A stretch of 36,126 nucleotides of DNA, taken from IMG/VR virus record IMGVR_UViG_3300033405_000047, positions 1 to 36,126 of that record; one strand, given 5' to 3'. The DNA comes from a virus. Lineage: Duplodnaviria > Caudoviricetes. The translations under genes were made by a program, and so were the position numbers. Below are positions 1 through 36,126 of the stretch, one piece after another (position 1 is the first letter of the stretch; each line of letters begins with the position of its first letter). Below the pieces are notes generated by a model. The model was given only the letters and a program-made list of their open reading frames with translations, had not been told where the DNA came from and ran no database searches.

Positions 1-2012
1 GCCCCTATGTTAAGCGTGCTGCTATCGGTGCCGGAAAGCGTAAGCGTGTTGCTTACGGTCAGCGTTTTACTCGTAGTGCCACCGGCAATCGAAAAGCCTA
101 TGGTCAGCGAAGATTCCGTGAGCGGCGATAACTGGCTGGTCAGGGCCACGGTGCCGCTCGCTGCCGGTATAGTCAGCGTATAGCTCGTCGTGCCGCTGTT
201 CGCACTGGTAAAGGTTGTATACCCGGTAGATGAGCCGAGCAACAACAAATCGCTGTTGGTGAACTTCTGCGCTGCCGTCCATGTCTGGGCCGATCCGAGA
301 ACAGCGGGATTGGTCAGGGCCGCTTGCACGGTCGTACCGATCATGGAGCTGTCCAACACCGTGTATCTAGTCCCGCCATGGGTCAGGTACAAGGTGCTGC
401 CCGAATATTCCATCGCCCCATTTGCGGCCGTCGTAAGCAAAGTCCCTGACTGCCAATACAGGGGTGCGCCCCCGGGCGCCGCCGTGCCGACATCCATGGT
501 GAGAGAGCTTGTCAGCGTGCCGCCGCTAAATGAGCCGGTACCGGCCTGATACGCCCACCCCGTGCCGGTCCAGTAGACATACCCGGCTGATGACGGTGAC
601 GCAATGGGATAACCGCGAATGCCCGTCACCAGACTGGAGCCGTTGATATCGGTTCCGGTCGAAATCGGGATGAAATAGCCGGTTGTGAGGCTCAACGCGA
701 GGGTGCCGCTTGATGTTATCGGCGATCCGGATATCGTCAGCCCCGTTGGGGTTGTCATGGCCACGCTGGAAACCGTTCCGCTCGATCCTCCGGATGGCAG
801 AACTGAACATACCGTAGAACCACCCAAGACCGTCAACTTGCGCGGGTAATATCCGGCTGAGCACGAATAATCCACGAAGACAGCAACCTGAGCATCCGTA
901 GGGAAAGCTGTTGTTGAGTTGCTGGCGACGGCACCTGTTGGGGTGTTCATCGGGTTATTCAAAACCGCCGAGGAAATGTTCTTCCATGCCGCTGAGCCGG
1001 ATGAACCGCTGCCCGCATGAGCCGCAACATAGGTCACAACAGCCGACTGGGACGGGACAAGGCTTGCGCTGTTCGCAGCCATCGTGCCGTCAGTCGAAAG
1101 GAACGTGGTGGTGAACCATGTACCAATTGCAGAGGTGAGAGCCGACCATGTATCGTAAATCCAGGAGGAAACCGAGCTTGCGGAGACCGCAGCATTTGCC
1201 GTGGTCTGTGCGGCGCTAGCAGCGGCTCTGGCCGTTGCATCCACTCCGTTGTGCGGATGGCCCGAATAGTTGAGATAACCTGGGTCGCGCACGGTGATGT
1301 TGCCACTTCCATAAGATACATTGTTGATCGTCTGAGATTGTATGACGTAGCTGCCTGCGGGTTGTTTGCCTGCCAGAATAGATGCATGACCTGATGAGTA
1401 GTTACTATACCCAGCTGCTTGTGTTGAAGGTGCGTAAACCCCAGTGAATGCAGACTCAAGAGCTGCAATAAGATTTGACCAGGTAAATTTACTTAATATG
1501 TTGCCAACCCAGTACGTAAATGTATTGGAAGAGACAGGGCTGTTGTTGCTGCTGATGTTATTGGTTGCTCTGTTGGGGTCCATGGCAGCCGAAATGTTAG
1601 GAAAAGCTGAGATATTCGATGCCGACGCATTACCAGCCGGCCCTTGGGGGCCTGCCGAGCCGGTTGCACCTGTGGCGCCAGTGGCACCGGTTGCTCCAGT
1701 AGCCCCTTGTATGCCTTGCGGCCCCTGTGGGCCGGTCGCCCCCGTAGCGCCTTGGGGACCTGTTGGGCCGGCCGGACCCTGAAGCCCATTAATGCCACGA
1801 ATACGGCCGGCGCCTGAATAAATGCTTTGGATAAAGTTTCCCAGCGTGCAAGGGTCGTACGAAGTATCAACGGTAGAACCGTTACGCCCAACGGCGATAT
1901 GATCTCCACATTGAGGATAAACGTTCAGCCAGTCATAAATAAACGATGAATTGGCCTGGCAGATAGTAACCACCGTCAACATCAAAATCGTCGCAAAATA
2001 CAATCTTTTCAT
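1..2012 (-). CDS. Tail-fibre-position protein, partial (>670 aa), with N-terminal signal peptide, collagen-like GXY repeat and Ser/Thr/Gly-rich body
   Basis: Manually translated. ATG at 2012 overlaps the gp48 TGA (ATGA) and the frame is open to base 1, so it is absent from the ORF track. Starts MKRLYFATILMLTVVTICQA-NSSF. 19 GXY triplets at 1626-1796. Occupies the Mu fibre position after gp48. Confidence 0.85.
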   Translation of the reverse strand, partial: MKRLYFATILMLTVVTICQANSSFIYDWLNVYPQCGDHIAVGRNGSTVDTSYDPCTLGNFIQSIYSGAGRIRGINGLQGPAGPTGPQGATGATGPQGPQGIQGATGATGATGATGATGSAGPQGPAGNASASNISAFPNISAAMDPNRATNNISSNNSPVSSNTFTYWVGNILSKFTWSNLIAALESAFTGVYAPSTQAAGYSNYSSGHASILAGKQPAGSYVIQSQTINNVSYGSGNITVRDPGYLNYSGHPHNGVDATARAAASAAQTTANAAVSASSVSSWIYDTWSALTSAIGTWFTTTFLSTDGTMAANSASLVPSQSAVVTYVAAHAGSGSSGSAAWKNISSAVLNNPMNTPTGAVASNSTTAFPTDAQVAVFVDYSCSAGYYPRKLTVLGGSTVCSVLPSGGSSGTVSSVAMTTPTGLTISGSPITSSGTLALSLTTGYFIPISTGTDINGSSLVTGIRGYPIASPSSAGYVYWTGTGWAYQAGTGSFSGGTLTSSLTMDVGTAAPGGAPLYWQSGTLLTTAANGAMEYSGSTLYLTHGGTRYTVLDSSMIGTTVQAALTNPAVLGSAQTWTAAQKFTNSDLLLLGSSTGYTTFTSANSGTTSYTLTIPAASGTVALTSQLSPLTESSLTIGFSIAGGTTSKTLTVSNTLTLSGTDSSTLNIG

Positions 2013-2773
2013 TCGTCACCATTCCCTTCCGCGTTGTCTCCTGCATTCCCGAGAGCTATATCGTCCGTATTACCCATCATACCTGTCGTTGTTGACCCGT
2101 CACCATTCCCGAGTGCCGCATCGCCTGTATTCCCAAGCGCCATATCTCCGGCATTGCCCTGCATCCCCATGATCCCCGACGAATCGTCTATGTAGTTGAG
2201 CAGGAAATGCGCCGGCTTCAGAATTTCCAACCTCGTGGCCAAATCCGGTGTCGGTATGATGTTTGGCGTCGACAGGATCACTACATCCCAGATCCACGGC
2301 AGAATGGCGTTCTCCATGGCGAGGGTGTCGCCGGACATGCTGATTCCTGCCTGGAAGAATTGCCACGGCTCTTCCGTCACCGGATCGCCGGAACAGAGCC
2401 AGTCCGCCTCGCTCTCGACATAATCGTCGATGCGGATCGTGTAGCCCATGGCCGCCGCCAGGGCGACGAAGTAGGGCATCTTTATGTCGCCGGGCGTCAC
2501 ATGCCGATGCCATACCGCGAGCTGACGCTCTTCTGTTGTTGCGCCTTCCGGTGGGGTGATCTGGTACTCCGCCTCCCATTCGGGCAACGTCTCCACCGCT
2601 GTCAGTGGGTTGCATTCGAGGAGCAGATCATCGGCGCGCCCGGCAATGCGCGCCGGCTCCTGGGCCAGACCGGTCAGGAAATCGGTCATTACCCCGGCAT
2701 ACAGATTCCAGGCCGCTCCGGGCGGCAAAAGCGCTTGCAGCTCAGCCAGGTATGCGGAGGCGGTCAGAGCCAT
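2009..2773 (-). CDS. Mu gp48/YmfQ-like baseplate wedge protein with acidic repeat C-terminal extension
   Basis: LQALLPPGAAW, ETLPEWE and ILKPAH motifs; directly after gp47. Confidence 0.85.
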   Translation of the reverse strand: MALTASAYLAELQALLPPGAAWNLYAGVMTDFLTGLAQEPARIAGRADDLLLECNPLTAVETLPEWEAEYQITPPEGATTEERQLAVWHRHVTPGDIKMPYFVALAAAMGYTIRIDDYVESEADWLCSGDPVTEEPWQFFQAGISMSGDTLAMENAILPWIWDVVILSTPNIIPTPDLATRLEILKPAHFLLNYIDDSSGIMGMQGNAGDMALGNTGDAALGNGDGSTTTGMMGNTDDIALGNAGDNAEGNGDE

Positions 2774-3825
2774 GTGACAGTCCCCATTACGACCCTTTCG
2801 TAGGCGGTATAGACAAAGTCCCCTGCCGGAACGGTCACCGTCTCATCGGTTTCGCCATCGGCCAGGGCTATGGCCTCGTTGATGTGGCTGAGCGGGATCG
2901 AACCGGCGTTTTCACCCTCCCGTGCGACCAGGTCCGTCAGCTCCGCGATCACGTTTGTTTGCACCGCAACCGTATTGGGGGTCAGCTTGATGGTCAGATT
3001 CAGAGGCGCGGGGATCCAGGGCAACACGCGCAGGTATTTCACGTCCTCGGGGCAGATGGCGACGATATACGCGCGGACAGCGGCCAGCAGATCGTTGGTC
3101 GGCATCTCGGATCTGGTGATGGTGGAATCGGCAACGATCACCACGGCCACGGTTCCGGGACCCTGGTCAAGGGGAATGGTCCAGGCGCGCAACACGCCGG
3201 TGACCTGTTCAGCCCAGGTGGCGTAATCATTTTGATTGCCCCCAGCGGGCTTCTGGCGCTTGTAGGCCAATACCCTGGCCCTGAATACCTCGATATCCTC
3301 GATATTGGCGCCATAGCAAAGGCCTGGGGCTGCTACGACGGCCGTGCCCGCGACACCCTCGATGGTGTTGAGCAGGTCAAGGGTGGTGCCGGCGGCGCAG
3401 TTGCCGAGACTGCCTGCCGTGGTGTCTATGATGCTGACTGTCGCTGTACCATTGACAATGGGGACGTCGGCGGTTGAGGTGTATTCCTCGCCGTCGGAGC
3501 GTTGCCAGGAGGTTCCGGCGGGAATCACCATTCCGTTGTTGCCGGCTACGGTGATCGGGCCGTAGCTGAAGGTGGCCGGATTCTGGGTCAGACCATATTC
3601 GGCGCCGGCGATCACCAGTTCATCGGTATCACAGGAGGTAATGAAGATCTGGAGGGCGATCCAACCGAGATAGCCGTATTGGCCGAATGCCAGGCCCGCG
3701 GAGGCGCGGCCGATGACGGCGGTATTGGCGCGGCGCAGGGTGGAATCCGTGCCCTCCAGGTTGCTGTCGATATCGGTAGCGATGCGAGTGATCAGGTCGC
3801 CCAATGTTGGTGTGCTAAATGGCAT
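2764..3825 (-). CDS. Baseplate J / Mu gp47-like protein
   Basis: MPFSTPTL start, GGN.NDY..WA..V.GV.RAW and GPGTV motifs; synteny. Confidence 0.9.
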   Translation of the reverse strand: MPFSTPTLGDLITRIATDIDSNLEGTDSTLRRANTAVIGRASAGLAFGQYGYLGWIALQIFITSCDTDELVIAGAEYGLTQNPATFSYGPITVAGNNGMVIPAGTSWQRSDGEEYTSTADVPIVNGTATVSIIDTTAGSLGNCAAGTTLDLLNTIEGVAGTAVVAAPGLCYGANIEDIEVFRARVLAYKRQKPAGGNQNDYATWAEQVTGVLRAWTIPLDQGPGTVAVVIVADSTITRSEMPTNDLLAAVRAYIVAICPEDVKYLRVLPWIPAPLNLTIKLTPNTVAVQTNVIAELTDLVAREGENAGSIPLSHINEAIALADGETDETVTVPAGDFVYTAYERVVMGTVTWL

Positions 3826-3844
3826 TGCCTTCTCCTGGAACCTT

Positions 3845-3914
3845 GTGAATGGTGAATAGTGAATGGTTAAATCTTAGAATCGCTTTTATTCACCATTCAC
3901 GTTTCACCATTCAC
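3845..3914. repeat. Heptamer (GTGAATR)n ... (YATTCAC)n inverted array, copy B1
   Basis: gtgaatg gtgaata gtgaatg ... cattcac gtttcac cattcac, between gp46 and gp47. Confidence 0.9.
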
Positions 3915-3934
3915 GCCTTTTGCCTTTCTTGCAT

Positions 3935-4381
3935 TCAATTACCCTTCCAGAACAGCTCAAAACGGAATTTGGCCGGGGTACCGGTGGGCCGGAAGATCTG
4001 CACGGTCAGACCGAGCAGTCCATCCCTCACTATTACCGCCTGGGCCGCCACGCTATCCGCCACGCCATCCTCCACCATCCAGGCAAGCGCCTCCTCGGCA
4101 TACTCCTGGGCTCTGCTCAGGACGTCCGAAAGCTGCTTTTCCCGGGAGAGGAGCCAGAGCCGAGAGCCGATCAGGTCGCCATCCACATCCGAAAACTGAT
4201 CGGCCCACCAGCCGCGCGGGTCATTGCTGTTATCCGGCAGGACATCGTCCGGCTCGGCCCGGCGGTCGGTGAACAGGCTGATGATGACCGCCGTTTCCAG
4301 GCCGTCGTCTTCAGCCAGGCCGGGAGGGGAAACCTGCCATTGGCCGGCGTTGTTGATCCAGTATGTGCGGATATCGGCCAT
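3935..4381 (-). CDS. Mu gp46-like baseplate protein
   Basis: LETAVIISLFTDRRA, RGWWAD and IGSRLWLLSREK motifs. Confidence 0.93.
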   Translation of the reverse strand: MADIRTYWINNAGQWQVSPPGLAEDDGLETAVIISLFTDRRAEPDDVLPDNSNDPRGWWADQFSDVDGDLIGSRLWLLSREKQLSDVLSRAQEYAEEALAWMVEDGVADSVAAQAVIVRDGLLGLTVQIFRPTGTPAKFRFELFWKGN

Positions 4382-4392
4382 TTAATTGTGTC

Positions 4393-4740
4393 TTACGGGA
4401 TCGACGGAGGAGTGAACGAGCACCCCAGAGTTGAGATCTTGTTCTCCAGCTTCGCCATGATCTCCGCCACCTTTGTCATGATCAGCGTGGTCTCCTCGAT
4501 CATGGCCGCGATAGAATTCTTGACGGCATCTATTTGAGCGGTAATCCACGCGATTGTCGTAACCAGATCAACCGGCGGCGTGGTCTGGGCCGTCAGGGAT
4601 GTCATCTGTGCCTTCAGATCGGCCAGCAATTTATTCAGCTCCGCCTTGATCTCGTCCGAAGCCTCCTGCAACAGCTCACAGGTGTTAATGGCATCTATCC
4701 GATCCTCAATGGATTGCAGGTAATTGGTGATGTCGCTCAT
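4393..4740 (-). CDS. Hypothetical coiled-coil protein between spike and gp46
   Basis: 115 aa, heptad-rich helical sequence; start overlaps the gp45 stop. Confidence 0.75.
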   Translation of the reverse strand: MSDITNYLQSIEDRIDAINTCELLQEASDEIKAELNKLLADLKAQMTSLTAQTTPPVDLVTTIAWITAQIDAVKNSIAAMIEETTLIMTKVAEIMAKLENKISTLGCSFTPPSIP

Positions 4741-5270
4741 GAACCGAGTCCTCCAACGATGATCCCGTTCTTGACGGTTACTGATTGTCCGGTCTTGTCG
4801 GTAAAAACGCCACTGACGCCTGTGGACACCTCCAGATGGTTGGTGGTTTTGGCATAGCCGTCCAGCACGATCTGGGGGGATTTGACGGTAACCTGAAGGG
4901 GGGAATTGATGACGATTCCTTTTCTCGACAGGTACACAATCTGTTTCAAATCGTCATACAGCGTCGATTCCCCTGACACCAGGTTGGTAGGACGATAACG
5001 GCCATCGTCCATGGCAATCACCACCAGATGATCCCGGTTGCCGCAGATCGATGCCGCCACTGCCTGGGCTCCGGAAAATGGCACGGAGGTATGGCCGTAG
5101 TTTTGGATCCTCTCCACACTGCCGTGGCTCTCGTCTGCCATGATGGTGATCTGGACGCGCTGAATCGGCTGGGAGTCATCGATCAGGGTAACCACGGCCC
5201 GGCCAATCATGAGCCTGATGGCGCGGGCGTACGGCGCGATCAGGCGGTTGAATGCACCTATTAGTTCCAC
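4737..5270 (-). CDS. Baseplate spike, Mu gp45 / gpV-like
   Basis: VERIQNYGHTSVP, GNRDH and DDGRYRP motifs. Confidence 0.9.
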   Translation of the reverse strand: MELIGAFNRLIAPYARAIRLMIGRAVVTLIDDSQPIQRVQITIMADESHGSVERIQNYGHTSVPFSGAQAVAASICGNRDHLVVIAMDDGRYRPTNLVSGESTLYDDLKQIVYLSRKGIVINSPLQVTVKSPQIVLDGYAKTTNHLEVSTGVSGVFTDKTGQSVTVKNGIIVGGLGS

Positions 5271-6364
5271 CGCGGCACCTCCGCCTTACCCCGGCGCCGG
5301 TGCTTGTCGGGGAGGTTGATGAGCTCAAAGGCGGACGGCAGACAGAGGTCCATCGCGGCCTGGGTGCCGGTCTCTTCCGTCAGGGTGAACCTGACCTGGG
5401 AGATGAGCAAATCGCCGTCGTAACCCATGAAGTCGTCCTGGATCTGCACCAGTTGGTTGGGCAGCCACAGCCCTGTGGAATGCTCCCAACCCGTTACGGT
5501 ATAGGTGACCCGGTTTCCCTTGCCGATCCTGATGTTGCGCTCCCAGGTGGCCCGGTCCTGGTAGGTGCTGCCGTCGCCCTGGTAGGCGATGGTGACGTGG
5601 GGCCGGTAGCGGGTGATGGCGGTATCGTTTACGGATGCCTTGGTCTGAAAATAATGCTTCGGCTCGTTTGCCAGCGCACTGCTGTCGGCCGCCGGATGAT
5701 CCCAGGTACCGGCGCCCATGGCGGTCTGACCCTTGACGATGTATTGGCTGAAACGGTTCTTCCAACTGAAATGGCCGGTGGCGGCCTCTATGTTCTGGCC
5801 CTTGATCAAAGGAGTCGCTATCCGCTGGGTCCCGGTGCGGCCCAGGATGAGATTGCCGTTGCCGTCGGATAGCAGCAGCACGCCGCGCATGCGGGCCGCG
5901 CGGTCCAGACATTCGAACGCGGTCTCACTGTGCCAGATAGCGAAGCAGGCGAAGGGCTTGCCTACATCGACCTGTGCGATGACGTTGATGCCAAAGGGCG
6001 TGCAGAGGTCCTTGGCAATCCTCGTCAGGCTTGCATTGCGCCATTCCCCTGCCTTATGCACGGCCGCGCTGTCCACCAGATCTCCCGTCTTGTCACGGCC
6101 GGTGATTTTGATGGTATGGGAAGACTTATCGTAGCTGGGGTCAAAATCATCAACATAGCCGCTGATTACCTGAGTGGAACCAATAGAGAGCGTGCAGGCG
6201 TCGCCCGGATTGATCCGCCACGCCGATGGCTGATTGGGCCAGCGCTCGGTGGTGGTGAGATCGAACGTGCCGGCGATCTGCTCGATGCCGAGGGTGATGC
6301 CGATGGTCTGCCAGCCGGCGTAACTGGAGCCATTGACCTGGAGGGTGACGTCAGGCGTTGACAT
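5261..6364 (-). CDS. Baseplate hub, Mu gpP/gp44-like
   Basis: GRDKTGDLVD and RFSQYIVKGQ motifs; synteny. Confidence 0.9.
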   Translation of the reverse strand: MSTPDVTLQVNGSSYAGWQTIGITLGIEQIAGTFDLTTTERWPNQPSAWRINPGDACTLSIGSTQVISGYVDDFDPSYDKSSHTIKITGRDKTGDLVDSAAVHKAGEWRNASLTRIAKDLCTPFGINVIAQVDVGKPFACFAIWHSETAFECLDRAARMRGVLLLSDGNGNLILGRTGTQRIATPLIKGQNIEAATGHFSWKNRFSQYIVKGQTAMGAGTWDHPAADSSALANEPKHYFQTKASVNDTAITRYRPHVTIAYQGDGSTYQDRATWERNIRIGKGNRVTYTVTGWEHSTGLWLPNQLVQIQDDFMGYDGDLLISQVRFTLTEETGTQAAMDLCLPSAFELINLPDKHRRRGKAEVPRWN

Positions 6365-7553
6365 TTGTCAATACCTCCAACGGACGCCCACCGGGAATAA
6401 AGCCGGGATTCCGAATCTTGTTGCGGGTGATGATGTCCGCAGCCTGGGTGGCATCGCCATAGAGGCGATACGCCAGGACCAGGGCCGGGACGGTTTGGGG
6501 CGGCGTGTACGAGACGATCAGCGCCAGGTTGGCTCCCCTGGTGGCGATATCCGTGACCACGGAGGCGCGGAGATCGGCGAAGGCCGTATAGAGGGTGATA
6601 TCGGTTAATGACTCCATCTGGAGGTCGAGCTGGTCCGTCACCGCCGTCCGCACGGCCACGGCGTCCTGGCGCGAAGCAAAGGTCATCTCGGCGGACGTGG
6701 CCGCAGCCCCGGCCACGGCGGCCTGGCGCACGATGGCGATGGTCGCCGCCTGATTGGCGTTCGCCTGCACGCGGCTGGGTGTCGTGCCGGCAATAGCTGG
6801 CCAATCGGACCCGAAATCGAACATGCCCTGCCAGATCCCGAATGCGGTTGCGGGATCGGTGCAGAGAGCGACCGCGCCGTAGATCCGGAGAATGATGGCA
6901 TTGGCCAGCGCGCTCGGGGTGTTGATTAAGGTGGAACATGCGGTCTCGAAGCCGGCCAGGTCGCTGAAAAATTGGGAGGCAGGGAGATCCGTGGGGATCA
7001 GTTGGGCTATGGCCTTCAGTTTGGCGGTGAGCTGCTGAAGGCCGGAAAGGGCCGATGCACGGACAAATGCTGGGTTCTTGGCGACCGTGAATGTTTTGAC
7101 GTAGGATGCCTGGCTGGCGGCCGTGGCCGCGTCGGCTTTGTCGGAGACGTTACCGGCGGTATCAAGGGCGGTGCTCGGCTGTTTATTCTGGCCGGAAAGG
7201 GCGAAAGAGGCGGTGAAACGAGCCATGCCCCCTTCCGCGGTTGTCTCGCGCACCTTGACCTTGGCGGTGACGTCGACCTTGAGCGTGCCGTAGGTAGGAT
7301 GGACCAGGATGCCGGGACCGGCGGTCTCGAAGGCGGCCATGAGGAGATCCCTGGCTGCCATGTAGTCGGGGCCGATGACATACATCTCCAGGGTGAACTC
7401 GCGCGGGCATTTCCCCATGTCCTCGAAGTAGGCATCGTCACGCAGGGGATAATCATGGCGCACGTTCCTGCGGCCGACATCCGCATCGAGCGATTGCCAG
7501 AAGAAAGGGCAATTGCGGTAGCTGCCCTGGCGTAATTGATCGCGCCAAGCCAT
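6351..7553 (-). CDS. Mu gpN-like DNA circularization/tail protein
   Basis: W..QLR..SYR, GRR...HDYP.RD, GPG.LVHP.YG and C-terminal PALVLAYRLYGD...NPGFIP motifs. Confidence 0.92.
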   Translation of the reverse strand: MAWRDQLRQGSYRNCPFFWQSLDADVGRRNVRHDYPLRDDAYFEDMGKCPREFTLEMYVIGPDYMAARDLLMAAFETAGPGILVHPTYGTLKVDVTAKVKVRETTAEGGMARFTASFALSGQNKQPSTALDTAGNVSDKADAATAASQASYVKTFTVAKNPAFVRASALSGLQQLTAKLKAIAQLIPTDLPASQFFSDLAGFETACSTLINTPSALANAIILRIYGAVALCTDPATAFGIWQGMFDFGSDWPAIAGTTPSRVQANANQAATIAIVRQAAVAGAAATSAEMTFASRQDAVAVRTAVTDQLDLQMESLTDITLYTAFADLRASVVTDIATRGANLALIVSYTPPQTVPALVLAYRLYGDATQAADIITRNKIRNPGFIPGGRPLEVLTNVNA

Positions 7554-9358
7554 TAATGACTCACCAGCATCGCACCGGAATCAAGATTGATTTGTACATT
7601 GCCATGGCTCTTTTCCATCTCCATCACCTTGACCGAGGAGTCGCTCATAATTTTTAGAGTGATTGACCCGCTTACCGCTCCGTCGCCACGGCGATGAAGC
7701 TCGTCAGCGATCAGTTTTGCCTGGTACGAGTTGGGACCGCCTCCCATAACCAATTGCTCCGAGAGCATTTGTTGCAGCTTCCTGGTGGGATAAAGCTTTT
7801 CATTTCTTACTTCAGCTGCGCTCTTGTTTTTGGCATAGTTGACGGATAAGGCTCCCACAGCCGCGGCAACTGCGGCAGGAAGAAGCGCCGCGCCTGCGGC
7901 GGCTATTACGCTTGCCGAAGCTCCGGCCGCTCCCGCTTCTGCTGCTCCGGCAGCACTCCCGGCGGCAGAGCCGGCAGCCCCACCCATCCATTGGGACGGA
8001 AGCAGTGAAAGATGTTTGTTCACGACATAAACGGGAATAGGGCCGGCCATGCGTCCGAAACCTCCCAAGCCGCCGAGGCCACCGCTGCCACCACCACCGA
8101 ACAGGTCGCGGTACGTAGTATAGATCTTGCGGGCCAGCACTGCTCCTCCGACTATGCCGGCGCCGATGCCTACATCCTTCAGAACGTTTTTGGTGGTTCC
8201 GGGGCCGAACTTGTCCAGGAAGTTTGCAGTCGCGCGAATAGGTTTGATCAGCTTTTCGTCGGACAGGCGTTTGAAGGAGGTCTTCATATCGCCCATGACC
8301 GCGTTGAATTCCTTGGCGTTCAGGGTGGCGTCCTCCCCGATCTGGGTTCCGTCCGCTTGGACCTTCAGGTAATCGTCGAGTGTTTTCATCTGCCCGGTGC
8401 GCTTATATTCGGCTATGGCATTATTAAAACCGCGAATGGATTCGCGCTCGAACACCTGGGCAAGGTTGGTTCGCTTGCCGTGGGACTTCTCTACGATCTG
8501 TCTGAAGATGTCTGTGAGCGGCAGGTATTTCTCCTCGCCCCTTTTCCTCGCATCCTCATCAAAAAGCTTCACCCCGTTGCGCTGAAGAATCTTGATCTTT
8601 TCGGGCGATGTGATCTCTCGGATAAAGTTTTCGTACGCGGTGGCAGCCATATCCGATGATTCAACACCAGGGCGCATGTACTGGAGAATGGCGGTCATCT
8701 CACGCATCCCCTCGGGGCCGCTCCGGCCGAGGGACGCAGTGGCCGAGGCGGTGCGGGGCATGAGCTGTGCCATGTCGCGCAGAATGAAGGAACCTTGTTT
8801 TCCCAGGACGTCTTGAAGATCCAGGAGCTTGCGAACCTGTTCCGGGTCGCGGATACCCTGGAGCCGGTATTGATTGAGCATGGCGCCAATATCCACGCCA
8901 CGGGCGCCGGTAGCCCGTATGCCGACAGCGATGTTCTCCAGGTTCTCTTGGGCGAATTTAAGATCACCTGATTTGGCGACGATCTCCTCGAAGGCCGAGG
9001 TAATCTCGCTGGGATCTACGCGGATCTTCGGCATCTGGGAAACCTCGAAGATCTTCTCCTTGATCTTGTCGATCTCCTCGACCGACACATGGGCATCGAC
9101 GGCCAGTTGGGTGAACCGGGCCGAGAGATCACCCACCTCCTTGATCTGCATGGTGAGCGCGCCGCCGGTGATCAGGGCGGAATACCGGTTGCCGAGCCGG
9201 TCCAGGCCGCGCCCCGCCAGATCGAGGCTCTTGTGGAACATTTGCATGGACCGGGAGGAACCGGCAGCAAAGCGCTGCATGGAGCCCAGATACTGCTGCG
9301 CCTTGCCCTGGAGGTTGCCGGCAAGGTCGATTATGAGGGAGGTTTTTAGCTGGGCCAT
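7553..9358 (-). CDS. Tail tape measure protein
   Basis: 601 aa; IDLAGNL N-terminus, PVYVVN motif, Ala/Gly-rich hydrophobic C-terminal part; follows the tail chaperone. Confidence 0.88.
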   Translation of the reverse strand: MAQLKTSLIIDLAGNLQGKAQQYLGSMQRFAAGSSRSMQMFHKSLDLAGRGLDRLGNRYSALITGGALTMQIKEVGDLSARFTQLAVDAHVSVEEIDKIKEKIFEVSQMPKIRVDPSEITSAFEEIVAKSGDLKFAQENLENIAVGIRATGARGVDIGAMLNQYRLQGIRDPEQVRKLLDLQDVLGKQGSFILRDMAQLMPRTASATASLGRSGPEGMREMTAILQYMRPGVESSDMAATAYENFIREITSPEKIKILQRNGVKLFDEDARKRGEEKYLPLTDIFRQIVEKSHGKRTNLAQVFERESIRGFNNAIAEYKRTGQMKTLDDYLKVQADGTQIGEDATLNAKEFNAVMGDMKTSFKRLSDEKLIKPIRATANFLDKFGPGTTKNVLKDVGIGAGIVGGAVLARKIYTTYRDLFGGGGSGGLGGLGGFGRMAGPIPVYVVNKHLSLLPSQWMGGAAGSAAGSAAGAAEAGAAGASASVIAAAGAALLPAAVAAAVGALSVNYAKNKSAAEVRNEKLYPTRKLQQMLSEQLVMGGGPNSYQAKLIADELHRRGDGAVSGSITLKIMSDSSVKVMEMEKSHGNVQINLDSGAMLVSH

Positions 9359-9374
9359 GGTTGTTCCTGGGTTC

Positions 9375-9407
9375 AGACCCTAAGGGTTTTAAAAACCCTT
9401 AGGGTCT
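9375..9407. repeat. 33-bp palindrome, copy A1
   Basis: agaccctaagggtttt-a-aaaacccttagggtct. Confidence 0.95.
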
Positions 9408-9412
9408 ATCTA

Positions 9413-9560
9413 TCAATCCTGTTTCGGTATATTCGCCTGGTATCGAATCATCCGGCTGAACGGCATCGCGCCGATTTCCTGCGCGCTCCAGTGGGTCCAG
9501 GTGGCGAGGCGGAAGACCATGCTATGGAGACTTGCCCTTAGGCGCTCTATCTCGCCCCCG
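9413..9560 (-). CDS. Frameshift extension of the tail chaperone (G-T type product)
   Basis: CGGGGGCGA at 9552-9560; the shifted frame reads EIERLRASLHSMVFRLATWTHWSAQEIGAMPFSRM to TGA at 9413. Confidence 0.75.
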
Positions 9561-9893
9561 GCCGTCTATCGCCTCCAGGGTCCCGTTCTCCAGAATGATC
9601 GCCTTCTCCTGGAGCAGGTTTAAGTCATGGGCCGTGAGCTTCTTGATCTCGCCCATGGTGAGCGGTCCCGGATGATCGCCGATGTTTACGATCTGCCGGC
9701 GCAGGGTATTGATGCCGAGCATGGTGGAACTGACCAGGAGCTTGTACCCCTCGTCTTCGATAAAGACCGGGCGCTCGCTCTCCTCGGTGGCTTCGATCAT
9801 GTCGCCGGCCGTGGCTTCGCGGATCACCGCCGCCAGGTGCGACGTATCGCCGATCTTTAAACCCTGCTTTAAGGTGACGTTAATGGTTGCCAT
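9522..9893 (-). CDS. Tail assembly chaperone, Mu gp41-like
   Basis: VTLKQGLKIG, IREATAGD and L.RQI..IG motifs; between tube and tape measure. Confidence 0.88.
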   Translation of the reverse strand: MATINVTLKQGLKIGDTSHLAAVIREATAGDMIEATEESERPVFIEDEGYKLLVSSTMLGINTLRRQIVNIGDHPGPLTMGEIKKLTAHDLNLLQEKAIILENGTLEAIDGRGRDRAPKGKSP

Positions 9894-9916
9894 TTGCTTC
9901 TCCTTGCCTGTGGGAC

Positions 9917-9949
9917 AGACCCTAAAGGTTTTTAAAACCTTTAGGGTCT
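9917..9949. repeat. 33-bp palindrome, copy A2
   Basis: agaccctaaaggtttt-t-aaaacctttagggtct. Confidence 0.95.
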
Positions 9950-9956
9950 TATCTTC

Positions 9957-10313
9957 TTACATCTTCTCGCAGCTCATGCCGATGAACTTGACCGGGACCT
10001 TGCCGCCTTCGCCGGCGGTGATCTCGGGGGGAACGGACGACCAGGCGTTTTTCAGCACCCATACCTGGCCGGTATCCGCCTCGTAGGTCACCGTGGCGTT
10101 GGTGACGGCCATGATGTCTTCAAGGCTGGTGTTCACGGTGACGCTGACCACGCAATCGACGAACGGGGCCACTGCCTCTTCGGCATAGCCGTGCACTTGA
10201 TCGCCTACCACCTCCTTGCGGTTGACGCCGCCCAGGTTGAGCTTGGCGCCCTTGTCGGTCAGCATGACGTTGCCATTCCATTTTACGGTTGCCCGTCCTA
10301 CTACTTGTGCCAT
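9957..10313 (-). CDS. Tail tube protein, Mu gpM-like
   Basis: 118 aa; LGG..R..VVGD.VHGY.E motif; follows the sheath. Confidence 0.9.
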   Translation of the reverse strand: MAQVVGRATVKWNGNVMLTDKGAKLNLGGVNRKEVVGDQVHGYAEEAVAPFVDCVVSVTVNTSLEDIMAVTNATVTYEADTGQVWVLKNAWSSVPPEITAGEGGKVPVKFIGMSCEKM

Positions 10314-10333
10314 GTATGGCCTCCTCCTGGATG

Positions 10334-10366
10334 AGACCCTAAAGGTTTTGGAAACCTTTAGGGTCT
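10334..10366. repeat. 33-bp palindrome, copy A3
   Basis: agaccctaaaggttt-tgg-aaacctttagggtct. Confidence 0.95.
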
Positions 10367-10379
10367 TTGAATCGCGTCC

Positions 10380-11849
10380 TTACAGGCGGAACTGCAAGAG
10401 CCCCGCAAACTGGATGAAATTGTTGATCAGGTTGGGTGGAATCAGGGCGTTGACCCGGTTGGAATTATTGGGATCCCGCTCCACCACCAGATCGGCCTTG
10501 AACTGGTCCACATCCTCCACGAGCCCGGCATCTTCCCATTCGCGCGCCAGACAGAGCTGCTCGGCAGTGAGGATGTTGGGGGTGACTATAGGCTGACCCT
10601 CTCCGAACTTGGTGCCGTTGTCCGCCAGCTTGTGACGGGGATACTTGCTGGTGATGCGGTCGATCAGGGAGAATCGCAGGTAGCTGATCAGGGCCGGCGT
10701 GGTGATGTCGAGAAATGCGTCGCTCGCTATGCCGCTGGAGTTGGTCTGGTTCATCGAGATGCCGCGGTCGATCCTGCATGTGCCGCCGCTATCCACGGTG
10801 TAGGTTGTTATCCCGTCGTAGAGCAGTACGTTGCGTTCCGGACCGTCCCAGGCCACACCCATGGCAGGGGGCAACAGACCGGTAAGGGGAAGCGTCTTGA
10901 GCTGCCGGGCCGGGTCGATGGCCAGGGCCGCAGCCGAAACGATGCCGTTGACCGCAGCCCAGATGTACGGTGGATTGGGAACTATATTGGTGCCAATACA
11001 GTCCATCAGGAACGAGTTGCGCGTGGCGCCGTAGGTCCCGGTGGTTGAGTTGGTGCCCCGGAACGCAGTGAAGCCGATGCCGTCGATCTGCCTGGAGGGA
11101 AGCCAGCGGCTGGCCAGTTCGGCCTCCAGGGTGGCCATGGAGGTGGCGTCGCTGTACGGCGTGATGATGGCATGCCACTGCACGCTGGCCATGGCGACGA
11201 TGACCGGCGTGAGGTCCGGATTGGCCGTGCCTCCGCTCATGGGTGTGACGGTGGCGCCGATCCCCGCCGGAAACGCGTCTCCGATCTGGTAGTTGAAACG
11301 GATGTCGATATCGTTGCCGGTCAATCCCTTCCACTTGCAGGTATAGTTGACCTTGGAGGGGTTCGCCCCGTCGACGGCCGCCGTAACCGGCATGGTGCCG
11401 TCCGCCGTCACGGCCGCGACATGGGCCGTGGCAAGCTGGGCCGCCGTCATGGCGCTGGTGACCGCGGCCTGATTCAGTTTGCCGGCGATATAGCAGTTGA
11501 GGGTGCCGGCGGCCGTGGCGGGACCGGTGAAGAGCGTTGATCCGGCCGCGGCCGTTCCGGCGGGATTGTCGGCCAGGGGGACGGCCCAGGTTTCAAGCGT
11601 GGTATCGGCTGCTTTCAATGCGAGGAACATTTCGCACAGCATGGACCCTTGGCTGAACGCCATCTGGGCATCGTTGCCGGTGTTGATCTGACATAGCTGG
11701 TTAACGGCGGCTGTGCCGCCCAAGGACTGCCCGAGCACCAGGACTTTTTGCAGTTGCTGCGGGATGCCCTGATCGGCCATGGAGGGATCCACCTCGATGG
11801 CGACAAAAGGTACCCGCTGTTGGGGGATGTTGTTGAATGAGATGGTCAT
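10380..11849 (-). CDS. Tail sheath protein, Mu gpL-like
   Basis: ISFNNIP...RVP, DPARQL.TL.L, KYPRHKLA and VERD...NRVN motifs. Confidence 0.95.
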   Translation of the reverse strand: MTISFNNIPQQRVPFVAIEVDPSMADQGIPQQLQKVLVLGQSLGGTAAVNQLCQINTGNDAQMAFSQGSMLCEMFLALKAADTTLETWAVPLADNPAGTAAAGSTLFTGPATAAGTLNCYIAGKLNQAAVTSAMTAAQLATAHVAAVTADGTMPVTAAVDGANPSKVNYTCKWKGLTGNDIDIRFNYQIGDAFPAGIGATVTPMSGGTANPDLTPVIVAMASVQWHAIITPYSDATSMATLEAELASRWLPSRQIDGIGFTAFRGTNSTTGTYGATRNSFLMDCIGTNIVPNPPYIWAAVNGIVSAAALAIDPARQLKTLPLTGLLPPAMGVAWDGPERNVLLYDGITTYTVDSGGTCRIDRGISMNQTNSSGIASDAFLDITTPALISYLRFSLIDRITSKYPRHKLADNGTKFGEGQPIVTPNILTAEQLCLAREWEDAGLVEDVDQFKADLVVERDPNNSNRVNALIPPNLINNFIQFAGLLQFRL

Positions 11850-12049
11850 GGCTTGTCACCTCCGGCCGGCTTCTTGTTTGCCGGCTCTGCGGGTGGTGAG
11901 CATTCCACCACGTCTTTATCGGCCTCACGGCGCAGCCAGAAGGCGTTATGGGGCTTTTCCTCTCCGGAGGGCGCGAGCGGGATCCGGGTGGCCGGGTCGC
12001 GAACGATCAGTCCTTCGCGGGCGGGTTTGATGAAGAATGTTTGTGGCAT
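11846..12049 (-). CDS. Mu gp38-like (DUF2635) protein
   Basis: KPA..GL.VRDP...FWLRR..D.DV motif. Confidence 0.88.
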   Translation of the reverse strand: MPQTFFIKPAREGLIVRDPATRIPLAPSGEEKPHNAFWLRREADKDVVECSPPAEPANKKPAGGDKP

Positions 12050-12086
12050 GGTGACTCCTTTTTAATGACGTGAATGGCTAAAACCT

Positions 12087-12157
12087 GTGAATGGTGAATG
12101 GTGAATGGTGAATAAAACCGTTTTTAAGCCATTCACCATTCACGTTTCACTATTCAC
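12087..12157. repeat. Heptamer inverted array, copy B2
   Basis: (gtgaatg)3 gtgaata aaaccg ... cattcac cattcac gtttcac tattcac; an extra unit at 12070. Confidence 0.9.
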
Positions 12158-12161
12158 GCTT

Positions 12162-12722
12162 TTACTGAGGCAGTATGATCTTTGTCTGCGCCTCGTAAAC
12201 GCCGTCCATCGGCTGTATATCCCAATTGCCGTCGAACTCCTCGAATGCATCCAGGATGCTGATGTCGGGGATATCCTCGAACAGGACAGGCAGCGAGAAA
12301 AGGCATGCGTACAGCGATACCCCCTTGGTATCGATGGTGCCGCTGTAAAGGTTTTCCGTGCGCTCGAACTCCATGGTTCCGGTGTCTGGAACCACTAAGC
12401 AGTCGAAGTGCGGTATCACGAGGCTGATGATCTCATAGGCGCCGATCTGTACCGAGTCGCCCCTTCTGCGTGCGGCGGCGCCGCTGGCATGGGCCGTGAC
12501 GGCAAAAAAAGACCACCTGCTGTTTATGCCGACCGTGATGTTCTCCATGTCGATCTTCGGGCCGCCGGTGAAGGCGATGTAGACCGAGGGGGCGCTGATG
12601 ATGAGGCGCTTGAGCATGTCCGCGTCCCAGTCGCCGGGGAGCGAGTCCACGACCTTGAGCCTGGAGCCGAACAGGGCCTTGGTCTGCGCGATCAGGAAAT
12701 CCTCGACATCGATGAGCATCAA
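12162..12722 (-). CDS. Mu gp37-like (DUF1834) tail completion protein
   Basis: V..LPGDWD and RRGD...IGAYEI motifs; synteny. Confidence 0.85.
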   Translation of the reverse strand: MMLIDVEDFLIAQTKALFGSRLKVVDSLPGDWDADMLKRLIISAPSVYIAFTGGPKIDMENITVGINSRWSFFAVTAHASGAAARRRGDSVQIGAYEIISLVIPHFDCLVVPDTGTMEFERTENLYSGTIDTKGVSLYACLFSLPVLFEDIPDISILDAFEEFDGNWDIQPMDGVYEAQTKIILPQ

Positions 12723-13135
12723 AAGTTCCTCAGCCGGTCAGGTGTGAAGATCGGCTCCGGCTTTGACACATGGATTTGCGGCTCCGGAGCCGGGTCGTTG
12801 TCGTGGGCCGGGTTGAGATCCAATTTTCCGGCCTTGACCATTTCCAGTGTTGCCAAGGCCCGTTTGTAGCGGTTTTCGACGAATTCAGGCACCAGATCGC
12901 TGTAGAGGTAGTAGCGGTAGATATCGCACGCCAGCCGCACCAGGTTGGTCGGGACCACATCAAAAGGGAGCACATACATGGGCCGCAGATAAGGGGTGAT
13001 CTCGGCATCCCCATCGATCTGGGCCTGGGTAAAGACTTCGGCGTTGAAGGAGCCGGTCTGCTCACGGTCGGTGAGCTGGATCAGCTCCTCGATGCTGAAG
13101 CGGTCCTGCATGTCCTGTTGGGTGGCGTATGGCAT
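12719..13135 (-). CDS. Mu gp36-like (DUF1320) head-tail connector
   Basis: YAT..D...RF..EELIQLTD and LACDI.RY.LY motifs. Confidence 0.9.
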   Translation of the reverse strand: MPYATQQDMQDRFSIEELIQLTDREQTGSFNAEVFTQAQIDGDAEITPYLRPMYVLPFDVVPTNLVRLACDIYRYYLYSDLVPEFVENRYKRALATLEMVKAGKLDLNPAHDNDPAPEPQIHVSKPEPIFTPDRLRNF

Positions 13136-13148
13136 ATCGTCTCCTTGC

Positions 13149-13181
13149 AGACCCTAAGGGTTTTGAAAACCCTTAGGGTCT
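13149..13181. repeat. 33-bp palindrome, copy A4
   Basis: agaccctaagggtttt-g-aaaacccttagggtct. Confidence 0.95.
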
Positions 13182-13186
13182 TGTCT

Positions 13187-13669
13187 TTATTCCCTCTGAT
13201 GTGACCAGTAGTACGCCGTGGGGCCGGCGGTGCTGGTGTTGGAAAACGGCGTCACTGTAACCGAAGTGTATCCCCGGTTCAGCGCGATATCGAAACAGCC
13301 TCCCGGTTCGATGATCGTACTGGCATTGCTACCGAGCTGGACCCGAATCGGCACGGCGACGCCGCTGCTGTTGGTTACGCATCCGGCGGCGCGCCGGAAC
13401 CATTCGGGGTAGCCGCTTGCTGTCCCGGTATAGTTGTTGAAGGTAAAAATCAACCGGCCCTTGTTGACGCTTGTGGTGCCGGACCGCTGGAATTCGATTA
13501 TCGGAGCCTTGGCGGTATTGTTCTGGACAACAACACCGTCCACGTAAGCCGGCGTGCCAGGGGGCACCGGCGTCGTCGTGGGGATGGCGAGGGCCGAAAT
13601 GGTGCCTGCCGCGACCACGACGGCACTCAGGGCGATTATCCTGATCTTGGTAAGCTTGATTGTTTTCAT
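13187..13669 (-). CDS. Putative exported beta-rich protein in the head module
   Basis: Basic n-region, hydrophobic h-region, ALA cleavage-like site; two Cys; five N-X-S/T sequons; GGAG SD upstream. Confidence 0.8.
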   Translation of the reverse strand: MKTIKLTKIRIIALSAVVVAAGTISALAIPTTTPVPPGTPAYVDGVVVQNNTAKAPIIEFQRSGTTSVNKGRLIFTFNNYTGTASGYPEWFRRAAGCVTNSSGVAVPIRVQLGSNASTIIEPGGCFDIALNRGYTSVTVTPFSNTSTAGPTAYYWSHQRE

Positions 13670-13679
13670 GGCGTCTCCC

Positions 13680-13702
13680 GTAGGGGGCGGCCCGTGCCGC
13701 CC
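13680..13702 (+). repeat. GTAG-headed REP-like hairpin
   Basis: GTAG g gggcggc-ccgt-gccgccc; single copy. Confidence 0.5.
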
Positions 13703-13721
13703 CGGGTTGTGGGGTGTATGG

Positions 13722-14891
13722 TTAATCCTGAGTGAGCAGGACGACGTCCAGGAGGCCGAGGGTGTTCACCACCGGCAGCGGTTTGGATTCGCCGAACAGG
13801 GTGTAGCCGCTGCCGTCCGGGTTGCGGTATGGTTTGATAAAGAGCGGCATGGGTTCCAGGTTGGCGTCCAGGTTGTCCAGTGCGGCATAGGGAAGCCTGT
13901 GACCGGCATCGGTGCAGATCGCCTTGAGCGTGTTCGGGGCGATGATCGGGAGGAAATTGCCGGTCTCGGGATCGGTGTATTCCTCGGCGCGCAGCTCAAC
14001 CTTGATGGTGCCGATCATGATGTAGTTGTCTTCCGCCTTCAGGGAGACGCCCGCCTCGGTCAGCAGCTTTGTCGAGGTCAGCACCTTGGAGACGAGCTGG
14101 AATAGCCGCATGAAGACGTCCTCGCCGGCCCAGAAGAGGATCTGGGAGGTGCCGACGCCAAGGCGTTGGAAGACCTTCCGAATCTCAACGAACATTTTGA
14201 GGATGTCCATCATCAGAATGGTCGGATCGTCCAACATCTTGTAGCTGCCCTGGGGAAGCGACTGGAGGTTGCCGTAATTGATGGTGAAGGTGTCGTAACC
14301 TCCCCCCTCCACGGCAACCGGATATGAAAATTGCCCCTTGAGCGCAGCCGAGCACATGGCCTCGGTGGTGGCCCGGATTGTCCGGCGCAGGATATCGGTT
14401 TTCGTCTGCGCCCACACATCAAGGAGTTCCTTGCTATTGGGACCGCCCTGGAGGAATAGGCGCAGGTTGTTGAGATCGACACCGACAACGTCGACCTTCG
14501 GCTTGATGGGCAGAGGTTCCCAGAACGTGGTGCTCCCGGTGGAACCGACAATGGAGATTGACGGACCTCCACGCTTAGAGAGAGCCATCGCCCTGATGCG
14601 CTGTTGGACGATGTCGGAGCCTACCAGTGGTCCGGGCTGCTGCGGACGGTCCTTGAAAATTGTGTCCATGATCACGGTCGGATAGGCGGGACCAAGGATC
14701 TGGAGATAGCGGATGATCGCTTCACGGGTGAACAGGTTGCGGATCATGACGACGCCGGCGATGCCGATAAACGGAAGATGGCCGGTGGCCGCCATAACGG
14801 GCGTGCCGCCGCAGAATGCAAAGGCCGTGACGGCGAGGAGCAAGAACAGGGCCCAGACGGTGATGGTGGATCGGAGAATGCGGTTCGGCAT
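13722..14891 (-). CDS. Major capsid protein (lambda gpE-like family) with ~48 aa hydrophobic N-terminal leader
   Basis: T.EAMC..AL.G motif and C-terminal ESKPLPV; follows the decoration gene; AAAGGAG SD 6 nt upstream of the ATG at 14891. Confidence 0.85.
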   Translation of the reverse strand: MPNRILRSTITVWALFLLLAVTAFAFCGGTPVMAATGHLPFIGIAGVVMIRNLFTREAIIRYLQILGPAYPTVIMDTIFKDRPQQPGPLVGSDIVQQRIRAMALSKRGGPSISIVGSTGSTTFWEPLPIKPKVDVVGVDLNNLRLFLQGGPNSKELLDVWAQTKTDILRRTIRATTEAMCSAALKGQFSYPVAVEGGGYDTFTINYGNLQSLPQGSYKMLDDPTILMMDILKMFVEIRKVFQRLGVGTSQILFWAGEDVFMRLFQLVSKVLTSTKLLTEAGVSLKAEDNYIMIGTIKVELRAEEYTDPETGNFLPIIAPNTLKAICTDAGHRLPYAALDNLDANLEPMPLFIKPYRNPDGSGYTLFGESKPLPVVNTLGLLDVVLLTQD

Positions 14892-14925
14892 AAAGGACTC
14901 CTTTGTAGGTAAATGATGGTTCGGC

Positions 14926-14958
14926 AGACCCTAAAGGTTTTGAAAACCTTTAGGGTCT
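14926..14958. repeat. 33-bp palindrome, copy A5
   Basis: agaccctaaaggtttt-g-aaaacctttagggtct; abuts the decoration gene stop. Confidence 0.95.
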
Positions 14959-15318
14959 CTAACTTGGGAATATCCCGTGGGACTGGAGCGCAATAATATC
15001 GGCCTGGGTCGGCGCGGTCTGGGCAGTCTTGTCGATTTTCAATACAGGCAGATTGACGCTGCCATGGATGACGATGACGCCCGACGTCTCATACCCGGTA
15101 TCGACAGTGGTGTCCAGGACACCGATATAGGGGTCTCCCTCTTCGGCTTGTACCCAGGTGATGCCATCGCCGCCCCGCTTGAGCACCAGCCCGACCGGAT
15201 AGATGCCGTCGTTAGCGGTGAGCAAACCGGCTACCACTACGGGAGGATGGCCGCCGGTGGAACGGGCGCGTTGTTCGTCGCGGCTGAAAGTTGCAGTTTG
15301 TCCATTGATTGGTGACAT
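14959..15318 (-). CDS. Head decoration protein (lambda gpD-like)
   Basis: 119 aa between scaffold and capsid; G.VL, GVL...VD, HG.V and L..HGIF motifs. Confidence 0.8.
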   Translation of the reverse strand: MSPINGQTATFSRDEQRARSTGGHPPVVVAGLLTANDGIYPVGLVLKRGGDGITWVQAEEGDPYIGVLDTTVDTGYETSGVIVIHGSVNLPVLKIDKTAQTAPTQADIIALQSHGIFPS

Positions 15319-15337
15319 GCTTGGCTCCTTTAAAGGC

Positions 15338-15365
15338 GTGAATGGTGGATAGTGAATGGTGAATT
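15338..15365. repeat. Heptamer array, half copy B3
   Basis: aaaggc gtgaatg gtggata gtgaatg gtgaatt; overlaps the protease stop. Confidence 0.8.
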
Positions 15366-15741
15366 AAACGTATTTGGTGATGTCGGCCGGGATGGCTTTT
15401 GATGTTTTAGCCGGCTCCGTTGTGTCGCTGAAATCGAACTCGCTGAAGTTGATGACCTTGGGCGAGGAACTGAGAAGGGCCTTGATGATTTCGGCCGGGG
15501 TTTGGGTTTTCTTGGCATCCCCCTCGCCAAACTCGATGGTGTCTCCGGTGGTGACGCCCTCGGCAAAGTCGAGCGCGGCTACGGCTGCTAACTTGTTGGT
15601 CGCTAGCAGGCGCCCTTCCTTGACGAGGCCCTCGCAAAACTCCAGGTTGCCGGCGTGCTTCTGGTCGTTGAGCTGGTTCCTCAGTTTTTTCTGGCCTTCG
15701 AGCAGCTCTTTTTCTCTTTTTTCCAACTCTTCTTTGGTCAT
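15364..15741 (-). CDS. Nested in-frame scaffold protein (Mu gpZ-like)
   Basis: Internal ATG (MTKEELEK) preceded by AAAAGGAG at good spacing, as in Mu I/Z. Confidence 0.7.
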   Translation of the reverse strand: MTKEELEKREKELLEGQKKLRNQLNDQKHAGNLEFCEGLVKEGRLLATNKLAAVAALDFAEGVTTGDTIEFGEGDAKKTQTPAEIIKALLSSSPKVINFSEFDFSDTTEPAKTSKAIPADITKYV

Positions 15742-16404
15742 GGCGTCTCCTTTTGTTGGTTCACTGAACTGGGAGGTATGGGAATCATGGGAGTTATAGG
15801 AAATCGTTGTGTCCTCGTTGGTCTCTTCCTTGTCGGGCATGGCTGCCGAGACGGCGAGGTCCGTTACCTGGTAGTCGGGAATGACTGAGTCGGCCTTATC
15901 CTTGCCGAACGTCTCGATGAGGAAGTCGCGGAGGTTGCGGAACAGGCCGGCCACGTTCATATCATCCCAATCGGCGAACTCGATCACCCCTTCCTCGCCC
16001 TCGGCGAAACTGACCGCGCCCAGGCCCTTGCAGCCGGGAGGCACGGCCCCCAGGAAGCCTAAATGGCGGAGGTAGTAGACGCCGGGGACCGGGTTGCTGG
16101 GACTGTCGGGGCTGTACCAGGACGGCGACACCCGGTCCCAGCGGCCGGCGTTGACCGCTTCCGCGAACTGGGGATCGAGTTTTGCCGGTTCACCCTGGTA
16201 CAGGTTATCGGCGAACTCGATGCGCTGGATGGTGCCATACTTTGGATCGTCCAGCTTGGGGTGGCCGATCACCATGGGCGCGGCATGCAGCACCGGGTTG
16301 TAGGCGGCTGCCGAAGCGCGGAGCTGGGCTTCGGTGAAGTTATGCACGTTGCCCTTGGAATCCACGTGCCTGCCGGGTTTGAAGATTTTGATCATCTTTG
16401 CCAT
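15364..16404 (-). CDS. Mu gpI-like prohead protease/scaffold
   Basis: IFKPG.H, AP.VIGHP, RVSPSWY and YLRHLGFLGAVPP motifs; charged C-terminal scaffold. Confidence 0.9.
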   Translation of the reverse strand: MAKMIKIFKPGRHVDSKGNVHNFTEAQLRASAAAYNPVLHAAPMVIGHPKLDDPKYGTIQRIEFADNLYQGEPAKLDPQFAEAVNAGRWDRVSPSWYSPDSPSNPVPGVYYLRHLGFLGAVPPGCKGLGAVSFAEGEEGVIEFADWDDMNVAGLFRNLRDFLIETFGKDKADSVIPDYQVTDLAVSAAMPDKEETNEDTTISYNSHDSHTSQFSEPTKGDAMTKEELEKREKELLEGQKKLRNQLNDQKHAGNLEFCEGLVKEGRLLATNKLAAVAALDFAEGVTTGDTIEFGEGDAKKTQTPAEIIKALLSSSPKVINFSEFDFSDTTEPAKTSKAIPADITKYV

Positions 16405-16464
16405 TCATCCCTCCGTTTCGCTACGGTGCAACCGCACCGTATACCCTCTGTCTTTCCATCACTA

Positions 16465-16480
16465 TTTGAAGCGCTTCAAA
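16465..16480 (-). promoter_or_regulatory. Putative late-activator binding site upstream of the protease operon
   Basis: Palindrome TTTGAAGCGCTTCAAA; a related copy lies upstream of the lysis operon. Confidence 0.55.
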
Positions 16481-16618
16481 TTTTGTTTCATCCTTAAACG
16501 AGAACCGACTTAAAACAGAGTTTAAATCGCCGCGTGTGGGGCGAACGGTATCTTGTTCGACTCCTTGGGCGACCTGAGGGTCTGGTCGGCCTTTGTGGGG
16601 CGTTTTTGGCGCTTTGGG

Positions 16619-16651
16619 AGACCCTAAAGGTTTTTGAAACCTTTAGGGTCT
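16619..16651. repeat. 33-bp palindrome, copy A6
   Basis: agaccctaaaggttt-ttg-aaacctttagggtct. Confidence 0.95.
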
Positions 16652-16662
16652 GATACACGCCT

Positions 16663-17229
16663 TCAAGGGAGCGCCGCACGGTGGTAATAATCCTCGACCC
16701 TAAGCAGGATCTCCCTTTGGTCGTCCGACGATATCCCCAGGTAGGGCCGCGCCGGCATCTCGGTATCGTGGGCGCCGATGGTAGCCTTCATGGCGAAAGA
16801 TGCCTTCGTATTGGCCCGGTGAAATCTGGTGTTTCCGTCCTTTCCCTTCTTGAAATGCAGCACTTGCTCCCGCTCGGGGTGATGCATCGGTCCGCCTTCC
16901 TGGTGGATGCGGCCGTAGATCTTGTTGGTGCCCCACTCGACGCTGGTATTCGTCGCCAGCGGGATAATGCTGTCTTTCAGATGGCTCGACTCGGTCAGGA
17001 TCTTCTTGATCTGCTTCTTGGCCCAGACCGCCGGTGTGTCTTTTTGCCAGGGGATGCCCTCCGGGGATCTCTGGGCGGCGAAACGGTTGTGCGTGCTCCG
17101 GACCAGGTATTCTCCGATCTGCTTCATGAGCGGCAGGGCGCGTTTGTCCGCTGCCATCACCCGCTTGATGGCGTCGATGATCGGTTGGGTGTTGTCGTAA
17201 TAATCGAGGCCTAACGAGGTGCCGGACAT
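16663..17229 (-). CDS. Virion morphogenesis protein, Mu gpG-like
   Basis: RF..Q.SPEG.PW, GTN..Y..IHQ.GG and MPARPYLG motifs. Confidence 0.92.
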   Translation of the reverse strand: MSGTSLGLDYYDNTQPIIDAIKRVMAADKRALPLMKQIGEYLVRSTHNRFAAQRSPEGIPWQKDTPAVWAKKQIKKILTESSHLKDSIIPLATNTSVEWGTNKIYGRIHQEGGPMHHPEREQVLHFKKGKDGNTRFHRANTKASFAMKATIGAHDTEMPARPYLGISSDDQREILLRVEDYYHRAALP

Positions 17230-17243
17230 TGTTTCTCCTTGAG

Positions 17244-17314
17244 GTGAATGGTGAATGGTGAGTTAAAACCGCCTTTAAGCCTTAACCATTCACTATTCAC
17301 GTTTCACCATTCAC
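17244..17314. repeat. Heptamer inverted array, copy B4
   Basis: gtgaatg gtgaatg gtgagtt aaaaccg ... cattcac tattcac gtttcac cattcac. Confidence 0.9.
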
Positions 17315-17318
17315 GCCT

Positions 17319-19757
17319 TTAAAGTTTTTCGAGCCGGCCGGTGGCCGGGTTGAGCCACTGCTCACCGGGGTTGTAGTCCCATCCGGGATCGATGCCGCGC
17401 GGGATTTCGTGAATCTCTCCTGTCTTCTTGTCCACCCATTCATAGGTGCCGTCATCGGGCGCCTTATCGGGACCGGTCTTGCCCATGGCCGCAAGTTCCC
17501 GCTTGCCGGCGGACAGGACCTTGCAGCGGCAGCCCCAGCCGTTGGGCGTGTAGTGGGTCTTCCACCAGGGATCCTTGGCCGGCAGCGTCGTGCCGTTCCA
17601 GGAAAGGTGCAGCGGCCGCGGCACCCGGCTGTCGCCGTGGCGATATTCCAAATACGGATTGACCTGGAGCAGGTCGGGATCGGTCAACTGTTCCCAACGG
17701 CCGGCGTTGTAGGCGGTGCGGATGTTGGTGTCGTAGATCGTCTTGCTGCGCCAGCCGCGTTCTCCCTTGTAGCTCCAGCCGTAACGGGCTGCGATGGCGT
17801 CGAAGTCCTTAAGGAAGGCGGCCTGAGTAGTGCCGTCGGTCAGGGCGGTCTGGAGGGATTCGCGGAAATCCGCCAACTGATAATCGAGCATGACGCCGGC
17901 GACGGTGAATTGTTGGCTGTGCTCTCCCTTCCAGACGTCGGTCCAGGATTCGCTTGTGACGTTCAACTTTTGGCGGAAGAACTTGATAGCCTGGTCGAAG
18001 GGGAGCGGGGCGCCCTCGGCGAAGTCTAAGTCTAAGACCCTAAGGGTTTTCAAAACCCTTAGGGTCTTGTTTTTGACCTTGGCGAACCAGGACCCTTCGC
18101 TGAACTGCACTCCATCCACCTTAACCTCATCCATGACATCGGATCGGCCGGTGAGACGGGCCACTGCACAACCACGGGCCAGGGCGTTTGCCGCCTGTTT
18201 GATGTCCAGGTGGTTGCGCAGATCCCCGAGGGTGTCGAGGGCCGCGGCCAGGTCTCGGGCGGTCGCTATGTGGTGGTAGATGGCGGCTATGAGGGAGGAC
18301 CCGTCGTCCTCGGTCATGGCCTGGGTGGAGATGGCGTCAATTTCGTCAGGCGTGGCGCCCTCGGCGAAGGGGAGACAGTGCGGACAGTGGTGCTCGGCGA
18401 AGTCGGGGGTTTGCTGTTGATCTTTCCCTGCTTCTACCACCCCCTTGCCCACTCCTGATCCAGGAGGCGGTGTCTTCGGCATCTCCTCCAGTTCTTCGAT
18501 ATCGTCTTCCTCCAGACCGTGGGTCCGGACGAAGTATTTCTTGGTGAGCCGGTACTTGCCACCCGCGAGGAGCGCCGCAGCCAGGGCCTGGTCCTGCTCG
18601 GCCAGGGTCTTGCCGTCCTCCGAGTCCTCGCAGATGATCCTGATCTGCGAGTACCGGTTGAGGCCGGGGAACTGGTAATCGATGAGCCAGGGGATAGTGC
18701 CGTTTTTCGGGTCGTTCTGCGGTTCGCACAAACTGTCCGCGTCGTCCTTGATGTAGTCGAGGTAGACCGCCTCCTGTTCCTGGGAGTCACCGAGCTTGCC
18801 CGGCTGCCCGCCGGTGGTGGCGAGCTGGCCGAGGATGGAGATGGTTATGTCGTCGTTGCAAAAATCGACCAACTCCTTGTAGCTGCTGATGTTGCCGCTT
18901 TGCACCTCCTGGAGGAGGCGCAGCGCCATGCCCTGGGGAAACACCACGGCGCTGTTGCTGTGGACAGAACCGGCGGCGGCCAGAAGGTCCTGCTGTTTTC
19001 CCTGGTCGGTACCGGGTGGATATTCGCCCAAGACGGTGGGCGCAGCATGCTTCTCCAGCCACTGCACCCATAATTTGATGTCGGTGCGCTTGAAGAACCA
19101 CGGCCAGTACAACTCCATGCCCAGGCCATTGCCGTAGGGTGAGATAACCTCGTCGCCGAAAGTGAAGGTCTGAAATTTGCGCAGCAGCAGGCCGCTGGCT
19201 TGGTCGATGGTAACGTTTTCACCGGGATAGGGGTTATCAATGGTAAGCAGATGCAGATCGCCGTTGGGGGCGTATTTGAAGCGGCGCTGGTGTCGGTAAC
19301 GCATGGATGAGACAAAGGTGCAGCCCTCGGAGTAGTCCCACATGACCTCCGAGATGGCGAAGCCTTTTAGGATGCCGCCGCGCAGCACCGGACGCCGGGC
19401 CAGGTCGTAGGGAAACGATTTGAACACCTGGTCCACGTATTCTGCCGCTTCGATATCGATCTTTTCCTGGGAATAGGGGACGATCTGCCATTCGCGGCCT
19501 ACGACTGCCTTGGCGCGGGTGCGCAGGTTGGCCGCCACCCTCGGGTCTCTGCCGATCTTGTCGTATAGGGTGATATCGCCGCCCGCCTCCAGGTTGAGGA
19601 TCTCGTCGGGATTTTCCATGATAGGGAGCCACGCCTGGAAGTTATAGACATCCGTGGCGGCCGAAGCGATCTCTTCGCGCACCGGTTTGTTGACGTCGAC
19701 CTTGATCACCGGGGAGAGGGCTGAGCCGAACTGGTCGTATAGGGTTACCTGGTTCAT
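17319..19757 (-). CDS. Fused portal (DUF935/gp29-like) and gpF-like head morphogenesis protein
   Basis: N-terminal portal motifs (G.A.SEVMW, EK...P...G.YP, ILGQ..TT); C-terminal gpF motifs (FTVAG, TNIRTAY.AGR, PR..H..W.G, PNGWGCRC); one 812 aa frame. Confidence 0.88.
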   Translation of the reverse strand: MNQVTLYDQFGSALSPVIKVDVNKPVREEIASAATDVYNFQAWLPIMENPDEILNLEAGGDITLYDKIGRDPRVAANLRTRAKAVVGREWQIVPYSQEKIDIEAAEYVDQVFKSFPYDLARRPVLRGGILKGFAISEVMWDYSEGCTFVSSMRYRHQRRFKYAPNGDLHLLTIDNPYPGENVTIDQASGLLLRKFQTFTFGDEVISPYGNGLGMELYWPWFFKRTDIKLWVQWLEKHAAPTVLGEYPPGTDQGKQQDLLAAAGSVHSNSAVVFPQGMALRLLQEVQSGNISSYKELVDFCNDDITISILGQLATTGGQPGKLGDSQEQEAVYLDYIKDDADSLCEPQNDPKNGTIPWLIDYQFPGLNRYSQIRIICEDSEDGKTLAEQDQALAAALLAGGKYRLTKKYFVRTHGLEEDDIEELEEMPKTPPPGSGVGKGVVEAGKDQQQTPDFAEHHCPHCLPFAEGATPDEIDAISTQAMTEDDGSSLIAAIYHHIATARDLAAALDTLGDLRNHLDIKQAANALARGCAVARLTGRSDVMDEVKVDGVQFSEGSWFAKVKNKTLRVLKTLRVLDLDFAEGAPLPFDQAIKFFRQKLNVTSESWTDVWKGEHSQQFTVAGVMLDYQLADFRESLQTALTDGTTQAAFLKDFDAIAARYGWSYKGERGWRSKTIYDTNIRTAYNAGRWEQLTDPDLLQVNPYLEYRHGDSRVPRPLHLSWNGTTLPAKDPWWKTHYTPNGWGCRCKVLSAGKRELAAMGKTGPDKAPDDGTYEWVDKKTGEIHEIPRGIDPGWDYNPGEQWLNPATGRLEKL
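18035..18067. repeat. 33-bp palindrome, copy A7, in frame inside portal-gpF
   Basis: agaccctaagggtttt-c-aaaacccttagggtct; encodes TLRVLKTLRV. Confidence 0.95.
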
Positions 19758-19777
19758 TGTTGCCTCGTGGGAGAGAT

Positions 19778-19810
19778 AGACCCTAAAGGTTTTTGAAACC
19801 TTTAGGGTCT
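19778..19810. repeat. 33-bp palindrome, copy A8
   Basis: agaccctaaaggttt-ttg-aaacctttagggtct. Confidence 0.95.
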
Positions 19811-19815
19811 GAACC

Positions 19816-21225
19816 TTACATCATGTAATTGCTCATGCTTCGGCTGAAGGAGGTGCGCAGGGTGTCAGTATTGGTCATGAATTCAATCGGGACCGCTCCC
19901 GTGCCGGCGGCATGAATTGCCAGGGCCAGCGCCCAGAAGCGGTCGGCATGGCCGTTTTCGCTGCGCTCGGCAGTGAAGCGGATGTTGCCGGCGGCCGTGG
20001 TTTCCTTGGTGACGGCCCGCAGGTCGGCGCGGATCTCCGGCTTGAAGGGAATGCGGAGCTTCTTGTCCTCCATCCTGCCGCGCACCGGGTAGGCCAGCTC
20101 CTCCTTGACCCGGGAGTTGAAGGTCACGCACTCGACCCGGTATTCCCCGAACTTGCGCACCGCGTCGTCGCCCCAGCCGATCCCCAGGCCGGTGTAGTCG
20201 AGGCAGGTGCGGCTCATGTTGGCCATGATCGGCCAGAGCACCTTTTCCTGGTCTGGCTTGCTCATGTTGCGCAGCTCGACGATCTGGCGCGTGTAGAGCA
20301 CGTCGCCCAAAAGTTCCAGTACCCACAGGACCGTGAGGTCCTTCTTGCGGCCGATGTCCAGGCCGGCGTAAAGCTGTCCCTTCGCCTGAACGCCGCAGTC
20401 GCGCTCCCACTGCTCCGCGCCCGGATACTCGCAGCCGGCGATCAGGTCGTACTCGAGGAACGCGCTGGCGTCGTCGGCGGCGACGCACATGTATTCCTGC
20501 TGAAACGATTCCTCATCGGCGCACCCCGATTTGATAAAATCGAAGTATCCGGCCTCGTCCAGATCCTGGATTTCATGATCTCCCGGGAGAGACTTCTGGA
20601 GCTTGTAGAGAAAGCCCTGGTCTAGTGCGTCCTGGAGGGTGACGCGGTGCAGGCTAATCTTTTTCGGGTTGCCGTGTTCGCGGATCTCGCGAATCAGGAG
20701 ATTGAAGAAGTTGGCGCTACCGCGGTGGGTGGAGATGACCTCCATGTTGCCGCCCCAGGTGATGCCGGGATAGGCGATGCTCCAGAGCTTGCGCGGATCG
20801 GGATGCAGGGCGAATTCATCCAGGATGCGGCCACCGCGCTTGCCCGCCTGGGCGTCCGGGTTGCTGGACATGGAGTGGATGCGCCGGTTGTTGGCGAAGT
20901 GGAGGACATAGGCGGAGATTTTCTTTTCCTCGTCAATCACCCGTTCGCCCAGATCCTCGGCGGCGATTTGGAGGAGCTTCGCGAACATCTTGCAATCCTC
21001 GATCACCAGTCTGGCCTGGAGATCGTCACGGCTGGAGATCCATTGGTCCCATTTGTTCCCGGCCTCGGCGGTGCGCTCGTCGGCCGCGTAGGCGGTTGAC
21101 CAGGAAAGGCCAATTTGCCTGGCCTTTTCCATGAGCTTTATGCGGCTCACGTCCTTTATCCATTTTTCCTGGTAGTAGAGGAAGAGGGCGTCCGGATTGG
21201 CCGGTATGATCTTGGCGTTGCCCAT
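19816..21225 (-). CDS. Terminase large subunit (Mu gp28-like)
   Basis: EKARQIGLSW Walker A, ILDEFA Walker B, FQQEYMC, GLDIGR nuclease and HADRFWALALA motifs. Confidence 0.95.
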   Translation of the reverse strand: MGNAKIIPANPDALFLYYQEKWIKDVSRIKLMEKARQIGLSWSTAYAADERTAEAGNKWDQWISSRDDLQARLVIEDCKMFAKLLQIAAEDLGERVIDEEKKISAYVLHFANNRRIHSMSSNPDAQAGKRGGRILDEFALHPDPRKLWSIAYPGITWGGNMEVISTHRGSANFFNLLIREIREHGNPKKISLHRVTLQDALDQGFLYKLQKSLPGDHEIQDLDEAGYFDFIKSGCADEESFQQEYMCVAADDASAFLEYDLIAGCEYPGAEQWERDCGVQAKGQLYAGLDIGRKKDLTVLWVLELLGDVLYTRQIVELRNMSKPDQEKVLWPIMANMSRTCLDYTGLGIGWGDDAVRKFGEYRVECVTFNSRVKEELAYPVRGRMEDKKLRIPFKPEIRADLRAVTKETTAAGNIRFTAERSENGHADRFWALALAIHAAGTGAVPIEFMTNTDTLRTSFSRSMSNYMM

Positions 21226-21226
21226 G

Positions 21227-21808
21227 TCAGTTTGCCATCATGAGCACATCGCGACGGATGCGCTTGATCGTCTCGGCCGAGACACCCTCGGCCCTGGCCG
21301 TTTCACCGACCTTGTTGGCCGCGTCCTGGAGAGCCTTCTCCCGTTCATTCTTCCGGATCTCCGATTCACGCTTGACGTTGATCGTGGCGGACTGCTCCAG
21401 CCTCTGCATGGTAAGAGCCAGGCTTTTGATCTGATCAAACGTGGCGGACATGGTCTCCGGGTCCTTCAGGTCAACATCCTGCAACTTTAGAGATAACTCA
21501 AAAGCCATGCTCCGAAGCATCTCGTTGATCAAGAGGCCGGTCTCGCCCTGGGGCGCGGCGCCGACGTGGCTGATGTACATCTGGGCCACCTCGCGGGACT
21601 GGCGCAGCCTAGCGCCTACCTCTTCCATCCGGACGGCATAGCGGTTGACGGCGCTCTTGCTGACGCGGTCGGGATGGCCCTCGGCCTCCAGGATCTCATT
21701 GATCCGGGCCGTGGCGTCCAACTGGGTAACGCGGGGATCCTGGAGGAGTTGTTGGAGCTTGGCCAGAATGTCTGCCGGCAGACGCTCTATGGTGGAGGGA
21801 ACGGCCAT
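21227..21808 (-). CDS. Mu gp27-like (DUF3486) putative small terminase
   Basis: STIERLP and SKSAVNRY motifs; start placed at MAVPST just after the upstream stop. Confidence 0.85.
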   Translation of the reverse strand: MAVPSTIERLPADILAKLQQLLQDPRVTQLDATARINEILEAEGHPDRVSKSAVNRYAVRMEEVGARLRQSREVAQMYISHVGAAPQGETGLLINEMLRSMAFELSLKLQDVDLKDPETMSATFDQIKSLALTMQRLEQSATINVKRESEIRKNEREKALQDAANKVGETARAEGVSAETIKRIRRDVLMMAN

Positions 21809-21810
21809 TA

Positions 21811-22113
21811 TCAGCCCCTCGGGCTTGGTTTGGCCACGCCCGGCACCCGCGCCGATCCGGAGGCGCAATCCAGGCCGCGCTGGGTGAGGGTGGCGATGTA
21901 GAGGTTGCCCGTCTCCTCCAGGTCGATCAGCCCCTGTTCCTTCAGCCAGGCGAGTTCGGTAATCATCTTGTCGCGGGGCGTCTTATAGCCTGCCTTTAAT
22001 TCCAGCAGTTTGTGCAGGATAGAGGAATTGAGCCGGTAATCGCCGTCGCTCTCCTCCAGGAAGCGGAGGATCACCAGGCGCATGTCTTCGGTGATTACAT
22101 CGCGGAAACTCAT
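21811..22113 (-). CDS. Mu gp26-like winged-helix protein
   Basis: ED.RL.ILR.L, L.WL.EQGL, A.LT.RG.D and PGV..PSP motifs. Confidence 0.85.
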   Translation of the reverse strand: MSFRDVITEDMRLVILRFLEESDGDYRLNSSILHKLLELKAGYKTPRDKMITELAWLKEQGLIDLEETGNLYIATLTQRGLDCASGSARVPGVAKPSPRG

Positions 22114-22118
22114 TATCG

Positions 22119-22649
22119 TTAACCCCCGTGTTTATGTATCCCATTGTTCAGCAGGAATTCGTTCATCATCTCGGTCAGGTGGCTGATGCCCGGCATGGCT
22201 CCGGAGATCTTGGACACCTCTGATTTCACTTCCATCATTTGGGAATGGACGCTATTGATCTTTTCGTGGAGCTTGCCGATTGCCTCGTTGTTCGGAAGAT
22301 GTTTCAAGTCGGTTTCAATGGCGGTTAACAGGTCTTTATGCTGCCCAAGCCGGTCGTTGTGGCCGTCCATGCGTGACACCAATTGCTGATGGCCGTTGCA
22401 GTGGGTGGGGACATTTTCCTTGATGGCTTTGACATCGCTTTTCAGCGTCTCGATATCCAGCGCTTTCGGACCTGTTTCCTTGATGGTCTTCATATCGTTT
22501 TTAAGATTTTCAATGTCCTTGGTCTGGTGCTCAAACCTTCCCTTGATGACCTTTTCACGCGAGTTCCACCACGAATAGGCGATTGCCAAAAGGCTGAAGA
22601 GAGCGTTGATCAGTGTCAGGTAAAAGTGCCCTTTGGCGTAATCCATCAA
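22119..22649 (-). CDS. Mu gp25-like (DUF2730-type) membrane-anchored coiled-coil protein
   Basis: N-terminal TM helix, IE..L.HLP motif; position before gp26. Confidence 0.7.
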   Translation of the reverse strand: MMDYAKGHFYLTLINALFSLLAIAYSWWNSREKVIKGRFEHQTKDIENLKNDMKTIKETGPKALDIETLKSDVKAIKENVPTHCNGHQQLVSRMDGHNDRLGQHKDLLTAIETDLKHLPNNEAIGKLHEKINSVHSQMMEVKSEVSKISGAMPGISHLTEMMNEFLLNNGIHKHGG

Positions 22650-22891
22650 TTCCTCCAGTTTTCCAATAGATCCTGACAGTCGATGCAGCGGCGGCAGCCG
22701 TTAACGGCATGCCGCCGGGCTTCGGGTATGGGTCTGCCGCAATCCACGCAGTGGGTGGAGCTGGTGATGATGGCCGATCCCTGGCGGCGGATATGCTCCG
22801 CCAAGGCGTTGGCCTGATACAGCTCGTTGATTATCTGGGCCTGATCGATCTCGTCTATGTCAGCAGTGATGGAGGGCGCGATTGACCGCAT
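22646..22891 (-). CDS. TraR/DksA C4 zinc-finger protein
   Basis: C.DCG.PIPEARR....GC.RC.DCQ motif; start uncertain. Confidence 0.85.
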   Translation of the reverse strand: MRSIAPSITADIDEIDQAQIINELYQANALAEHIRRQGSAIITSSTHCVDCGRPIPEARRHAVNGCRRCIDCQDLLENWRN

Positions 22892-22961
22892 ACAGGGCGA
22901 GGCCGAAGTAAGCGCAGAGGACGAGGATGCAGAAAGCCACGATGGCCCAGAGGAATTTCAT
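22860..22961 (-). CDS. 33 aa single-TM peptide
   Basis: MKFLWAIVAFCILVLCAYFGLALYAVNRALHHC with a CAGGAG SD; manually translated. Confidence 0.6.
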   Translation of the reverse strand: MKFLWAIVAFCILVLCAYFGLALYAVNRALHHC

Positions 22962-22977
22962 CTGCGTCTCCTGAGAA

Positions 22978-23433
22978 TCAATTGCCCATGAGGGGGACGT
23001 CGAAGGCAAAATACGTGGTGGCGCTCGTCCATGCTTTTTTCTCGGATAGCCCCGATTGCCAGCCTCGCGAGCCGAAGCCGAAACCGATGGGGACAGCTCC
23101 GATCGTGGTGATGGTTGTGTGGATCAGCAGGTTGAGGGCCGTTACCTCGTTGGTCCCCACTTTCGACAACTGCGGGCCGACGTAGAGGCCCACGGTGTCG
23201 AACATACCCGAGCCGGTGAACGTGTAGCCCTCGCCGATGAAGAGGCCGGCGGACAGCAGGTTGTAGTCGCCGTTGAGGTAGAAGGCACCTACCGACCCGA
23301 GTATGCCGGTGTTCCACCCCAGGGTCGGGGCTGAGGTGGTTACCTGTGTGGTTGCCGGGGGCGTGGTGTCGGCAAAGGCGATGGCGTTAGACAGGCACAA
23401 GGCGATGCAAATGACCGATGCAAGTTTTTTCAT
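22978..23433 (-). CDS. Putative exported beta-strand-rich protein
   Basis: MKK + h-region + AFA signal; alternating hydrophobic/Gly strands. Confidence 0.75.
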   Translation of the reverse strand: MKKLASVICIALCLSNAIAFADTTPPATTQVTTSAPTLGWNTGILGSVGAFYLNGDYNLLSAGLFIGEGYTFTGSGMFDTVGLYVGPQLSKVGTNEVTALNLLIHTTITTIGAVPIGFGFGSRGWQSGLSEKKAWTSATTYFAFDVPLMGN

Positions 23434-23765
23434 GATTTGATCCCTCCGATTTTCTGAATTTCGTTGATGGCGTTGTTGGTGGCGTTAATGACCGCCTCTT
23501 CCAATGCCTGTGAAACCGCTTCAGACACCTGCTGCGTTGCGGCGGAAATGGCGGGGCTTCCCGGGGGGGCCGATTTCATGAGGGCGCCGATGACAGTTGG
23601 GATAGCGGCTTGAATCGCGACAATGGTCGCGTGCCGCGTATTGGTCCAGTCGATGGTCCCGATGGCTGATTGCAGCCCGACCAGAACCGCTCCGATCAAC
23701 GACCCGACCAGGGTCGGGACCGGATGGCCGAAAACCCTTTGCCATAACTCACCTAGAAACTTCAT
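23430..23765 (-). CDS. Putative holin (two TM segments)
   Basis: Two hydrophobic segments; lysis-region position; GGAGG SD. Confidence 0.55.
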   Translation of the reverse strand: MKFLGELWQRVFGHPVPTLVGSLIGAVLVGLQSAIGTIDWTNTRHATIVAIQAAIPTVIGALMKSAPPGSPAISAATQQVSEAVSQALEEAVINATNNAINEIQKIGGIKS

Positions 23766-23791
23766 TTGTCACCTCCCTCGTATGGTTTGTT

Positions 23792-23824
23792 AGACCCTAA
23801 AGGTTTCAAAAACCTTTAGGGTCT
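23792..23824. repeat. 33-bp palindrome, copy A9
   Basis: agaccctaaaggttt-caa-aaacctttagggtct. Confidence 0.95.
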
Positions 23825-23841
23825 GGGTCTCCTCCGCGAAA

Positions 23842-24348
23842 TCAAATCCCCTCGTTGATCTTGAACCGGAGCGCCTGCCACTTGCCCAGGTATTTGGCCA
23901 GCCATTCCCCGCAGTCCGATGGCGACATTTCGGCCATGACCATGTTTAAGAACAAGCCGATGGCGGATGTCACGGTGGCCACAACCTGGCTGCAAAAATC
24001 CTGGGTGGGGTTCTGCTCGACCAGCTGGACCGGCAGGAAATTCTTGGCGATTCCCTCTTTGTTGTAGGAGAGTTTGACGCCGTAGATCATGTCGGCGTTG
24101 TACATCATCTGCGCGGCCTTCCAGACGATCTCGTTATCACCCTCGACGGTGCCGAGATCGACTATGTCCCAATCATTCATATCTTGCGAGACAAGCTGCT
24201 CGAATGAGCAGATGCGCGGACCGTCTTCGAGCGTGGAGCTGAAAAACAGCCCCGGCTTGATCTCCAGTTCGATATGGGCGTATTTGCCGGTCCATGCCTC
24301 GATTACCACCGCCCAGAGTGCGTTGCCTTTGTAGAGCCAGATTTTCAT
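23842..24348 (-). CDS. Putative permuted papain-like (NlpC/P60 superfamily) enzyme
   Basis: N-terminal YAHIEL (His), later Y, then FCSQVVA (Cys) and SP. Confidence 0.6.
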   Translation of the reverse strand: MKIWLYKGNALWAVVIEAWTGKYAHIELEIKPGLFFSSTLEDGPRICSFEQLVSQDMNDWDIVDLGTVEGDNEIVWKAAQMMYNADMIYGVKLSYNKEGIAKNFLPVQLVEQNPTQDFCSQVVATVTSAIGLFLNMVMAEMSPSDCGEWLAKYLGKWQALRFKINEGI

Positions 24349-24869
24349 TTGTCCCCCTCCAGTCTTTTCTCCGCCGCCTCAATGGTCTCGCCCTGCTGAG
24401 GAACGGGATCGTCGTTTGTTTTTGCTATCGCCTGGATAATCCACATGGGAAAAACAAGGTCATGGATTCCGGTGGCATTCCCGGCGGCATGGTTGACTCC
24501 GGTATGGTGACGCTGGCCGAGAACCATTTGGTTGCGGATGTCATCGACCGATGTAAGAGGAATATTCTTCATGAGGCGCCCGTATCCGTAGACATCGAAC
24601 GTCTCAAGGAATTCCTTGAGCTTGTCGAAATCGACAAAGCCCTGGAGACTCCATTCGCAACCGACATGGTGGACCTGGAGCTTAACGATCTCGCCGTCTG
24701 GGTACCTATCGCCATCCTTCAGCCCTGTTACCCAGCAGACATAATGACCGTCTTCCTTCAGGCGTCTGATCGAGCGCTCAAACTCAGGGCTGGCTGTGCG
24801 ATCGGCGTGGGCCGGGGTAATGACCATGTCCTTGAGGTTGATCGTTTCGGTGTGCTCGGCTACGGTCAT
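24345..24869 (-). CDS. HNH-like (His-Me) protein
   Basis: CW.....LQVHH..E and N..VL...HH....GIH pattern. Confidence 0.55.
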   Translation of the reverse strand: MTVAEHTETINLKDMVITPAHADRTASPEFERSIRRLKEDGHYVCWVTGLKDGDRYPDGEIVKLQVHHVGCEWSLQGFVDFDKLKEFLETFDVYGYGRLMKNIPLTSVDDIRNQMVLGQRHHTGVNHAAGNATGIHDLVFPMWIIQAIAKTNDDPVPQQGETIEAAEKRLEGDK

Positions 24870-25042
24870 TTTTCCTCTCTATTCTCCAGCGTTTTCAGCG
24901 CAGCATCGCGCTGGCGCAATCGCTTACAGCCGTCGCAGCCCTGGCAACCGCGATAATTAGTAGCTACGTAGCCACCGGTCTGAGGGCATTGTTTCCTTTC
25001 GAACGGTTCCGCTATTCGTTTAACAGATGGATTGATTCTCAT
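24866..25042 (-). CDS. 58 aa Cys-containing hypothetical protein
   Basis: MRINPSV...CPQTGG...CQGCDGC; ATGA overlaps at both ends; manually translated. Confidence 0.6.
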   Translation of the reverse strand: MRINPSVKRIAEPFERKQCPQTGGYVATNYRGCQGCDGCKRLRQRDAALKTLENREEK

Positions 25043-25179
25043 CGGGACTGCTCAATAAATTCATAGACCGAGTTAACCATCCAAAGCAGGAAGGCCACGA
25101 TTATGCAAAGAATCAGGACAGCGGCTATCGGTACCATCCATATGCCCCAAAGTATCCACAGGAGTGTGTTCTTGATCAT
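25039..25179 (-). CDS. 46 aa membrane peptide (holin/antiholin candidate)
   Basis: MIKNTLLWILWGIWMVPIAAVLILCIIVAFLLWMVN...; directly after the endolysin; stop overlaps the next ATG. Confidence 0.6.
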   Translation of the reverse strand: MIKNTLLWILWGIWMVPIAAVLILCIIVAFLLWMVNSVYEFIEQSR

Positions 25180-25188
25180 GCAATATCC

Positions 25189-25791
25189 CTATTCCCACGT
25201 CCGGATCAGCCAGTTGTCAAGATAGGCGCGTTTTCGCTTATCGGCCCTGGCGATGGCGACGTAACGTTCGGAACGCAGGGCCTCGAATACCAGGTAGAAG
25301 AGCACCCTCTGTTCGCGCGGCTTGGTATAGGCGTTGATCCAGTTGACCATGTTCCGGTCGATGCGGGCGTTGAGGGGATAATCGGCGCCATTACCGTTGA
25401 GGATATTGCAGGTCTTTTCGACCAGGATAGCCGCCGTGCCCATACCGCAATTGACGGCAGTGTCGAGGATCGTGGTGGCAAGACCCTGGCTCTTCAGCCC
25501 GGTGAGCACGAGGGGGTTCCAGAAATCCCGCTCGTAGTAAAGGGAAGCGGTGGCCAGGGTTAGGTTCTTGATATCGACCTTGGGATAGCTGGCAGCGGCG
25601 ATGCCGAATTTCGTGCCCTTGAGAACACCCTTGCCGACCTTGCCGCCGGTCCAGTTGCCGCTGTCGTTGTGCAAACACTGGTAGCCGCCCTCGTGGCCGA
25701 AGATGGAAGCGAGAGCCTTTTGGCTTTCGGCGGCAAAGATCGGCTCGCAGGACGAAAGAATGAGAAGTATGGGAATTATGGCAAGGCGCAT
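25189..25791 (-). CDS. Endolysin, glycoside hydrolase 108-like, with N-terminal signal/lipobox
   Basis: HEGGY...D.GNWTGG...GTKFGI, A...Y..DFW and D.AVN.G motifs; leader MRLAIIPILLILSSC. Confidence 0.85.
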   Translation of the reverse strand: MRLAIIPILLILSSCEPIFAAESQKALASIFGHEGGYQCLHNDSGNWTGGKVGKGVLKGTKFGIAAASYPKVDIKNLTLATASLYYERDFWNPLVLTGLKSQGLATTILDTAVNCGMGTAAILVEKTCNILNGNGADYPLNARIDRNMVNWINAYTKPREQRVLFYLVFEALRSERYVAIARADKRKRAYLDNWLIRTWE

Positions 25792-25912
25792 GGTGAACCC
25801 CCACAAGCGTGAATGGTAAAAAGCCCCACTTCCGGGAGCAGAGTCCGGAAGTGGGCATCAAAAGGAGGTACTGTCTGTGGGGGATACTATGGGGTGGTTG
25901 GCTTGAGTCCAA

Positions 25913-25927
25913 TCGAAGGGCTTCAAA
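25913..25927 (-). promoter_or_regulatory. Putative late-activator site upstream of the lysis operon
   Basis: TTTGAAGCCCTTCGA on the - strand, similar to 16465-16480. Confidence 0.5.
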
Positions 25928-25929
25928 GA

Positions 25930-25963
25930 AAAGCCCCAATCCATGGGCATGGAAAGGGGCTTT
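25930..25963 (-). terminator. Putative intrinsic terminator after mor
   Basis: AAAGCCCC...GGGGCTTT stem with inner CCATG/CATGG, followed by TCTTT on the - strand. Confidence 0.55.
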
Positions 25964-26009
25964 CGGGTAATCCGCGCTTAATACGCTTCTGGCGTTAAGC
26001 TGTCAATAA

Positions 26010-26384
26010 TTAAACTCCAGGCAATGTACCCTGGCGTCGTTTAAACTCCTCGTCTCCCACGGCCGCTACGATGATGTAGATCTGCCGTTCGGTCAGATTA
26101 AACTCGCGGGCGAGCTGGGCATGGTTGGCGCCGGTGAAGCGTCTGTAGATGCGCCGGTGTTTCTCCGTTATGGCATAGAGGTGTCCCTTGGCAAAATATA
26201 CCGTGTTGCCGGAGATCTCACTGCGCATAAGCTCTATTGCCATGTCGGCCGCTTTTACGGCCTGGTCGGGCGTCATCTTCAGTTCCGCCACGAACCCCGC
26301 GGCAAGACTGTTACGCAATTGCTCCAGGAGTTCGCCGTATTTGCCGCGCCAGTGGCGGTCTACCTTATTCTCTTCGCTCATCAT
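26010..26384 (-). CDS. mor: Mor/C family transcription activator
   Basis: G..VY..KG and IY..F.G.N...LA..F.LT.R.IY.I motifs; start overlaps the gemA stop. Confidence 0.88.
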   Translation of the reverse strand: MMSEENKVDRHWRGKYGELLEQLRNSLAAGFVAELKMTPDQAVKAADMAIELMRSEISGNTVYFAKGHLYAITEKHRRIYRRFTGANHAQLAREFNLTERQIYIIVAAVGDEEFKRRQGTLPGV

Positions 26385-26908
26385 TTCGCTCCCGAGAGGT
26401 CCCATCCCTCGCGCTTGGCCTGATATGTGAGGGCGGCGATGATCTTGTACAGTTCGCCTGTTTTTACCCATTGCACTTTGTCCGTTTTGCAAACCCGCTT
26501 GGCGATGCCGTCGGCGTAGTGCCAGGATTTCTTACCCACCGTTAACAACGCCTCGATCTTGCCGAGTTGGTCGTCTCTGGACTGGCCGGACTTATCCATG
26601 TTTTTGGGGCGGTGGGGATAGTCGCGCTTGTCAAATCCCCCCCGCCCCCCTTTTTTAAAGGGGGGCGTACTTTGCTTTTCTCCGGCCAGAATGGAGAGGC
26701 GGTTGATCAGTTCGCGGCGCTCGTTGGGTTTCAGATCCTTGGAGGAGTCGGTGCGGCCCTTGCTGATGTCGCTGATGATATCGCGGTAGTTGTCTGCGTC
26801 AAAGCCCTGCTGCACGCTCATGGCCTTGTTTTTCAGGGCGTGGATACGCGGACGGTCGATATCCCATTGTTCGGCTTCGGTGCGTTGTTTGTATGGTTTG
26901 GAAGGCAT
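26381..26908 (-). CDS. gemA: GemA/DUF1018-like protein
   Basis: IH..K, YR......G...S.KDL and KI.ALL....W.YA..I..R motifs; upstream of mor. Confidence 0.8.
   Translation of the reverse strand: MPSKPYKQRTEAEQWDIDRPRIHALKNKAMSVQQGFDADNYRDIISDISKGRTDSSKDLKPNERRELINRLSILAGEKQSTPPFKKGGRGGFDKRDYPHRPKNMDKSGQSRDDQLGKIEALLTVGKKSWHYADGIAKRVCKTDKVQWVKTGELYKIIAALTYQAKREGWDLSGAK
26633..26666. repeat. GCCCCCCTTT-nnn-AAAGGGGGGC hairpin element, in frame in gemA
   Basis: Palindrome at 26644-26666; encodes PPFKKGGRGGF. Confidence 0.75.
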
Positions 26909-26933
26909 GGTTTAAGTCCTCTTAAAATATGTT

Positions 26934-27356
26934 TTACTCGCCGCTCTTCATGGCTTCGATTAACCATTCGTCGTCATCTTTTTCATCATCCTCATGCAGC
27001 GCATGATAGCAGTGAGGATTGGCAGGTACGTCACACCACCCTTTTTTCGGGCATCTTCCACACTCGATTTCGTCATATACAGGCGCGTCCTCGCATGCGC
27101 AATCGGGTGTGTTGTGAGGCGTCATTCCTGGGCATTGGTAACAACAACAATCCTTATAGGAATATTCATCTGATGAATATTCCTCGGCATCCCAAAGGGG
27201 GACCCAATTTGAGCATTCGGAACACACACCTTTCCCTGTTTCCCGATTCACTCTCAGCCAATGGCACGGCTCCATATAAATGTCGTAACATGCGTTGATG
27301 TCGGTGCAACTGCAACCTATGCAGGTAGCGATTCCTGCGCTTTCGAAAATGCTCAT
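26934..27356 (-). CDS. Cys-rich hypothetical protein with acidic tail
   Basis: CIGCSC..C, CSEC, CCCYQC and CGRC clusters; start at MSIFES or up to 27452. Confidence 0.7.
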   Translation of the reverse strand: MSIFESAGIATCIGCSCTDINACYDIYMEPCHWLRVNRETGKGVCSECSNWVPLWDAEEYSSDEYSYKDCCCYQCPGMTPHNTPDCACEDAPVYDEIECGRCPKKGWCDVPANPHCYHALHEDDEKDDDEWLIEAMKSGE

Positions 27357-27438
27357 TGTAGTACCCCCCCCCCCCGAAATTCCGGTAGCGGCAGGCGTTG
27401 TTGCAGCCATCCGCTGTTGTCTATTTTGTCCATCGTCA

Positions 27439-27654
27439 TCACCATTTCCCAAACCGTTCCTGCATTGCCTTGAAGAACTTCTCTCCCGTGGTTTCGGGTC
27501 CGATCAGATCCATCTGCTCCGGTTGTTTCAGCTTCCGTTCGATGATCGCCCGCGCCCGGCGTTCGGCCTCGGCCCTGGGCAGGCCGCCGTCGAACTGCAT
27601 GATGGCGGCGCGTTCCTCGTATTCCTCGCGGGTGGCTGCGTCCCAGGTCAACAT
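27439..27654 (-). CDS. Small phage protein with EERAAI..DGG..R.EAE motif
   Basis: Motif; start overlaps the upstream stop. Confidence 0.7.
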   Translation of the reverse strand: MLTWDAATREEYEERAAIMQFDGGLPRAEAERRARAIIERKLKQPEQMDLIGPETTGEKFFKAMQERFGKW

Positions 27655-27977
27655 CACTCTTCCTCTTTTTCGACCTGATTTGAGGGGATCATCCCGTCTG
27701 GGAATACTCTCAAAAGCTCTGTATCGACACGGGCGGCCAATCCTTCCATGAACTTTCGATTCCATTTCAACTCGGCAAACACCGCATTGGCTATGGCATC
27801 AGGTATCCGCCGTTTCCCGGCTTCATAATCCTGGTAGGTGCGCCTGGGTATTCCCAGGGTGCGATACATATCCCTGGGAGCGAAGCCGATTTCTTCGCGG
27901 ATAACCTTCAGCATGTCCGCGTCCATCAGGTGCGTGCGTTTTGTGTCGGTTTTGTTTTTTTTATGGTTGTTTCGCAC
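27654..27977 (-). CDS. XRE-type HTH protein
   Basis: LK.IRE..G.....M...LGI..RTYQDYE.G.R.IP motif. Confidence 0.8.
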   Translation of the reverse strand: MRNNHKKNKTDTKRTHLMDADMLKVIREEIGFAPRDMYRTLGIPRRTYQDYEAGKRRIPDAIANAVFAELKWNRKFMEGLAARVDTELLRVFPDGMIPSNQVEKEEE

Positions 27978-27982
27978 GCGGT

Positions 27983-28255
27983 TTATTCCTCTCTACCAGC
28001 CCCGCAGCAGGCCATGCCCCACTGGTTTAGTATCGGGTTGCGCGTAGCCGGCATCTCGCATAATCGGCACCAGACATGTTTTGCGTCCAGGTGTTTGCAA
28101 CCGTTGCAGCTCTCCATATCTGACCAAATTTCATAGTGAGAAGAGCCGTAGGCGACATCCCATTTACGGGCCACATATAGCCAACGACACCATTTATCTG
28201 GTGTATCCAGATCTGACCATTTGGAGTTCAGTATGTCGATTAATCTTTGTCTCAT
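27983..28255 (-). CDS. Hypothetical Cys-containing protein
   Basis: 90 aa ORF in operon orientation; CNGCKH motif. Confidence 0.6.
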   Translation of the reverse strand: MRQRLIDILNSKWSDLDTPDKWCRWLYVARKWDVAYGSSHYEIWSDMESCNGCKHLDAKHVWCRLCEMPATRNPILNQWGMACCGAGREE

Positions 28256-28268
28256 GATCGCTCAATGC

Positions 28269-28301
28269 AGACCCTAAAGGTTTTGGAAACCTTTAGGGTC
28301 T
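28269..28301. repeat. 33-bp palindrome, copy A10
   Basis: agaccctaaaggttt-tgg-aaacctttagggtct. Confidence 0.95.
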
Positions 28302-28312
28302 CGGTTCAACGA

Positions 28313-28510
28313 TCAGCGCGGTATCGGCTGTGTTTTGACCACTCTTCCCCATGATCGGCAGAAGGGACAGACGACATCGGTTATCTTCTTTTCGCTGCCA
28401 TCGGTAGCTTGGTAGGTAATTGTCTTCTTTTGTTTGATAAACTCTTTGCCGCCATTCTTACAACTAGCATTGCGGCAGATGGCTGTGACGTCGAAATATG
28501 GCGGTTTCAA
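28313..28510 (-). CDS. Small Zn-ribbon-like protein
   Basis: CRNASC...CPFC; start overlaps the upstream stop. Confidence 0.6.
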   Translation of the reverse strand: MKPPYFDVTAICRNASCKNGGKEFIKQKKTITYQATDGSEKKITDVVCPFCRSWGRVVKTQPIPR

Positions 28511-28701
28511 GGTTTGTTCTCCCTTCGAGGGGAATTCTCGATATCATCGGTCTCGTGATTGGGATACATATGGCCGTCGCGAGACTCCAAAAGGCATTTT
28601 TGACAACGTACGCAGGTACTGAGCCTTTCATGTCGATGCTTGCAATTCACACAGGATTTTTCCATGTTCGGCCCTGGAGCGAGGTAACGGGGGATCGCCA
28701 T
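28507..28701 (-). CDS. Small Cys-rich protein
   Basis: MAIPRY...CVNCKH...CVRCQKC, with a GGAGG-like SD. Confidence 0.55.
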   Translation of the reverse strand: MAIPRYLAPGPNMEKSCVNCKHRHERLSTCVRCQKCLLESRDGHMYPNHETDDIENSPRRENKP

Positions 28702-28858
28702 CACTTCCCTCCAGGACATTAACGCCGTCCTTCTCGTAGATCCGGATGCGCAACGGATTGCCGTCCGCGTCGGAAACCGGCATTTCATCGGGCAGTACTG
28801 CCAGTAATTCTTTGATATCGCCCACATCCACGACCGTTATATCGAGTATTTTACCCAT
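28628..28858 (-). CDS. Hypothetical protein
   Basis: 76 aa ORF in the operon; V.D..ELL..LPDEMPV motif. Confidence 0.55.
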   Translation of the reverse strand: MGKILDITVVDVGDIKELLAVLPDEMPVSDADGNPLRIRIYEKDGVNVLEGSDGDPPLPRSRAEHGKILCELQAST

Positions 28859-28867
28859 GTCCGCCCC

Positions 28868-29689
28868 CTATAACGCCGCGATGTCGAGCGGGATGGCGAT
28901 GTATTCGCCCTGTTCGTTGCGCTCGTAGAGCCGAATCTGCTTTTTGCTGCTGATGACCACGATGGCGCTATCGACGATCTGCATGCCCTCATTCCACAAG
29001 GCATTGCTGATTTTGTAGGTGCGCAGTCGCAGGATCTCGGCTACGCGCAGACGGCCGTCCACCAGGGTAAACGACCCGGTAACGATGGTTTTAAGATCGG
29101 CGACGCCCTCGGAGTCGGCATCGCCCATTTGATCCAGGGCGGCCAGCAGTTTGGCCTGAGCGGCCTGCAATTCAGGGCCGAAATCGATCTTCTTTTGGAT
29201 CGCGATGGCAAGTTTGAATTTCCGGTCAAAAGTAAAGAATTGCAGGTTTCCGTCGCGTCCGCCCCGTTACACCCCATGTTTCTCCAACAGCAGGGCCAGG
29301 ACGGTGGAAACGTCCTCGAAGGTGTATTGCTTGAAACGCTGGATCTTGCCGCTGAGCACCCGCCAGATCACGGCGATGGAGAGCACCAGGTCGTTGTAGA
29401 GCAGGTCGGTTTCCCTGATCCTGCTGACCAGGACCAACGAGCCATCCGCATCCTCCATGCGGCCGTCGATGACCTGGGGATATTCTATCTCATAGGTGAG
29501 GCGTTCCTGGCGCCTGAGGGTGTAACCGGCGCCGGTGTCAGTGGCGCGCTCGGTGACTTCGCCCCAGGTGATCAGACCCGGTTTTTCGGATATGCCCCGG
29601 CGGATCGCCGCTTCGGCCGCGTCCTTGGCCTGGGACCCGGTGGTGTGGTACTGCATCCCCTCTGCGGGGCTGTAGCTGTAATAGTTCAT
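28868..29689 (-). pseudogene. DUF3164-family gene interrupted by one in-frame TAA
   Basis: ...LLEKHGV*RGGRDGNLQFFTFD.KFK...DFGPELQAA...YER...G.Y..IPLDIA; both halves are in the same frame, with the stop at 29267-29269. Confidence 0.8.
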
Positions 29690-29880
29690 TTTTTCCCTCT
29701 CCTTTTTCCGTCCCGTTCCCACCATCGATCAAAGTTATCCAGGCAGACGGGGCAGACAATATAGTTGTGATCGGGCATGCCGAATTTGGGACAACTCCAT
29801 TCGGCTCCGAGGCCCGCCACTTCTCCGCGTACATTAGGGGCTGGGGCGGTGTTGACAGCAAAGGCGTTGGCTTTAGCCAT
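29686..29880 (-). CDS. Hypothetical protein (64 aa)
   Basis: GGAGG SD; CP....CPVC motif; stop overlaps the next ATG. Confidence 0.6.
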   Translation of the reverse strand: MAKANAFAVNTAPAPNVRGEVAGLGAEWSCPKFGMPDHNYIVCPVCLDNFDRWWERDGKRRGKK

Positions 29881-30040
29881 GGCATACCTCCCGGATCGCC
29901 CTGTTTACGGCGCGGCAGCGAAGCCAATGCCGGAACCATTCATCGGTGATAATGGCTACGATGGATAGGGCATAAACCGGGCCGATCAGTCTTGCGATGG
30001 CGCGTTCGATGCGGATGCGTTTGATGATGCGTTTAAGCAT
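29873..30040 (-). CDS. Small basic protein (55 aa)
   Basis: MLKRIIKRIRIERAIARL... with an AAAGGAGG SD; manually translated. Confidence 0.6.
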   Translation of the reverse strand: MLKRIIKRIRIERAIARLIGPVYALSIVAIITDEWFRHWLRCRAVNRAIREVCHG

Positions 30041-30080
30041 GGGTTTGAACCTCCTTTGTGATGATAATGGTTAGGACCTT

Positions 30081-30165
30081 GTGAATGGTGAATAGTGAAT
30101 GGTGAATAAAACCGATTTTAAGTCTTTAATCCTCTACTCTTCACCATTCACGTTTCACCATTCAC
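30081..30165. repeat. Heptamer inverted array, copy B5
   Basis: gtgaatg gtgaata gtgaatg gtgaata aaaccg ... cattcac gtttcac cattcac; contains the TGA stop of the upstream gene. Confidence 0.9.
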
Positions 30166-30491
30166 GCCTTTTTCCTTTGACATTGTTTGCAGGCCCGGTA
30201 CATCCGGGCGTAGAAGCTGTCCGTCGTGGGCTGGCGTTTTCGGTGGCCGGAGCATTCGGCCAGGGTCAGTTCTCCCAACTCCGGGCAGGCTACGGTTTCT
30301 CCGCCCAGGACCTCGCGAATGCGACGCTCTATGGCGTCGGGGGCCGCGTAAGTGCCCTTGCGGTATTGGGACATCTGACTGTCGGAGATGTTGAGCTTTT
30401 TGGCCACCTGTGCGGCGCCCCCTTTGCCCCTGGCGTCGTTGTGCTCGGTGATGGCTTGCTCCAGAATGGTTCTGAGTTCGGTGGTCGTCAT
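30162..30491 (-). CDS. HTH/Cys-motif early protein
   Basis: VAKKL.IS...SQ...G.Y, V.CP.LG and CKQC motifs; start MTTTEL overlaps the upstream stop. Confidence 0.75.
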   Translation of the reverse strand: MTTTELRTILEQAITEHNDARGKGGAAQVAKKLNISDSQMSQYRKGTYAAPDAIERRIREVLGGETVACPELGELTLAECSGHRKRQPTTDSFYARMYRACKQCQRKKA

Positions 30492-31069
30492 TCGGCACCG
30501 CTTTCCACCCGCGCCCAGACAACGCGCTGCAAATTGGGGTCGTAGACCTGCTTGGTTCTCTGGATCTGGGGCGGATGCGGGCCGGTCCACATGGCGGGGA
30601 TCAGAGAGTATTTGCCGTCCGGATGCCTGACCAGATAACCGGCGGTCCAGAGTGCGTTGCAGTAGCTGATTGCCTCGGATGCGGCGATGATATGAGTTTC
30701 AGTCTTGGCGTTGAAGGCCAGATCCACGGGACTGAAGCTCTTGAGTACCTGCATTGCGTTCCACATGTTGCGCCTGCCGATCCCTTGGGTTACGGGTGTG
30801 CCGTCCTTGCGCACTCGCGGGGCATCAATACCGGTGTTTTTGATGAGAGTGTATGTGCTGGCGCTGAAGTTGCGGTGGTTGCCAGATCTCTCAAGATATC
30901 CAGCATTGACCAGACCCGTTAGATATTCGCGGATGCTGGATTCTTCCAGGCGGATTTCTCGGGCGATATCGTTGATAAAAAAGGGTAGCGTGCCGTTTCT
31001 CCTGATCCACTCCCAGACGGCCTGCCTACATTCCGTTGGCTGCTGTTTATCCACGGGCTTGCGACTCAT
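30488..31069 (-). CDS. Tandem winged-helix early protein
   Basis: RQ.VWE.IR, YL..L..AGY (twice), APRV.KDG and TGP.PP.I.R...VYDPN motifs; follows B. Confidence 0.75.
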   Translation of the reverse strand: MSRKPVDKQQPTECRQAVWEWIRRNGTLPFFINDIAREIRLEESSIREYLTGLVNAGYLERSGNHRNFSASTYTLIKNTGIDAPRVRKDGTPVTQGIGRRNMWNAMQVLKSFSPVDLAFNAKTETHIIAASEAISYCNALWTAGYLVRHPDGKYSLIPAMWTGPHPPQIQRTKQVYDPNLQRVVWARVESGAE

Positions 31070-31809
31070 TTGCGCCCCCTGACCGGGGCTTTGCCGGTGT
31101 AAAGCGGCTGGGCGCCCCATTTTGCTCGGTCGATGCTGTCGAGGCCCTGGCGCAGGCTCATTTCCTCGACCAGCTCCAGGTTGGTGCAGATGCGCCGGGC
31201 CGAGCCGCCGCTCTGCTGATGTATGTGTTCCAGCAGATCGTCCGCGACGCTCACCTTGCGGCAATAGAATTCGGCCAGGAGTTTGGCATCCTCCAGGTCG
31301 AGTGGTTGGACCGGGGACCAGTCGAGCACGCGGCTGTCCACGCGCTCCCATGAGTTGAGGGCCGTGGGAAAGTTCTCCTCCCCGATGAGAAGGATGGGAT
31401 GCTGGCCCGCTCCGTCATGGATATCCCGGATGACTTCGACCGCGTTCTTCTTCACCAGGTGATCCATTTCATCGACGATCAGGGGCCGACCCGAGACCAT
31501 GAGCTGGGTGCATATCTGGTCGAGCATCTCGGGCATGGTGGGGGCGGGTTTGATCGCCATGCGCTTCAGGATCTCCGTCAGGACCGTTTTGCGGTTCCAG
31601 ACGGATTTGCATTCAATGCGGTAGGCGTTGTAGCGGTTCATCAGGTAGATGGCGGCCGACGATTTGCCCAGGCCGGCGCGGCCGTAGAGCACGCCGATCT
31701 TGGGGAGGTGGCTGGAGGCGTTGACCAGGCGCTCCATGCAGGTTGCTGCCAGTATGACGTTGTTGAGCGCTGCTACGGTTCCATTGACGTTCGATGCGGG
31801 TTGTGGCAT
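31066..31809 (-). CDS. Transposition ATPase B (AAA+)
   Basis: Walker A GRAGLGKS, Walker B LIVDE, LLIGEE; directly after the transposase. Confidence 0.92.
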   Translation of the reverse strand: MPQPASNVNGTVAALNNVILAATCMERLVNASSHLPKIGVLYGRAGLGKSSAAIYLMNRYNAYRIECKSVWNRKTVLTEILKRMAIKPAPTMPEMLDQICTQLMVSGRPLIVDEMDHLVKKNAVEVIRDIHDGAGQHPILLIGEENFPTALNSWERVDSRVLDWSPVQPLDLEDAKLLAEFYCRKVSVADDLLEHIHQQSGGSARRICTNLELVEEMSLRQGLDSIDRAKWGAQPLYTGKAPVRGRK

Positions 31810-31832
31810 TATTTCCTCCTCTTGAGTAGTTT

Positions 31833-31865
31833 GAAACGGTCGGGGTCGCGAGTCCCGGCCGTTTC
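31833..31865. other. GC-rich hairpin between A and B
   Basis: gaaacggtcggg...cccggccgtttc. Confidence 0.55.
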
Positions 31866-31873
31866 GTCATTTC

Positions 31874-31906
31874 AGACCCTAAAGGTTTCGTAAACCTTTA
31901 GGGTCT
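31874..31906. repeat. 33-bp palindrome, copy A11, supplying the transposase stop
   Basis: agaccctaaaggttt-cgt-aaacctttagggtct; TAG at 31879-31881. Confidence 0.95.
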
Positions 31907-34083
31907 TGTTCCAACTCCATTCCCTTGAACACCCTATATTCGTTGCTCTGCTCGTAGATCATGAGCGTGCGGTATTCCTCCTCAGTGATGCTGCCGCCAT
32001 CGGTCAGCACGTTGCGCAGGCCGCTCATGCGTTTGTATTTGCTCCGGGCCGACTCGACTCCCAGGTTGCGGACGTTGGTGGTCTCTCGTGTCTGGAACTC
32101 GGACCTGATGCGGGCCTTCATGGCCTGTTCTTCGGCGGTCAGGGGCGGGGTGATTGGTTTCGTTGTGCCGTCCAGGGCCGCGCGGGCCTCGGCGGCGGCG
32201 GTGAGGCCGGGCGTGGTGTACTCGACGGTGGAGCGCGTGAGGGGTACGACACGTCCGGAGTCCTTGAGCCGGGCGGCCATGATGATGTCTGCTGCCGGGG
32301 CGTTTTTGAGCACGTTCTTGGAACGTTTGAGATCGTCTCTCAGGGAAGCCGTGTGCTGTTTCCACGCCTCGTTGGTGGCCCTGGCCAGCTCCAACCGGGA
32401 GATGCCCAGGACTTCGGGGCAGACGGCCACGCATACGTGCTCGTAGACGCCGAATTCGTTCGGTCCCTGGACGATGATCCGGCCCAGATCCTCGGGCTCG
32501 TAGAGAACCTGGAGCACTCGGCCCTTGCCGATCCAAGAGACCAGGGCGGGCTCCACATACCAGAGGCGGTCCACCTTTATGCCGTTCTTGGTGGCGGCCC
32601 GCATGCCGCCGTGGCGCGGGGCCGAGGCGAGGAGGACATCAAGCGCTCGTTCGTCGGTTATGGTTCGGATCTGGCCGGCCCATTCGTTGGCCATGGTGGC
32701 GGGTTTTTTACCCAGGGAGGAATGGACGCGTTGGTGATAGGCGGCGCACCAGTTGTCACAGAAGGCATGGAAGTCGGCTGCGGTCATCTTGACCTCGATG
32801 ACGTTGTCCGGATCCCGGAGGCGCTGGGCAAAGGTCTTGCGGCTTTCGATATCCTTGCGATCTGCTACGCTGTGACCGATGTAGCCGGGCAGAAGCTCGA
32901 CCAGGTCGTGGGAAAAGGTGCCGAGGCCGCGCTCGATGTGGGGTTTCTGGTCGCCGGAGAAGGGGTCGCACAGATCGTGATCGATATCCAGGTCGGAAAG
33001 GACTCTCTCAAAATGATCGGAGGTGTAATCCTGGCCGTTGTCCGTCAAAATGCAGTCGGGGACGCCAAAGTCGAGCAGACCGCGCCGCATGAGGGTATTG
33101 ACCATCACCGTGCGGCTGGTCTTTGACACCAGGAGCTTCATGCGGCGGCTGTAGACGTCGATCATGCCCAGGACGCTGTGGCGGCCGTCGATGAGCATGA
33201 CGTCGGCCGGGGTTGCGTCGAACTCCCAGAGCTGGTTGAGGTTGAAGATTCCTTCGGAGCGGGAGCCGAAGGCCGGCTGCATGCTGGACTTGAACTTGTC
33301 GGGGTTGGTGGCCAGGAGCGTGCGCTGGGGGTCGTTCTTTTGGCGCTGGCTGCGGTAACGGTCAATGCTCTTGGTGCTGATCATGGGCTCGGACGGACAG
33401 TGGGCCTGGATAAATTCGTTGATGTGGCAGCTCTTGATGTGCGGCTTGCTGTCCAGGAGGCTGTCGATGGCGGCCTTGAGCGTTGGGTTGGTCTCGATCT
33501 TGCTCTGTCCCTTGCGGTTGCCGTACAGGTCCACGAGGCCCATGGCGCCCAGGTCGTGCTCCTCGCGGATCCAGGTACGCAGGGTACCGGGGTGGATCTG
33601 CCGGATCTCGCAGCGCACCCAGGGGACGACATCGATATTGCCAGCGTTATACTCGTAGCAAAAGCTGTCCTGACCGGCGGTACGGGCCAGGGCGTGGCGG
33701 GTGATGTAGTGATTGCAGGCGCGTATGATGGCTAGCTTTGCGTCGGCGCTCTTTCGCTGCCAGGCCGGCAGGCGGCGAAAGGCGGTAAGGCTCTCGGCGC
33801 GGGCCGCCAGGCGCTGGCGACCCTGCTCCTCGGCGGATATCTGAACCTTTTCGGCATAGGCGTCGGCTGCGGGGCAGTCGTAGCCGCAAGTGGTGTTTTG
33901 TGTGGCCAGGGCGTGGCGGGTTTCAGGTGGGAGGGAGGCTACGGCGTATTCCCGGCCGCCGCCTCGGCCTTGCCGCGGCTGATCTTGCCAGCTTTCGCGT
34001 TTTGCTTTAATCTGGACGGCACGTTCCGTGATTGCCATTGCAAGGGCAATTTCTTTGGCGGTGGCGTAGGCTTTAAGGCTCAT
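31879..34083 (-). CDS. Mu-like DDE transposase A
   Basis: N-terminal Mu DNA-binding domain (GRGGGREY...LP); WEFDAT, IDVYSRR, TDNG.DY, K..IER and YH...HSSL motifs. Confidence 0.95.
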   Translation of the reverse strand: MSLKAYATAKEIALAMAITERAVQIKAKRESWQDQPRQGRGGGREYAVASLPPETRHALATQNTTCGYDCPAADAYAEKVQISAEEQGRQRLAARAESLTAFRRLPAWQRKSADAKLAIIRACNHYITRHALARTAGQDSFCYEYNAGNIDVVPWVRCEIRQIHPGTLRTWIREEHDLGAMGLVDLYGNRKGQSKIETNPTLKAAIDSLLDSKPHIKSCHINEFIQAHCPSEPMISTKSIDRYRSQRQKNDPQRTLLATNPDKFKSSMQPAFGSRSEGIFNLNQLWEFDATPADVMLIDGRHSVLGMIDVYSRRMKLLVSKTSRTVMVNTLMRRGLLDFGVPDCILTDNGQDYTSDHFERVLSDLDIDHDLCDPFSGDQKPHIERGLGTFSHDLVELLPGYIGHSVADRKDIESRKTFAQRLRDPDNVIEVKMTAADFHAFCDNWCAAYHQRVHSSLGKKPATMANEWAGQIRTITDERALDVLLASAPRHGGMRAATKNGIKVDRLWYVEPALVSWIGKGRVLQVLYEPEDLGRIIVQGPNEFGVYEHVCVAVCPEVLGISRLELARATNEAWKQHTASLRDDLKRSKNVLKNAPAADIIMAARLKDSGRVVPLTRSTVEYTTPGLTAAAEARAALDGTTKPITPPLTAEEQAMKARIRSEFQTRETTNVRNLGVESARSKYKRMSGLRNVLTDGGSITEEEYRTLMIYEQSNEYRVFKGMELEQDPKGLRNL

Positions 34084-34511
34084 TTAAGCCCCCGTTTTGT
34101 ACGGATGGCATCCATTTTGGCCTTGATGATGCGTTCTTGCTCCTGGAGGCGTGCCAGCTCGATCAGGTCCCGATCCTCGGGGTTAAGGACGTCGCTGTCC
34201 AGATACTCCAGCACATAGCGGAATGGTTCCAGGGAGCCGGTGATCTTGCAAATTACCGCGCCTTCAACCATGTCTGGACGATAGGCGGGATCGCTGGACA
34301 GCTTCTTGTCCAGAGTTTCCTTGCTGATGTCCCTCAGCGTGGCCTTGCTGATCTGGGCCGCGACCAAGTAACGGTCAATCCCTTTCAAATTGCGCGAAAA
34401 GGTTTGTTTCAGACCGAGGAGAATATCGAACGACCCTTCTTCCAGTCCATTATCAAATAAGGCTATTTGCCTTGATATGCCTGCATCATTTCCCGCGTGT
34501 TTTTTTGCCAT
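34080..34511 (-). CDS. Hypothetical early DNA-binding/regulatory protein
   Basis: 143 aa; GGAG SD; R..VAA.IS and IS...LD motifs; stop overlaps the A start. Confidence 0.7.
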   Translation of the reverse strand: MAKKHAGNDAGISRQIALFDNGLEEGSFDILLGLKQTFSRNLKGIDRYLVAAQISKATLRDISKETLDKKLSSDPAYRPDMVEGAVICKITGSLEPFRYVLEYLDSDVLNPEDRDLIELARLQEQERIIKAKMDAIRTKRGLK

Positions 34512-34573
34512 GACTCCCTCCGTTTTTACCGCTATGCTTCATCCAGATTTGTGGTATAAAGCGGTAAAATTGT

Positions 34574-34786
34574 TTACGCGGCTTTGCCCCACATTTGTTC
34601 AAACGGGACGCGGACCTTTTTGGCGATGGCTTCTTGGATGCGACGGGAAGGGAAGTGGCCGTCGATGACCCTGCTGACCGCTCCGGACGTTACGCCAAGA
34701 TCGCGGACGATCTCGATTTGCTTGGCCTTGTTTTTGGCTAGCAGGGCTCGAATATCTTCAGGCTTCATGGCTGGTTTCATATCCAC
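34574..34786 (-). CDS. Ner/Cro-like HTH protein
   Basis: P..IRA.L......Q..I...LGV....VS.VI.G...S.RI..AIA motif; first early gene. Confidence 0.85.
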   Translation of the reverse strand: MDMKPAMKPEDIRALLAKNKAKQIEIVRDLGVTSGAVSRVIDGHFPSRRIQEAIAKKVRVPFEQMWGKAA

Positions 34787-34836
34787 CTCTTTTTTTGCCG
34801 GGTTGGTAAAGGTTCTTTGCTCAGTAATCTTAGGTA

Positions 34837-34865
34837 AAAATAATGCTAAAAACGGAGTCTGTCAA
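34837..34865 (-). promoter_or_regulatory. Putative sigma70 early promoter
   Basis: TTGACA-17 nt-TATTTT on the - strand upstream of ner. Confidence 0.65.
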
Positions 34866-35007
34866 TAAAATAATTATTTCGGAGTTTAATTATTTTAATC
34901 TTTGGGTGATGAGGATGATTTATCTTTTAATACAATATGTTATCAAACATCGAAATTTCGGAGTTCAGTTGTGTCCAATTTCGGAGTTATGCTGATGAAC
35001 TCCGAAA
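34851..35007. promoter_or_regulatory. Putative repressor operators (TTTCGGAGTT repeats)
   Basis: Direct copies at 34877, 34956 and 34979; inverted copy at 34998-35007; degenerate copy at 34851. Confidence 0.7.
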
Positions 35008-35510
35008 AAGACATAAATGGTCTGATATCGCGTCTTGAGTTGCTTAAAGGTTCAGAGAAGCCTTATACGTGGGCGGCAAAGATCGGGATTACCCAGGCGA
35101 CATTTAATAGGATGTGGAAAGAGGGGCTCCCTCCAAAAGCGGATACGTTATTGCTTATTTCGGAGAAGTCTGGATGCTCTATTGATTGGCTTTTAACGGG
35201 TAAGGGTGAGATGATGACTGCTGATGCGGGGTATCATCTGGCTGAAGATTTTAAAATGGCCAGTTCCGCTAAGGTAAACGCCGAGGGGTATCATTTGAAG
35301 GCGAAGATATCTCCGCAGACTCTGCCATCAATCGACGATCTTTCCATCTTACTACGTGATATTATCGAAACATATGAGCGCATGAGGTCTGATAGACCTG
35401 CCGAACGAAAGGCTCGCGAGATATCGCTTATATTTACGCATTTTGTGGAACATTTTGCGAAGCATCATGACAATATAGAGATCAAGGAGTATATCGAGGC
35501 GTGGTTTTAA
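34989..35510 (+). CDS. c-like prophage repressor (HTH)
   Basis: WA.KIGI..ATF...W..G..P....L..I....G.S.DWLLTG.G motif; divergent from ner; no S24 peptidase domain seen; start 34989 or 34995. Confidence 0.85.
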   Translation: MLMNSEKDINGLISRLELLKGSEKPYTWAAKIGITQATFNRMWKEGLPPKADTLLLISEKSGCSIDWLLTGKGEMMTADAGYHLAEDFKMASSAKVNAEGYHLKAKISPQTLPSIDDLSILLRDIIETYERMRSDRPAERKAREISLIFTHFVEHFAKHHDNIEIKEYIEAWF

Positions 35511-35522
35511 CTGAAGGAGGAT

Positions 35523-35906
35523 GTGATGAAGTCTATTCTACTTATTATCGGACTTTTTATCCTGCTTTTAACCGGGTGTAAAGAGGCACGCGTCGAGCGG
35601 GAGAAGTTTGAAAACGATGCCGTTAAGTCTGTTCAGGAAGCTGATAGCATCGAACCTGGTATATCTTGCGGTAATTATATAATATTTTTGTTGCAGACTC
35701 TGAAAGCTTCTGGTCATCATATTAAAGTTAATGGCTGGCTTCCATATAAAGAGGCTGACCATACTGTAGTTATTCTTCAGATCGAGGATAATGCTGATAA
35801 AAGAGAGTTTAAATGGCACATCGAGGACGGTATGGTTTTTCCTGCGAACGATCTCGCAGCGGCCGTGATGAAAAATCAGAAAGCAAAGTTTTCAAGCGGT
35901 AAATGA
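35523..35906 (+). CDS. Lipoprotein (lysogeny-expressed moron)
   Basis: MKSILLIIGLFILLLTGC lipobox; AAGGAGG SD; AT-rich; follows the repressor. Confidence 0.8.
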   Translation: MMKSILLIIGLFILLLTGCKEARVEREKFENDAVKSVQEADSIEPGISCGNYIIFLLQTLKASGHHIKVNGWLPYKEADHTVVILQIEDNADKREFKWHIEDGMVFPANDLAAAVMKNQKAKFSSGK

Positions 35907-35916
35907 ATTTCATAAA

Positions 35917-35970
35917 CCATCTGTCCGACCGGCCGATTTAGGAAAATCCCATCTGTCCGACGGCCGATTT
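35917..35970. repeat. 22-23 bp direct repeat near the presumed phage end
   Basis: ccatctgtccgac(c)ggccgattt at 35917-35939 and 35949-35970. Confidence 0.75.
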
Positions 35971-36126
35971 TTGACCAGGCCATCCACACGACTCAAAGCC
36001 GCATCGAATAAGCGATCCCACGATATTCCATCACATCCCGGCATATCCCGCATATTTCGTGCACCATGTGTCTGGTCACAGTTTATGTAGCACATATGTA
36101 GCAAACGAACTGCTGAAGGCATATTC

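What the first reader, a model, noticed from the sequence alone, without database searches (positions are those of the whole stretch)
1..14891. Candidate system: a tailed phage routing structural-module proteins through the host export and periplasmic modification machinery
Seen in sequence: three genes in structural positions carry export-like N-termini (fibre 1-2012, post-capsid protein 13187-13669, major capsid 13722-14891). The first two also have Cys pairs and many N-X-S/T sequons, while the sheath, tube and baseplate proteins have no such leader. Established: Caudoviricetes virion proteins normally assemble in the cytoplasm; PglB/STT3 N-glycosylation and Dsb disulfide formation act on the periplasmic side; some deltaproteobacterial PglB enzymes accept the minimal N-X-S/T sequon. 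Inference: the fibre and a head-associated protein may be secreted, oxidised and glycosylated, then docked onto particles at lysis. Alternatively they may be displayed on the lysogen surface.
Basis: partly seen in the sequence, partly recalled or inferred. Interest (0 to 1): 0.9.

Follow-up and report, generated by a model that had tools for sequence, protein, structure and literature searches.

The report
Mu-like phage fibres carry export signals
This bacterial virus and many relatives from Geobacter-like hosts start their tail fibres and a small head-region protein with secretion-signal-like leaders and paired cysteines, so these parts are likely folded outside the cytoplasm and would join the particle only when the cell bursts; the leader on the shell protein is a separate trait, and sugar-tagging is not shown.

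Summary
The window is a near-complete Mu-like myophage, probably of Geobacterales. The three leaders are real: 3 of 22 structural-module genes have one. They are two independent traits, not one system.

(1) Appendages. The fibre slot has a signal peptide in 8 of 13 Geobacterales-type Mu-like phages and 0 of 8 Desulfovibrio-type ones. Canonical gp49-type fibres occur with and without it. In relatives, a leaderless baseplate adaptor is predicted to bind the mature N-terminus of a signal-bearing spike (0.77, best control 0.00). The post-capsid protein family (19 members) always has a leader, and its cysteines come and go in pairs.

(2) Capsid. The 46-residue, two-segment leader ends in an invariant Gly, is repeatedly lost, and sits on two capsid families. 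It is likely a cleaved membrane tether, not an export signal.

PglB glycosylation is not supported: sequon excess is small, and PglB-like genes were not found in hosts of signal-bearing fibres. An aromatic-x-N-hydrophobic-S/T motif is enriched in held-out phage proteins (7 vs 1.1) but not generally in hosts.

The scan reported both traits before on other DNA. My ten literature searches found neither described. Nothing is shown experimentally.

The parts
3..2012 (-). Tail-fibre-slot protein, cut by the record end; signal-peptide-like leader, collagen repeat (residues 73-129), Cys pairs 35/55 and 384/402
   Evidence: closest homologue P0060 (717 aa) also has a leader and keeps the 384/402 pair
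1953..2012 (-). Predicted Sec/SPase I signal peptide of the fibre (20 residues, ends CQA)
   Evidence: heuristic, not SignalP
2009..2773 (-). Mu gp48-like baseplate wedge with an extra acidic G-N-x-G-D repeat tail (about residues 197-254); candidate docking site for the fibre (inferred, untested)
   Evidence: PF10076 covers residues 11-193; the tail is absent from the gp48 of record G004; no gp49-type adaptor found in the window
2764..13135 (-). Leaderless Mu-type baseplate, tape measure, tube, sheath and neck genes (gp47 to gp36): the cytoplasm-built core
13187..13669 (-). Post-capsid protein: leader plus predicted jelly-roll domain with Cys97/Cys125; member of a 19-member family found in head clusters of Geobacterales-type phages
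13586..13669 (-). Predicted signal peptide of the post-capsid protein (28 residues, ends ALA)
   Evidence: Ala-x-Ala invariant in alignment A2
13722..14891 (-). Major capsid protein, lambda gpE/YSD1-type (PF03864), made with an N-terminal leader
14754..14891 (-). 46-residue capsid leader: basic start, hydrophobic segment, Ala-x-Ala site, linker, second hydrophobic segment ending in the invariant Gly just before the position of the leaderless Met
14898..14903 (-). Ribosome-binding site (AAGGAG) of the long capsid form
15364..16404 (-). Mu gpI-type head maturation protease; one candidate for cutting the capsid leader (untested)
   Evidence: phrog_976, E 1e-97

Best explanation
This Mu-like phage likely builds its particle in two compartments: head, tail and baseplate in the cytoplasm, while the fibre and the small post-capsid protein are predicted to be exported by the host Sec pathway, trimmed and disulfide-bonded in the periplasm, and would attach to the particle when the inner membrane breaks at lysis. 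Shown: the leaders, their conservation, leader-bearing and leaderless twins, and paired cysteines. Modelled in a relative only: an exported spike docking on a leaderless baseplate adaptor. Inferred: export, timing, and that the window's own fibre docks (perhaps on the acidic tail of gp48). The capsid leader is a separate trait. It likely inserts as a hairpin that holds the capsid domain on the cytoplasmic face of the inner membrane until a protease (host, or the phage's gpI) cuts after the invariant Gly. Glycosylation is not part of the committed model (about 0.25 for any modification at the aromatic motif, about 0.1 for PglB).
For: Fibre-slot gene with a leader in 8 of 13 Geobacterales-type Mu-like phages with sequence past gp48 (window, G001, G004, G011, G135, G166, G204, G218; none in G003, G057, G084, G248, G280), against 0 of 8 Desulfovibrio-type records. 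Fisher p=0.015 without the window, relatedness not corrected. The leader-bearing proteins are of unrelated kinds: collagen fibre, beta-helix spikes, collar fibres. Twins: G004 and G166 have a leader cut just before D/G-K-T-x-F, where G003, G057, G084 and G280 start M-(x)-K-T-x-F. In G001, G011, G135, G204 and G218 the fibre is split into a leaderless gp49-type adaptor and a leader-bearing spike. For G135 the complex scored 0.77 against a best control of 0.00. That mark was reached by 116 of 157 solved complexes and 2 of 215 mismatched pairs; the runs agree in at least 42% of contacts and partner pLDDT is at least 67. The interface uses residues 1-28 after the predicted cleavage site. No sequence match to a solved structure for either partner. 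Post-capsid family: 19 of 19 with a leader; 15 have Cys pair A, 3 pair B, 1 neither, none a lone member of a pair. Capsid leader: 28 of 52 homologues, Gly at the junction in 28 of 28. In DNA, 17 of 155 distinct loci start at the leader with a ribosome-binding site, and 14 of those 17 have no start codon in the four codons at the junction. The same leader sits on a Mu gpT-family capsid in G135 (29.8 bits; best non-capsid 8.2 among 1822 N-termini).
Against: No experiment and no SignalP run. One of three complex runs scored 0.00, the job was unlike the calibration set (trimers, my own shallow alignments), and the pair is from a relative. A low-confidence model of the adaptor (pLDDT 52) had only weak fold matches to phage tailspike and baseplate parts, so a pass from memory of similar docking domains cannot be excluded. 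The window has no such adaptor, and its fibre N-terminus has no recognised baseplate-binding domain. The record ends inside the fibre gene, so a leaderless fibre beyond it is possible. The post-capsid family follows several unrelated capsid types, which argues against a capsid-specific decoration role. The second hydrophobic segment of the capsid leader is short (uncharged run 10-48, median 18). No rhomboid was found in 17 phage records, so the protease is unidentified.
Confidence: 0.55

Rival explanations
1. The proteins are exported but are not virion parts. They act in the envelope of the lysogen or infected cell, as receptor-masking or decoy adhesins, released depolymerases, or, for the post-capsid protein, a periplasmic regulator such as a lysozyme inhibitor.
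For: The post-capsid family is not tied to a capsid type. Its predicted jelly roll matches the periplasmic lysozyme inhibitor PliG (Z 8.0, rmsd 3.0, 91 aligned) about as well as GOLD domains (Z 8.6) and better than the KHP40 cement protein (Z 6.2). The endolysin itself has a signal-like start. Most capsid relatives lack the gene.
Against: In G004 and G166 a gp49-type collar fibre directly after gp48 carries the leader. The adaptor-spike model passed. The genes sit inside late morphogenesis operons. Z near 8 for a beta-sandwich may only reflect a common fold.
Confidence: 0.22
2. All three leaders are membrane tethers or folding brakes that keep the proteins on the cytoplasmic face, for example away from capsid- or tail-sensing defences, until they are cut. 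Nothing crosses the membrane.
For: This would explain all three leaders at once. T4 proheads assemble on the inner membrane and lose an N-terminal piece of the capsid protein (PMC9958956, passages).
Against: Fibre and post-capsid leaders are plain 20-28-residue signals with a small-x-Ala site and no stop-transfer segment. Cysteines co-vary in pairs. Capsid leaders and fibre signals occur independently: G011, G166 and G204 have a leader-bearing fibre and a leaderless capsid, while 8 of 9 siphovirus-type records with a capsid leader have no leader-bearing appendage.
Confidence: 0.12
3. One reading: one system that sends structural proteins, capsid included, through export, Dsb oxidation and PglB-type N-glycosylation at N-X-S/T.
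For: Pooled sequons in 12 leader-bearing proteins: 67 vs 48.9 (p=0.003); without the window, 49 vs 37.8 (p=0.033). One N-X-S/T column is kept in 9 of 19 post-capsid homologues. About 10 of 121 Geobacterales genomes have a 730-794 aa STT3-like gene. Desulfovibrio PglBs accept minimal sequons (PMC4894442, passages and one section).
Against: Held-out set 55 vs 46.7 (p=0.10). Fibre-segment homologues show the same 1.07 ratio with and without leaders (257/241 and 973/906). No PglB-sized STT3 match in G135, G166, G192, G204 or G218, the hosts of leader-bearing fibres or spikes (incomplete genomes). G084 has one and a leaderless fibre. Clear PglBs are in Desulfovibrio-type hosts. The capsid protein has no sequon.
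Confidence: 0.07
4. The leaders are mis-called starts or chance hydrophobic stretches.
For: My predictor is a heuristic, and the window's capsid gene has an in-frame ATG at residue 49.
Against: That ATG has no ribosome-binding site while the long start has one. Leader architecture is kept among proteins only about 40-70% identical.
Confidence: 0.03

Closest known systems
Phage Mu morphogenesis module (gpI, gp36-gp49; Pfam PF10076, PF04865, PF07030, PF06074)
   Same: Gene order and families from terminase to gp48; gp49-type fibre N-termini in relatives.
   Different: Capsid is lambda gpE-type; portal is fused to gpF; fibre, post-capsid and capsid genes have leaders, which Mu's do not (recalled).
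T4 head and fibre assembly (PMC9958956 and PMC3185693, passages seen)
   Same: Prohead built on the inner membrane; capsid N-terminal piece removed by a phage protease; fibres preassembled and attached last.
   Different: T4 tethers through portal and gp40, its propeptide is not described as a membrane segment in the passages seen, and its fibres fold in the cytoplasm.
Filamentous phage procoat pVIII (PMC3185693, passage seen)
   Same: A virion protein made with a leader that a host peptidase cuts after membrane insertion.
   Different: Those particles extrude without lysis and the mature coat spans the membrane; here an HK97-fold head must be filled in the cytoplasm.
Branched tailspike docking, e.g. 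CBA120 TSP4 anchor (PDB 7rej, 7rfo) and T4 gp9
   Same: A baseplate-bound adaptor domain holds a separately made spike; weak fold matches only (E 0.36-0.67).
   Different: There both partners are cytoplasmic (recalled); here the spike has a signal peptide and the adaptor has none.
Desulfovibrio PglB N-glycosylation (PMC4894442) and Geobacter OmcE/OmcS surface glycosylation with GT39 clusters (PMC9473688, PMC13712944; passages seen)
   Same: Periplasm-side modification of exported proteins exists in these host groups; PMT_2-type transferases were found in 5 of 5 prophage hosts.
   Different: No evidence that phage proteins are substrates; PglB-sized genes were not found in those hosts.

Membership tests
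Mu-like transposable myophage | MuA/MuB transposition genes with Mor, GemA and Mu-type portal, sheath and baseplate genes | tested here: met
Sec/SPase I substrates | Basic n-region, hydrophobic h-region and small residues at -3/-1 | tested here: met
   (heuristic)
Sec/SPase I substrates | Positive call by SignalP 6, and actual translocation and cleavage | not testable with these tools
   no such predictor or assay available
Dsb-oxidised proteins | Cysteines conserved and lost in pairs | tested here: met
   19 of 19 post-capsid homologues consistent; fibre pair 384/402 kept in P0060
Mu gp49-type tail fibre (window gene 3-2012) | Conserved baseplate-binding N-terminal domain | tested here: not met
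   no match to the adaptor profile in the window; only collagen-driven fibre hits. Met in G004 and G166
Capsid decoration/cement protein (post-capsid gene) | Small beta-sandwich fold like known cement proteins | tested here: inconclusive
   jelly roll; KHP40 cement Z 6.2, below unrelated rows
Capsid decoration/cement protein (post-capsid gene) | Tied to one capsid type | tested here: not met
   follows gpE-type, Mu gpT-type and other capsid genes
PglB/STT3 substrates | Host encodes PglB | tested here: inconclusive
   own host unknown; about 10 of 121 Geobacterales; not found in five hosts of leader-bearing fibres or spikes, genomes incomplete
PglB/STT3 substrates | Sequons above composition, or D/E at -2 | tested here: inconclusive
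   ratios 1.07-1.37 across sets; D/E-2 sequons 3 vs 3.0
Leader-bearing capsid with phage rhomboid (earlier scan notes) | Phage-encoded rhomboid | tested here: not met
   0 of 17 records, 0 of 8 at least 90% complete

The most novel reading that the evidence does not exclude
Geobacterales Mu-like phages run a two-compartment assembly line. Heads are built on a cleavable membrane tether, while receptor-binding spikes, fibres and a neck or head accessory are secreted, oxidised and glycosylated by a host non-PglB transferase at an aromatic-x-Asn-hydrophobic-Ser/Thr motif. They then clip onto cytoplasm-made adaptors at lysis, giving host-sugar-coated tailed virions.
Probability: 0.17. Interest if true: 0.92.

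Novelty: new variant of a known kind. Interest (0 to 1): 0.72.

Why it matters
Tailed phages are taught to assemble wholly in the cytoplasm. A lineage in which the same fibre family exists with and without a signal peptide, and in which an exported spike is predicted to dock on a cytoplasmic adaptor, makes periplasmic folding and docking at lysis directly testable in harmless, culturable hosts. If true, it would allow disulfide-bonded or host-modified receptor-binding proteins, and could keep them away from cytoplasmic anti-phage sensors. It would also mean that annotation pipelines mislabel such genes as secreted 'morons'.

Tried and rejected
Mis-called capsid start: rejected. One system for all three leaders: rejected, since the traits occur independently. 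Phage rhomboid as the capsid-leader protease: not found in 17 records. The papain-like ORF 23842-24348 (fold label recalled from its His and Cys motifs) as partner of the leader: no homologue in the other records. Prepilin-peptidase cleavage at G|F: considered from the recalled motif and dropped, because no Glu at +5 or hydrophobic helix follows. PglB: see rivals. Aromatic motif as a general host sequon: not supported (G166 3/1.8, G141 1/1.8, G067 0/0.8; first G135 sample 5/1.7; second 13/2.9, with 12 in one repeat protein). It may be a helix-capping or strand motif: its Phe lies in the predicted adaptor interface. A Desulfovibrio host control for the motif was not run. Atlas searches gave no hit at 0.9 or above. 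The viral fold search of the post-capsid model gave only weak matches to mostly unnamed proteins. gp48 and fibre scans of viral contigs gave nothing useful. The rest of the fibre gene could not be fetched. One of 13 matches to the post-capsid profile (G219, E 3e-4) was dropped as an unrelated protein. Two eukaryote-like or repeat hits and one without a matched stretch were dropped. Ten literature searches (open-access library only) found no description of exported tailed-phage fibres or capsid membrane leaders. Supplements were not read.
Full report
What the window is. The record is a 36-kb linear virus contig, 93% complete by CheckV. Pfam and PHROGs give MuA, MuB, GemA, Mor, a GH108 endolysin, terminase, a portal-gpF fusion, a gpI-type protease, a lambda gpE-type capsid protein (PF03864), gp36-gp38, sheath, tube, tape measure and baseplate gp43-gp48. 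It is a Mu-like myophage. The host is not given. The closest capsid relatives in named genomes are Geobacteraceae and a genome of the same order (48-56% identity), and the best gp48 match in a host genome is in one of them (61%). I infer a Geobacterales host.

The observation. I had no SignalP and used a stated heuristic. Three of 22 structural-module genes pass it, and they are the three named. Cys pairs are there. Plain sequons are weak: fibre 14 vs 9.6 expected, post-capsid 5 vs 1.8, but the leaderless portal also has 6 vs 2.7.

The capsid leader. Of 52 homologues, 28 carry a leader of about 45-52 residues and the rest start at M-x-N-I-R. All 28 have an Ala-x-Ala or Val-x-Ala site and end in Gly exactly before the position of the leaderless Met; 25 have a Pro shortly before it. 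In DNA, 17 of 155 distinct loci (one a near-identical copy of the window; loci with incomplete gene starts were left out) begin at the leader with a ribosome-binding site, and 14 of the 17 have no start codon at the junction. So the leader is translated. A tree of 111 capsid cores needs at least 16 changes of state, with leader-bearing and leaderless forms as near sisters. Some protein-only leaderless rows may be truncated gene calls. The same leader sits on a Mu gpT-family capsid in G135. It is therefore a dispensable, portable module. A head must be filled by terminase in the cytoplasm (established), and basic residues follow the second hydrophobic segment. I infer a hairpin tether that is cut at the Gly. 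No rhomboid was found in 17 phage records. T4 offers a precedent for membrane-bound proheads and a cleaved capsid N-terminus (PMC9958956, passages). [quoted passage not shown]

The post-capsid protein. Sequence and genome searches gave 19 members. All have a leader. Fifteen have one Cys pair, three (the window's group) a different pair, one neither, and none a lone partner. That is what disulfides, hence an oxidising compartment, predict. AlphaFold gives a jelly roll (pLDDT 73.7) with tied matches to GOLD domains, PliG, XepA and a phage cement protein (Z 6-8.6); none is decisive. The 16 members with DNA context all lie in head gene clusters, but after several unrelated capsid families. So 'head decoration' is doubtful; neck accessory or periplasmic helper are equally possible.

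The fibre slot. The window's gene is cut by the record end. Its nearest homologue P0060 (717 aa) also has a leader, and 21 of 99 proteins sharing fibre segments do. I read the genes after gp48 in related records and in 10 further Geobacterales prophages. Eight of 13 with sequence there have a leader-bearing fibre or spike; two more contigs end too early. None of 8 records whose capsids group with Desulfovibrio-type loci has one, though some of those records are incomplete. G001 has five leader-bearing genes between head and tail besides its spike. Two observations tie export to the virion. First, canonical gp49-type collar fibres exist as twins with and without a signal, the predicted cut falling at the twin's start. 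Second, five records split the fibre into a leaderless gp49-type adaptor and a leader-bearing spike. For G135 the predicted complex passed: 0.77 against a best control of 0.00 (mark reached by 116 of 157 solved complexes and 2 of 215 mismatches; runs agree in at least 42% of contacts; partner pLDDT at least 67; one run of three scored 0.00). The interface is the adaptor's C-terminal domain and the first 28 residues of the mature spike. Neither partner has a solved relative by sequence, but weak fold matches to tailspike anchors leave memory as a possible source of the pass. The window itself lacks this adaptor; its gp48 has an unusual acidic tail that I suggest, untested, as the dock.

Independence. 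G011, G166 and G204 have leader-bearing fibres with leaderless capsids. Eight of nine siphovirus-type records with a capsid leader have no leader-bearing appendage. The window, G001 and G135 have both. These are two traits.

Glycosylation. Pooled sequons were 67 vs 48.9 in the first set (49 vs 37.8 without the window) but 55 vs 46.7 in a held-out set. They show the same slight excess in fibre homologues with and without leaders. Host secreted-like proteins show 297 vs 242.6 (12 from one repeat protein), cytoplasmic-like ones 284 vs 309. PglB-sized STT3 genes occur in about 10 of 121 Geobacterales genomes and were not found in five hosts of leader-bearing fibres or spikes, which do have PMT_2-type transferases (5 of 5). 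Geobacter does glycosylate exported cytochromes (PMC9473688 and PMC13712944, passages). I noticed a narrower motif, [FWY]-x-N-[ILFYV]-[ST], after looking at the window (5 vs 0.3) and the first relatives (5 vs 1.1). It held in the held-out phage proteins (7 vs 1.1, p=0.002; 5 vs 1.1 after removing a shared homologous site) and not in leaderless late proteins (7 vs 6.5). It did not hold in host secreted-like proteins generally, and it may be structural. It is a lead, not a result.

Earlier notes and literature. The scan holds 97 notes on capsid leaders and 15 on exported fibres in other genomes, none on this genome or the post-capsid family. They are not independent evidence. My ten searches of the open-access library found no description of either trait. 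I saw search listings, and passages of PMC3556154, PMC4894442, PMC12014285, PMC9473688, PMC13712944, PMC9144972, PMC9958956 and PMC3185693; no supplements.

Verdict. The leaders are real and conserved. Export and oxidation of the appendage proteins are likely (about 0.85), joining the virion at lysis is plausible (about 0.6), the capsid leader is probably a cleaved tether, and PglB glycosylation is unlikely. All parts belong to known families, and the routing is what is new. I rate it a new variant of a known kind, interest 0.72.

Noticed in passing
window 9376, 9918, 10335, 13150, 14927, 16620, 18036, 19779, 23793, 28270: A 31-bp REP-like palindrome occurs at 10 places (0 expected by shuffling), mostly between genes; one copy lies in frame inside the portal-gpF fusion.
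   Followed up: partly
window 17319-19757: Portal and Mu gpF are one 812-aa ORF here but separate genes in G001.
   Followed up: no
window 2009-2185: gp48 ends in an acidic G-N-x-G-D-x-A-L repeat not present in the gp48 of G004.
   Followed up: partly
window 22978-25806: The lysis region has a GH108 endolysin with a signal-like start, two further hydrophobic-start ORFs, an HNH-like ORF and an ORF with His and Cys motifs recalling a permuted papain-like amidase; four of these ORFs were searched and had no homologue in the related records.
   Followed up: partly
L001:5800-7200 (record G004): This provirus runs from early genes straight into a capsid gene with a rearranged 5' end, lacking terminase, portal and protease, but keeps the tail and a leader-bearing fibre; possibly a defective or tail-only element.
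   Followed up: partly
L069:11240-17151 (record G001): Five consecutive or near-consecutive leader-bearing genes between head and sheath: post-capsid protein, a 128-aa beta protein, a collagen-type fibre, a fibronectin-III-like protein (label recalled) and an 872-aa protein.
   Followed up: partly
L288:1765-3300 and L289:17032-18279: In G218 and G192 a leader-bearing fibre gene lies between the baseplate spike and wedge genes; the G192 protein ends in the same domain as the leaderless adaptors.
   Followed up: partly
L308:10310-13900 (host G135): Three pilin-like host proteins each carry the aromatic-x-N-hydrophobic-S/T motif; a lead for a Geobacterales modification site.
   Followed up: partly

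Follow-up and report, generated by a model that had tools for sequence, protein, structure and literature searches.

The capsid locus

The window, by which we mean the whole 36,126-nt stretch of DNA that was analysed, is a 36-kb virus record with a CheckV completeness estimate of 93%. A Pfam scan found the gene content of a Mu-like transposable phage, with a transposase, a MuB-type ATPase, GemA, Mor and a terminase as well as a Mu portal fused to gpF, gp36/37, sheath, tube and baseplate genes, and the window is a near-complete Mu-like phage. Among named records, its nearest relatives belong to prophages of deltaproteobacterial (56%) and Geobacteraceae (54%) MAGs, from which we infer a Geobacter-type host. 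The sequencing runs containing window DNA are peat metagenomes, with no RNA data sets among those listed, and no cultured-phage capsid matching the window capsid protein was found.

On the minus strand, the capsid ORF (13722–14891, 389 aa) opens with an ATG at 14891 and consists of a 48-residue, export-signal-like N-terminal leader followed by a core of the lambda gpE family with the HK97 fold (residues 49–389, 13722–14747). The core was assigned by Pfam PF03864 (Phage_cap_E; E 2.8e-33, 115.8 bits against a curated cut-off of 22.9), by PHROG 29 and by Foldseek, whose top matches to the capsid model are the YSD1, Chi and lambda capsids (E about 1e-12). Both family models begin just past the leader, PHROG 29 at residue 49 and Phage_cap_E at residue 68, which agrees with an earlier sequence-only reading that placed the beginning of the capsid-like part near M49. 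The PHROG boundary upholds that placement but not M49 as the ancestral start: because this residue aligns with the Asn of an N-I-R motif in homologues, it is not a conserved start.

As expected of a gpE-type capsid, the gene lies between protease-scaffold and neck genes. The prohead protease-scaffold gene (15364–16404, minus strand; PHROG 976, E 1e-97), which contains seven F-[ASCG]-E motifs, is located two genes upstream. A 119-aa gene without a leader (14959–15318, minus strand) occupies a head-decoration position that is kept in relatives, and gave no match in Pfam or PHROG. The gene after the capsid gene encodes an exported beta-sandwich protein. Between the upstream gene and the capsid Shine-Dalgarno (SD) sequence lies a 33-bp palindrome with a 15-bp stem (14926–14958), one of 11 copies in the window; it is missing from 336 of 337 fetched loci and is not part of the leader system.

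Translation and anatomy of the leader

Three DNA scans yielded 218 loci; with the window added, a capsid match was obtained in 217 of 219 and a matched core N-terminus in 208, the core N-terminus being unmatched in 9 of the 217. Duplicates included, the 208 comprise 27 loci with a leader and 181 without. Removal of near-copies and of locus L001, left out of the counts as having lost its capsid N-terminus in a rearrangement, gave a non-redundant set of 17 leader and 128 leaderless loci. At the protein level, 28 of the 52 homologues, a count that takes in the window's own cluster, carry a leader of 44–53 aa and of the same build, and in relatives it is either complete or cleanly absent. The leader DNA of the window is intact in an independent run (X4, 14669–14936, one change).

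An SD sequence, AAAGGAG (14898–14904, minus strand), is located 6 nt ahead of the leader ATG. Computed with what we take to be the anti-SD sequence, SD:anti-SD duplex energies were −8.4 kcal/mol at M1, the best of three starts, −5.0 kcal/mol at M33 and −1.7 kcal/mol at M49; M33 and M49 were rejected as starts, and M49 lacks an SD, as the earlier reading had stated. Across the leader loci a strong SD is present at the leader ATG except in L013, which has a stronger SD at an inner GTG. In 14 of the 17 non-redundant leader loci, ATG, GTG and TTG are absent from positions −4 to +1 of the core, and the leader must therefore be translated in these loci.

The sequence-only reading had also drawn a mini-hairpin, AAAGG-AGT-CCTTT, over the SD (14892–14904, minus strand; 5-bp stem, 3-nt loop). 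It can indeed be drawn, but folding, shuffling and pair probabilities gave no support for a function, the stem being neither stable nor conserved. Its energy is −2.1 kcal/mol (z = +0.56), with equally good folds in 140 of 200 shuffles, and its pair probability in a ±35-nt context is 0.03–0.04, i.e. it is 3–4% formed. A 5-bp stem between SD and spacer occurs in just 1 of the 17 leader loci, which is a near-identical twin of the window, and in none of the 128 leaderless loci. Opening the start region costs 6.6 kcal/mol, a value that 6 of the 17 leader loci and 34 of the 128 leaderless ones reach or exceed. We conclude that the hairpin is a chance feature without a role, and it was rejected as a translational regulator.

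Selection was examined in five close relatives. In their ten pairs, dN/dS was 0.17–0.56 for the leader and 0.06–0.21 for the core, and across the five equal-length leaders pN/pS was 0.20, 0.16 and 0.08 for the n-, h- and c-regions defined below, 1.47 for the linker and 0.26 for the second hydrophobic segment. As judged from these substitution ratios, the leader has constrained ends flanking a free spacer and is under purifying selection, and no broken frame was found among the 17 leader loci, in keeping with the intact frame expected from the earlier reading. Initiation at Met49 (14747) with a neutral upstream frame, or an SD hairpin switching between two starts, could appeal to the in-frame ATG at the core boundary and to the fact that a hairpin can be drawn; in view of the duplex energies, the rarely formed hairpin, the 14 of 17 relatives lacking a start at the core and the selection on the leader, this is extremely improbable. 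Translation from the ATG at 14891, the only start with a good SD, was correctly proposed from the sequence, and comparison among relatives indicates that the leader is almost certainly translated.

The leader has the build of a signal peptide. Its n-region (residues 1–8, 14868–14891, minus strand) contains Arg4 and Arg7, and all 50 leaders inspected have K or R in the first eight residues. The h-region (residues 9–27, 14811–14867, minus strand) is a predicted membrane helix with a conserved Trp13, this Trp being invariant in 37 of 37 leaders; the AF2 model gives a single helix at residues 3–28 (pLDDT 94 for residues 11–20) and no helix at residues 29–49, and the best 15-residue hydropathy of the first segment averages 2.5–2.7 over 50 leaders. 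The c-region (residues 28–34, 14790–14810, minus strand) ends in P-V-M-A, with a predicted signal peptidase I (SPase I) cut between Ala34 and Ala35. An [AV]-x-A site followed by a small or common residue is found in 49 of 52 leaders against 18.9 expected in linker shuffles, a difference that is not a p-value, the pattern having been chosen post hoc and the sequences being related; a plain A-x-A test was weak (33 of 37 against 26.6). Forty-six of the 49 sites fall 17 to 22 residues after the Trp. The window leader also contains an A-F-A at residues 23–25 that could serve as an alternative SPase I site. A lipoprotein box at Cys27 was rejected as not conserved. The leader alignment did not yield a usable DNA pattern, nor did an ESM Atlas search with residues 1–62 yield a usable match. 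The basic n-region, hydrophobic h-region and conserved SPase-type site bear out the earlier description of a membrane-targeting, signal-peptide-like leader, and their conservation makes it very likely that the leader is membrane-targeted and cut by SPase.

The predicted SPase I site is followed by a linker and a second hydrophobic segment (residues 35–48, 14748–14789, minus strand) with Pro40 and an invariant Gly46. The equivalent of Gly46 is present in 52 of 52 leaders when rows are anchored on the core alignment. After this Gly, P1′ is F, L, I, V, M or Y and P2′ is V or I in 47 of 52 leaders; P2 and P1′ are variable and often bulky. The Gly stands in register with the Met at which leaderless twins start, and a cut after Gly46 would give an N-terminus as long as that of the commonest leaderless form. 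On the invariant Gly and the residue pattern around it, a second cut is predicted between Gly46 and Val47 (14754/14753, minus strand). In Mu-gpT leaders, where the Gly was picked by rule and without the core anchor, the old Met directly follows it in 3 of 6 cases, and its SD energies are weak (−1.5 to −5.7). The rule for a prepilin-peptidase site is Glu at +5 and an upstream side that is not hydrophobic; such a site was rejected at Gly46, which has no Glu at +5 and a hydrophobic upstream side. The two conserved predicted cut sites favour the later removal of the leader that the sequence-only reading had suggested.

The piece between the SPase-type site and the Gly is 11–21 residues long (family median 17; 12 in the window), and the last 15 residues of this remnant have a mean hydropathy of 1.4–1.7. 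An acidic residue lies within eight positions past the SPase-type site in 39 of 49 leaders; the 12-residue piece of the window has none. A remnant of this length and hydropathy would span the membrane only marginally, and SPase I might make the only cut, removing residues 1–34 and letting the remnant leave the membrane as an N-arm extension in which Pro and Gly are structural. Uncleaved N-terminal extensions are tolerated by 80alpha capsids (PMC5744158), and Gly46 may be kept for a turn rather than for cutting. A remnant with an acidic N-out end would be hard to move back across, however, and a single cut leaves unexplained why an invariant Gly stands in register with the ancestral Met on the N-termini of unrelated capsid folds; we regard a single cut as improbable.

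The core of a second capsid subfamily starts with D-I-F-D and lacks a positive-inside signature, so that stop-transfer is not assured. Residues 1–34 resemble host Sec signals, and some or much of the capsid protein could be exported to the periplasm, as a decoy, as an exclusion factor or to lower the supply, with shells being built from molecules that escaped. The acidic core start of the second subfamily would not stop transfer, and the exported beta-sandwich gene after the capsid gene would be in keeping with such export. On the other hand, most leader loci have no internal start, so escapees would keep a 48-aa hydrophobic leader; strong purifying selection acts on the cores of genes with a leader; and genome searches found the second hydrophobic segment on capsids only. 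Taken together, these observations make partial export quite improbable.

Distribution of the leader among capsids

Loci without a leader use an SD of their own, and translation there begins at the core, with 95 of 128 starting one to three codons before it and 50 of 128 two codons before it. In a core tree of 68 rows, leader and leaderless proteins are mixed, with 16 changes between the two states, 10 of them forced by well-supported branches, against a mean of 22.1 after shuffling; a stricter tree of 55 rows, which leaves out 13 leaderless proteins without DNA, has 9. Both counts are of changes without direction, be it gain or loss. Natural pairs of leader and leaderless capsids have cores that are 87–95% identical, as in L008 (leader) and L047 (leaderless), whose cores are 95% identical and which are distinguished by a cleanly bounded block after the ATG. 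To judge from these leaderless twins, the leader is dispensable and a membrane step is not needed for head assembly.

Leaders of this type also occur on cores that are hardly related. A profile of 37 leaders matched a second Phage_cap_E subfamily in lambda-like phages, and leaders up to 57% identical (median 34–35%) were found on cores that are about 20% identical. In all, the leader type was found on three Pfam capsid families, namely Phage_cap_E (three subfamilies), Mu-like_gpT and GP7. When the 25 best matches of the second subfamily among cultured phages were inspected, they aligned from residue 46–48 only.

In 239 genomes of the order to which genome G042 belongs, the leader profile gave 10 matches in 9 genomes, consisting of nine capsid N-termini (three already profile members) and one match with a stop. 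A wider profile (E ≤ 0.01) gave 30, 29 and 26 matches in sets of 239, 233 and 401 genomes; 29 of these 85 were translated and 25 scanned. Eight of the 29 are capsids matched over the full length. Most of the other 21 are exported or membrane proteins of the host that match in part, over roughly the first 36 positions, among them periplasmic binding proteins, a PPIase, an L,D-transpeptidase and a multiheme cytochrome; strong full-length matches are capsids. Because the only strong match in a phylum-wide sample was an existing profile member, the leader type appears to be found mainly in two related orders. Against 1.84 billion representatives the profile gave three matches, all of them capsid N-termini, and a word-based search with the leader returned known members only.

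A leader on a non-capsid gene or standing alone was not found in 12 leader-bearing virus records or in the genome searches; each genome had one strong match, always the capsid. A comparison of the 12 leader records with 10 leaderless ones detected no gene family that tracks the leader beyond lineage-linked genes. A leader that is optional, mobile between capsid families and under selection of its own might be selected as a released peptide, membrane-active or competing for SPase or site-2 protease (S2P), that is made on the most abundant late protein, capsid release being incidental. The failure to find a leader on other genes or alone and the low residue identity among leaders speak against it, and we consider this explanation very unlikely. 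By its distribution in sequence, the leader is portable between capsids, and it is likely to be an optional module for timing or sequestration rather than a scaffold.

Proposed release of the capsid and known systems

The junction between leader and core is unchanged beside prohead proteases of the PHROG 976, PHROG 328, S49 and ClpP types. Its constancy next to four or more kinds of prohead protease suggests that one common enzyme of non-phage origin is used. The F-[ASCG]-E motifs, of which the window has seven in the protease-scaffold and four in portal-gpF, and protease-scaffold homologues have one to eight, are probably the phage protease's own cut sites, by analogy with head proteases of Glu specificity, which are known. 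None of 50 leaders contains this motif, and the protease-scaffold (15364–16404) is probably not the enzyme that cuts the leader. We gave up the claim that no prohead protease is present in L360, a GP7-type host phage, as PHROGs labels its scaffold-like gene 'protease'.

These data bear on the proposal of the sequence-only reading that proheads assemble while tethered to the membrane, the leader anchoring precursors during shell formation and then being removed by the phage prohead protease. The protease-scaffold gene two genes upstream would suit such a scheme, T4 heads assemble on the inner membrane (PMC3185693), and Matrishin et al. suggest that prohead proteases cut SignalP-positive capsid ends of Porphyromonas gingivalis phages (PMC10367356). 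According to the 2011 review, membrane-bound head assembly is described for T4 and not shown for other phages (PMC3185693). The identical junction beside four protease families, the lack of the likely phage-protease motif in leaders, the finding that the most constrained part of the leader is the SPase-type site, and the leaderless twins with cores up to 95% identical all argue against tethered assembly. In addition, the leader is on every subunit and not on the portal initiator. In 80alpha procapsids the capsid N-arm engages the scaffold (PMC5744158); because the N-arm here would presumably do the same, anchoring it in the membrane would more probably block shell closure than seed it. We consider tethered assembly unlikely, and parking of monomers in the membrane better supported.

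Release by a host cut at Gly46 has, in our view, about an even chance of being right. No rhomboid was found in 40 virus records, seven of them at least 90% complete and many of them fragments, and no M50 protease in 28 virus records including the window, eight of them at least 90% complete. Neither type was detected by Pfam among the 46 window ORFs or among the 29 of 37 multi-TM ORFs scanned, the eight left out being capsids and off-frame ORFs. Near 13 further leader capsids, HExxH was absent from 21 multi-TM ORFs and GxSG occurred once, in a protein of 181 aa. M50 genes occur in all eight host MAGs of relatives, and every one of 41 genomes of the order has a short M50. The small P1 (Gly in 52 of 52) and the non-bulky P2′ (V or I) fit the substrate pattern of SpoIVFB-type enzymes; a motif made up of a small P1 and a hydrophobic P2′ carries little information and fits rhomboids as well. 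A complex prediction with the short host M50 from one MAG, zinc and capsid residues 30–70 gave a score of 0.01, pointing neither way. We tentatively name an M50 protease as the enzyme cutting at Gly46, by analogy, with a host rhomboid as a possible alternative.

We propose a model with two cuts, in which the leader would insert the capsid protein into the inner membrane, and SPase I and then a host intramembrane protease would free the monomer; we give it about an even chance of being right. Translation from 14891 would include the leader, as the sequence comparison indicates, and residues 1–34, which have the anatomy of a Sec/SRP signal peptide, would target the nascent capsid protein. Signal peptidase I would cut after Ala34, and the remnant of 12 residues would hold the protein N-out/C-in on the cytoplasmic face, much as the pro-sequence of Pro-sigmaK does. 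A host intramembrane protease, for which a SpoIVFB-type site-2 (M50) enzyme fits best, would then cut after Gly46. The N-terminus of the released capsid protein would match in length that of leaderless relatives whose start lies two codons ahead of the core, and free monomers would assemble on the phage scaffold as in leaderless phages. The leader may be kept for the timing of head assembly or for hiding the capsid protein from sensors; TIR systems sensing capsids are the subject of a 2025 title (PMC12578639). As a broader and doubtful extension, Geobacter-type phages might share a portable cassette for regulated intramembrane proteolysis that can be placed before the start codon of any HK97-fold capsid gene. 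All capsid monomers would then be kept in the inner membrane until SPase I and a SpoIVFB-type site-2 protease of the host set them free with their native N-terminus, so that host envelope proteases would gate head assembly, for timing or for concealment from cytoplasmic sensors.

The usual assumption is that shell proteins of tailed phages fold and assemble in the cytoplasm. A selected leader moving between three capsid families suggests that in some temperate phages the most abundant structural protein first passes through the machinery for membrane insertion. Should the two-cut model be true, it would represent a viral use of host regulated intramembrane proteolysis, would give a candidate substrate to the orphan site-2 protease found throughout the order, and would provide a simple tag for tether and release. 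The leader/leaderless pairs with near-identical cores make the model directly testable. For annotation, there is a risk that leader-bearing capsids are mis-called secreted or trimmed to an internal Met.

In the full-text literature, where subscription papers are thinly covered, no description of a two-segment capsid leader was found, nor any paper combining a capsid and a signal peptide with a rhomboid, a site-2 protease or Geobacter. The capsids of lambda (gpE), YSD1 (gp17) and Chi share the core family (PF03864) and fold, and unlike the window capsid are chains of 330–355 aa without such a leader. The delta domain of HK97 is a long, charged coiled-coil propeptide serving as scaffold; the leader differs in being 48 aa, hydrophobic and, in the model, one helix, with a separate protease-scaffold gene present. 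The mature coat of filamentous phages is a small membrane helix extruded around DNA, whereas here the mature protein would be a shell subunit of 340 aa with the HK97 fold, which has to leave the membrane. Common to both is a phage coat protein with a signal peptide, which in the f1/M13 procoat is cut by host leader peptidase once inserted into the membrane (PMC3185693).

The only printed mention that we found of tailed-phage capsids with a predicted Sec signal concerns P. gingivalis phages, whose major capsid proteins were called SignalP-positive (PMC10367356). As given in that source, these capsids are 668 aa long, with a short N-terminus running into a charged scaffold-like domain and no second hydrophobic segment, and a close homologue is called no_SP (PMC10367356); on these data their N-terminus is a different element. 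In 80alpha, as here, a tailed-phage capsid carries an N-terminal leader that is dispensable; there, the leaders of both capsid and scaffold are removed by the host enzyme Prp, which unlike the enzyme proposed here is a soluble ribosomal protease acting on a leader that is no membrane signal (PMC5744158). A short, soluble, L27-like leader of the Prp type is not matched by the signal peptide and hydrophobic segment described above.

The closest parallel to the proposed second cut is offered by Pro-sigmaK, whose pro-sequence spans the bilayer N-out and is cut by SpoIVFB at S21/Y22 (PMC11486902). By analogy, both would have a short hydrophobic N-out pro-segment from which a cytoplasmic C-terminal domain is released near the cytoplasmic side. 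Trp at S21 (P1) or V23 (P2′) abolishes cleavage of Pro-sigmaK, whereas Trp at V20 (P2), Y22 (P1′) or K24 (P3′) is tolerated (PMC11486902), a pattern resembling the small P1, the V at P2′ and the bulky residues allowed at P2 and P1′ in the leaders. Differences are that Pro-sigmaK is a sigma factor with no cleavable signal peptide and no site-1 cut. SpoIVFB substrates have an N-out span of about 20 residues; the corresponding piece of the capsid leaders has 11–21 and is non-helical in the model. For the first cut there is a precedent in RsiV, where signal peptidase I serves as the site-1 protease (PMC10202637). Cleavage by SpoIVFB was demonstrated for Pro-sigmaK, and resemblance suggests it for the capsid leader. 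As far as these sources go, host-cut capsid leaders (80alpha/Prp) and signal-peptide procoats (filamentous phages) are already known; what appears to be new is a leader of one type, recognized by sequence on three Pfam capsid families, independent of the prohead protease and without a phage membrane protease being found, together with a specific model in which a host S2P would release the capsid from it.

The gene directly after the capsid gene

Directly after the capsid gene lies a signal-peptide gene (13187-13669, minus strand), for whose product structure modelling predicted an all-beta jelly-roll domain (pLDDT 71). The top structural matches were a GOLD domain (Z 8.8) and PliG (Z 8.3), neither of which is decisive. 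Homologues also follow the capsid gene in four related loci (L009, L080, L143 and L087). Since L087 carries such a homologue but has a leaderless capsid, we conclude that this gene is not tied to the capsid leader. Another signal-peptide gene, belonging to no known family, was found in the lysis region (22978-23433, minus strand). A 168-aa gene of PHROG 1128 (23842-24348, minus strand) may encode a permuted papain-like enzyme.

Leader variants and related capsid loci

Within the leader, a single-base variant at position 14851 results in Ala14 in the window versus Gly14 elsewhere; the Gly14 version was seen in the homologous capsid protein P0001, in locus L141 and in sequencing runs X1 and X4. 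In a rearranged relative (L001:2938-4035), early genes adjoin a capsid gene from which the start has been lost. Locus L360 is a podovirus-like prophage with a leader-bearing capsid of the GP7 family. Its scaffold-like gene (L360:10295-11011, minus strand) begins with a short N-terminal hydrophobic stretch leading to a Gly, followed by an acidic Pro-rich run, and looks as if it carried the leader's second segment but no signal peptide.

A putative self-cleavage motif

The protease-scaffold (15364-16404, minus strand) contains seven F-[ASCG]-E motifs, and 17 homologous rows contain one to eight each. F-[ASCG]-E is probably a motif at which the PHROG 976 protease cleaves itself. A single 812-aa ORF (17319-19757, minus strand) corresponds to a portal fused to Mu gpF, and four F-[AS]-E motifs occur in its joint region.

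Dispersed repeats

One dispersed repeat family in the window consists of intergenic GTGAATG-type units, some arranged as inverted pairs, at five loci (3845-3927, 12086-12161, 15328-15375, 17236-17327 and 30080-30178). The window also contains 11 copies of a 33-bp palindrome with a 15-bp stem (9375-9407, 9917-9949, 10334-10366, 13149-13181, 14926-14958, 16619-16651, 18035-18067, 19778-19810, 23792-23824, 28269-28301 and 31874-31906), among which compensatory changes are found. The copies are mostly intergenic, with one lying in frame inside the portal-gpF gene. The palindrome was detected in only one of 337 related loci, the window's near-identical twin, and at nine places spread over six other viral contigs. 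The high depth of read contigs points to further copies elsewhere in the sample. This palindrome family is REP/MITE-like.
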